A stretch of DNA of 64,000 nt from Styela clava. Its lineage: Eukaryota. Of this stretch, positions 1 through 64,000 are shown in pieces. Under the pieces are notes generated by a model. That model saw only the letters and a list, made by a program, of their open reading frames with translations. It did no database searches and was not told the origin of the DNA. The position numbers and the translations under genes were made by a program. How positions within the stretch are numbered: position 1 is the stretch's first letter; every line of letters starts with the position of its first letter. The stretch spans positions 8,928,001-8,992,000 of the forward strand of contig NC_135263.1 in the NCBI RefSeq assembly GCF_964204865.1, in the 5' to 3' direction.

Positions 1-1335
1 ATAATTTATTATAAAATGGTTACCTTCTGTTCGGTTTCTGCATTCACTGCTCTATAGGTCCCCGGGAATATAGAAGTTAAATAAGTTTATCGACCAGAAA
101 TATGTAGCATTCGGACGGATAGAGTTAGAGATTTTTTCTGTAAAAAATATGTCTGATATTTACTGAGTTTAAAATTTATAAAAGTTGTAACAGCCGACGA
201 ACTGGTGTAGCAAATAATAGTACAATAAATTATGCGGACTTAGAAAATTGCTCAACCGGATATCCGATGGTCCAATATTGATAATGGTATACGATATAAC
301 TTTTGTAAATAAATGTTACATGACTGACATAAAAAAAAAGGTACACAAATAAAATTTTCAATTTTCCGAATAAGGACTTAGGTATAACATGATTTTTTTT
401 TATGCAGAGGTACAAATTCACTCAACGAAGTCATACCATTCCGTTGGTATCACAATGGAACCTCAATCGTCAGACGTGACACAAGTTTCGGTTTGTAGAA
501 AAAAAATTTACCTATTGAGTTTAATGCAATTCAATTAAACTTTTCTAACAAATTATCATTTTTTGCAGAATATTTGTGGTTTAATTGGGCAAAACATAAC
601 GGAGCAGGTGAACATGCTTTGGAAGGTAAATTCTTGTGATAACTTTTATTTTCACTATAATTCACATTGCTAAAAATATTATAGATAAAAAATAGATCAA
701 ACCAGATATACCGTTACTCAAAAAACAACTATGTAGCAAATATATATAATAATCCAAAAACAAGTAACTCAAAATTAATATAACAATGACAATTATTTGA
801 ATTCTTTTTACTGTTATAAGTGGCATGAACTTATCTTTCACAAGACGATGTATACGCCTCAGATATTTTTTTCGGTTCGACTCGTACAAACGTATTCTAA
901 AGCTACAGGATTTATATTAGATATCTGTGCCGAACGTGAATGCATAGAGGAAAATGGTCACAGAGCTAATCAATAAATATGCTTTCTTGCATTGCCGAAA
1001 TTCATTACTTTAACGAGCATCCGTTGAGTTGCTTCACGGATTATGAGCATTATTTCATGTGCTTGGAGTGTGGTGAAGAAGGTGAGTATTAATTTCAACT
1101 AACCACTTTCAGCTACCTGACAATCAAATGCCACATTATTAAATAGATTCGTTAAGCGTCACATGGAAGATTTATTTATTAACGCCGGATTTCAATTATT
1201 GGGAATTATTGAAATTGCCGTATTTAAAATGTATCATCGAAACTAATCGTTCGTTATCATCTGTAAGTAGTATGAAAGTTTCACGGTTCCTTGAGACCAC
1301 GAAAATATTTCCTAGACATTGACAACCAAATAGAC

Positions 1336-2931
1336 CAGGGATGTGAAAACTGCGGCCCGCAAAGAAAAATTGTGCGGCCCGCGGAGAAGTGCCAATTTTG
1401 AAGAATGTGCCCGCGAAACGAGCTTTCAATCTAATTAATCGTAAACGTGCGAGCAATTTTAATCTCCTTGCGTCGCGAAGCCTATACCAGTACCCGAATG
1501 CCACAGCTAGCGAGATACTGTTGCAAAATACACAATGTTCTAAAAGCGTGTTTCTTTTTCACTGAATTCGTTGAAAGTCGGTGTGGCAATAAATTTGAAT
1601 AGCACTTTTTTTTAGAAATGTTTGCGTTTCAACTCAACATTTCTGTCAGGACCCCGAATGATGCCGTAACATAAATACCGAAAAAAATCAAATTTTTGTG
1701 CTTGCAACTACACTAAAAACTACGAAAGGCTCTGGGGATTAAAAATCCAACTTACGAAAATTATTTTTGTAAAAATATTGCTTCGGCTAACTAAGATTTT
1801 CTACGAAAGGACTAAAACAAAAAACACGTGTAGTCACATTTGTTGATTTAAGGTTGATTTATTGTAGTGCTTGAAGTACGGATGTCCAATTCGAATTTAT
1901 TATTCGAATATCGCGAACTTCCAATATGGTTTTTCGTGTTTGTGAGAATACCGAATATGGCGCACATATATTAAAACAATTCATTTTTTATCGTAATTGA
2001 AGGCAGTCGTGTGTGCGGCGTGGCAGTAAATCTAAGAGCTTATTGTGTTGTAATTAATTGTTTTCATCCTTTCATTTTGCAATTTAGAGCGTATAAAATA
2101 GCTTTTAATTATTATTTAGTATCAATCGCGGCGTCATTGATGGCAATATCATTCAGTTTAAGTTGACGGTATTAATTTATAATCAAAAATAAAATCATAA
2201 CAGCCAACATGAAATATTTAAATCAGCGCCGACTCGCAAGATAAAAAAAAAGATTTCCGGCATTGATTCTCCTGTTCTATTAGGAGATGGGAATACGGAA
2301 TCAAGTCCGTATTAGCTGCCCTGCCACACGCCAATCAACTATCTGCCATCCCACTGACCGTTTGTTTCCCGCGGGTACGCACAATAAGTCTCACTCAGTA
2401 TCAGTTGAGAAGACAATGATGCCAGTTAAAACTAGAAAAAATGAAATAAAAAAGATAAATAAAACTGTAAAATAAAAAGTATAAATTTTAATTTTGAATT
2501 CCATGTGGGCTCATTTTCGTACATTACGTTCTCCCAAAAATTTTAACTTTTAACGCCTCCTCCCACCTTCTCTGACCGCCGTCTTCTCACTCTTCATTGT
2601 CTTTGCTTAGCGCAGTCAAATACTATGACCGAGTTTTGTAAGGGCTTGGAATGGATTAATGTATTTTCAGGTAAAGAGCGTCCGTACTTACGGAATTTTT
2701 TATGTACGCAGGGGCTTGGAACAAATTAGATTACGGAAACCCCTTTGCAAGTAGAAAATTCTTTAAGGTACACATTTCATAAGCAGAAAGAAAAGAGAAA
2801 TACCGAATAAAATCTACAATTTTTTCCGTTTCCAGAGACAGACCTTCGTAGGTAGGGTTTCTAGGTGCGGCCCGCGGCTTCACCCAGTTACTCGTATTTG
2901 GCCCGCCGTTAAAAAAGGTTGCACACCCCTG
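1336..2931. mobile_element. Non-autonomous hAT (Buster/Charlie-type) element
   Basis: Left end CAGGGATGTGAAAACT, right end AGGTTGCACACCCCTG (imperfect TIR), GCGGCCCGC subterminal motifs. 8-bp TSD AAATAGAC/AAATAAAC (1 mismatch, central TA as in Buster-type hATs). Confidence 0.85.
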
Positions 2932-4266
2932 AAATAAACATATATATGATTTGAACCTCCGGAAAACATTCAATTTATTGCACTCTTTTCAAAATAGTGA
3001 GATAAAAATTACGTTTCCCATTGGTGAAATCGGAACGGACAATTTCATTATCGCTTTGATTTGGGCATTAGTTGTTGCCATTTTAATCAAGAGATTCTAT
3101 TAATGTCGATCCTTCTGCATTGGCAATGTAACATCATAAATGCTCTCCAATTCTCACTTTTTAGGTCCAAAGTATATATGGGTTCACAGTCGTAACCCAT
3201 ATTCCACTGGAGAAGATATTCTACGAGTGCACAACAAGCTTGTTACAATCGGTGGTGGCTGGAGCTCAGTTCCCCTGTACTTATCCGGCTGTCATAAATT
3301 TACCATGCCAGAAACAATTGCTTACTAAACTGCTGATGTCTAAATAGTTATTAACTATGTGTATTTATATTTACAAAATAACTAAATATTATATCTAATA
3401 TATTATATATATATATATGTAATTTGATGTTATACAATGTTGAAGATATTGAAAAAGTGGATGGCCGGACTTTGGCTGTAGCTCAGGTCAGGAACATCAG
3501 GCGATAGCGCAAACGAGACGATTAGATTCTGCATCATCGCACTTTATACGGATGGATCTTCGGTCGTATTGTAACAATAAATTGTGAAAATAGGGTCAGT
3601 TTATCCGAAGTTAGTCACTTTGATAGAAGTCATTTGACCTCCGTGTCTATTAATTTGAGTCTCCCTGTCTTGTTTTGTCCTAATACATTTGAAACATTTC
3701 TACAAAACATAACATTCATCGAAATAAGCACTTAAGTGAAAATACTATCTCATGAAGTAAACTCAATTCTTCCGATCTGGAATGAACCATTTCATTTGAT
3801 TTTTAAGTACCCCATAATGGGGTACAACAATAATGTGTCGTGTGGTTAGCTTCGTGAGTAACGTCAGCGTTTTTATTCTAAAAATGAAGATATAGCTTCA
3901 TTTGATTTATAACAGGCAATTTATAAGTGTATCTGAACAATTGTGATTACCATACGCCAATATTGGCACTCATCCGTTAGCTTGCATCCGATTTGTCACG
4001 CGTTTTTGAACCCCCCTGTTTGATTATCAGTACCTCACACCCGTTAAAATACTGCATGAGATATACTATTCATAAATCATATACTGTATTTGGTCTCGCT
4101 AATGAGCAATAAAGTTTAAATGATTTTTAGGGGTGATGTTGATTACACTTGATTTACTTGCAAACTTCTGCCAATTTAAAGAATTGACTTCTCCATCGCC
4201 ATCTTTCCTTGGTGCACCTGGTGTTCCTGTTTGGATTTCACTTCTGGTGAGTATTGTACTTTGTAC

Positions 4267-5512
4267 TAGAGATGTACCGATGTATCGGTATCGGGTATCG
4301 ATATCGGCCATTTTTCCGGTATCGGCCATGTATCGGTATCGGTTGGATTAAGGCTGATATTTCCGATATATTAACTTTTTTGATATGGTCCAGAATGTTT
4401 TAAAAGATAAGTTGAAATACTACTTTTTAATTTATTTTTTGTCCAGAGAGATCGTGAGCTATGAGCCATACATGTCCCCACCCCCGCGAGGGAATAGGAT
4501 TCACCTGTTTTTAGCTATTTATCAGCCAAACTAGCTCAACTAATTTGGCTGTTTTCGCTGTCAAATTTTTATATTGACATTCTTAATATTACATAGTAAT
4601 TATGAAGAAATATATCAACACAGCACATAACGAAAAGCAATGAGGCGCCCAGTTTTGAATCATATACAGTGGAATTGGAGTCCTTGTTAACGCCACATGC
4701 ACTCTGGGCACGCTATAAATTCTGACTGTTAGGTCAAGTACGAGTGTCATTTAGTCCGTCGACATCGATAAACTAAATTTCGACACAATTATCCCTCTAC
4801 GCAGGTATTAATTTCAATTTTGTTTAATTTCCTCATATATATATTGACATGACCGCCTAGAGCCCTAGACTGTCTCAAAGTATATGATAGCAATTGTAAA
4901 ATATTATAAAATAGTAAAGTAAAAAAACATCCTCGACAGTTATAGGTAGGCCTTCTTTTTGTCGGCGCTAATTGATATACTTTTATGTTGGCTTTGATTT
5001 ATTGCGGCGACGATCATGATCAACCACAAAATAAAATATTTGTAAAATGCTTCTAATTTGAACGTAGGAAGGCGGCGTTAGAATGTGTGGGCGATATTCG
5101 ATATTCTTTTAAACACGAATAACGATATTCGAAGGTCGCGATATTAACATTAACTTCGAATTGGACATCCCGGCTTATGAGTTTTCTAATTGAACACCGA
5201 GATTACTAGCGTCACTGTACAATGCATCTTAATCAGCATCTGGATACCAAACATCAATTTCATATTATGTGATATATCTCTTTTTCGATCTGAAATAATG
5301 TGTACTATGAACAACGCTCAAAGACCATTGTTTTAACCCTTCTGCCCTACACAGCACACTTAATTAAGTAATAATTACATAGTATCGGTATCGGAATATC
5401 GGTAATATCGGCATTTCTGTAGTGTCGGCGTATCGGTATCGGTATCGGCGTTTTTAGCTGGTATCGGATAGGTATCGGTATCGGCGACAAAAGTGGTATC
5501 GGTACATCTCTA
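4267..5512. mobile_element. Non-autonomous hAT (Ac-type) element
   Basis: Perfect 15-bp TIR TAGAGATGTACCGAT...ATCGGTACATCTCTA, perfect 8-bp TSD CTTTGTAC (4259-4266 / 5513-5520), arrays of ATCGGT subterminal repeats at both ends. Confidence 0.92.
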
Positions 5513-6767
5513 CTTTGTACAGCACTATGGATTTCATAAGAAAATACTGAGCGCAAAATCACAAGTTATCAAAGTTTTAGCCAATACCTCAGGTGTGGAA
5601 ACATGAAGAATTATTTTGTGAGTGTGCGCAATAGTAGATCGGCATTAAATTGGTATTCTCTTCTGTACTTTTGTTTCAGATATTGCTGAAAGCGGCTCCG
5701 GAGTTATTATTGCTTACAAACGAGAAGACCGATTTGTGGTTCGTATTTTGAAAACAGTTAATTTCTGATAATTCATTCCTCCGGCACTTTTGATTTAGTA
5801 CATGTTTCAAACTTTTTAGGCTGCTATATCAATTGGATGTTTAGCGCTTGCTGTTTTAATGGCGATATCGCTGATGGCCGTAATCACAAGAGGTAATACT
5901 TTTTATATGCAATTGTTGGATCCGAATACCGTGCCCGTCCATGCATTTCATGTTGCTCCATTCAAGTAATAAATAATATCTGGATCTTGCTGTATAATAG
6001 GACGGAATGATGAAAAACCGTGTTTTATTTTGGCTTCGAACATAGCAAATCAAATGTTTTGAATATTTGAACAAACATTCAGTCAAAATAATAAATGAAA
6101 ACCATTTGGTAATTTATAAAAGTTTCGCACATTTTAGGTTGATTATTATGATGAAAAGAACAAAGCTATGGAAATCATTATTGAAACTATCATGAGCATT
6201 TTTGTTCTCGCTAAAGTTGTGTTTACTTCATCAACTGCGTTGCTTGGACTTCGCATGACGATCGCTAGTTCACGGATAGGGTATTTTTGAATGTTTGTAT
6301 TACAATCATTCATATAGCATTTTCATATACGTATAAGTATAAGTTTATTTCGACTTCATAATCAGCATAACAATAAAATGATTGGTAAAAATAAATAAAA
6401 ACTGATTGGGAAATCAGGAGAGCAAACAAAACCTTAGATAAGGTTTAAACCGTACAGAATGTATATAAGATGGAAGGTTTTGCCAAGAAGAAGTGGTACG
6501 TGTTCACTCACCTAGAAAATAATGTAAATATTTCACACACGCTCACACGCACCCACACACACAATCATACAGAAAATTTAAAGTAAAAAAAACATGATAA
6601 ATTACATACAGGTAGGTAAAGAAAATAAATCAATAAAAATTACTTGCCACAACATATTCATAATTTGTTAATGTTTACCACTGCCGAATTGATCTATTTT
6701 ATAAATGGGAGTGAACAGTAATGATAAACTGTTTTCAGAATTGGGTGCATGAAGAGGTGGGCTAGAC

Positions 6768-7680
6768 CATAGATTCTCAAAGTGCTCCGTACGGAGCCCC
6801 AGGGCTCCGTGAGAGAAACCTAGGGGCTCCTTGAGCCCCTTTAGATAACGAGTTTTCTGTCGCACGAAATATTCAATCCATGGCCGATGCGAGCATTTAA
6901 AATGTCCTGTCATAATAATTTGTTTGTTCATCGTTACTCACCTTTGAGTCAAGATTACTATTACGATTACTGAAATAAAAAATACTATTACTATTCTAAA
7001 ATAACATAAAAAACGTGGTAAACTGCCAACTATAAATAGATTGAAATCTTATATTTGCAAATTTGAGTTGTTCTCTCAGCACTCAAGATTAATTAAGTTT
7101 AATTATGATATTTGTGCCCGTCCCCATTAAATCATAATCATGACTGACTGGGCAGCAGATCACAGCGATTTAGCCAACTCGACCAATTTGAGACGTTCTT
7201 ATAACACTGACTCCGCCATATCACAGTTCTGCCACTCCGATTCCGTTTCGGATATTACCGTCCCAAGATCTATACGAAAAAACGGATTGAAATTTATTTT
7301 TTGCGAAATAGAAAATTGATTAATAATCTTTACAATTATCTTATTACTTATCGATCTTAAGATCGGTAAGTATATTGATAGGTATTTGTCTGTATGTATG
7401 TCTGTCTGTCTGTGTGTGTGTCTGTTAGATGAACGCGATATCTCGCGAATGCGAGGTTGAATCTGCTCCAAATTTCGCATGTGCATGCATCTTACCTCGG
7501 ACCAGAAGCCTATAGATTTTGGGTTAATTATGTCGTATAATTAGCGAGTTATTAACTAATTACCGATCTAAGATCGATAAGTCTTCGGTCTCCGACCGAT
7601 ATTCTCGTCTTATATATCGTCACATATCGAGCAGAAATCGCATGGGGCTCCGTCGGTAGTTTCAGAATGGATAAAAAGGT
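6768..7680. mobile_element. Truncated hAT/Charlie-like non-autonomous element, interrupted by a HINE
   Basis: Left terminus CATAGATTCTCAAAGTG followed by repeated GGAGCCCC/GGGGCTCC motifs. GGGGCTCCG recurs near 7645, but no right TIR is visible. Confidence 0.5.
7341..7611 (+). mobile_element. Helentron-associated non-autonomous element (HINE/DINE-1-like)
   Basis: Subterminal inverted repeat CTTATCGATCTTAAGATCGGTAA (~7347-7369) / TTACCGATCTAAGATCGATAAG (~7560-7581), internal TCTG/TATG/TG microsatellite (~7388-7425), 3' hairpin TCGGTC-TCC-GACCGA (7585-7599), T-rich ends, no TSD. Confidence 0.7.
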
Positions 7681-8489
7681 ACAACATCGTGCGCACAATT
7701 GACTGTGTTTAGATTTCAGTGACTACGGTATAATTTTCATAGATAACCTGACATAACACCAAAGTTTGTGATTTACAATGTCTAAAAAAGCGTCTTTAAT
7801 CTGTCGAGAGTCTGCTTAAACAAAACATATGGTGTTATCTTCTGTTTTAGGTTTTCGTTTCAGTAATTACCGTATTATACGCCATTACCCATGTATAATA
7901 CGCAGGGCTCTTTTAGTATGTGGATTGTATGGAAATACCAAGGTCCATGCACAATACGCACGGTCGAATTCAGTCACTTGCGTCGACCGCGTTTGGTATT
8001 TAATAATATGTTTCAAATGTTTATGACGTCGACAGGCCTGTTGTCTGTCAATCTCGGAGTGATGTTACCCCGATTTGAACTATCGTGCTATTACCTATCT
8101 TAGAGCATTTTGAAAATGGCTGAGAAAAAAAAATTTGTGACGTTAGGTTTGCCTATTGGCCGCAAATCAGAATGAGACAAAAAGATTTAGGAACATTCAG
8201 TTTTGCTGTAAATGAGAGATGCCAGACTGGACGACACAACGATTAAACTATGATACAGACTGCCGTTCTTATCACTTATATCGTAGTATATATTTACGCT
8301 TATATACACTGGTTATTGAGGCTGATCATGTGCCACCGGGTGGGCATTAGGAATAACATGTATATCACAAAACGAAGGCGAGAGAAATATCGGGAAACCA
8401 ATTAAGCCGGTGGTCTAAGCTCGAAGCACCGCCACTTGTCCGATGAAAAACGTCCTGCAAAGGTGGTTTCCGCTTTTTGTACCTAATTT

Positions 8490-8576
8490 TAGTGATTCGG
8501 AAATTAGCCGAAAAACGATTCGAATAATTTGCGATTCGATTCGATTTCGAATATTTGGTTCGCTTGGACAGCCCTA
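8490..8576. mobile_element. Right terminus of a hAT-type non-autonomous element
   Basis: ATTCG pentamer array ending in TTGGACAGCCCTA (TIR TAGGGCTGTCCAA on the minus strand). The partner end was not found. Confidence 0.55.
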
Positions 8577-8850
8577 GTGCATGGTCTCCAGCGAGTTTTT
8601 GAATATTTGGGGACATTTTCGTCAGGCACAATCTCAAATCCCCCCGTTTACTGATGGCAAGACGATTTCGTTGTTTTGACAGCAAAAGTGTCACTGCTGA
8701 AAACCCTTTTTCCACCACCATATAATGGGTCAAAAAAGAAAGAATCCAACCTCCTCAAAAATCGCCGGGTACTTGCCTAATGACCTGCACCAAAATACAT
8801 CATAACGATCTTCGGTGAACTTCATCTTCGATTCCTCATCATGTAACACG
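8577..8850 (-). mobile_element. hAT Buster-type (ZBED8/SCAND3-like) transposase C-terminal fragment
   Basis: Minus-strand translation YMVVEKGFSAVTLLLSKQRNRLAISKRGDLRLCLTKMSPNIQKL matches the hAT C-terminal Y.xE.GFS...K.RNRL...DLRL motif. Frameshifted upstream. Confidence 0.8.
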
Positions 8851-8942
8851 GCCTCCAGTCCATGAAATTAAAATCCATTTATTTGTTTTAGATTCATGGA
8901 CTCGATGGTGGGGGAAGCCGTGACCGACTATCGGCTACGGCC

Positions 8943-9700
8943 CAGGTGTCGGCAAATCTTTGTCGCTCGCGTGCCAAAATTAAAGGTTGCAAGCAAGGTT
9001 CCCTCTAATTTTTTGTAGTATGTGTGCGCAGAAATTTTGGTGTGTGCGCACTTTTTTGGAAATGACTAATATTTGTGCAGAAACCAATGAAGAAATTTTG
9101 GCGTTCTAACCGGGTAATAAGTGGGCCAGCAACAAACTTTCTCAACCTGACAACCGAGAACATTGTTACATTACATCGAAATACGTCTGTGCGCAGTAAA
9201 TCTATGCGTGTGCGCGGCCTCTGAAAGCTGTGTGCGCGCGCGCACGCGCACTCTTTAGAGGGAACACTGGTTGCAAGTCTTGCGGGCCGCATATATTTTT
9301 TGAAAGTTAAAAACGGAACAGCGCGCGAAGACTGCGACAATTCGTGAACTCAACTCAGTCGTTCTATTAAAAAAATTTACAATGACATTTAATGTGACAC
9401 TAACACTGTATTGTTTCTGCATCACGCTTGATAGCTTTACAACGCCAAGATTGGAACATTTTCTAGTTCTCTGTTTGTTTTTTGTAATGTTCATTTTCGA
9501 AAATAATTGTTTGCTCACATATGTACTTTCAAACATCGGAGTGAATATTTTCGCATGATTTGTCAAATTTTGATAGAGATTTTCTTTAAGAAGATAGATT
9601 TTTATAAAAATTAAGCAGTGATGAATCTTATCAAACATCTTATTTTTGTGGCAAATACAAGCAAGCAGCACTTTGGTTAGTCGTGGTTTTAATCGTAGCC
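8943..9700. mobile_element. hAT element remnant with a SPIN/GTF2IRD2-like transposase C-terminal fragment (minus strand, ~9460-9580)
   Basis: Terminus CAGGTGTCGGCAAA at 8943 with GCGGGCCGC motif. Minus-strand peptide YQNLTNHAKIFTPMFESTYVSKQLFSKMNITKNKQRT resembles the hAT FGSTY.CEQLFS.M...K motif. Confidence 0.7.
8994..9269. mobile_element. 276-bp hAT MITE nested in the previous element
   Basis: TIR CAAGGTTCCCTCTAA...TTAGAGGGAACACTG, perfect 8-bp TSD GTTGCAAG (8986-8993 / 9270-9277), GTGCGCA subterminal repeats. Confidence 0.9.
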
Positions 9701-9829
9701 TTTTCTGACGACGTTAGAGTTGTCGATGCGGGGCATGGCGATCAAACAGGTGAACAAAAGATTTTACAAATTCGCTGAAAACACTATTAAAGTTTTCGTA
9801 ACTCAAATTGTTTCTAGCAATATAATCAT

Positions 9830-10450
9830 TATACTTGTGTATCTGTGCGAAAGCAAACAATCGAGAATTTTGACTTTTTCCGTTGATATTTTGACATATG
9901 AACTGGTTTTATGCCACTGAGGCAACACATGACATGAAAATGGTCTGTTATGTCTGAAAGAATTACATGAGATTTGATTCTAAAGTTTGAAATATTAGTA
10001 TAAATGTGATCTATGAGTGTTGATGATGTACGGCTTACTCTAGTAAGCTTGGTGATTAATTGATGACTGGGAATTGCATTGGGAAGAATTAACATATTGG
10101 CTTAATTTGCTATTTAGGCAATAGTTGACGTTGTAAGTAAGTTAATGTTGAAATCTCCTAATATCAAAAACTGTTTCCCTGCCAATTTAGCAAGGGATGC
10201 TTCAAACGCATTTGTAAAGCTTGGAATATAGTTCCCATATATAATACCAACAATTAACCTATTGACTGTGTTGGCAAAACTCATTTCAAACCATATATTT
10301 TCACAGTTGGAGTGATTGAGATTATAATCTGAAATTTCATTATAGGTGAAATCGTTTCGGATATAAGCACCAACACCATCTGTTTTTGTGATGGGTGGCA
10401 TGTGTATAAAACTATACCCATCAATATTAGACTATAACTATCAATATTAG
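9830..10450 (-). mobile_element. Non-LTR retrotransposon (CR1/L2-like) APE endonuclease fragment, frameshifted
   Basis: Motifs GVGAYIR, CENIWFE, IVGIIY, ILGDFNINLL, TRVSRTSSTLIDHIYTN and SDITDH in ORFs 10114-10401 and 9829-10095. Confidence 0.88.
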
Positions 10451-10612
10451 ACTTAAAACGGGAAACGGCAAAAGATGTCGTGAAAAGCCGGTTGTGCAAG
10501 TTGAAGCACAAAGTAAAATTGTAAACGTTACGGTTTTGGTTGAAAATGATAATAATTTCCACTAAAAGAGTAATCCTGCGGCACTAGCCAGTGACTCCGG
10601 GGTATAGATCAC

Positions 10613-11998
10613 ATGGGAATTTATATCAGGTATGAAGTATGCTCTTGTTTACAAAAGCGCGATTTTTTTTGTCTCCAGATCGACGGGTTTCCAGATGTGG
10701 CAGGTTTGGAAGCATTACTTGCATTTGGTCGTTACGACTATGGTGGAGATATTCAGAAAGATTTGCTTATGTGTAAAACTTTACCCACTTATACCACGGG
10801 TGTGGAAATCTTCAGGTCTTTGGATTCGTTCATAAGTGAAAACGGAATAATTTTGGGAACATGCATGGATGTGTGCACTAGTGGGGCCAAAAGCATGACT
10901 GGCTCAGTAAAAGATGTGGTGACAAATCTGAAATGTACCAAATCTCATTGCGCTATACACCGCTTTCAGTTGGTAGCAAAGGGAATGCCCTCTGAATTAA
11001 CCAGGGTTTTGGATGACGTGGTAAAAATTGTTAATTTCATCAAGTCAAGACCGCTGATAAGCAGGCTCTTTTCTACTATCTGCGAAGATATGGTAAGTTT
11101 CCATTGCAATCTATATTGTTGCATACAGCTAGCTGTGCGCTGATTGAGCCGAGGTAAAGTGCTTGTGAGAGAAAATGAGGAAGACAAATTTAGTTCATCT
11201 TGCCGTTTGCACGGATTAACATGGCTGAAGTGTCTTGCTTATATGGCTGATATACTTTACAAGTTGAATGAATTTAACTTATGCATGCAAAGCAAGTATG
11301 AAACTGTTCTTTCAGTCAAAGATAAAGTTACCGCCATGAAAGGGAAACTCAAATTATGGAGTGAAATGGTAAATATCAAAGATCTATCTTGCTTTCCTGC
11401 ACAATTTTCTCGTAGATAGAAATGTCACGATAGATAGCTCTGTGAAAAACAATATTGTACGAAACTTGAACGAACTACAAACAACTTTTCTCTAGTATTT
11501 TCCCGAAGGAGACGGACAACTTTGATTGGATTCGTAACTCATGCAGTAATTCGACTGTTTCGTTCACTGGCAGAACTATGGAAGAGTTCATCGAACTTTT
11601 AAGTGATGGCAGTTTGAAATTAGAATTCACAATCACCCGCTTGGCAAATTTTGGCTAAATATTCGAAATTAATACTCTACCGTTGCAAGGGAGGCAATGA
11701 AGAAAATTTAGCCTATTGCGACTACCTCCTTTTGCAAAACAGAGTTATCGCGGTACGTGTCCACCAAGACAAAGTACAGGGGCCGATTGGATGCCGAAGC
11801 GGAGGTGTACATTCAGCTACCCACTATTGCATCCGATATTAAACGTCTTTCTGTGCAATCTCACCCTTCTCATTAAATTTGAGTATATCCATTACACCAT
11901 TTTTCTTCACAATTTCCCCCCCTCTCATTTCTTGGTGTTCCGCGAGTCGAGATAAAAAGCGTACGTGTTCCGTGGTTAAAAAAGTTTGGGAAACGCTG
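10613..11998 (+). mobile_element. Decayed hAT Buster/Charlie (ZBED5/SCAND3-like) transposase with right TIR
   Basis: Motifs LQIDGFPDVAG, DLLMCKTL..TTGVEIF, VCTSGAKSMTG, HCAIHR, VVKIVNFIKSRPL..RLF, VR*LSRGKVL and LAYMADI..KLNEFNL, broken by stops and frameshifts. Terminus AAAGTTTGGGAAACGCTG ends at 11998. Confidence 0.92.
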
Positions 11999-13009
11999 GT
12001 CTAATCAAAAGGTAAATTGAACTCTGGCTCGATGATCCTACCGGTTCCATTCCATATCAGATCTTCAAATTAAAAATGTCGAACATTCATTCTATTAACT
12101 GCATAATGGCAGACAGTGAAAATACGACAAAAACAATTTTGGCGTTCTGTATCAAAAAATGTTGATATTTTTTTCCATTACATCTGCACTTTTTGCAATA
12201 GTTTTTAAAAAAAGTGTAGAACGAAAATTCAGTTTTGATATCATATTCATGAATTTATCGCCCAAACACGAGTAGTAGTGAGCATTGATGATGCCAGGTA
12301 TGACTACTTACTCTTACAAGCATTCAATTCTTATCCGATTCCTAAATTTCCGATTCCTCGACATATTTTACCGAGAAATCATACCCGCTCAACAATACCA
12401 CGTGAAATTAAACAAAAGAGCGATGTTTAAATATATGTAATTAGATTAGTACAATAGTGACGTGTAATAGATGTTTTCCCGACCTTTGACCCCGTGAAAA
12501 TTCACCGTATACCTTTCTAATAATAACATTTATATTGAATTGCTATGAATATTCTTGTAATTTTACATGGAAATATTTCAGACAATTTATTCATATTTCA
12601 TTGCAGTTCTTCGACTCTATCTTAGGACAGACAAAACTTTCTGTAAACCTCCGCGTCGTTATGTGAATATATTACATTTTTGAGAATTAGGTGCGTTCCG
12701 GTTGTTACGATTTTCCTAGCTCACCACTGCATCATAGCCAACCTAGGGTAATACATTCCTCATTTGATTTTTAGTTTTCTATAAAGCCTATTTTGTTAGC
12801 ATATGTACCCGACCAAAAAGATAGACCCCAGTTAATAATTTAGACTAGCCAAGCATATCATTCAACCCCGCTAGCTTCCTTAGGTAGCCATAACACTAGT
12901 CAATTCAATGACATTAATGATGTAACAATATGTCAAAAGATTTTTCTGGTTATTTTTACGACGAAACAACAGCAAATGCGATATTTTGTTTACTCTCCCG
13001 CAAATGCGA

Positions 13010-13337
13010 CGCGTGCGACAGATAATTAAGCGTCGGGCCACATGTGGCCGGTGGGCCTGGGTTTGGACCAATTGTATGATTTGAATAAATATCGTAAATT
13101 AATGATGAAACATTTACTCCAGGTACAATTACATGATCAAATTGAAATACAGCATTTTTGTGGCGATTTCATGAAAAGTTCGCCCAAAGAACAGAGCTTA
13201 TTGGCAACGCTGGAATTTTCTTGTATGTATGTGTGCATATTCAGTATTCATTCGTTTTTGTCCTTACCGACCAGTCGATCGCGGGCTATTTTGAGGATTT
13301 TAGTCGATCGCGGTCGAAAGCAGGTTGGCCACCCCTG
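13010..13337. mobile_element. Two orphan hAT-type termini
   Basis: CGGGCCACATGTGGCCGGTGGGCCTGGGTTTGGAC (~13035-13070) and GTCGATCGCG repeats ending in AGGTTGGCCACCCCTG (13337). Both resemble Charlie-like ends. Confidence 0.5.
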
Positions 13338-16300
13338 ACCTATAACATCATTATCAATCACAATATCATGATTCATGAGTGGATCCCGCAATGTGTTTCA
13401 CCTCCCTATTATACTACTCTATTCCGACGGTTCACGCATAAATAATGAACGTTGAACTGTTCTATCAATACGTCACGGAAACGGCGAGACAACTTATGTA
13501 TAATTTAGTCGAGCTGGTTATGTCTGGAGATCGTACTATGTGATCAAAAAGTGCACGGAAATGATGTCTGTTGTCTGCAATTTGCCGTTGGAACTTTCCA
13601 TGTTATTTAAATATAAATTATTACGTATCAATTTGAAAAATAGTCGTTTACTATAAACTTTTTAAAACTTCCCCTAAATATTGATCTTGATAGTTTACGT
13701 TGTTGAAATCGCCTGTTGAGTTATGTTTGACTTGTATTATCACAGGATGTATCATTCAAAATATATATATATATATAAATCCACCTGCCATAAAATTTTA
13801 CATTGCGATTCTAAGTTTAATAAGAGAACACCGGATAAGTAAAGGAATTTTGTTATTGAAATTCGCTTTATGGGTTGTATGTATTTTACATTTAATGTTG
13901 AACAACATTCAGTAACTATATTTGCTGAAATTGTCCCAAGTGCTGAAGTTTCGTTCGAAAGTACTTGATATTTTGTAATATATTTTATGCGCTCACAAAG
14001 TCGTTTAATTTCGAAACGCTCACGCTCCACGGTCATGTTTTTGAAAGTTGAATTCCCAAATTGAATCAAGAATCAATTAAGACTTTTCATTTAATGCTTT
14101 GGGAGTTCCCATTTTAAAATGTCGCTCAGAATTTACCATTAAACTTTGCATTTTCTTGTATCTCATATCGCTTTGCTAAACATGAATAAAAATGGACCAT
14201 ACTTTCTAAGAGTTTTCATTCTATGGATCATGAATGCTTTATCATAATTGCTTTCTGTCTATATCGACTATTCGAATATTATGCAGCATGATGATAAAAC
14301 ATTTATCAGATTTTTTTTTGTGGCAGGTCGTGCTCTGACTATTTGCCAGATTCAAGCTACAGTCGGATTGTGTCTCGTTTTCAAATTACACTCTTTCGTT
14401 AGTGTTTTATGATATGTCTGCAGAAAGCTTGCAGTCATAAACAGGAAATGTTATCATAGTTCAAGCGTGATGTATTGCTACTAAAATAGTATTTGTCGCT
14501 AAAATAATCTTTCTGAAGTATTTTTTCCCTCCAAATAATCGAACCTTACCGTTTTAAAACCGACATTCTCCAAGGTATATGCATTATTCAGTAGGCTTTA
14601 TAATCGGAAGTGGTTAGTATATTTTGTAATATCTATATCTTGCAAAAATAAGTCTTGTATAATCATTTCTATTATATAATTGGTTATTATGAGATGGCTT
14701 AAGCCTAAGTTATAATCAACTTATTTGCCATATATATGTTATTTCCAACCTGAGCAGGCTACGTTTTATAATATAAACAACATGACTACATCTTGTTGAT
14801 CATTCTTTACTGATCGGTAAAAATCCTTATCATACTTCCCTTAGTAATTCGGTGCGGATTTATGAAAGCATTTTTGGTTAGTGAGTAATTTCTGAACGCT
14901 ATCTTACGTAACCAGTACGATTTGATATCTTGAGAAGGAAGGCTTCAATATCACGAGATTTCTTAGCATCGCACACTATGTGACGTTATTTCCTGCTCGT
15001 GAAAGTACTGTTTTGTAATGGCATTTTACTGGCCCACTTGCTATAATTAATGTGAAGTAAGCTATATAATATCTTGACCTTATTTGGCATAGAAGGTTAA
15101 ACCAGTTTTCAATTAGCATGAGTGCTCCTGGTTCCAATGTAACAACACCAAGCTTATACAGAACCATCTTTGAGGTACAATCGGGGTATTGGTAAGGCCG
15201 TTGGTCGCCAATGAGAACAGACTCTTTTATTAACAATATCGATTCCCTTAAAGTTTTTATATTAGTAATTAAATGAAACTTATATTATCATAATAATAAT
15301 TGGGTTGACCGAAATTTTAACGACCTCCTCGAGGAGAAATGACCCAGTGGCAATAGAAAAACTTAAATTCTGTCCCCGTTCTAAGTTAGTTGAAGTGAAA
15401 TACCGAGTTAACAAAATCCTCGCTTCCTTTCGAGCGTATGGACTCGTGCAGCTTATTGTTAACATAGGCAGTGAATTTACGTTCGTTCACGTACTCATAT
15501 TGTTGCGATCCATCAACTGATGTGGCCAATGACTCATGCTGTCCGTTCTTTCACCTTATATAGTCGATCCCAGTCGGAATTGTAACAGCCAAGCTCGTGC
15601 CTTATACGGGAAAGCCTTGACTGTTAAAAATAATATATTCCTTCAGTTGTGTGAGATTTTGCTCAACACATACGGAAAGTTTAAAATGTATTATTCATTT
15701 GGTTTCCATGCCATGCCGCTGGTATTTATTGTAGTCAAATTCGTGGAAAGCTATCCTCAAGTTTTAGTTGCAATGTAGCTAATGCACTAAAAATGAGTTG
15801 TAGCCAATTTTAAAAAAATGTACACCAAATGTATCACATGTTTTTCAAATCAAACTGCTTCGAAAAATTCAACTAATTCACCGTGTCATTACGAAATTGC
15901 CACCACCTAATGTTTTTTTTTTACCCAAACCCCCGTTGCCAGATATTTTTATGTTTATCACCACATATACTGACGCTCGAAGCATACGGTGATCAGAAAC
16001 AAGAAAGGCCTCGGGCGTGGTTCGCACGAGGATCGCGCTTGACATACGCCGATTAGAATCAGATTTCTGAAGTCACCTGCAAAATGGGGGAACTTTTACC
16101 ATTGTAACATAATTGAATTAGTCAATGAATTATTCATTTTTGGTGTCTACTGATATTTCTCTTTGTCGTATAAGAAGTCCTTTTTCGGAAAATACCACAG
16201 CATTTATTTGTGACGCTCCAAGGATACGATTCTTAGAGGCTAGTTTTCTTCCACGTACTGTAAAGTAGAATGATAGTCTGAGTAATCTCGAAAAAACTAT

Positions 16301-19300
16301 AATTTGTTGCCATGGGATATATTACTAAATGCGTCTGGTACATACATAAAAACGCTTATTATAATCACGATTGCAAGTATATTGCAAATTTTACTATTTT
16401 GACCGCTCAATTTATTTTAGTTCTGGTCAATGTTACAGGTAATATATATTAATTTCAACACTAAATAACCTCAAATTCGATAACAACGACTCTAATTTGA
16501 GAAATCAATTTCAATTTACATACATTTGGAAATATCATCATTTTTGCGGGTGTGATTTGCTATCATACCGAAAAGATTCCCTGAAACATACTAGGCTAGA
16601 AATAGCACGGAAAATTCAAGAATTCAAAAATCATAGCAAAACGCTTCACCAACCCTAATTGCTTCAAAGTAATGAGAGAATCTAAGATGAAATCATGAGA
16701 CGAAATGCCCAAAAAATTTGGTAGTAAAGAGTAAGACTCGTGATATATGCGGTGCCTTATGTGTAGCCTCAATAAGGTTATGTAGTGTATTTTAAACATA
16801 TGAACAAATTCTTTGCTGCTATTCATGTTATATTTATTTGTTTTAATAAGTGCTTAAATTTTAGATATGGTATATTAAGCAACTGTAGTCATGCTATTAG
16901 CGTATTAGCACTATTTCGACAATTCATTTATGGCATAATAAAGTCCTGAAATTATATACAAGAGACTGCATAAACGCGATCGAATCGAGCTATTTTAAGC
17001 GACGTTGAATATGCATTCCCGTCATTCGAGACTCTGTATATCTATCAGACGGTTCACTGTGGCTGAATGTATCGGGCCGACTTGCTTCAGGCTAAGAAAT
17101 AACAAAATTAGATGACAGATTATGGTGGATTGAGCGATTGAAATGCGCACCATGCGCACTTCATTATGTATATAAGTGGTTGATGACTGTTATCGGGCAG
17201 ACGAACTTACTAGCTTTTTAGCCCAGTAGACAGAAATGAATCGATATCTCTACAATAAAGCTATATACTCCTGTTCTAAAACTGCCGAGAAAACGTTTTT
17301 CCAAATACTTACTTGGTAACGAACGGACAAAGTCCCTTGCCTTTTTCCAAAGGTTGTCAGCCCCATGTTTGGTAAGAGAGGAACGTAATACAGCATTATC
17401 AGATTACGATCGTCTGTATTTGAAAATGAAAACATGCCTTGGTCATGCAGCCCGATTGGTATATTCTATTATCAATGCCATAGATGGCAAATGTTTTTAC
17501 ATTTCGTACCGTAAACGTCTGCATTTCAAAATGGGAGTATATTTGAAAACTTAAATTCCAGATATAGCTGCGGCTTAGTCGGCGTGATCAATTGGTATGG
17601 AGGTTTCTCGATTGCCAGTCAACAAGCTTGCTTCAAAATGAAAATGTCGCTTATTAACAGTCAACTTGCAAGCTCTAGCCTATAAGCTACCCAAAATTCA
17701 TAATGTCGACAATAATTAGACTTTATTAAGAAGAAATGAAAAAAATTTCTGTTAATATCGAGAGAAAGATATTTATGATCAGCAAGGCCTTTATTTCACG
17801 AAGGATTTGAAGCGTGCATATTAGGTTTTCCATTCTGTAGGAGACATCTTTCAGTAGACTGAGTCATGCCGGACGCGTTGACGGGAAGTAGGTTTGTTTA
17901 GTGTTCTGCGTTCAGTTCATACCATAGCGATTTGCCAGCCAGGAATATAGAGATATATATTGAATCTAAAAATAATTTCCTTTCAGTATTTGGGATGTAG
18001 GTGGGTGGTGGGAAATTGAGAGTTCAATGAGGTGTTTAGGTTGCATCAGTCCGTGTGCGCAGTAACGTCGTTATAGGTAATGAAATAAAGTATCTTCGAA
18101 GATTGGGATTGCGATCCGTTCCATATAACACTATTTGTGAATGTATTCACTTATCGGACTGCGATAGTTATTTTGCTGAAAAGTTATGAGTCAGAATGTT
18201 CGTCAGCAAGATATTTGTATATGCTGGACTATAAGTGTGTTATTTAGTCGCATCTTTGGTTCATCCTTGATCCTATATCGAGATGATATTGTTTCCTATT
18301 CATGGCTATCTTTATAACGTCGTCAATTGATAGAGTCACGCAGCGCAGGGGATAGGGATGTTTGGATGCGCTCTCGTTGGGCGTTTCCTGTCTTCGCTAC
18401 AGCTAAAAGCCAGCAGCACGCGAGACTGATGACTTCCTCGAGTAGCAGAGATGCCAGATAAATTTCCTCAGTCTTGCCAACGCTCTCAGCATCTGGCGTT
18501 GCTTTTAACTTTGAAACGTGATTTTGACAATATTAGACGCGCATTATCGTGTTTACTTTTAGAAAGCTCGATTTTGTTTGTACATACATGTCATTTAGTT
18601 TACTTACTAATGTAATACACATTTCACACGAAAAACTGTGAATTTCACCCATTTAGTTCGCGCGATGTTTTTGGAGGGAGGTGTAGCAATAATACTTCTA
18701 ATCAACCTCAATCAGATAATATTTTTTATAGGCAGGAAGTATAGTTTTTTATGCGTTGTGATAACGTATGTAGAACTTTCTACTGGGACGCCAGCCTTAA
18801 AGAATATAACCATAGATTTAAAGTTAGTAACAAACTTCTACTTCTAAACTATCAATCTTTTAGTCGTTATAATGATAACTTAGTTATACTTTTTTTCGGC
18901 AGCACGATTCGCAGACACGAAACTCGTAATATTCCAATTGATTTGGAAAATTGTTTTCCCGGAATCAATTAGTTTCACAATTTCGGTCCAAAAGATCGTG
19001 ATGACATCAATGACAGCCGCACTAACTAAGAAATTTTATATCAATTATTGTCAGTTAGGAATGGAATATCATTAGTACGCTATCGTTACGTGTTATATTT
19101 TTTTTTATCAAGTTCCATACTTGGTCGGGGCTGTCATAATTATATTTAGTAATTCTAATACAGTAATCGGAATCCCGTCTATGTGATTTTTCGTTTTGAA
19201 TACAATACATATTTTTATCTTGTTACTTTTATTATGATAGGACGTATTTTAAAATATCACCGGAACCTCTTCCCTAGCCAGGCATAAGCGTGAAAATGTG

Positions 19301-20876
19301 CGATTTGTCGATCACATTTAATCACGAATTTTAAAAATGATATTTAACTGCTAATCAATAAGTTAATTAAATACCTTCGATATAACTGTTAAGCTATCTA
19401 CCGAACAGGCATCATTTGTAAAGAGCGCATTTGATATTTTGGCGGTTTGGTATAATTCAGTATTCAGGGTATATTAGGTGAATATTTTTTTAATAAAGGT
19501 ATTAGCATTCGTAGTTTTGCATTTCAGTTTCCAATTATACACAGCTGGTTTGCGCAACAGTAAATAGGAATCGCATTGGGCTGGCTCATTTGATCTTTCA
19601 AAACTGTTCCAGGCTTGAATTAGATAAATAGATAAACACGTTCATGTGCACAAAATTTTTTGCTGTTTCTTCAGTTCATAATCGTAAAAATGCAGTTCGG
19701 ATTATAATATTTTGCGTATCGGTTTTTATACAAATAGTTCATCGGTTTTACTGTATATGCGATGAGATAATTTTTGCAGACTTCTCTTGTGAAATAACCC
19801 TATAACATAGATCCATGGTAGGGGTAAATTTTGAAACATAAGAGCTACTTCATGGGTACTTAGACATACGAAAAGCTGTCTGTTACGCCGATAAATCGAC
19901 CGTTGAAGTTGAGTTACAATTCAAAATTAATATCAACCCTCTGAAGTATTTTTATTTTCATAAAACTATGCCACTAAAAAATAATGAGCAGAAAAAATTC
20001 AACCTAATGTGTAGCTATTCTCTGAGTGAATGTGTACCAGTTGTCCTCCGGCCGACTTCGTTTACTTGAATACCGTGTTGATGACTCAGTTTTCGCAATT
20101 GATCTGTTTCAAGTAACTTTTAGTAACAGTTGAAATTAGCCCATCCATGGAAAAAATTCACTGCAATAATAATAATAAGCCAACACTCAATAGACGTTTT
20201 GAATACAACAATATTGGCTTGGCCATTCGGCACGGGAATCGGTGAAAATATTAGCTTCAGACGTAAATGAACCACGCCCGAATTCTTCATATAAATAAGT
20301 TAGCTGTTTCGGACTGGTTTAGAGCGCCAGTAGCATTCGTGGTCGTCTATATGCAATTTGTTTGATTTATGAAGTCGATTTCCTGTTGCTGAGAGGCGAC
20401 AATAGATTGCGCTTTGTGAAATCGCCATGTTCAGCTTTAGAATTTAGAATAAGCAAACGTTTTATTCAACGTGTTCCTCACATCGCTTTGCATAGAAGTC
20501 GCCGGCTTGTGACTGATGCATATTGATTCATGAAAAGAATTACGTCACACCACACTTCCGTTGTCATAGATATACACTGCTAAAACTGACGCCTGTTCGA
20601 GCTCAGTTCTGACTGGAGCGCATGGAATGGTCGTTTCAGAAACAACAAAAAAATTCCAAATTTTCATCAGACAAAGGGCTTGATTTATAATTCACGGTCC
20701 GACTGCAAATTGAGGATTCATTGCTCTGGAATAAATATTTTTTTAAAATACTAAACATATTATATAAAGTGAATAATGTTGGTATTCATAAACTCATTCT
20801 GTCCTGAAGCGAAAATCATCAATTTTATCTTTGCCTTTCAATTATGAACAGTATACATTTGATTACATTGATATGG

Positions 20877-21032
20877 CGGTTCCATTACATTTGAACCCAT
20901 GACAATTGCACCTATGGGATTTTTTTGTTTTCCGGATATTTGAACCCATACTAAAACTAACCCATGGGTTTTAGCATCCGCATATAGATTGAACCAGCGG
21001 ATATACACATGGGTTCAGATGTACGGTCACCG
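20877..21032. mobile_element. MITE family A, copy 1 (TIR CGGT..TACATTTGAACCCA)
   Basis: Inverted ends CGGTTCCATTACATTTGAACCCATG / CATGGGTTCAGATGTACGGTCACCG, TSD ATATGG. Homologous to 26858-27063 and 40608-40812. Confidence 0.88.
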
Positions 21033-21783
21033 ATATGGCGTATCAGCCGCGCCTTATGTATCTAACCAAATTCATATTAAACTGCTAAATTGGGATTTTA
21101 TAAAAAAAGTTTCTGTAAACCTGTAGAATTCAGTCTGTCCTGGCACAATTAGATTGTTTACAACAACATGAAACCAATAATTATTAGTGGCAATCTGAGC
21201 AATGAGGCTTCAGATTACATCTTTGCCACATTCGCATCAAAACATATCGGGCTGGTTTCGGTCGTTGCTCCCTTTTCACAAAACGGATGTAAAAATGGTT
21301 GTTAGTCACGGACTAACCTCGGAGGGGATTAATAGTATATTATGCAACGTAGATTAGAAAAATACGTCGTGGTAGAAAGTCAACGTGTTTCGAGATGGCA
21401 TATTCCCCAATATTTCAGTGCACTGATAATGTTGATTTCGCGGCAGAGAAAGGAAATTATTAAAATATAGATATATATAGCACGGTTAAACAGCTAAGTT
21501 TAGTTCTTAACATGACAATAATCTAAACAGTCAATCTAGCCTATATAAAATTGCTATTTTGCTTTCTTGTTCTTCTGGCAAAGTTGCGACTCGCACTAAG
21601 TAGACTAGATTCAAAGTGCGAGTATGCACAACCACGGGGTTCTAGTTCCATATAGCAGAGGTTGCACCGATCCCCGTCCTAACCAATGTACGGGGTTTCA
21701 ATAAAGTGCTATATATTTCAGACCTTCGTATTGGATTATTTATAAGATAATATAACGCTTCCCCAATCAACAACTCTAGCACA

Positions 21784-22630
21784 ATGGCGACAGAACAAAA
21801 GATCGACCTTGCTCAGGTGAAGGAATTCAAGAAAGAAACGTTAAACCATGCAGATACGCAGAAAAAAGAAGTAGAACCGCAAGCACGTAAGTAATATTTT
21901 AAAATTACCAATTTGAAGCTCAATGCCAACCTTTTTGAAGTCCCATAGAATCCTAATCCCGAAATGTCTATCTTCCGATCAAGCAAAAATACGTTTTGGT
22001 TGTTGGAGGCAGTTGTTATGCTGCCCATTTTTGAAGCTTTTTTGTTTTGTTTTCCATTACTGCATTAGGTAGCTTTATAAAAAGCTATGTTGACTCTGTT
22101 ACCATTTATAAAATTGTTAAATGCAACTACCATTCGCGAGACAAAATTTCAGTACTTGGATGCTTTGACACTAAATATTTGTTCCCACACTTTTCAGAGT
22201 ATGCCCGAGAACAAAATTTGAAGGACATTACAAAGTTTAATAAATCGGACAAATTGAAATCCGTACAGACCGTTGAAAAAAACCGCCTACCCACGAAAGA
22301 CGGTAAGATGATATTATCAGAACGCTCATTATTTCAATAATAGATATATATTTAGCTTGTAATGCCATCATATTTACATGTCGAGTCTTTTATTTCCTAA
22401 AGTGAATTATATCTTCGTATGATAAATCGTGACATCAACAAGCTTTCAAAAAAACTATATTTCGATTAATTTCTGGTACATTTGTTGCCAGACTAACAAT
22501 GCTATCTTGTTTTTATTTAGTATATTCACTGTTGAGTAAGTTTATCTTTACTAAATTTTTGAAAACTTAACTGAACATTTTTTTTTCTTGTTTTTCAGAT
22601 ATCGACAGCGAAAAAAAGAGTTCGTTTTAA
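21784..22630 (+). CDS. Two-repeat beta-thymosin (WH2) protein, 79 aa, 3 coding exons
   Basis: Exons 21784-21886, 22198-22302, 22599-22630 with GT-AG, phase-1 introns give MATEQKIDLAQVKEFKKETLNHADTQKKEVEPQAQYAREQNLKDITKFNKSDKLKSVQTVEKNRLPTKDDIDSEKKSSF. It has the F..(..)LKxxxT.EKN.LPT...I..EK beta-thymosin signature, with the intron at the usual LPTxx/I position. Confidence 0.88.
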
Positions 22631-24232
22631 AATTTTGGATATTGTTTTTCTTTCTTTCGCGATCGATACTCGACTGACATAGTATTTTCTTTTAACTTTT
22701 TGCAGCCGAAACGAAAAATTAACCGATCCAGCATATCATTTGGACAACTTCATGGGAATTCGCCGCTATGTTTTCATCATATTATTATCATGTTTTCTGA
22801 TTCTACTGCAGACGTATTTATTTCAAATGTCATTTAATGTTAAAGGGTATATATACTCAATCGCGTTTTGCGCTTAATTAACTAGTCCGCTTTTCTTTGT
22901 CACAAAATTCATTGTAGTTACGTAATTTGGTTTAGGTATATTTACAACATAGTTTCATAAATTTGGGCTACGTTTAGTCTCTTACTGGGATTTACTGACT
23001 TATTTTTTCAAGCATCATTGTGGGGGAACAAATTCTGTTACCCCTTCAATTGTTTGTTTTAACAGCCCCTCGAACTGGCATAGAGATTGGTAAAATATAA
23101 TATTTTTTTTTTGGTCAAATCGTGGAGGGTTGTTGTACATTTGTTTGAATTGCGGCTGTTTTCTTGTATTCAACTGCCACTATTCAGAAATATAAAGATT
23201 TTTCTCTCAGCGTTTTGCTTGTTCTGTTGTTTTCCAGTACTGAGAAGTTACATGGTGAAGCAGTCAGACATTAAATTTATACTCGCGAACTGCGCGGGGC
23301 TATTCTATCTACCGAAGGAATTTAATCGAACCTCGACGTCGATACGCCAAATTGTAGTATCTCAGAGTTTCCGTTTAGCTCGCGTGTATCTTGATCAATG
23401 TCAATTTTACGATGTAACAACCCGTAATAAACTTTTCTCACACCCTGTGATCTGAGAATCCCAGAATACTGTAAGACATCTTACAGTTCATTTGTAGTTG
23501 ACGATGTCGAGGCTTGGCTGACAATGTCGACTTTCAACTCTATCTATAAAACCACCCATAAGCATTTATTTAATTAACGTTAGTTGTGCAGTATAGAAAA
23601 GGTCGTGGGCGAATCTTTAGGGCATTGCTAATTACTCTTCGATTTGATGCCAAAAGGTATAAAGGGCAGGTTAGTGCAAGGGAAGGTCGCAGGTCCCGAA
23701 TTGAAGAAGAATGTACCCGCTAATACGGCAATTCCATCCATCCGGTAGACGTGATAATGAAGTGTTTCCACGAGACTTTTCCCCGGTGTGTTGTTCACTC
23801 GTTTTTTTTTTTCAAAACGAGTGAGCTGTGATAGCAATAGATAGATCATCGAATTATCTCTTTGTTTTCTGAATGAGGCAAGTACAGAAAGATTGAAGAT
23901 TAATTTTGCTAGGATTATAAAATCACTTCCCTCCGGAACCAACGAAGCACCCTGCATGCATTGAAAATCCATTTTGACAACATATTTTGCTTCATCCGCA
24001 TGAACTGTAGGCCTACATCTCTTTCTGTTGCATTTAATTATTCAACAATTCCAAACAGGTCACCTCCAAATGAGCAGTGATTTTAATTTTCGAGATACAA
24101 TCAAGTTGGAACGCTTTTTACATGGTTTCACAACGCTTATGCATACATAAAGATTAATATTTAAAAGCTCTGAAATTGCCGCCGACGATCTTTTGCTCAT
24201 GCAACACCATTTCCGGCACTATATATTGAGAG

Positions 24233-24810
24233 TGTGACGACCCTTGTTTTATCGTTTAAATTAAATGATGTCATGTGATATTGTTTCCATATTTGGTATT
24301 TTGGCGTTGAAGACACTGGGGGCGCTGTGTGTCGGTTTGTCTTTTGGGTGTGGCTGTTAGCGTGTGATGTGGTTGGTATGGTACCGGTACAGTGTGGCTG
24401 GTTTTCGGTTTGATTCTGGTCATGAGTGTCTGTGTTAGTGCCTCTGGTCTCCGGTGGGTTATCAGGGATGTTTGTTTGTGGTTTTGTGACTGCGGGATGG
24501 GGATTTGTTGGATGTTATTATGCTACACAGTAGGCCGATACTATTGTTTCAGTACTGTGACATTGCAGTTATTTCAGCGTTGTAGTTTTGGTTGTTGTCA
24601 GGGAATTAGCTATCATCAGTACTCAGTACTGTTCAAAGTGTTTTTATTGTGTATATTCTGTTTTCTTGCATTGTGCTGCCTGGTACTTGTCGCTTTATTG
24701 TATGCTTGTCGTTTTGTTTGGAGTATTTGGTTGTGTTGAGATTGTTAAATAATAAATAAAATAGTATAAATTGAAGTGAATAATGAGAGGAAACTTGACG
24801 TCATATCATA
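24233..24810. repeat. Strongly G+T-skewed segment, possibly a solo LTR or other retroelement remnant
   Basis: Begins TGTGACG, contains CCATATTTGG (24287-24296), ~450 bp of G/T-biased sequence and an AATAAA cluster at ~24750. No clean CA end or TSD. Confidence 0.3.
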
Positions 24811-25188
24811 TTGGAGGATATTCGGAACTTGGATAATTATTACTTATCTATATGCCCGAGATGTGGTAGTGTGTGTTTGGGGATGAAAATTTAACTCCTG
24901 TTAATGAAATATGTTGACTCCTGCTCCGAGAAAATCAAGTTTTGATAATAGAAAACCCCATGAAAATTTAAGAGACTCGTGAGAACGCTTAAATTTAATG
25001 CTTTTGAGTTTCCGCCCAAATCTTTAACTTGTTTTATCACCACTGAAAGTGTGGAATTATGACTCAGACTAATTCAGAATTTCGATTCTGACGAGTTCGA
25101 AAATACAACTTTATCTTTCATTAGCAACTTCGCAAACTCGCCTTCACAGTTCTTATGTATGCAACACCACATTCCCCCTAGCTAGACG

Positions 25189-25289
25189 GGGATCAACTGA
25201 AGACCCCATGGGTACCCAACTGAAGAATCTCCAGAACTCGGCTTAGGTGGGTTGAGGGGGGGGGGGGGGGGAATTCTTCAGTTGATCCC
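25189..25289. mobile_element. 101-bp MITE with internal poly-G
   Basis: TIR GGGATCAACTGAAGA...TCTTCAGTTGATCCC, TSD TAGACG (25183-25188 / 25290-25295). Confidence 0.8.
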
Positions 25290-26516
25290 TAGACGGTGAC
25301 CATAAACAGCTATTATACACGTTGAACAATTCTAAATTTTAGCAACATTTGTATATTTTCCAAGCATACATTGTTTGCAACCTAACCTCATTTTGTATCA
25401 TTATTTTTAAAGTTCTCGCAGCAGATTTAATCGCTTCTCCTAATGCTTTATCGTTTGAAATTCAAAAAAATAGTTCAAAATTTTAAGCGCCGGCCGTGTT
25501 ATATGTCAGTATGTCACAGAAGATGTTAAAGCTAAAACTGATCATATACATATATATATCGATATACAATACTAATATAATGGTGTAATCACAAGGTGAT
25601 CGGCATTCTTATTTATGAAAGGTTCCAAATTGGAAAAAAGCGGCCGATGCTAGTCCATGAAGTCCATTCTTTCCCTGGTTACATGCTTCGAAATAGTTTT
25701 GTCTCGTTCATTTCGTTGGGCGGTATATGGAAACACAGACTTAATTACCTCATTTTTAACATCCATACACGAAATAGCAGCCGACAATGTTACAGGAAAA
25801 ATGACAATTTGATTTTGCTTTCGTTGTAGCGTTGCGTTAAAGTTGCAAGTTGAGTAAAATTTGGGACTAAGGTTACAGAAGTCACAAATGGAGGCAGTTC
25901 GAAGAAGCATTTAAATTTGTCACAAATTCCTGAAAGATTACCTATTACTGATAAAAATTTGTATTATGGAAAAATGAGTGCAAAACAAACATCTATGCTG
26001 AGTTTATGGGGTTTAACGTCACCTGCAGAGTCAAATGTCATGAATGTGGGGCCTTCAACCCAGTATGCATTCCTACTTTTCATTTCAGGAAATGTTTCCA
26101 AATTTAGGGGAGGTGCAATGTATTTCACTTAAACATCTGCACTGGCATATATACGCCACTTTCCGGATATTCAAATACGATTTTATCCAAGTTAGGGAGT
26201 AAAACGTTCTGTCAGACCTCAAAATTAGGAGGGGGTGGGCGTATGAAATATTAAGCGGGTGTAGGGAAATCCTTGCTTCGACCACCCATGTGATGACTAG
26301 TAGTAGGCTTATTGCGGTTGTCACGATTAATATTTCCATGCATTAATTCCATGGCGGAAGCGTTCGCCGGGATAAACTGCAACCTCATTGGTGAATAAAA
26401 ACGTATTGTGGGAATTTTTCAGTGCTGATGACTGATAATTTTTTACGGCGTATCTGCAATTTTTTTTTCCTTAGAACCGAAACGCAGAGAGAAAAAGTTT
26501 TCTTATTCTTGTACTA

Positions 26517-27113
26517 CCGCGTACCCCGAAAATGAGACAGGGTCTTATTTCAATTTTCTCCCGAAAAATAACACTGGGGCTTATTTTCTGGATGTCTTAT
26601 ATTCGGGATGTCTTATATTTTCAGTTATCAAGAACAAAATTACAAAGCAGAGAATTACGAGATTTTCAAATATACAAAATATGAAAACCAATATCTATAC
26701 ATATAATCAACACGCTTTTATTCAAAATAACTGCATAACATAATTATCAATCATTTAAAACGTGCAGGAGAGATTTCTTGCTATCGACTAAGTCGAAAAA
26801 ATAAAATTTGCGGTATTGACTAGGTCTTATTTTGGGGGGGAGGGCTTATGTTAAAATCGGTTCCATTACATTTGAACCCACGTACATTTGAACCCATGAC
26901 AATTGCACCTGTATGCTATTGCACCTATGGATTTTTTTTTTGTTTCACGGATAGTTAAACCCATACTGACCCTAACCCATGGGTTTTAGCACCCGCATAT
27001 AGGTTGAACCCGTGGATATACGCATGGGTTCAAATGTACATGGGTTCAAATGTACGGTCACCATTAAAATCATATTTAAAATCCATGCTAGGTCTTATTT
27101 TCAGGAAAACACG
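26517..27113. mobile_element. Tc1/mariner-pogo (Tigger-like) non-autonomous element, hosting a nested MITE
   Basis: TA|CCGCGTACCCCGAAAATGAGAC left end, GTCTTATTTTCAGGAAAACACG right end, repeated GGTCTTATTTT subterminal motifs. Confidence 0.7.
26858..27063. mobile_element. MITE family A, copy 2
   Basis: Same TIRs as 20877-21032, 7-bp TSD TTAAAAT (26851-26857 / 27064-27070), internal CCCTAACCC. Confidence 0.9.
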
Positions 27114-30100
27114 TGACTTTTATACACATTTAAAGATTCGATGTAAGAAGGATACTTCAAATGCTTTGTATATTTTTGTTTAAAATGAACTTTATAGTAT
27201 TTTTAAGACCAAGGTCACCCCAAATTTGCGAACAATTGAATCGGCTGGACCCATGCTGTTAACTCATTCATATAAATTGTCTACTCCGCTCAAAACAGAG
27301 TGGCTTATATATTTCGTTGAGGTGCTGCTAAACTTCACGATGAAACAATAACAATTTCGCCCCGGGCAAATTATTTCAAGAAAATTTTCAGTGTATAAGC
27401 GTGACTGATTGCGGTAAACACAATACTATACAAACTTCATCTCAAAATTGCATCTGTATATAGCACATTTCTTTTGTTTAATATCAGCGACGGAATATTG
27501 CAGCATTTAAAAATTACGGTATTGGCGATATAAAACTGCCCACATGTTTCAGTTGTACTTAGACGCCACCCAGCAGAAATACATAAACTCTTGAGGTGAG
27601 GGCGGGAACGATTTTTAAAAGAGAATAAAAGAGAAATTTGATGCGCTTCTAGACACTCGACTCTCACCTCGAATTACGTCTATTCCGACGTGCTTGGGTA
27701 TCGCACGCCTCGGTGGCCATTGGTGTTTCTTTCGGGATCAAACGCCGTTTTGTTGGGTTCTGATCTCCAGATTTTGGGACGCGGACTAGTAAGGAGAGTT
27801 GTCTGGTATTAACCTCGCATTAGTCTTCTTTGAGTTGTTTGTAGGCTTTCGGTATAGTTTCACTGAATATTGATGTTTTTCGCGTATTTCAGTAGCAATA
27901 GGATATTACACGTGCTGCGAAACGAGTTCACATTTATCCGTGGTATAATCAAAGTGATAAAATACCATGTTTGTAGGATAAAACAAGACATCTCGCTAGC
28001 TAATATTGTGCGGAAGATGAACCGTTCTAGCATATTAGGTAGATAGGTATTAATAACAGTTTAGAATATCTACATTTTAACAATCGACATTGAAATACCA
28101 AAACATTGTGTGCATTTCAAGGAAATACTACGGTAAGTCGATTTGGAATTTACTGATACAAAATATCATTGTCTCTTGAAGTGAACCTTATTTCCGTATT
28201 TAGTTGTTGCTTAAATTTTAGTTCCCGTGGGACTTCAACCAAACGTTAGTGTCGAGTACGTGACTTGTGCAAGTTTGTTTTTGTAACTCACATGATTCGG
28301 CTTACATTATTCGGCTAAAATCATATTTTGTGCTACTGTATTCTATTAAAAAGAAACAACGTTAATCAAGTGAGGATTGTATAAGGAGTCGATGCATATT
28401 CAGCAGTACATAATTAGTTTAATCTCGTCCGCACCTACTCTTATATATTTAGCAGTACTCGCCATGACAACACAGTGTTGTTTGTAAACATTATAAATAG
28501 AATCGGCAATATCGACTGTTGTATTACTCAGATACTCAAATATATATGCAAAATAAAATATTTCACGATGCTCTACCCGCATTCACAATGAGAAATAAAC
28601 ATGTTGTAAACGATCCTCTGGAAACCACGTGTAGCGTTCAGCATATCTACCATGTTATTCAGTAAATACAGTAAGGCCAGACCTTATGACGCAATACCAC
28701 CAGGTATTTATAAAACTCAAGATATACTGCTGTTTTACATCTGAACTTTAATAAGAGTCGCCGGCTACTTACTACTAATAGAAAATGTTAATAAAAATTA
28801 TTTTATTAATTGAATGTGGCTCTCTATCGATAGAGCATGTATAAAATTGTTTCACTTTTACTCAGTCTGGTCGACATACGACTCCTTTTGTTAGATGAAA
28901 CATATGAGATTCATACCATGCTCTACATGCGTGTACAAACCCCTAACATGCTCTGCGCACACTGGCCCCATTAATATCGCGAAGACATATTTATTTTACG
29001 TCTTCATCTGAGTATAGCGATCATTTGATCCATTTAATTGAGTTCGTTCAAAGAGACGGCAAATGAGGCTCGTTATAATAATTGTTCCAGTGATGTAGAC
29101 TGTGAAATTAGTTGGAAGTTTTTCATGCTTTGCCTCTCAAAGAATTTAGATATGTGACATAATACCTCAGCTTTAGACAATATCGTCACGCTAATAACCA
29201 AATTGCGTGATTCATATTTAGCAATTTTGAGAAAAACGTAAAAAACTTCCTAATGATATTGTTATGCCATTGAGAGAAAAAAATTTCCCATGGTTCCATT
29301 TTTAGTCATATGCGGATTTTAAATTAATTTGTATGATGTAGGCATGTGACGTCATAATGTCGTACTGTGACTTACGCATAAATGTGGGTATGATTTGGGG
29401 ACATACGCAATTTTACAACTTGACTATATCATCAGTCTTGAAACCAAACATTCGAAAAACGTATGTCTAATCCCCAAAACAGCTTCTCTTTTTTTAATAA
29501 CATTTTTAATGTTTGAAATATATATTTCATCAATATAACGCGCATTTGCAATAAAATGCATGTCACATAAATCTCCATTTTTATGCGTTCCGGAATCCCT
29601 GGGATAAAATCTGAATTAACTGACAGGTTACATAATTAACTATTGTGTAATAAACTCAAAACCGCCAAAAAGTGACTTAGGCAATTCGGTTATTAGCCTG
29701 ACAATATTTTTAAATGTAGACATCTTGATTACTTCAAATGTCCTATCTTGGGTTAGATCGCCCAATACTCACCAGCCGTGGACATGATTGAACTACAGGC
29801 TGACTGTGTGAATCAATAATTTAAAATATTCCTACATCTAATCGGATTTAAGCAAGCCCTAAATTTTATAGTTTCTTCGAGTCTGTTAGCTGTATAACTA
29901 TTTACTTTAATTTTAGACCTTGTGACCTGTTCTTGGCTGCGTGTCAGTCACCCAAGTTGTTGTGTAATTATATGCATCAGAATCAGGTTGAATTTCATAA
30001 ATAAAACATTTTTAATTCATAACTCATTCGCCCAATTTGTTAGTCTGTGTCGTTATAGCTATTTATGCTGTTATAGGGATGATTTAATAGGCCATGATTT

Positions 30101-33100
30101 TGCCCCAGTTGCATTATCAAATTAACTTTTTGAATGTTATGCTTCGAGATTAGTATAGCCGAGCTTCATAATTTCGTCGTTTTCGTGGGGTTTTTGTCGC
30201 TTATGATTATTCCACTTGATATCATATATTATATCATTAATTTTGCCTATCCTGATGCACCTAGTCTTCCAAAGAGAAAATTGCCGATAAGATATAGAAG
30301 ATATATTATACATAGGTAATATATGAAGAAAACTAATTTTATACTTATATTTAAGACATGATATGAACGCTGCCATCTCCCAAAGTGTGTAACCTGCAAA
30401 TAAATAACTTTTATTTTTAAGCTAACGGGGTCAATGTTTCTTTTTTTGTAAGCATTCGGATTGACATAAGACACTAAATTGTAACTTTGCAAATTTGTGT
30501 CATGACACACGATTTGCGTCATTCATAAAATGTAACAATCGACAAATTTTGTCAAAGTTATTGACTTGTATATTTGCTGCTTATTTCCGACGTTAATTAC
30601 GTCACTTCGACCAATGATGCATGCCGGTCGATGCGTTTCTTGTTGTGTGGCGTACTGCGGCATTCGAAGTTGCAAGAGCTGCAGACCTAAGGAGGTTGTT
30701 GACGTACCTGTTACATAGCTAATTGGTCCAAGTCTAATTAAAAAAAAAAAAGTAGTATGTATCACTATTGACCAGGCTAATGTTCGGGATGCTCATTTTC
30801 ATCTCAGAAAGGCGCTGAACTGTTATTGTACCACCAAAAATTTTGACAACAGTGTTGTTTTTCTTTATTCTACTTTGGTTAGGATAAAATGGAGCGATAA
30901 ACGAAAACATATCAGAATGGAGTTTAACCAAAAAAATTCATTTTCATAAAAACTGGATGTCAGAATCAGTTTAGAATTCTATATCCCTATTTCGTTTTGA
31001 ACGTAATTAATACCTTATAATGTTATTAATAAATCCACGTGACTCATGTCATTGAAAGTATGCTTTCCTGAGTTTGTGTTTGTGTTTTATGCTTTGCTGT
31101 GAAATAGATCATAGTTCAAACATGGGCTGCAGTTGTGGGTTAGCAAATCTATCTACGGCCGAGTGCCATCCCAATCAATTGAGTGTCACGTTTGTTTTAG
31201 GTTAGCATTAGACAAGGCCGAATATAGACTAGATTTGGTTGGCGATATACCTTTCGAGGTTAAGAATAATATGAAATCTCATCAATAAATAGATTGCGGC
31301 ATATTGCTTCCTTTTATTTAGCTAGAAAGTTTGCAATGAAGTATTCATTGAAGATAGGTGTACGTGGCAAACTGTCAGTGCCCATTTTCACAGGGCACGG
31401 GGGATATTATTGGTATACTTATTATTAACTTTTACTCTCATTCGTTTTATTATTATTTCGAAAAGATAGGTAAATTCCCATCCACAATTCTTTTGGATAT
31501 TGTCACCGATCTCCAAAATTTGCGTTAAACCAATTTCCCATATGCTTATTTTCCGAGGTTATTAAAATACGCCGTAGTTAGATGCGCAATGATCTATTCT
31601 ATTGCGTGGAAGCAGCCGCTATTCAACAGGAAATGTTTTTCCAATGAGACATTGTGTCAAGAATTTTTGCGGAAAACATACGAAATACGAATGTTGGCTT
31701 TAGAGTTCTTGCGTGGGTTTTGAGGGGATCGGGAGTAAAGTAAGTCCAGATCTCTTCCATAAATGAATAATTTGCTAACTAGGTAGTAGGTAGTGTAGTT
31801 GTATAATTCTGTTGGTTGTATAATGCCAGGCTAAAAACGAATCAATGTTCAAATTAATGTGGGTTAGTGCAGCCAGAATTGAGGCCTTGTCTATCAGGAC
31901 GACCGTCAGTTTTTAATTCTGTCCTAATATTTGTACCGAGTAATATCTGAGTACGGGCTCAATTCTGTGATTTGGTATTATGCCCCACATACTCATATCA
32001 AAGTGTCATGTGTTTCCCATTTGATTAATTGCACCATCTTTGAATTCAGTTTCAGACCAATCAGATTCCGAATACTACTTTTTGACTCTAGTACATGTTA
32101 ATTTTATCTGGTGTCACTGAAAAACCCGAAGTGCTCGACACATGTCGCTTAAAATAGCGAGACGTAAACAACCGGAGAGGGTGAATTCCATTCTTGTGAC
32201 GTGGTGACGTGGCTACTCAAATGTTCGTGCTCTTTACTTTTGTCTCGATCGGTAATTGTGTTTTGCTCAACACGAATTGATTATTATTGAATATTTGATT
32301 TTATTTATCTAAAATTAACACCAGTCCATGGGTATTGAATTCAGCCCCTATTCGTGTTTAATTTTTCTATCTCAGTACAGTAGTTAGTTTTGAAAAGTCA
32401 TGAATTTGTGAACATTTTTGAAAAATTATCCAATAATTTTTCGACTTTGATTTGAATCGACAACATTTTTCACGTCGTAGTTTATTTAAACTAGGCTTTG
32501 CAGCCGGATTTTATTCCTTATAAATTTTTAAATTTCAGTGAGTGACAACTTGACGCCTTTATAATTTTCATGTATATTTCATGAAATACTGTGGTATAAT
32601 TGGGAATATTAGAGTGCAATTGCGAGTAATTACTTGCTGTTTTCTAATTTAAATCATTTACTGTACGATGTTGATGGATAGCGTTACTTTGTGTAGTTTA
32701 AGATTCAAAATCATTCGAAAAATATTTGTGAATTTCGGTTAACTTATCTCGGTAAGTGGTTTGGGAAATGTGTTATTGTGCCTGAGATGAAATAACATCA
32801 AAAAGTTAGTAAAATACCCTATTTTTTACAGTTCGTTCACACTGCTGGAGTTGTGAATAATAATACTACTACTAATGAATCGAGCGCATATGCCCTATAA
32901 TTCACTTCATTGTAACCATTGTGTTCGTCCCATACGTCGCGACTTCGGTTTGCTATAACTATATGGGGTTTTAAAAAACGTGCCTCGTATTTGACTTAAT
33001 TAGGCGTTAGGCTTTACAACTTGATTCGAAATTGGGTTGAAGACAGTTACGAAAAAAAAGTAGGGCGTTTTTACATGTTTGGGCGATTGGTAACACTACT

Positions 33101-33720
33101 AGCGAGAGCAAAATATGTCAATTGTCTGTACTTATGTTTATAATAAATTAATTTTATAATATCCAAGTAGTGTTGGTAAAAAATTTCGAGAAATTCGGTT
33201 TTCACGCAACGCTGAACAGCAAACCTCATTCGGCTACATACAACGCAGAAAAGTAATCTGTCGAGTGGAAGCGATGGTCTCCTCGATAAGCCTGAATAAC
33301 TCGGCCGCATTTCTTGAGCAGCAGTAGTCAATAGTCTTAGAATGAAAGCTCAGGAATTTTTCGATGTAGCCTTACGATATATACTAAAACTTAGTTCGAC
33401 GTTCCGCATACCACACTAGCATGGACGCACACATGCATGCAAAAATAATTAGGCGATTTGTTGTGAGGATAGTATTATGACTACCATGACAATTTGAATC
33501 AATTTATCTTCATATTTGCTGTTTATTTTTCCATGCGTTAGTTAATAGATGAAATAATTACTATATAGCCATATATCTCTTACTACTGAAATCTGTGAAG
33601 GAGGGTTTCATCTGTTTGCGTCGGTTAGACTTGTATATGCAGTTTGGATTTTACCGTATATGAAGTTAGATTGGATTGGTTGCATTTATATAGAGTTCGT
33701 GGATCGTCGTAATCAATAAC

Positions 33721-33769
33721 ATGGGAAACTTATTTTCCAAGAGTGGGAACTTCTCTCCCGGAAGAAATA
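33721..33769 (+). CDS. Putative first coding exon (N-myristoylation signal MGNLFSK) of the long multi-repeat thymosin isoform
   Basis: AACATGG start context. MGNLFSKSGNFSPGRN is followed by a consensus donor A|GTGAGT in phase 1, matching the phase of the 48433 and 49347 acceptors. Two ATTGG boxes and TTTATATAGA lie just upstream (33670-33694). Confidence 0.6.
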
Positions 33770-36700
33770 GTGAGTATACGTTTTATTTCTATTTACTTAT
33801 TTGATATTGAATTTGTACGTCGGTACAATCTTGAAAGTTGAATGGTTGCCAGCTTTTCAATATTCGTCACTCACATTGGTATTGGTCGTTTATCTGGTCT
33901 AACTCGGCCATGGTCATGCTAATAATCTAGGAGAATTTTTGTTGATCGGTCCATGCCATTTGTGCTAAAACTTGCTCAGTTTATGTGTGATGAAATGCCA
34001 CGTAGTTTCAAATCGTAAACGAACATGCAGTAAGCCTACTCCGTATAGTTGCGGTTGATCTTCATAGAATTATTATCAAAACATTTCGTGTTTCCCGGAT
34101 CTGTCTGATACTGTTGGAATTTATATATGGTTTGACGTAATGGAATCAAAATCGAAGAAAAGTTGGAGAGTTTGGAAGAAACAACGGTAATGTTTCGTTG
34201 CGTTGTTGTCGATCCCATTGAATGATCTAATCATCTAATGATTGGTTCCGATAATTGCCTCTGTTAGTTTTTGGGGGGACGATCATTATTTGAATATATT
34301 GCTGCATGGTTACTGCTGGGGAAGCTTAGGGTGTATTTCATCAAATAACGGGTGGAAAAATCATCCACAATCGGATATAAAGAACAGAATTCGTTTCTTT
34401 TATGGAACTGTAGAATAATTTCCAATGAGCACAGTGTCACTTTTGAGTTTTTTGTATTAGCCTGGAGTAGTGTAAGCACAAAATGTATTTCTCCGTCATC
34501 CCGTTCTTTCAGATGTACGGGAGAGCATCTTTGTCCCAAAAATTTATGCAAATGTAAATTTTGTCCATTTGAGGATCGCAGTGCAATGTCGAAAATGTGC
34601 CAAGCATGCTACTGTATTTCAGCATACGCGCGAGTATCCATTACACACTACCTGTTACAGTGTCGTGTAACTGGACGAATAACATCGCAGATAAATCGAT
34701 TTTTCGTGAAGACGTTCCTCTTTTTATGTACTATTCATACCTTAACATGGAAGGGCCCGATAGTATATTAACTCATGCAATTGCAACATGAAGGGATACC
34801 ATAAACCGACAAGGAAACACATAATTCGCACTCAAAACTTTTTTAAATTGTGCATCGTGTTTTCAAATCTTGGGATATCTAAGCTCAAGAAGAGTGTGGG
34901 TCAGCTCTTTCATGTCGTCGTAGGTTGGAACATTCATTAGTTTGCTACGCCGGTGCTTAGCAATGTGGAGAATGAGTCAAATATTTGTTTACAATTGATT
35001 GGTAAATTAATACGCTACACGAGTATGTGGTAACTGGCAATCATCTATGAAATATTGGTAGCGCTTTCGAGTGTCTGTTTTAGTACAGAAATGCCACTCA
35101 TGATGGTCAACTTACAATTCTTTCAACAATATTGTTGATTTATATATATATGCTGTACTGTCTAAATCTAAATTAGGGTTTTGATCACAAGTTGGATGAA
35201 AAAACCAAATTGCCAACCCCAACATTTTTACTTTGATTATTTAATCAAAATCGATCCTATTTGAAAGTAGTAAAATAGTAAAACGAAAGTTTTTTTATTC
35301 TAATATTCCTGAAAAATATTATATGCTATTAAAATGGTTGATATACGTGACACATAATAATCACAACATTGAATTTAACTTTTGAAATAATTGTGCTCGC
35401 TCATTTGACTTGAACACGATGAGCTGTTTGCTGATTATTTTATAAATGCTGTCAGCTTGTAGTTGCCGGTTGCGGCTTTGGTTCGCTGAGCGGGTGCGGA
35501 GAAATTTCTACTCGTTGCCAAAACTTCTGCAAGAATGTTAAGAATGTATCGGCGATTGCGTGTACCGCACAATAATGAAAAAATAATGAAAAATACGACG
35601 AACGTTCTTTAAGAGTTGCCTAACGAGCTGTAATGCGGCAGAAAACTCATAAACCGTAATAATAGTTATCTCTTACTTCTCTCTAGTCACTTCCGTAGTA
35701 TTTATTTGTTGTACAATATTTAAGTGAATTCAATGGATCATCGGATCTTCATTGGACTTTCAATAATCGGAATTATTTCAACTTCATTACACAAAATACA
35801 TGAAGTATTCTTTTGGCATATTTTGTTTTTTTAATTGAACGATTTTTATGACTGAACTTGTTACTGGTATACTTATCAACTGTAGCAGTACTCTTTGTAG
35901 AAGTTGAATTAGCTGCTTCGTAGTTGCTTTTAATATCGCTGACTTGGTTAGTACAAGTATATATACACGCGCTTAAAATTCTTGAGAACAAGTCAATTCC
36001 CCGATCTTCTTGTAATTTCGTGGTTCTGTGCATTCCCATGTTCGTGGCTTTATTAAAAAGCGTTGACAAACAGTATGGCGAAAACGAGTCACACGAGTTA
36101 GGAGACCTTTACAGATACATAATAAACTACAGGTACATATTGCAGAAAAACTTCACCATAAAACTAGTTGACTTGAATTTGTTGAAGGGGTGTTTTAAGA
36201 TGATTTAAATGTTCCAACTAATGGACCGAACTTTTATTACTTTTTAACATCTTATGCCTGTATTATCATTATAAATTTACCAGCAGACCAATAAAATATT
36301 TTCCTTGAATGACGGCTTTTAACTTGACCATCACAAGTAAAAGTAGCGTGCTGTCTTCTAACATTAATAATAGTGCGCAACTCTTTATCTCTTGTTCAAA
36401 AGAATATGAAAATAAATATTGATTCTTAAATTTGAATTAAAGTTGTAAAAAATAAAAATAAGATAAACGGATGATCATAACGTTCGAATCTAATTTTCAT
36501 CCGCGCTTCGATGTTTTTGTATATAGTTTAAAACGAACAAATATGTTACTTCAGCTTCATGCGAACAATAGATCTAAATCTAGTGCTCTCATTACACTGT
36601 TCATTGTATTTTGTTCATTCCTATCATATATACTTATTGGAAGACCGGCAACTTTTGCAACACAATTCGGTTACTGCCGAAAGGGGAGTGAAATACATGT

Positions 36701-38639
36701 GAATTGTCTATCTTCCGATTGAATTCCAAATCTTAAAATTGCCTTGTTCGATTGATTTTATGTGATTCTTTGATCAATCAGGCGCAAATGTAGCAATCAA
36801 CACTCTAAAAATGGCAATAAATCATATCAAGAGTTTATTAGTCTGTATTAGTGAACTGTGTGGTGTGGCTATCCCACAAAATACAAATAATATTTGTTTG
36901 TATACTCTCGTCATATACTGTGAACAAATTTATCAAATTCACTATGATTTAAAAATGAAACCGCATTTAAGCAGCATGCCACTTTATTATACCCACCCAA
37001 GTATGTTTGGTGTGTGATTGGTTGATAATGAGCGTGATCTATATGCACCTAACATTTAATTCCGATTACACCAATCTTACACAATTACTTGTGTTTGCCA
37101 GAGAAGTGAATAATTTTTTTTTACTGTAGTACGAGCGTATTTATTTTTTCACTACACGAAAACAACTCATCTTCTCACAGATAAATGCCGAGCATGGGAA
37201 TGAGCCATCGTAGCCCGAGGCGTAGATAGCGTGTTGACTGAAATAAATGGGATATTTGTTTCAAGTAAAGATAGTAATATTGTGCTCAGAAACGCTAAAC
37301 CACTTATTTTACTTCGTCTGTTGCTCTCTTTATTTGCGAATCGAACGTTGATAGCTGTATTGCGCTGTTAATAAAACACGATACATTTCGTTGTTTTTGG
37401 CAATATTAACCTGTGGCCACAGCAACGTCTTTTTCTTCTTGTAACATGACACACTGATATTGTAATCCCGTAATGTATGTAACTCCGAAAAAAGTAATAC
37501 TCTTAGCTTACCACAATGTCCAGTGTTACAGTAAAGGTTGTTTGTAAAACGCAATATTATTAATTCTTTTTTCTTGGAAACATCACCCCATGGTCCTACT
37601 TTCAGAAATTGCTCAATCCAAATGAAGTGGCATTATCGGGTTATAGCATAACATTCAGTGAATCGAATACGATTTTCTCCTCTATTATCCCTCAAAATTG
37701 TATGCAAATCGCCTAATTTATTTAGTCCATTTAGTCCTATGCTGTGATTATATGGTCTCGTTTTGATCAGATTTAAATAATGGTTCGAATCGCCGGGTCG
37801 TCTTGACAAGGTGGTTTATAGGGAGCGATGGGATTCAGTGGATTGGAATGACGTCTCTCGAGTCAAGTCACCGTTGATCCAGGTGCCCAGTTCAGTCGAG
37901 TTTAAACTCATCGGGCTAGTTTAGTTTTCTCAAAACTGGACCGCATCGATGTCGAATTTTAAAATGCGAGCGTGTAAATTACTTTTTAACTCTTTCTGCC
38001 CTGGACCGCGATATCGAAAAAACACTATATTCCTGGCGTTTTCGAACAAAATTCACAAACTTTAAAAAATTGTCAAAAGCTAACCATAGGCCCAATCCCT
38101 ACAGTTCTTGGTTTTTTTGAAAGGCAACTCCAAGCACAGCACCAGGAAACTAAGTTTTTCACACCTGTTCTAACAGCAAGCCAGTGGCATGGCTCAGCTT
38201 TGACACACTTTTTACGGCTCTCAAATTTCGTCCGAAATATGACTAAAATGACCACTTTCAAAGACAAAATACTCACACACAAACTATAAACACTACACAT
38301 ATCAAACTTACTCACAAGAAGGGTAGAGGTGTAACCTTATTGGGAAAATTTGCAGTTTTTCTCTAACTGACATGAAATTGTCATGGTAGGCTGATGAATT
38401 TCAGGTAAATGGCAGAAATTTTCGAAAAAATTGAAAATTTTGTTTTCGAAAAATCAGATATTTATATTTACATACGAGTAAAAAATGACACAAAAAAATT
38501 AAATTCAGTCAGTTTTGAAAGAATGTGAATAACAGTGGTGAAAAACAATGTGAAAAGAAAGTGTGCATACGAAATAATAATAGCGAAAATGAAGAATTAC
38601 ACAGTATGTACATAAAACACCTTGGTGCACGTAAAAAGA

Positions 38640-38720
38640 AAAATCAGTCTCTGACAAAGTCAACAAAAATCACAGTCTCTGGCAAAGACAACAAAAATCA
38701 CAGTCTCTGATAAAGTCAAC
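38640..38720. repeat. ~28-bp tandem repeat x3 inside the piggyBac element
   Basis: Unit approximately AAAATCACAGTCTCTGACAAAGTCAACA repeated three times with few substitutions. Confidence 0.8.
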
Positions 38721-38749
38721 ATCACAATATTGCACATAAGTTTTGATTC

Positions 38750-39282
38750 CTATTCCCAATAGTTTGGGAGGGTGTGAAACTTCTCGAAACACGGGGTAAC
38801 ACAAAGTGTTACCTGGCATTTCTCACACCAATATGAAGACCTTTTTTGTTTCAATTTTCTGCTACTGCCTTCTCTTTCTCTTTCTTTTTTGTCCCGTTCA
38901 GAACACACCCTGCAAACTCGTGATCGCCGAGGGCTCGAAGCTCCGAACATTCCGCCCGTTGACGCTGCTGCTTCAGCTGGTACATCTTCTGTGCTTGCAG
39001 CATAGCGCCTAGCCGGGACTGGGATAACCTCTTCATCGGAGCTAGATGACTCACTCGTCTCTTCCCACTCGTCACCAGAACTAAAAGAAAAATTGCGTTG
39101 ATTAACGACTGGATTATTACTAATAACAAGTCCAAGCTATGAGGCTTGCTCAAACAATTGCCACAGTCAGCTTACAAACTATCATTTTCTCAGAATATAA
39201 AGAAAATTTTTTTTAAAAAATAGCAGAAGAATGCATGCAGGTATTGCACTTACCTTGCATCAAAATCGCTCTCACTCTCCAT
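38750..39282 (-). CDS. Spliced 119-aa piggyBac-derived ORF: acidic N-terminus fused in frame to the Cys-rich domain, no DDD catalytic core
   Basis: Exon 39282-39254 (ATG..GCAAG|GTAAGT) plus exon 39080-38750 (TTTTCTTTTAG|) gives MESESDFDASSGDEWEETSESSSSDEEVIPVPARRYAASTEDVPAEAAASTGGMFGASSPRRSRVCRVCSERDKKEREREGSSRKLKQKRSSYWCEKCQVTLCVTPCFEKFHTLPNYWE with no internal stop. Confidence 0.6.
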
Positions 39283-40607
39283 TACGGTACCTTGTCTGAT
39301 TTATAGCTACCAGAATCCTAATAAACTTACAAATACGTCTTATATAACAATATCCCTTTAGAACCGAAATCAACTGCATAACAATAATAAAAAGACGACT
39401 CTCGTCCGCAGTCATAAACACTATCCCCTGTGTCGACGACAAATGAATAGTCCAAAGTCTACTCTGAAGTCTCAAAACAAAGAACGAATGTTCCCTAGCT
39501 ATTTTTGGTGGTTTACGAGCTTCAATTTTCAATGAACAAACATACAACTGCAGAGAAAAAAGCAGAAAAATATCAAAAAAGGGGAACACCCTTTAAATCG
39601 CCCAATACGCTCGAATGGTTCGAGCGATAGCTCATAATAACGGGCTCGAAACACACTAACGATTGATACCAAGATCGTATGCCTCGTGCCCGTTGAAGCG
39701 GAGATATGACGTCATATTTTACCCGCAATATACTGGGGTTCAGGTTGGGGGTGTTTCTCGCCATCCACATTATAGTGCGGCTCAGGGCGCAAAGAGTTAA
39801 ATATACTTGACGGTTTTCGAGTACTGATTAAAATTTCATCTTTATATGACATAAATTCTTGTTACCAGCGCAAAACAAAATGATCACAATTTTTTAGTTG
39901 CAGATTTCATATAATAACGATTCCGTTTACTTTGTTCTACTGTTACAGGTCCGTTGTCTTGTATCATGTATTGCATTTTGCCAAGAGTCATACGACCGGA
40001 ATTTACATTTTTAATATTTAATAATCCGCAGTTGGTATCTTTATATAGCATACGTATCACAAAAAAAATAGTATTTTTCTCATTTGGTACCGATCATTTA
40101 TCGACTTTGCACTGTTTATTCACCGACACCGGCGAAATTTAACAGAAAAAAAATTCGAAACTCAAAGCAGCTGTGCCCTTTCGAACACGAGTGTTAAGAG
40201 TTTAACATAAAATTTAGATGAAGTACAACCAACTCTCTTCGACTGCTAGAGGTTTTTAGACCGGTAACTTGCATTTTTTTAATGATGTGTATGATAAAGA
40301 TATATCTATCAATTTTTCTATCTTCCGCTAGATGGAGATATTAGGCAATAAAATTCGGAAGAAACGTCATTAAATGGGGATGTGTATTTCACGCCTCGGA
40401 ATCGCATAAGTTCACGTCGCAATGTGATGGCTATATTTAAATTAATTTGTTAGGGCAACTAACTAATTGTTCACCTAACTAGGATTTTGTGTATTGGTTC
40501 ACAAGATATGGCCAGAGTTTAAATGTTATTGCATTTACGTGCAACATGATTATTTATAATGACCCTTCACAATTATTTTCGTATTCCAAACGCGCATATG
40601 AATTTTA

Positions 40608-40812
40608 CGGTTCCATTACATTTGAACCCACGTACATTTGAACCCACGACGATTGCACCGGCATACTATTGCACCTCTGGATTTTTTTGTTGTTTTACGG
40701 ATATTTGAACCCATACTAACCCTAACCCATGGGTTTTGTACCCGCATATAGATTGGACCCGCGAATATACACATGGGTTCAAATGTACGTGGGTTCAAAT
40801 GTACGGTCACCG
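40608..40812. mobile_element. MITE family A, copy 3
   Basis: Same TIRs, TSD AATTTTA (40601-40607 / 40813-40819), internal CTAACCCTAACCC. Confidence 0.9.
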
Positions 40813-41995
40813 AATTTTACTACCAAACCGCCATTTTTGAGTCATCAGGTCTTAGTATAAGTTCGCAAGGATACAGATATACAAATATTATTACTTGCTT
40901 TTCGTCTTCAACGACTGTTTTATATTGGGCCCAATAACAAAGAATAAAACATGGACATATATTGGACGCACCGTTTATTCGTGAGAGGTATTGCCGACGC
41001 GAAATTCTTAGATGAAGTAAATTTCTATTCTAAAAAATTCTGAAATTCTAAAGGCTTGTAAATTGTAATACAGTACCAATATGACTCGCCTATATCAGTC
41101 AAAGTAAGGGAAGTGAGGTTTCAGATTGGACATCATCGATTATGACATTCACTTGTTCCCATTCATAAAGTGTTGTAAGACTTAGTATATATATATAGTC
41201 CCAATGTAGCCATGTAAAATAGTGGAGAGACTGACAATTGACTAACGTTCCTTCAAATGGCCAGTGACGATTTGTTTGCCCAGTTGGAAGACACTCCCAA
41301 TGAGTCAACGAACGTCGCGGGGTATGCCGATGTAGCATTTAACTATTTTTCATTAGGGACTAGTCAGAATAATATGATGGCGGCGCTTGGAACTGTGATT
41401 TACTCACATCCCATGTATGGTAATTGGTAATACATAACACATGTCGAAATGGGATATTCAGAAAAGCGGGAATATGCTTATTATACACGTTCTGTCAACG
41501 GATAATTTAACAGAAGCTCTGGATCGCAACAGCAATATTGAAAATCTTATCATTGTTTAAGGATTGGGACCCAACCAAGACATGTTAATGTCCAATGCCA
41601 GTGAATGAAGTTATTTCAAGTATGGTTTTAAATGTAGAAAGTGACGTGACCGCAGACTGTGGTCAGACCTAATTTCATTGTTAGTCGGTTACGCCGAACG
41701 GAGTACATGAAATTCAGAACTGCCTGTTCGCACTACTTCCAATCTCATGCACGTCGTTTATCTTTAATCTGTATCTGATTTAGGTAATTAAGTACAATCC
41801 AAACAATCAACATTTCATTTTATTTATTTTATATTCATGTAATGGCCACAATGATCAGAAAACTAATACTGAAAAAAATCACATTCTAAAAGCGTAAATG
41901 AAAAGTAATTGGTGCTACTAAGACTGAAAATTAGGTTCTCGCAGGTTATGGATTGTTTTTTGTGTGATTGTGTGTAGAAAGGTAAAGAAGGGAAA

Positions 41996-42232
41996 GGGTG
42001 CTCCCGAAGTATGCGAACCAAGATGGCGGACATCGGAACGTAACATGAGTTACAGGTTAGGGTTAGGCGATAATGTTTTTCCAATTTTCCTTATTTTAGT
42101 CCTATTATCAGTTCGAAGACTAGCCAAGGGCCTCCCGTACTATTTATACCTAAAATTATGGCCTAACCCTAACCTAGTACACATATTACATTCCGATGTC
42201 CGCCATCTTGGTTCGCATACTTCGGGAGCCCC
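41996..42232. mobile_element. MITE family B (long TIR, telomere-like internal motifs)
   Basis: ~40-bp TIR GCTCCCGAAGTATGCGAACCAAGATGGCGGACATCGGAA, internal GGTTAGGGTTAGG and CCTAACCCTAACC, ~7-bp TSD AGGGAAA/AAGGAAA. Confidence 0.88.
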
Positions 42233-45200
42233 AAGGAAAGTACTGTTATAACACGTTTGCGCATCTATTTCATGCCTACTTGACTGTTCTTATTGTAACT
42301 ATGTATGACATACTCAGTTGTCTGTGGCCTGAATTAGTTGTTTACATGGTGTTTTAACAGCTATTTTTCCATGCGCTTATACTGTAGTTAGAGAACACTT
42401 AGATTTGCATCGTCGGTTACGGTCAGTATTATGGATGTCCACGCTTTTCACTGAAGTATTTCGAGATGCAGTATGTATGCAAGAGAATGGTCATCACTAT
42501 CAGGCGTTTTATGGGACATCCCAACAGTTGAACTATTAGTCATTTCTGGAAAGTATTTTAACTAGCTGTTCTATGTTACATAGCAATGTGTAATTATACA
42601 GTATGACGCGCATGACATCGATCGGTCACATCCTATATTTCATTTATTCGATTGTTCTGTGAAAAAAAAATTTCGCTGTTTATTGAGAGTTTCTATTCAT
42701 AATTCTTCGCGGAGAGGTGAGCCGGTGTATGATGCGTTTCCTTCCAGGTTATGACATATTTTACTATTTTGTGGCACATCGGTCAGTGGGGAATCTTGCA
42801 AGTTTCAATTCATATATCAGTAATCGTTCCACGTCTAGTAGAAGGTTGAGGTCCCGAATAGGAATATATCAACTTAAATGGGTTTGCTGTGTCTTACTCT
42901 TACCGCCGATTCTTGTATTCTTATTTATTAATCAAGAAATTGTGCGTAATAAATTATTTCGGAACATTTATATTTATCATAGTGTAAATCTATTTCGTGT
43001 CTAACTGAAGCATCTGTATTTTCACCATTTTTGGACGTGACCGTATTTATTCTCCGTTGTTCCTTGTATGGCATAGATTCTCTCATACTGGTGACGTTTG
43101 TCTAAATTCCTAGACGGATACGACGCGTAGCGGGGACTCAAAGAGAAAGTTTTTATTACCATTTTCTTAACAACTCGTTGCTGGTGTAGTCCTACCAGAC
43201 GAAGACGAATTTATTGCTGAAGAGGATTATTAGAAATCCTCAATTTTATTAGGCGATTGTTAATTAAGCTACATTTTCGTGCAATGGTATAAGTCAACCG
43301 GACAAGTCTAGTTGCGAGAGCATCATTATGCTTACCTAGATTAACATTATTTCTGCATCACTCGTAATTAACGTCAACTGCAGGTCAGCGTAACTGATAG
43401 GAACGAATTGAAAACCATTCCAATGCTGATATAAATTGAAGGACTCTCGTAGGTTTAGTTTTAAAGCGTTCCAACGCTGTTTATAGTCTCCCTATAAAAA
43501 AAAGTTAATTTATTATTGATTTATTTTTCATTCTAGTGATACCGCGATGAAGTAGTCTGTTTCATGTGTACTATAGTCCCGTCTTATATTTGTGTATATA
43601 ATAATACAACCTCCTACGGGCTATAATATGCAGTGCATTTCCTGTGTAATGTGATCCGCTAACCGGATATGATGCACGAAATATTTTCAGCTGTCAAAAA
43701 TAACCATCAGATTGTCGTTTTTTATTAACTCATTGCAATAGGCTAATTTGAGAATCGATTTTAAAAAATTACTGTCTTGTTAGAAAGAGCTTTAGATCAT
43801 ATGAAGATCATATCCCAAACCTACTTGAGAGGAGCTTGCTGTAATTATCATTGTTTCGTTATTTCGATCTGGTCTGTCGTTAAGATTTTACAAAATATCT
43901 TCTACTCCAAGCTTAACCCTGCCATTAGATGGCTAATATTGTCAGCAAGAAGAAAGTTTTCTGAGCGTCATTACTTATTTCATGAGTTCATTTATGCTTC
44001 AGTGTACAATGTATACAGTGTTAATCGAAGCGAAGAAGGTCGAGTGATTCTGAATTGTATTAAAGTGGGTTCTTCTGAAAAGCGATCTCAAACAATTGTC
44101 GTAACTCGTAATTATAGGTTACTAACGTCACTGTCAAAAATATCCATCCACACGCATAAGTTGTTATGGTTTGACCAACGCCAAAAGTGGAACCGCAGTA
44201 ATAGATGGGTAATTAAAATTATATGTACAAAAATATTCATCGACTTCGGAGCCAAACATTGCGACTGTGTGTCGACTTGTTCTTCTTTGTTTGAAGTTTG
44301 TACTTTGGGCTAAAAACAATAAGACATCTCTTTTTTATGTCATGTTGAAATAATAGTTCAAATTGGTTTCACCTGTTTGTGAATCACAGATCTCATTTTC
44401 GGGTAGCTTCCTACAAACAAGATTTACAGGTGAAAATATATCAGTACAGTAAACTAAATCAACGATTTGTGTTATATTTCATAATCTCGATGTCAACAGC
44501 CTCCCTATTTATGACAATGAATCGGATAACTCGTCTACTTATGATGATAAAAATCGGTGACGTCATTATGTATGTTCGCAACTTTGTCAGCAACATTCGG
44601 TCAATACTGCCCCAACATCTATTTATTTGATTTGGCGGAGTCCGTGTGCTATTACTGGCTACCAATGTCCAATTCTCGTTTATGAAACGTCAAGCTTTTT
44701 CGAGAAAGTTTGTATAGTGATTGATATTTCTCAAACAAAGGATTTTGAGATATTGAACCGTCGATAACGTCATTTTCGGTAAATATCATTGGCTGTTGTG
44801 CCATTTGTTTGGATGATTTTATAGCATCGTGATTCGTTCTGGTTATAAATTCATAGGTTGAGGCCCCTTGTCATTTGTGTTAGCTTGTAGTGGAAACGTA
44901 ACCCAGTGCTTCATATATAGTGTTTGATTCTTTTTGATTCTATGTAGACCGCGCAAGGCGCGCAGTAGTAAGCTCTTGTAGTTATTTGGCCCAACTAAAT
45001 TATGTTCATTGTTGGGTGTTTTTCACCGCAAGTGAAGGACTATTCGATTTTCTTCCGATTTGTAGTTTTATTTTAACTCGGGGAAATATGTATTATTCAG
45101 CGAACTCGGTGTTCAGCTGTGGACTTATGGGTATCGATGTGCTACCTGCCATAAATGTGATCATTGCTTTTCACGTTTTTTTTTACATCAGATCAGAAGG

Positions 45201-48200
45201 TACTAAAATGTTAATGACAAATCAAATGGGTAAGGGAGAAAATATAGTATAATATTCAATGTCAAAACGGAATGGAATTCCAGAATGCGGATCGCTGTTG
45301 TGTGGGCATCCCGTTCATGAGTCTAATTTTTTTGTTACGAGCGAACGAGTTTTACGTATATACATCTCTTTCACTTTGCTATACTCAGTCCTATTTTTCT
45401 AAGAAACAGAAATGTGATATGTTTGTTTAACGATATTTACTGGAGATAAGATCGATACGCACCCCGAGGCACATGTGGATGCATGTCTGCTCTAAATATG
45501 TTGATTGTTGACATGAAAAGATCTTGAACGAAAATTTTGAGAACGTAAATAACCTATCGAGAGAGGATGATTGAAGGCTGACTGGTAGTTGTGAGGTGTA
45601 GCTAATTCACTTAAATATTTTGTTCGAAGATGTCGCTTTCTATACTTAACCGATGGTAGCTATATTGGGTGGCTGTGATGATCGCCGAATTACAACAAAT
45701 TGAAATAACGGAAAAGTGTCGCAGTTGGTTGAAAATTGATAGATGCCTCAAGTAGTTTGGGATTTGGCTTTTTGGGAAATATAAAAGCGTAACCATAATT
45801 CCAACCTAACGCTATTGTAAAGCTATTCGACAGTTGTTAATTACAGCTAAATTCTTTTATGCGGCCGAAATATACACTTTTATGTACAAATTCGGCGAAG
45901 TCAAAGGTAGATTAGTAAAACGAGCTGGGAACTCTTGAAGATTTATATTTTGTATTGTGATAATAAATACATGACGGGAAGTAATGTTTCAAAATGCGTG
46001 GGTATCGAGTTAAGCAAGATGATAACACCATCGTTCAGCTCTGTAAGAGCGGATGATCGTGATTATGTAATTTCCGAACCTATCGTCATGAAGAGCTTTG
46101 TCCGCTGCCCGCTGTTAAAACCAGCATCAATTTAATTCGTTTTCAGTGTAACATGCCATGATTCGTTACACAAGTCATAAGAATACGATTCGATTAGTAG
46201 CTTTCAATAAGTTCGTGCCCGACTTTGCAATTCGTTTGATTACTACTACTGATTTAATGATTGGTTAATACAGAAATGCAATTAATTGAGTTGCGTATTT
46301 TTAATTACATGTCTCTGATTTAAATGCGAAGCAATTAGACAATTATATGTTTAGATCAGTTTCAATCTCGGCAAGCAATGCGAATCGACTAATACGTGAG
46401 GATGTAATTGAAATGAAAGATTTCAGCTCGTCTTATCGTTATAACCCGGTGAGGATAGGATTGTATGGCTTTATCGTAAACAACTGATGAAAATGTCGAG
46501 AATTTAGCATTCAGTGCGAAATATTGCAGATATAGAGCACTTGTTTCTGACTGTCATGCTGTATTACTAATTATATATACTATAAATCTTAGGCTATGAA
46601 CCACAATTCGCGAGGGGTGGTAACCTTAGAACCGGTCACGCTTGGTGCTTAACATTGAATTGATTGGTAATAAGATTATTTTAGCACATTGGACCACAAA
46701 TATTTTATGTACACGCTTACGGTATTGTGGATGATAGGTATCTCTACCGGTCACCCATGTCAAATACTTCCAAAGCGTTATAAATTATTCCGATCAATAT
46801 GTTCTATATTGTAGATATTGGGTCAGCTAGATAGCATGTCGCACACATTGCATGTTTACTTCCAGCATATCTCTTCTTTCATAAAGCCATTAAGACCACG
46901 CCCTAGGTTTACGACCAAAAATGCGCGCGCTCTATTGACATACATGCTAGATATTAATATATTTCGTAGTAAGCTTATTCGCCGCAGTTTGCTCCAGGCG
47001 AACTTGTTATATGGTTTCATTCAGAAGCAACGCTTCTCGTGTTACTGCATAAGTATGGTGTGTCTTTCGAGCCGCGCATTCTTCTATGTTGTTCCAAATC
47101 CAGCGAAAACTGTATTCCGTTATTTCAGTATTTGCGAGAAGCTGTCGAATTATGAAGGCTGATAAGACTTATTATTTCATTTTTGCAGAACTTTCATTTG
47201 TTAGGTTGTTGTATTCTTCATCCCTCGTGAATGGTCTGGTGACTACCATATTATGTTGTTTTTTTGCTGTCAGAGTGGTTTTGAACAAACTTTAGACAAT
47301 TTTAGTGCGCGCCATTTGCCAGTCCGAATAGTTTCACTTCTGCTGGTTCCTATTTTCGATGCCTATGGCGACTAATATTTATATACATGAATACATTAAC
47401 AAGGTATGCTGCATACGAACCTGAAATTGGTGTTGCGAATGTCATCTAGAACCTAGAATGTGAAAACTTCTGATAGAACGAGTGATGTAGAATACGTACA
47501 CTGCATAGCCAGTTGGCCATAAACGACATTTACTGTTATTGCTTCAGTTCATAGAAATAGTATTAATAATACTATCTTATTAATAATAAATTTGACGTTT
47601 CTTTCATTAGAATACTTACGATAAAATGCGTTTATAACCCTCCAAATAATTCGCGTCCATGTGTTGTTAAAATTTATTGTTTTTGTAGTTATTTAAAGGA
47701 GGCTCCTCATTATTCCTTCGTATCTCGTCTTGTGGTTTCGTGTTGTCTGCGCGAAGGAGGCTGGCTTTACGGTAGCTGATTCAAGTAGGCAGGCAGGCAG
47801 GCATAAAAATAGCAATTTAAATTTGTTAGCTCAGAGGCAATCGAACGCAAAGCAGTAAAATTGCCATTACGTCGCTCTGAATGTATTTGTCGAGCGAACT
47901 GAGAGGAAATTGGATGTTATTCTAAATAGTCTTTCCCCGGTTAATCTGGACCGAGTGTGATCAATAGTAGAGAAGTGCTCTACATCTACCACTCGTGCTT
48001 GGGAATGTGTTAGTTGCAATCGACTAATTTAAATTTTTTGAACAAAGAACGTCTACAAGTACAGGCGTCCAATTAGTAATTTCAGATTCTTTGTTGTGCT
48101 CAACAAAATCTAGGTGGCCTCCTTATTTGTATTTTTATCGCTACTTGTAATATATTATAATTCTAGCGGTAGTACGTATGCATGCGAGATTCGTCGTTGT

Positions 48201-48432
48201 TAATCTTGGACCGATGATCAACCGTTTTCTATGAAATCTTTAAGCTAAAATAAAAAATTTTTTTGCATATACCAGATGTATTCACACATTCAAGATTTTA
48301 ACATCACAAAACCGCTTTGATCTTAAAATCAGATTGTTATATCACGTTTCGTTCATTATTCTAACGAAAATAACGATGTTTTTTCCTTTTCTTTCATATC
48401 TATTCGAACATAATAAACAAATCAATCAAAAG

Positions 48433-48528
48433 AAAGCGGCAAAAAGAATTCCAAGAAATCAAATAATTCATCTACGGATAAAGATCCTGTCTCAGGAGAA
48501 GATAAGAAAACAGAGCAAGAAAAACAAG
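48433..48528 (+). CDS. Putative 96-nt Lys/Ser-rich exon of the long thymosin isoform
   Basis: First AG after a CTAAC branch site (48361) and pyrimidine tract, donor CAAG|GTAAAA. Phase 1-1. Encodes (K)SGKKNSKKSNNSSTDKDPVSGEDKKTEQEKQ. Confidence 0.6.
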
Positions 48529-49346
48529 GTAAAATCAGCAGACTGTAAAATATACACTGACACTTTCACACCGCCCAATACCCTGCTTCTCTTGACACTC
48601 GATGATTCCGTCAGAAATCAAGCAGTGCCACAGATAATCAGCATACTGAATTGACATGATTTTTCGAACCGCAGGAAGGATTACTATTACTTTCATATTA
48701 TATGGAATTGTATATAATCACCTAAACAAAGCTTTTGAACAAGCAGTGGCTCAATTTAGATTTACATTGATTGAAATTATGAAATTTAATTAAGTTCAGT
48801 TTATTTCAGTTGAAACCGTTTGTAAAATTCAGCCCGAGGTTATTGCGCTCATTGCCGACATTTTTTTTGGAGCTAGCTGTTTACTCAGATATGTAATTTT
48901 GTCTTTAGTTTCGTATTAATCACCATTTGCGTTTTTGTCAGATCGGGTTTCCGTTTTGCTCGTATAATATTGAGGTATTGCTTTAAATTACCTAAGCGTG
49001 AAAATTGTCTCGAGTTGGTATTAGTTTTTTTGTGGTCTTAACTGTCTTGAGCTTATATGGGTTTTTGCATCTTGGTGCGGTCTGTAAGTGATAAATCGAC
49101 GGTTCGCTTTACGTTTGAGTGTTCTGATATTGTTAAGGTTATAGCCTTCGAATGTAATAAATAGTTAGCTACAGAATGTTTTGCCTCGCAGGTGAAACGC
49201 GACTCTGTGCAGTCGATCTAATGCGCGATATATTTTTGCCGGCCTCTGTGTGATGTGCTAGAGGTTATTTTCACTTGTTAGGGTTGTCACGCTCTATTTG
49301 ATTCCATCTTTTTCTCATGTCGTTCTGAATATTGACTTGTTTTTAG

Positions 49347-49636
49347 TTGTAGAAGAAGTACCCAAGGTAGAGGAGCAGCAAGCTACTACAAGCGAGGAAC
49401 CGATTGAACAGAAACAGGCAGAGTCGTCTTCAACTACTGAAGAGAAAAAGGAAGAGCCAAAGCAAGAAGCGGTCGTAGAAGTAGCGAAAAAAGAAGAACC
49501 GGCACAACAGGCAGAGGAAACGAAAGCCGAAGAACCAGCTAAATCAGAACAAACACAAGAGGAAGCAAAGCCGGAAGTTGCCGAAGCAAAACCGGAAGAA
49601 GAGAAAGAAGTTACACAAGAAGAATCAGCACAAGAA
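49347..49636 (+). CDS. Glu/Lys/Ala/Pro-rich disordered exon of the long thymosin isoform
   Basis: Acceptor TTTTTAG|, donor GAA|GTGAGT in phase 0, in frame with the acceptor at 50772. Purine-rich coding bias: VEEVPKVEEQQATTSEEPIEQKQAESSSTTEEKKEEPKQEAVVEVAKKEEPAQQAEETKAEEPAKSEQTQEEAKPEVAEAKPEEEKEVTQEESAQE. Confidence 0.82.
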
Positions 49637-50624
49637 GTGAGTATTGAATTATAGAGACATATCATTGCTAAGAATCATCAAATATTCACAAGTAAATTAT
49701 ACGCTTTTACCTCGAATCTCCGCTTCAAAAGTTCAGTTTTGTTTAACTCGTGCTAGCTTGATGACTATTTTTATGATTTGTAGCATGAACATGGGACAGA
49801 CTAGCGTATTTCAATTTTCCGAACTCGGAGATATATACGGTATATATAAGTGTATTCCACATCCTGGTATTCATTACATCAAATAACATTGTCTTTCGCA
49901 AACAACGCATCCCGATTCACCTTTATTGCTATGTATTTTTGAGAGACCTCCATTGTTTATTTATTAAAATGCCGTACGATAAGGCGATTTGAACATCTCA
50001 TATTCGTGTTAGCGCGGTTAGGTATGTGTCCAGTTTCACCAAACCTATTTACTAATGAAGCCTGGCCTGCAGTAGGCCCTACATGACAACGAAGGCATCT
50101 GCTGATATTTTATTATCCATCGTTTTGGATTTTTCAATTTTGATCTCGGCGGCTAAGAACTCCATGGATAAATCGAATTCAAACTGCCCGCTGTATTCGC
50201 GATACATGCTTAGTAGGATTGAGATCCACTTTTTTGTAGATTTCGTTCGTAATTAATTTTTTGTAGATTTCGTTCGTGTTTGCACTAGTTCACTCACGCA
50301 TAGCTGTCAGCAATATGGAATGTGCGATTTGCTTATTCAGTTTACCATTTGTGTATTTTATGTCTAAATTCTTGGACTGTGCTTTGAACGCGCGTGGACT
50401 TGTATATTCGCACAGTAGGAGGTGAATAAGTTGTAAATTGTGCTATTTGCTTTAGAAGATATTCCAGGTATAATTTCTGTAACGGTATTAAACGAATTTG
50501 AACTACTTTTCAAATTCATAAGTCTAAGACCAAGTTGTAATTACATCACTAATGATGTTCTTATGTAGTCGGATTGTATTACACCAGCATTCTAGAAACA
50601 CTGGGCAAGGTACAAAAATTCACT

Positions 50625-50724
50625 TATAAAACTTTATCAAAGAGATTGGACATTATATTTCCGACTTGCCTTTACTCTTCAATAACCGATAATGCACAGA
50701 CGAGTTCAGACGGACTTACAAGAA
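50625..50724 (+). promoter_or_regulatory. Putative internal promoter and non-coding first exon for the short thymosin isoform
   Basis: TATAAAA at 50625-50631, donor CAAGAA|GTGAGT at 50724, 47-nt intron to the acceptor at 50771, ATG at 50784 (GTCATGT). Confidence 0.4.
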
Positions 50725-50771
50725 GTGAGTGTATTTAGTTTTTTATCTTAAATTACGCGCTTTTTTTATAG

Positions 50772-53700
50772 GAACAACCAGTCATGTCGAAACCAGATGT
50801 ATCAGCCGTTATGGATTTTGATAAAACCAAATTGAAACAAGTAACAACCGAGGAAAAGACTGACGCCAAATCACGTAAGTATTTCACCTATTTTCTGTCA
50901 ACGAAAAGAAATATCCTTAGTTCATTAATTGAATTCAGCTATGGATGATAGGAAAAATGAATCTGGGTGATACCGACAGAAACGCGATTCGAATTTTTCT
51001 CAAACGCGATCTATTTTTTCACAGAATATCTTGAAGAAAAATCGCGAGAGCAGGCCGCTTCATTTGACCACAGCAAGCTGAAACAAGTAGAAACACAAGA
51101 CAAATCTGTGTTACCAACAGCACAAGGTATCTTATAAAATCTTTGACCTGACGATTTTTTGAACCAGACTTTATCTTTGACTCTTGAGAACAATGCAGTC
51201 AGTATTGTGGTCAATAATCACTCGTCTATCAGTTTTATGTCTTAATAATTCAAGGATTGATTTCATCCGATTTAAATCTAAGAATTTCAAAAATCAGCCA
51301 CGTTGGTGATCGAAGGGGCTTTGTTCTGAGAGAACGCGACAAGCATCTCATGAAATGTTCAAAATAGTTTTGCCTTAGCTTGTAACTCATTAAACTTTCA
51401 AAACCAAATTCCCTTGCAAAGTTAATTTTGTTCGGTAATTTATGACTTTTATATTATGTTTGCGTATCACACTGTACTAGTATTTGAACGATATACTGTC
51501 GACCTTCCCCACCTGGAAACAGAAATTAGTTTCGTCAACAAATCGCTGGCAGATTGGAGTAAAAACGCATTAAATTATCTTAATTTTCACTGTAAATGAA
51601 AAATTTGCTAGTTACTGTGGCGAGATTACTCAAATATTTGCTATTTATTAACAATTGCAGAAATGAATATCTGTGGTTTGGTATATAGTAACTGAATACT
51701 GTAAATAACAAAATTTGATCCTCGAGGCAAAACGATCAAACTCGTTTATATTATTGTTCCTAGCTGTATACTAATTGTGATACTTCTGTTAAGACATTGT
51801 TCACGAAAAAGCACCACAGCAAGCTGCCAGTTTCGAAAAAGAGAAACTCCACCATGTTGAAACTGTGGAGAAGGTGGCTATGCCTACTGCCCAGGGTATC
51901 TATGTTAAATTATTTTGATATTCGGAAATTCTTGACATTGTGCGTTCATAATAGTTTCATTGTCATAATAACGAATTTCATCTTTTTCTTGCAATTATAT
52001 ATTTTTTCAAATGTATTAAATGTAATTATTGGCATTGGTAATACAATCAATTTCATATTTTAGATTTCAAAAATTTATGATGAAGAAATATAAATCACAC
52101 TATTGTAATATAATATATATATATTAGATTACGCTTTTCGTATATATTTGTACCCAAAGTTTTTAAAGTATGTCGACTTATCATACATAATTAAGATGCT
52201 TTTTAATCTATAATCTATTATTTGTCAAAAATAATGACCATATATTGAGCTTCCTAATTACTAACTTTATAACTGACAAAAGTATTTTTATTATATTAGA
52301 AATAGCTCAAGAAAAAGCGCCACAGCAAGCTGCCAACTTCAAAAGGGAAGAGCTTAAGCACGTTGAAACAGCAGAAAAAGTAGCATTGCCAACTACCCAA
52401 GGTAATAAATATATTGTGCTACTCTTATTTTACAAACATTATCCCAAAAAAATTGTTTCGGGCACTTTGTTAGCTAGCTATAAACTTATCTATATTGTAG
52501 ACTATATTTGATTTTTCCGAGTCATAAGAGTAAGATAGGAAAACTATTCTAGAATTTTTTCTATCCCTACTTTCATCTCCGATTTCAATTATTGTAAATC
52601 CATTTAAGCATATAAATAATTGGGAAAGGAATAACATAACTCAGGATTGATGAAAGAATTATAATTTCGAAACACCTATCAATTTCATTATTACCGTTAT
52701 TCTGATTTTCATGCATTTTCGTTCATGAAAGACTGACTAAATATTTTGAATGTGTTTGACAGATATTCTCCATGAAAAGACACCACAGGAGGCTGCTAAT
52801 TTCGACCAAGATCAACTAAAACACGTTGATCCAGTGGAAAAGCACTCCTTGCCGTCACAGGAGGGTAAATAAAATTACTTCCATCTATCGCTGATCATAT
52901 TAGCCAAATTTGATAAGTTTTCTTCTTCTTAGTGTTTTCTTCGCCGACAGGGTAATACTTTGATAGTATACAGTATACACTCAGCCTAAATTACTAAACA
53001 TTTAATAAGTGTCGTTCGTGTTTGACTGAAATTTTATTTAATCTATAGACGCCAACATGTCATTCCAGATGCATGTCCATAGTGTATGTATAACTAAACT
53101 ATTTTCCACTAAATTTCATTTATATTTGTGTATAAACCCAAAATATATTAATCCACATCTGAAGCGCTTTTGGGCGGTCATACAAATTCAATGATAACTG
53201 ACTCCGATGACCGCGTGGTCGTCGTATCGTTGCCACCCACTCTGTACCGAGAACTATTTGCTTTCGAATATATTTTGTTGTGTTCATGTTTTCCGCTTGA
53301 CAAAACATATAAAATCTCATTTGCATGATTCAAACCGACCATCTACTCGATAGAGAAAGTCGACTGGCCCCTTCCATCCGCTTCTGACCAGTGGTTAGAT
53401 CCTTAACTGTTATTTTTCCCAATGTAGATATAGCGGCAGAAAAGACTATTCAAAACATATCCCTCTTCCGCAAAGAATCTCTAAACAAAGTTGACGTAGA
53501 AGAGAAAAACACTTTGCCAACCAAGGAAAGTGAGTAACATATCAAATTATATATATTGTGTTTTGTATTTTGTAATGGCAAACAAGTTCTAGTAGATTCC
53601 GGTATCAGCACCATCGGTAGTAACTTGCTTATGTCACCTCGAAAAATGAGAGGCCCTATCGGTGTAAGATTTTCAACTAAAAAGAGCGTAGAATCAAACA

Positions 53701-54322
53701 AAAAGACAAAGCGCTAATTAAAAGAGGGTGCGGGAGTTTTATAGCCACGGGCCTCCAGAAGTATGCGCACCAAGATGGCGCACAACCTGAACATAGTATG
53801 TGTGTGTGTGTGTGTGTGTGTGTATCGGCTAGGATTCAGGTTGTGCGACATTTTGGTGCGCATACTTCTGGAGCACCGAATGATTAATTAGCTACCGTCA
53901 TAGCGAAACCCCACAATTCGAATTTACGCCTCCCAACAATAAAAGCGAAGTGCGAATGTGTGGGGGTTTGGTGCAGACACTATTCATCACAAAATTCTTG
54001 ATCTTTTTCCTGGAGCTAGCTACGTCGTTGGTTCCAAACTAAAACCGACGGAACTCCTCCAGAAATCATAGTAATAATAAAATATGGATTTGACTGAATA
54101 GGTCACTGATCCCGACTGTCGAAAAACTTTGATGTAAATATCTAAACGTAGGAAAAAAATGCTGTTGAATAAATTTGCTTCACAAAATAATCATTCAGTA
54201 TTCAATTGAATATAAACAAATCTGTATATATTCTAGTGTAGATATGTCGTAATTTTTGCATCTCATTGCTGTAACAAATACATTATTTTCCAGCCATTGA
54301 CCAGGAGAAAGCTGAAGCCTGA
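50772..54322 (+). CDS. Six-repeat beta-thymosin (WH2) protein; 209 aa from Met 50784, 358 aa with the upstream exons
   Basis: Exons 50772-50874, 51025-51126, 51794-51895, 52300-52401, 52763-52864, 53428-53529, 54294-54322, all GT-AG and phase 1. Protein MSKPDVSAVMDFDKTKLKQVTTEEKTDAKS/QYLEEKSREQAASFDHSKLKQVETQDKSVLPTAQ/DIVHEKAPQQAASFEKEKLHHVETVEKVAMPTAQ/EIAQEKAPQQAANFKREELKHVETAEKVALPTTQ/DILHEKTPQEAANFDQDQLKHVDPVEKHSLPSQE/DIAAEKTIQNISLFRKESLNKVDVEEKNTLPTKE/TIDQEKAEA. Confidence 0.93.
53748..53878. mobile_element. MITE related to family B with internal (TG)n microsatellite
   Basis: TIR CTCCAGAAGTATGCGCACCAAGATGGCGCACAACCTGAA...TTCAGGTTGTGCGACATTTTGGTGCGCATACTTCTGGAG, similar to the TIR at 41996. 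Lies in the last thymosin intron. Confidence 0.82.
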
Positions 54323-57300
54323 ACGAATAAAAGAACTCGTGAAATTGAAAACGAACGACAGAGTGAAAATAACTAAGATGATGTTCTTTATTTTCCGCAC
54401 CAAACATTCAAATTAAACTCAAGCAGTGTCAGCGGCGTTCCGCAATATTCAATTTAAATGTCTTAACCACGTCGGCTGCTTTATTTTTATTTTTTTGTCT
54501 TGAACTGCTAAGAATCATCGTAAATTTTGAATTATATAAGCTTGGTTTTGTACAGTACGTCCTCATCTCAAGGCAAGTATGTACAGCGCCTGATGGCATG
54601 GACATTTCAAACCATATAATATTAGTTTATGTTCACGTTTGGGTCAATTGTTGTATTATCTTTCTATCGATGGTAGAATGAATTACTCGCGTTCGTCATT
54701 TGGCGACACCCGCCTGTCCACGTCCGAATTATATTCAACGCAAGCTATTTTGACCAACTGGATCAATTTAGAGCTAACTACGGACATGTCAAATTTCGCG
54801 TTATTAATATACGATAAAACTCATTATTTCACTGCGAAACGGGAAGGGTAATTTTGCTTGTCTCAATCTTTTAATAATTCTGTTTATGAAAATCATGTCT
54901 AATTTCGTTGCATATAGTTTCTCTGGCTATCACAACTTTATAATTATCTTTGTATTGCGTTTATTGGTATATCTGTATTGTCTTTTTTAACGAAAATCAT
55001 TCGAAAAAAATTCTTGATAACCCTGCATTTTTCAAATAAAAATGGATTTATAGGGGTGTGGGTCCCAGTTATAAAACATGTATGAATTTGTATTTTGACC
55101 CACCTTTGGCACGGCTTGATTGCTTTATAAATATTTAGTGGTCATATGTGAATTATAAAAAAAATGAAAGATTGTTTATTATTGTTTCATAATTGTCGAT
55201 GTATTATGACGTAACAATTTATAATGTTGTTAATGAGATCAACTAACAAACGCCAGATTTGTGATTTAATATTGATATGTAGATTAAATCCAACTACCCG
55301 AAGTGATGAATGGTTGTAAACTATGTAGTATTATATCGAAATAAAAATAAACTAACCCAACCGGTGTGTACGCATACGCGCAGTGTTTATCTCGAAATTG
55401 GCCGTTTTTTCAACGAGCTTTTGTAATATTTGTTAATTTTATGTAAATTCTCAAAACGTTGTAGGATGAAATGTTATAAATTAAAAATCATTTTGTTGGG
55501 ATTTTTTGATTGCTTTCCTAATATTTTCTCATTTTTTGCTCATTGTGTGCTCTGGTAACCAATTATTTTTTTTCTCAAATTTAGGTCGAGATTATGAATT
55601 CACCCCAAAAGATTTTTTTCACCCAAAAACATTCCTGGGTTTAGGACCACAAACACCATATGATCACATAATGCTGAACTTTATTCCAGTGCAACTTAAA
55701 TACTTCGTTATTTATTGTGCTTTTACGAGATATACCCCATTCATGGACCGAAGAGTGATTTTTCGATGACCATCATGTGGCAGTCCTTGACGATCATCTT
55801 AATACTCATAACTTACTTGTTTTGTTATCTGTCTTGTTACAATTAGTTAATTCATTCCTATTCCACCTACATTATCGGACATAATAAACTTATTAAACAT
55901 GTGTGAAGTGTTGCATTTTTTAAACGTAGTTGTACTTAGCCAAGATGAAAATTATGTGTCTTAACCAGAATTCTATCCGCCTTGCTATTGAATTACTCTT
56001 AACCGGTGCGTACTGTTAACTCACAGACTAGAATTCATCCCGTAGCATCGACTTCTCGTTCACTTCTGTAAAAATCCCCAATCAGCACAGCATTAATTTA
56101 GTTGTGACGTAACAATCGGTAATTTATGCAGTCGTCCAAATATTATTTTAACGCGATTAATTAAGCACGTTTCGTTTTTTCAGTTTCGCGTGCACTATTT
56201 TTAAACGTTTGCAAAACTTGGGTATAAACGATGCGAACACACTTCAAATGAGCATCGAAAAATTTGCAATAATGAGGAATGGACATATTCTGGGGTCAAG
56301 GATCAGGGAAACATCCAATCATTCGGTTGTCAGACGTTGGTCCGTCGGTGTTTCAAACATTTTAGCATGGTTATGTGACATTCGATCAGATCTCGATGGT
56401 ATACGAAGCATCTTTCGCCGAAAATTACCGCTTCAAATATCTATTTCGACCCACCTGTGCTATCCAGATCGTCTGTCCCGTAGTAATCTATAGCAGTTAT
56501 TGTGCACTCACAATATTCAGGTAAAACATTTTTACTGAGATCAGGCTCAAAAATTTAACAGTGTAATCAAATCGAAATAATAAATATTGGAAACAAAGAC
56601 AGTTATGCGTATGATCGAATATTTATAGGTTCACATTTCACTAATTCGGCACCTTCACCGCCTTCTCGCAACGAAGTACTGTACGATTTCCGGCAACAGC
56701 AGCAGCAAATCGAATGTACATAAGAATGTATTATCCTGCGATGATATGGACCTGAAGTGTAAGATTCTGGTCAGTAATTTTAAACAAAATAGTTTATAGA
56801 TAATTATTCAGAAGACGAAGTTTTTGAAAAATCTAATAATTGAACTACAAAGAAAGAGATAAAAAAAATTCGAGGCTCGTCTTGCACTATAAACAGTTCA
56901 TATATATATATATGTCTACTACGTTTTTATCAGTATTTTCCAGTTTACAATATATATATATTCGTTTGAAGTATACTTCATAATTTTAGTGCTTCTGAGT
57001 CTCCAAATTTAATGGAGAAATATTATGGAATTGGGTCATTTTACCACACTTCTCTGTCATCATATTTTGCGGCGCTGGTTACTAAATAAAAAGACGAAAT
57101 GAAGAACGACAAAAATAACCGAAGCAGTATGATATATTTAGAAGAAAATATGCGGAACATAGACTACTTAGAGCAGCGTTCCATCCAGAAAGGAACTTCG
57201 TGGTTTTAGCGGAGGATATTTTACTTCGTATCTGCTTGTAGTATTACTAATAGTTTTGGCCTATTTCGTCTTATTGTAATGATTATTTATGCAGAAATTA

Positions 57301-57578
57301 TATATATACTATTCAAACTGTACAAAAACTAGAGTTCTATTCGTGCGTATCACAAGTTAAAGTCGAATCTTTGAAATTGAGTGACAAATAGAAACATTTG
57401 TTACGAGTATGGGAGGAATGGAGTGTTTAAAATAGACCAATGGAGGTAAGTATAAAAATACGGGTGATATAGGGTGTAGCGATATAACATAATATATAAG
57501 CACTAATTAAACTTAGAGAAAAGGTGAATGAGTCTATCGTTCTGTGCAATATATAATTTCTTAATAGCCTACATATAA

Positions 57579-60500
57579 CTAACTTTTCATGATAATTATG
57601 GCCATTGCAAACATGATTATTGCAATTGCGATAACTGGTAAAACAATAACTTCGGTGTTCATCAATTTTCCCTTGTTTTCTTTTATCTGGAAAATAAAAA
57701 AAAACACTGGTTGTTGATCAAAATCTTTGAACCACCATATTGACAAAACCAAGGGGAACTAAGAATATAACTGTGTATATCAATTCTATTGTTAGTTACC
57801 TGTTTTCGCTTATAAGACAGGATTGATATCTCTTCAGTCCAAAATTTGTATAGGTCTCCAGTTAGGTGACTTCGTACTTCAACCAAATCTTCGTGGCTGC
57901 TCTTTCGTCCAAAACGCATGTACTTACCACTTGAAGAATTATAAGTCGGCCAGGTGACCCGTACTCCATTACTGTTGGGGTTTCTAGCATAAAACGGGAA
58001 TTTTGAAAGCGCGTCGAACGTCTGGGGTAGGAATATTTTAAAAATAACAATCGCTTGCAAGTACTGTAATAGATAACAAGGTAGACGTTTAAATTTTCTG
58101 AGTAACATCAAATAGATATGGTAAATTAATGTGTTAATAAAAAATATAAGAAAATTTAGATTAATATGCTTATTTGTATTTACTTGCACTCGTCTAAGTT
58201 AATAATATGATATATATATATATGCCCCATGAAACGGTGACGAATAGCTTTTGACTTAAGCGATCCCGTATTGAAATGTACGAGTATCTATTCGCAGTAA
58301 CCTGTTTCTTATTAGAAGACATGTAATGACCTATTTTCCTCACCCGGTTTTAGCAAAATTGGTCCAATAAATTATCATTTGCATGCTAAGTGTCTTGTCG
58401 TCTTGACTGGTATCGGAAAAACTAAATGGGGCACCGAAAACATACGGGAGTTCTTCTGTGTGTCTTGCTCCCTCCACCCATTCCTGGCTTTTGTTACGCG
58501 GAATAGCTGAAAAAATAGAAAGTGTAAATCAGAAATGTAAAAATATTGCTTTGGAATTCCAAAAAATATAATATGGACCACTGTGACCAATAGACCATCC
58601 GAATAGAGTGAATAATTTTATTCCGGTAAATTGAAATCCTCACACTTGTTTGATAAAATGTGTCAACGGTATCAATGGAATCAGAACCTTAAAATCCGAT
58701 TAGATTATGCGTCTCAAAGCGTATCGATGGTCCAATGCATTTGCGCGCATTTGCATAGGTGTGTGTTAGACTAATTTTATTTGGCTTTGTGGAAACATTT
58801 CTCACCTAGTTGAGCGTTGATCAATCCATTCGAAGGAGTTTGCACAAAATAATACAAGTAAACATTGGAGCGCATATAAGATGATGCGATATCAGCAAAT
58901 TTGATTGTGGGTGCAAGTAAGGTGAAATCTCTAGTGATATTGAGTGCTATTCTCCTCCATTTGTTTGAATTGTTTTCTTCGGACGAAATGTTAAGATATT
59001 TTTCGATGACAATATCTGTGACCTAATGAGAACAGTTAAAATTCAGTGATGAAGTTTCGTACGGTAGCAGAAATCTGTTCTGCAATATAATATTGTGTTA
59101 TTTGCCTTTAATGTCCAATACTTCGTTTAAATTCACGATGTGCATGAATTATTCAAATAAATATATTTAAATGTTATGTTTTATATATGGAGTAGCAGAA
59201 GAAAGATCCTTAATACAATGCTTCATTCAGTGCCATACGTACTGAAAATTAATGTAAACGAAAACTACATATATATATATATTCTCCGTTTTATTTTAAG
59301 ATCGTTCTCGTGAATATTTTGTCAGTTTTAGACTATGTTCTCTTTTTCTTAGTCAAACTAACCTTTTCTGTGTTGTCATAACTCCGTGCCAAAATTCTAT
59401 TGGTGTAGCTTTGAAGCATACTCAATGATTTTACTTGAGAGATCTCTTCGAACAATACACTAATAACATCCACATCGTTCAAGCCCAAAATGAAATCGTA
59501 TATTCCTCGAAAGTTCTGCTGTTCATTTTTCATAAAAGAATCAGGAAAATCGCCAATAAACTTTTTGTCAACAACAGGCCTCCACTGAAAATTTCTCTGC
59601 AAGCGAACAATTTCAACTGCAGTCAAGTTTTTAAGGCATTCTAACATTTCGTTCTCCGTGAGATCGGAACATGGAGAATTAAGAATAAAATTCTTTGCAC
59701 TTCCTGGTTTGGATATAGCACCTGGAACTAACGTTACTCCACTCTGCGCTATCACCCGTTTGAACAAACTCGGCTGTTTCGAATCACTAGAAGTGGTATG
59801 CAGAGCAAAGGGTGACATCGCTTGTAGCAAGACCGAAACTGCACCTACAGATTCCCCAAATATGGTAACTTGATTTTTGTCTCCTCCGAAATACTCAATA
59901 TATTCTTGAACCCATGACAGAGCAGCATATTGGTCTAGTAGTCCGTAGTTTCCGTTAAACATTCCGTCTTTGGTAATGTTTTCTAGTTAAAAATACCACA
60001 CCGATAGTTGTATATATATATTTAAAGTTATCTATTATTTTCAAAATTTTAAATTGCTACAGGTAAAGGGAGTTTGATAATTAGTATTGTTTATTACTTG
60101 CGCGTTAAAGACATATAATCTCACAATTTACACCAAGACAACTAAAATAATGCACAGAGAGCTGTATATTCTAAAAAAAACTAAGTTTGGCCTTTGTTCA
60201 ATCCTACCCAAACTATTATTCCAGTTGTCAATACTCGAAAGTATGAGCATAAAGTCAAAATTAAATAACTCACTTAGAAGTTCACTTTGCATGAAAAACA
60301 GCATTTTTGTGCCAGGTTCGCCGTACACTCTTGCTTACCTGAACTCATGAATCCCAAAGCCCCCAGTCTGTAATTGAACGTTACCGCAATAACGCTTCCA
60401 AACGTTGCCAATGCATATGCCCTGTATATGTCAGCAGAACTATATCTGTGAACGTATTAAAAATATATATTGAAACTCCAAGATTTATCAGCAAACTTGG

Positions 60501-61710
60501 GATAGCCATCTGGCAAGGACGTAGTTTATTTGAAGACATGGTCGAAGGTCTTCATGTATGCCGGTAATGTATTTAAATTCTTATCAAAGTACGCGGGTAA
60601 ACTTGACATTCATTGATTGAAATTTAATTCAATATGCAATTGCATTTCAATCGACAAAAACATTTTATTTGATGCGATATAGTTTTTGCTATATATATAA
60701 TATATATACATGTTTAATTCGTATTATTCTGATTGATAATAATCAGCATTGCAGTTGAGAGCTAGCTCAATTGATTCTTAATTGTTTGAAGAATAACAAA
60801 AATATTCACAATTTTACAGAAGGACGATCAAATATCATGGAAGTTCTGGAAAAGTATCGGTTATGATCTTTATCAGTCAAAATTAAAAACCAAGTTCACT
60901 CAGTTAAGAGTGTTACTTTTTAATAAGCCAGAACTTAAATATATCTCAAGAATTTTCAGATACATTATGTAAATTTAGTTTTTTACTGGATCCACAAGCT
61001 TAAATTGAATATTTGCAAAATTTTCGAAGCGTAGTTCAAATGATTTTGGATTGATATTACAAAGTTTAAATATATATTATATATATTTTATAAAATGATT
61101 ATTTTTTCGTGAGTGTTAAAAAACTTGAACCGCCAAAAACTCTACACAGGCGACATGAAAGTGCTCGAACTTATGGAAACAAAAGTCAAGAATCGTTCGA
61201 AAAAGATTATTTCTCTTAATATAAATCAATATAATATCAGGCTTAGCTTCCCCCATGGACCCGATTTACTCACATCCAAGCGCCACCATGTATGAACACC
61301 ATAACTGGCTGGAGAGGTGCGTCAGTAGATCTATGCTGGCGATAAATATTTAAATATAGGCAATCTTCATTTCCAATTACTTTGCTTGCATCAGCTGTCG
61401 GGTCTGACAAAATTGCCAATTGGGGGCAGTTAGGTCCGTATGTCGTGGCATATGGTTTCTCGTGTTGCCACCCATCATATTTTTTTGGTGATTTCCATCG
61501 TAAGTCCCCGATTGGAGCCTGAGCGTACGGAATTCCTAAATACTGCTCAACTTTTAAAACTCCACCTAAACTGAAAATTGAGCCTTCAACTGCACCTTGC
61601 TTCAACCGTACAACAGCTCGTTTTTCCTCATTTTCTGTTCCGCCGGAAAATGCAAATAACAGGCACAGGTTAAGCAAAACTATTATTTTTTGTTTATTGC
61701 TGCTCTTCAT
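57579..61710 (-). CDS. Type-B carboxylesterase/lipase (alpha/beta hydrolase), 611 aa, signal peptide and C-terminal hydrophobic anchor
   Basis: Exons 61710-61274, 60445-60339, 59982-59363, 59022-58806, 58506-58344, 57983-57800, 57686-57579, all GT-AG and phase-consistent. Motifs YLGIPYAQAPIGDLRW, EDCLYLNIY, PVMVFIHGGAW, NYRLGALGF, GNYGLLDQ, VTIFGESVGA, IAQSG, GARHTEELPYVFG, YWTNFAKTGNPN. Confidence 0.93.
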
Positions 61711-62745
61711 TCTTGTTTTTCAACGACAAACTGTTTGAAGTGTTATTTTAAACTGTCACGGTGTCATATTATTCAATATATTTTCGTGCCTGGCGGTAAG
61801 GGTCGGACAAAACATCCTAATCTTATGGATATCCCGAGGCTATGTTGCCAGCGGCCGAGTTTATGGCGCCATAGATATCCTCTTGTGAATGTTACGTAAT
61901 TTTATAATACACTATACAGTATTTTGCTAGAATGCTCATGAATGTTAAACTTGATTGCAGTCGTGGGATTTCCATTAAAGTGGCGACATTTTGTGGATGG
62001 TGGCGCTCCATACATAATTCTGAAATCATCAAATTGGGAGCGGTCGCGAACTAGAAAAAATATATGCAATCCCTTTTATAGGGACATGCCATATAGTGAA
62101 CACGACTATCATGATCGTGGTGGAAAATTCAAAGCGCAAGCTTTATCAACAGAATTATTATCAATATAAAATAGGGAAAAAAACGTAAAAAATGTGTGTG
62201 AAAAAAAATAAATTCCGATTACTTGATTTCATCAATGCCGTTTTTGGTATTATTGAAAAAATTAATGTTATTCATACGACGTAGACGTAGAGTGACGTAA
62301 ATCTGTTTTTCGACAAGTGCATTACATGCCCACAAAATCTATAGCATCGTCGTAAATTGCTCAGTTCGGGTATGTACACAATAATATATATAACCTATAT
62401 AGCATTAACCTATATCACATTAAACTGCTTTTGGTATATATATATATATCTAGTTTTAATGTATGGACAAATTTTAATGCATAGCCATTTCCATATTGTT
62501 CTTTCATATTTTCATTACTGATGAGCTTTCAATGCGTATAGTGTTCTTTTGAAATGGCACATTCCAATTTGATTTAATACTTTTCAAATTTTATATTTCG
62601 GTAGTTAGGCTACTTAGTAATATTCACATTAGTGATGGGGTTATTACTTCCGGCGCTCTTAACAGTTTTAATCAGTTATGGTGCAATGAATGCAGCGCTT
62701 TTTAAATGGTGCCGCACTTCTGTGAATTTTAATGGCTTGACGATA

Positions 62746-62985
62746 AAGATACATATTTGTTGTACAATTAATTGAATTGGCATTTAATCACATCAATGGT
62801 AATTTTATTGGAAGGCGTGCGGTATTTACCCTATTAGCTAAATTGAAATTGGTGAAATATCCTACATCCCTACAAGATACATATTTGTTGTGCAATTAAT
62901 TGAATTGGCGTTTAAACACATCAACAGTAATTTTATTGAAAGGCGTGTGGTATTTACCCTATTAGTTAAATTGAAATTAGTGCAA
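62746..62985. repeat. Direct tandem duplication, period 128 bp
   Basis: AAGATACATATTTGTTGT..GGTATTTACCCTATTAG..AAATTGAAATT occurs at 62746 and 62874 with scattered substitutions. Confidence 0.85.
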
Positions 62986-63684
62986 GGATTACAGACGGTA
63001 TATATAATATATCATATATATGTAGGTGATGCAACACGAGAATTTCTTAAAATTAAGATAATAAATACCAATATTTTTAACATATCATAACGTTTGAAGT
63101 ATGAAAAAGTTTGTAGTATATATATTATTAATTGCATCGGTAAATAGTGGCAACTAATACTAGTCATACAATAGATAAACATAACGATATATTAATATAA
63201 CGGTGTCAACATATAGTCATGAAATAATAATTTTCTAACATTTCTGTACGAATTCACAGAAATAAAATGGATGCATCAGTTTTAACTTATTTGACGCCAC
63301 TTTTGTGAAATCTCTTTCAACCTGTCTGCACGGAAAAATTGCCCTTTAGAGAAGTACAAGTTGAAAGTTTCACTTGACTGGTGAGTTGCTCATTGCCATT
63401 CTTTTACATGAAGGAAACATAATATAATAATGCATATTAGAACAAATTGTGCGTGACAGTGAAATATTTCCAAATTCAACTGTATCAAGTCATACATTAG
63501 CAAACTATGTTTCCTTAGCATTGAATGCGTTTTTCTAGCATGACACAGCGGTTTGTAGCAGTTATCTTTTCCCCACCTTTCTGTCTTTAGTTGAATCATT
63601 ATGACCTTGCTTCAAGCAAACTTACACATATCATTTATGAACCTTGCTTATGTCAAAGTCACATTCTCAATTTAGTTCTTTTGA

Positions 63685-63871
63685 TTAGTTTGAATTCTTG
63701 TTTCGCTCATTCGAGACTTCAATTTGATCAAAATCAATCCTTCGAGGCTTTTGTTCTGTGTAGATCCGCTGATCATCCTTCCACCTGGCTTTCATTTCCT
63801 GTTCATATTGATAAGGATGCAGAAGAATTTGCTGTAGTAACGCTAACTCTTGTCCGCTGAACTGTTCAATC
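63685..63871 (-). CDS. Terminal coding exon of an unidentified gene extending beyond the window
   Basis: Acceptor TTTTACAG| then an open frame IEQFSGQELALLQQILLHPYQYEQEMKARWKDDQRIYTEQKPRRIDFDQIEVSNERNKNSN* with protein-like composition. Family not recognised. Confidence 0.6.
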
Positions 63872-63940
63872 CTGTAAAAGTCTGAAAGTGTTTTACAATG
63901 CTGCTATGCAGGTTCAGTTCGGTCTTACTACTTACTGAAT

Positions 63941-63989
63941 AGAGCGCGAAGAGCGCAGGAGAGCGCGAAGAGCGCAGGAGAGCGCGAAA
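63941..63989. repeat. 19-bp tandem repeat x2.5, possibly a transposon subterminal array
   Basis: Unit AGAGCGCGAAGAGCGCAGG repeated at the window edge. Confidence 0.6.
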
Positions 63990-64000
63990 CATCGCAGAAG

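What the first reader, a model, noticed from the sequence alone, without database searches (positions are those of the whole stretch)
33721..54322. Putative myristoylated BASP1/GAP-43-like acidic protein fused to six beta-thymosin repeats: a membrane-tethered multi-actin-binding protein
Seen: exons 33721-33769, 48433-48528, 49347-49636 and 50772 onward join with canonical GT-AG sites and matching phases (1,1,0,1...) into one 358-aa ORF with no stop. It reads MGNLFSKSGNFSPGRN-KSGKKNSKK-about 120 aa of E/K/A/P-rich disorder-6 thymosin repeats. None of this is visible in the ORF track, and the first exon is 14.7 kb upstream. Established: MGxxxSK is the N-myristoyltransferase consensus. Myristate plus a basic cluster plus an acidic disordered body is the architecture of BASP1/CAP-23 and MARCKS-type cortical actin regulators. 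Beta-thymosins, including multi-repeat ciboulot, tetrathymosin and actobindin, are normally soluble G-actin binders. Inference: this locus makes a lipid-anchored thymosin that holds several actin monomers at the membrane on a long flexible tether. I am not aware of that combination being described.
Basis: partly seen in the sequence, partly recalled or inferred. Interest (0 to 1): 0.88.

Follow-up and report, generated by a model that had tools for sequence, protein, structure and literature searches.

The report
Six-repeat thymosin gene, unproven lipid-anchor extension
A sea-squirt (Styela clava) gene for an actin-binding protein with six beta-thymosin repeats is certainly there. The three upstream exons that would add a fatty-acid membrane anchor and a long acidic tether are a coherent prediction from sequence, but I could not confirm it with RNA or with relatives.

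Summary
The sequence observation holds. Ten exons with GT-AG borders and phases 1,1,0,1... join into a 358-aa open frame. It reads MGNLFSK, then a basic patch, then about 118 acidic residues with no aromatic residue, then six beta-thymosin repeats, each over Pfam's cut-off.

The genome is Styela clava. Multimeric beta-thymosins are already known in ascidians, so the repeat gene is an ordinary new member of a known kind.

The novel claim rests on splicing, and I could not test that. The acidic exon has no relative in 1.84 billion protein representatives.

Sequence evidence for the upstream exons:
- Exon 3 is non-repetitive and open in one sense frame only.
- It has no ATG, so it needs an upstream start exon.
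- It ends in GTGAGT 17 nt before its frame closes (chance about 1.4%).
- Its phase fits only exon 4.
- MGNLFSK is the only MGxxx[ST][KR] start in the 25.7 kb upstream of exon 2.

Evidence against:
- No known protein holds exon 3.
- Exon 4 has its own thymosin-type start (MSKPD).
- A TATAAAA box and a small candidate exon lie just upstream of exon 4.

My odds: thymosin gene real, over 0.95; acidic exons spliced onto it, about 0.45; full lipid-anchored model, about 0.27. No BASP1, GAP-43 or MARCKS homology was found, only a resemblance in composition.

The parts
33721..33769 (+). Candidate exon 1: ATG plus 16 codons plus 1 nt (MGNLFSKSGNFSPGRN), then donor GTGAGT. The start context is A at -3 and G at +4.
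   Evidence: It is the only MGxxx[ST][KR] start in the 25.7 kb upstream of exon 2. It matches PS00008. It is single copy in the genome. No RNA evidence.
48433..48528 (+). Candidate exon 2: 96 nt, phase 1 to 1. It encodes the basic cluster KSGKKNSKK and then a Ser/Asp/Lys-rich stretch. It has no ATG.
   Evidence: The acceptor AG is the first AG after a polypyrimidine tract about 30-55 nt upstream (read). The donor GTAAAA scores 6.2 bits. Single copy. No Pfam hit.
49347..49636 (+). Candidate exon 3: 290 nt, phase 1 to 0. It encodes 96 whole codons of E/K/A/Q/P-rich acidic sequence with no ATG. Acceptor ttgacttgtttttag; donor GTGAGT.
   Evidence: It is the only E/K-rich open frame in the window. 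One sense frame is open. G is 54% at codon position 1 and 1% at position 2. It is unique in the genome. There were no hits in 1.84 billion representatives.
50772..50874 (+). Exon 4: a 3' splice site, then 12 nt (EQPV), then ATG at 50784 (MSKPD...), a start like that of thymosin beta-4. This is thymosin repeat 1.
   Evidence: Pfam PF01290 31.2 bits.
51025..53529 (+). Five 102-nt phase 1-1 cassette exons (51025-51126, 51794-51895, 52300-52401, 52763-52864, 53428-53529), which are thymosin repeats 2-6. Their actin-binding motifs read LKQVET, LHHVET, LKHVET, LKHVDP and LNKVDV.
   Evidence: (25.7-37.8 bits, all over the 24.8 cut-off). The nearest solved chains are ciboulot 3u9z_C, thymosin beta-9 and thymosin beta-4.
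54294..54322 (+). Terminal coding exon (..TIDQEKAEA, then stop). AATAAA lies at 54326.
50625..50724 (+). Candidate proximal promoter and 5' exon of a short isoform. TATAAAA is at 50625. An in-frame ATG at 50692 reads MHRRVQTDLQE. A GTGAGT donor at 50725 lies 47 nt before the exon-4 acceptor.
   Evidence: The donor scores 8.2 bits. It shares the 13-mer ACAAGAAGTGAGT with the exon-3 donor, and these are the only two copies in the window. Prediction only.

Best explanation
The locus is the multimeric (six-repeat) beta-thymosin gene of the ascidian Styela clava. The repeats sit on 102-nt phase-1 cassette exons, so they can be skipped without breaking the frame. The default product is a soluble protein of about 210 aa that binds actin monomers and starts at ATG 50784.

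Exon 4 opens with a 3' splice site 12 nt before that ATG, so something upstream must be joined there. The best-fitting partner is the donor of exon 3. Exons 2 and 3 look like real coding exons: they have no start codon of their own, and their only in-frame continuation is exon 4.

I therefore read the locus as having alternative 5' ends. One is a short soluble hexathymosin. The other is a long isoform that adds a tail of about 148 aa. That tail most likely begins with the MGNLFSK exon. If so, it would be N-myristoylated and held on acidic membranes by the neighbouring KSGKKNSKK cluster. The thymosin repeats would then hang about 118 disordered acidic residues away from the membrane.

Shown: the thymosin repeats, the exon structure, and the sequence motifs.
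Inferred: every splice between exons 1-4, the myristoylation, the membrane binding, and the number of actins bound.

The confidence of 0.45 is for 'acidic exons are spliced onto the thymosin gene'. The full model with the lipid-anchor exon is about 0.27. The thymosin gene itself is above 0.95.
For: - Ten GT-AG exons give a 358-aa frame.
- There are six PF01290 hits over the cut-off.
- Exon 3 is open in 1 of 3 sense frames and in 2% of shuffles, with strong three-base periodicity. It is not a tandem repeat and is unique in the genome.
- A strong donor lies within 18 nt of the end of the frame, p about 0.0135.
- No Met occurs between residues 1 and 150, so exons 2-3 can be translated only from an upstream ATG exon.
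- Only exon 4 among the thymosin exons starts in phase 0, matching the end of exon 3.
- The only gene found downstream is a carboxylesterase-family gene on the opposite strand, so the donor has no other same-strand partner before about 57 kb.
- MGNLFSK is the only MGxxx[ST][KR] start upstream, and it sits before a good phase-1 donor.
- Exons 1 and 2 are single copy.
Against:
- The acidic exon has no hit among 1.84 billion cluster representatives. NCBI's Styela clava proteins are in that collection (ERCC1 control at 100% identity), so no annotated protein appears to hold exon 3.
- That negative is weakened. A plainly real 79-aa di-thymosin gene in the same window was also not found in the collection.
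- Exon 4 has its own thymosin-type start, and a TATAAAA box plus a small 5' exon lie just upstream.
- Ascidians add spliced leaders at 3' splice sites (PMC1488885), so the exon-4 acceptor does not need exon 3.
- Frame compatibility between exons 3 and 4 is only a 1-in-3 coincidence.
- The exon-2 acceptor lacks an adjacent pyrimidine tract.
- Other phase-1 donors could feed exon 2.
Confidence: 0.45

Rival explanations
1. Only the hexathymosin gene is real. The three upstream 'exons' are not coding exons. They would be an open, purine-rich stretch plus splice-like signals that a reader could chain together, or at most non-coding 5' leader exons.
For: - Nothing in 1.84 billion representatives resembles exon 3, although annotated Styela clava proteins are in the collection.
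- No Pfam family hits exons 2 or 3.
- Four other stop-to-stop frames of 130 or more codons occur on this strand of the window.
- The thymosin gene is complete without the upstream exons: ATG 50784, and a candidate TATA box and 5' exon.
Against: - The joint coincidence is small. It needs one open frame only (2% of shuffles), a strong donor at the end of the frame (about 1.4%), the right phase for exon 4 (1 in 3), and the only consensus myristoylation start upstream in the matching phase.
- Exon 3 is complex sequence and not a decayed repeat.
- The database negative is weak, because the real di-thymosin neighbour is missing too.
Confidence: 0.38
2. Exons 1-3 are a separate small gene for a myristoylated, BASP1-like acidic protein of about 150 aa. 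If the exon-3 donor is not used, the frame ends 5 codons later (..VSIEL, stop at 49652-49654). The thymosin gene downstream has its own 5' end, and the fusion is a modelling artefact.
For: - Read-through of the donor closes the frame at once.
- ATTAAA lies at 49963.
- Ascidian neighbours are known to be mis-fused by gene predictors (PMC2760879).
- The thymosin gene has its own start and a candidate promoter.
Against: - A consensus GTGAGT exactly at the end of the frame would then be a coincidence of about 1.4%.
- A 150-aa protein of this kind would also have been detectable, and it was not found.
- Ciona operon genes abut with under 100 bp between them (PMC2760879), whereas the gap here is 1.1 kb.
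Confidence: 0.12
3. The acidic exons are joined to the thymosin exons, but the transcript starts elsewhere, so there is no lipid anchor. This is a sub-case of the best explanation's 0.45, not an addition to it. Candidate starts are the ATGs before the strong phase-1 donor at 45230, or the phase-1 exons of the upstream di-thymosin gene (donors after 21886 and 22302). The di-thymosin route would give an eight-repeat thymosin with an internal acidic spacer.
For: - Nine ATG/donor pairs (about five distinct donors) in the 25.7 kb upstream score at least as well as exon 1's donor, which scores only 6.3 bits. The donor at 45230 scores 8.5.
- All thymosin exons of both genes end in phase 1, like the start of exon 2.
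Against: - Only 33721 combines a good start context, a consensus myristoylation motif and a basic cluster straight after the junction.
- The di-thymosin gene has its own terminal exon and stop.
- The alternative first exons at 45088-45226 encode hydrophobic or trivial peptides.
Confidence: 0.18

Closest known systems
Multimeric beta-thymosins: Drosophila ciboulot (3 repeats), C. elegans tetrathymosin (4), Hermissenda Csp24/29 (4/5), Ciona multimeric beta-thymosin (5), termite HsjCib and silkworm BmTHY
   Same: They are tandem PF01290 repeats with one repeat per cassette exon. The exon borders fall inside the repeat, so skipping an exon keeps the frame (PMC2896938; PMC4608725). The nearest solved chain to repeat 2 is ciboulot 3u9z_C.
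   Different: This gene has six repeats of 34 residues on 102-nt exons, against 38 residues on 114-nt exons in insects. None of the papers I read describes an N-terminal lipid anchor or an acidic extension of more than 100 aa.
BASP1 / CAP-23 / NAP-22
   Same: The predicted N-terminus has Gly2 in a myristoylation consensus with Ser6-Lys7, then a basic Ser-containing cluster, then a long acidic body rich in E/K/A/P with no aromatic residue. BASP1 needs its N-terminal myristate for function (PMC9379585) and regulates cortical actin (PMC7494789).
   Different: No sequence homology was found. Pfam gave no hit on exons 2 or 3 even at E<=1, and the representative library gave none. BASP1 has no actin-binding repeats of its own. 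The resemblance is in composition and architecture only.
Other membrane-targeted actin regulators: MARCKS; WH2 proteins such as Spire, MIM and N-WASP; N-myristoylated FMNL formins (from my own knowledge)
   Same: The principle is the same: a membrane-binding module is linked to a module that binds actin monomers or filaments.
   Different: None of them is a beta-thymosin. Here the predicted link is a disordered acidic tether, with no folded regulatory domain.
Ciona 'Thymosin beta-related' (KH.C2.140)
   Same: It is an ascidian thymosin-family gene. It is used as a marker of epidermal and papilla sensory neurons (PMC1481523; 10.1101/319327; PMC10497037).
   Different: I could not test whether it is the orthologue of this gene or of the neighbouring di-thymosin gene. 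I could not obtain its protein sequence with these tools.

Membership tests
Beta-thymosin (Pfam PF01290) | Match to the Thymosin profile over the gathering score | tested here: met
   Exons 4-9 score 31.2, 37.8, 25.7, 28.9, 26.0 and 28.8 bits against a cut-off of 24.8. The whole-genome scan finds PF01290 only in this window.
Beta-thymosin (Pfam PF01290) | Central LKKTET-type actin-binding motif | tested here: met
   The motifs LKQVTT, LKQVET, LHHVET, LKHVET, LKHVDP and LNKVDV start at residues 166, 198, 232, 266, 300 and 334. The last two are the most divergent.
Multimeric beta-thymosin (ciboulot / tetrathymosin type) | Two or more repeats in one polypeptide, on frame-neutral cassette exons | tested here: met
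   Six repeats, five of them on 102-nt phase 1-1 exons with GT-AG borders. This is at sequence level; no RNA was available.
Multimeric beta-thymosin (ciboulot / tetrathymosin type) | Binds G-actin | not tested
   No binding test was run. I did not use complex prediction, because it would not bear on the question in dispute, which is the splicing.
BASP1 (Pfam PF05466) | Sequence homology to the BASP1 family | tested here: not met
   No Pfam family at E<=1 for exon 2 or exon 3, searched separately. No relative in the representative library. The joined model was not searched.
BASP1 (Pfam PF05466) | N-terminal myristoylation consensus followed by a basic cluster and an acidic disordered body | tested here: met
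   PS00008 matches at Gly2. Residues 1-30 are net +7. Residues 31-148 are net -23 with no F/W/Y/C. This holds only if exons 1-3 are joined as modelled.
GAP-43 / neuromodulin | Palmitoylated Cys3/Cys4 and a calmodulin-binding IQ motif | tested here: not met
   The model has no cysteine at all. No Neuromodulin Pfam hit.
MARCKS (Pfam PF02063) | Myristoylated N-terminus plus a central Phe/Ser/Lys effector domain, with a profile match | tested here: not met
   No Pfam hit. The basic cluster lies directly after the N-terminus and holds no Phe.
N-myristoylated proteins | Myristate actually attached to Gly2 | not testable with these tools
   Only the consensus could be checked. It needs metabolic labelling or mass spectrometry.
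Ascidian SL-resolved operon (Ciona type) | Same-strand genes less than 100 bp apart | tested here: not met
   The end of the exon-3 frame (49654) and the exon-4 acceptor (50771) are 1.1 kb apart. The criterion is from PMC2760879.

The most novel reading that the evidence does not exclude
Styela clava makes, from a distal promoter, an N-myristoylated beta-thymosin targeted to membranes by a polybasic cluster. Six actin-monomer-binding repeats would be held at the inner face of the membrane on an acidic, BASP1-like disordered tether of about 118 residues. A soluble hexathymosin would come from the same gene. This would be the first lipid-anchored member of the beta-thymosin family. In a sister group of vertebrates, it would combine two functions in one polypeptide that vertebrates divide between BASP1/GAP-43-type proteins and thymosin beta.
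Probability: 0.27. Interest if true: 0.72.

Novelty: new variant of a known kind. Interest (0 to 1): 0.45.

Why it matters
Beta-thymosins are textbook soluble buffers of actin monomers. A version pinned to the membrane by myristate and a basic patch would put a store or shuttle of actin monomers exactly where filaments grow. It would also give a natural experiment on how tether length and charge tune delivery.

If the long isoform is real, tunicates are the closest relatives of vertebrates and a Ciona thymosin-family gene marks sensory neurons. The isoform could then bear on where the vertebrate growth-cone proteins BASP1 and GAP-43 got their architecture.

If it is not real, the locus is an ordinary multimeric thymosin gene. 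The case then shows how easily acidic open frames can be chained onto a neighbouring gene.

Tried and rejected
Read laying needs run ids from that tool, so it was not used. The tool named no place as human-like. Before the second decline I had already sent the exon-3 translation to two search tools.

Only single exons or single open frames were sent, by reference. The joined translation was computed only inside scripts, to check frames and composition.

3. Relatives of the acidic exon. phmmer against 1.84 billion representatives gave 0 hits.

4. Relatives of the thymosin repeats.
   - The 106-aa open frame round exon 7 gave no hit. The length window of 58-185 aa excludes a 210- or 358-aa product.
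   - The 101-aa open frame round exon B of the di-thymosin gave no hit.
   - So I could not retrieve the annotated Styela clava thymosin protein or any tunicate orthologue.

5. Reaching NCBI's gene table through a neighbour with the look-up of encoding contigs. The only neighbour within 10 kb is a carboxylesterase-family gene of about 560 aa. Its largest exon (209 aa) cannot bring up a protein of that length, so I dropped this route.

6. ESM Atlas with repeat 2. It gave only generic thymosin clusters and no usable ids.

7. Spliced leader. The 16-nt Ciona leader, typed from my own memory, plus GT occurs only twice with one mismatch in this genome. That is no more than the control. It tells nothing about trans-splicing at exon 4.

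8. Literature. I found no paper describing a myristoylated or otherwise membrane-anchored beta-thymosin, and none describing a tunicate BASP1.

9. Rejected ideas.
   - Exon 3 as a decayed GAA microsatellite: TRF finds only a 12-nt unit of 2.4 copies.
   - Exons 1 and 2 as parts of a repeat family: both are single copy.
   - A Ciona-type operon: the gap is 1.1 kb.
Full report
WHAT IS IN THE SEQUENCE

Ten exons on the + strand join into one open frame of 358 codons plus a stop:
- 33721-33769
- 48433-48528
- 49347-49636
- 50772-50874
- 51025-51126
- 51794-51895
- 52300-52401
- 52763-52864
- 53428-53529
- 54294-54322

Every intron begins GT and ends AG. The exon start phases are 0,1,1,0,1,1,1,1,1,1.

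The predicted protein has these parts:
- Residues 1-30 are basic (net +7) and start MGNLFSK.
- Residues 31-148 are acidic (net -23; E 36, K 16, Q 14, A 12) with no F, W, Y or C.
- Residues 149-358 hold six thymosin repeats.
- Met occurs only at residues 1, 150, 159 and 243.

THE SOLID PART

Each of exons 4-9, searched on its own, passes Pfam's gathering score for Thymosin PF01290 (25.7-37.8 bits against a cut-off of 24.8). The LKKTET-type motifs are present in all six repeats and drift in the last two. The nearest solved chains to repeat 2 are ciboulot, thymosin beta-9 and thymosin beta-4.

Five of the repeat exons are exactly 102 nt and phase 1-1. It also parallels the 114-nt cassette exons of termite HsjCib and silkworm BmTHY, where exon skipping makes isoforms with fewer repeats (PMC2896938; PMC4608725).

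THE ORGANISM

Earlier follow-up notes of this scan name the genome as Styela clava. I checked this. An intronless ERCC1 frame from another contig of the same assembly is 100% identical to NCBI's 'ERCC-1-like [Styela clava]'.

A five-repeat 'multimeric beta-thymosin' is already known from the ascidian Ciona (text of PMC2896938). A Ciona 'Thymosin beta-related' gene (KH.C2.140) is a standard marker of epidermal and papilla sensory neurons (PMC1481523; 10.1101/319327; PMC10497037). The six-repeat gene as such is therefore a new member of a known kind.

THE DISPUTED PART: ARE EXONS 1-3 REAL, AND ARE THEY JOINED TO EXON 4?

What follows therefore rests on the sequence itself and on database negatives.

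In favour:
- Exon 3 lies in the only E/K-rich open frame of the window.
- It is open in one of three sense frames, while only 2% of shuffles with the same composition are open. G is 54% at codon position 1 and 1% at position 2.
- It is not a tandem repeat and is unique in the 377-Mb assembly.
- Its frame closes 17 nt after a consensus GTGAGT donor. Donors that strong occur 48 times in 64 kb on this strand, so the chance of one in the last 18 nt is about 1.4%.
- Exons 2 and 3 hold no ATG, so they can be translated only from an upstream start exon that ends in phase 1.
- Exon 3 ends in phase 0. Only exon 4 among the thymosin exons starts in phase 0, with four open codons (EQPV) before its ATG.
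- The only gene found beyond the thymosin stop is a carboxylesterase-family gene on the other strand, at 57.6-61.7 kb. The exon-3 donor therefore has no other same-strand coding partner.
- For exon 1, I listed all 631 ATG...GT phase-1 combinations in the 25.7 kb upstream of exon 2. Nine have a donor at least as good (about five distinct donors). Only the ATG at 33721 reads MGxxx[ST][KR].
- That ATG has A at -3 and G at +4, and the basic cluster follows straight after the junction.
- Exons 1 and 2 with their flanks are single copy.

Against:
- The acidic exon has no hit at E<=0.001 among 1.84 billion cluster representatives. The ERCC1 control shows that annotated Styela clava proteins are in that collection. 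So no annotated protein of this species seems to contain exon 3, either fused or stand-alone.
- That negative is weakened. A plainly real small gene in the same window (see below) was also not found in its length range.
- Exon 4 carries a start like that of thymosin beta-4 (MSKPD..., ATG 50784).
- About 150 nt upstream of exon 4 there is a TATAAAA box (50625). It is followed by an in-frame ATG (50692, MHRRVQTDLQE) and a GTGAGT donor (50725), 47 nt before the exon-4 acceptor. That would be a proximal promoter with a small first exon.
- About half of Ciona genes receive a spliced leader at a 3' splice site (PMC1488885), so the exon-4 acceptor needs no cis partner at all.
- Ascidian neighbours are known to be mis-fused by gene predictors (PMC2760879). 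However, Ciona operon genes abut within 100 bp, and here the gap is 1.1 kb.
- The exon-2 acceptor has no adjacent pyrimidine tract. Its AG is, though, the first AG after a tract 30-55 nt upstream.
- If the exon-3 donor is ignored, the frame stops five codons later. That would give a stand-alone acidic protein of about 150 aa.

WEIGHING

| Claim | My odds |
|---|---|
| The thymosin gene is real | above 0.95 |
| Exon 3 is a real coding exon | about 0.58 |
| The acidic exons are spliced onto exon 4 | about 0.45 |
| The full model starting at MGNLFSK | about 0.27 |
| The upstream exons are not coding | about 0.38 |
| A separate small BASP1-like gene | about 0.12 |

HOW IT WOULD WORK IF THE LONG FORM EXISTS (INFERENCE)

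1. Gly2 sits in the PROSITE PS00008 context with Ser6 and Lys7. This is the kind of site used by N-myristoyltransferase.
2. Myristate alone binds membranes weakly. The adjacent RNKSGKKNSKK cluster would add electrostatic binding to acidic lipids, as in BASP1, MARCKS and Src. This is established knowledge; for BASP1's dependence on myristate see PMC9379585.
3. The Ser residues inside the basic cluster are plausible sites for a phosphorylation switch.
4. The acidic body with no aromatic residue would be disordered and repelled by the membrane, so it would hold the six repeats away from it.
5. How many actins are bound cannot be read from the repeat number. From my own knowledge, not tested here: three-repeat ciboulot binds one actin, and tetrathymosin's repeats differ in function.

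COMPARISON WITH KNOWN FAMILIES

Membership in the beta-thymosin family, and in its multimeric class, is met. Membership in BASP1, GAP-43 or MARCKS is not. There is no Pfam hit on exons 2 or 3 even at E<=1, no cysteine for GAP-43-type palmitoylation, and no central Phe/Ser/Lys effector domain. The likeness to BASP1 is architectural only.

In the literature searches I found no report of a lipid-anchored beta-thymosin. If the full model is real, it is a new variant of a known kind.

STEPS LEFT OUT ON INSTRUCTION

The joined 358-aa model was not given to any search, fold or look-up tool. Exons were searched one by one, by reference. No reads were laid.

OTHER THINGS SEEN

- A second, smaller thymosin gene lies 28 kb upstream on the same strand. 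It has three exons (21784-21886, 22198-22302, 22599-22630), encodes 79 aa with two repeats, and has TATATAT at 21710.
- The two strong donors at 49637 and 50725 share a 13-mer that occurs nowhere else in the window.
- Intron 9 holds a (TG)12.5 tract between 44-nt inverted repeats.

Noticed in passing
window 21710-22630 (+): A second, complete thymosin gene lies 28 kb upstream. It has three GT-AG exons (21784-21886, 22198-22302, 22599-22630) that encode a 79-aa protein with two thymosin-like repeats. TATATAT lies 74 nt before the ATG. It and the six-repeat gene hold the only PF01290 matches found in the whole assembly. It was not found in the protein collection, so it may be unannotated.
   Followed up: partly
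window 50625-50771 (+): A candidate proximal promoter and mini first exon for the hexathymosin gene. TATAAAA is at 50625, an in-frame ATG at 50692 (MHRRVQTDLQE) and a GTGAGT donor at 50725, leaving an intron of only 47 nt before exon 4. If used, it would add 15 residues in front of MSKPD.
   Followed up: partly
window 49630-49642 and 50718-50730 (+): The exon-3 donor and the proximal candidate donor share the 13-mer ACAAGAAGTGAGT. These are its only two copies in the window, and both exons end in the codons for Gln-Glu in phase 0. The similarity does not extend further. Unexplained: it could be chance, a shared splicing signal, or a small duplication.
   Followed up: partly
window 53748-53878 (+), inside intron 9: A (TG)12.5 microsatellite sits between 44-nt inverted repeats that are 91% complementary. 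This is a hairpin-forming, MITE-like insert.
   Followed up: no
window 57579-61710 (-): A carboxylesterase-family gene (PF00135) lies on the opposite strand. It has an N-terminal signal-like exon (61710-61270) and a hydrophobic stretch near its 3' end, so it may be a membrane-bound cholinesterase or neuroligin-like protein.
   Followed up: partly
I did not examine it. It would be an ordinary occupant of a large intron or intergenic stretch.
   Followed up: no
G000 whole genome: The 16-nt Ciona spliced leader, typed from my own memory, followed by GT has no exact copy in this assembly. It has only two one-mismatch hits, which is no more than the control. Either Styela uses a different leader or my recalled sequence is wrong.
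   Followed up: no
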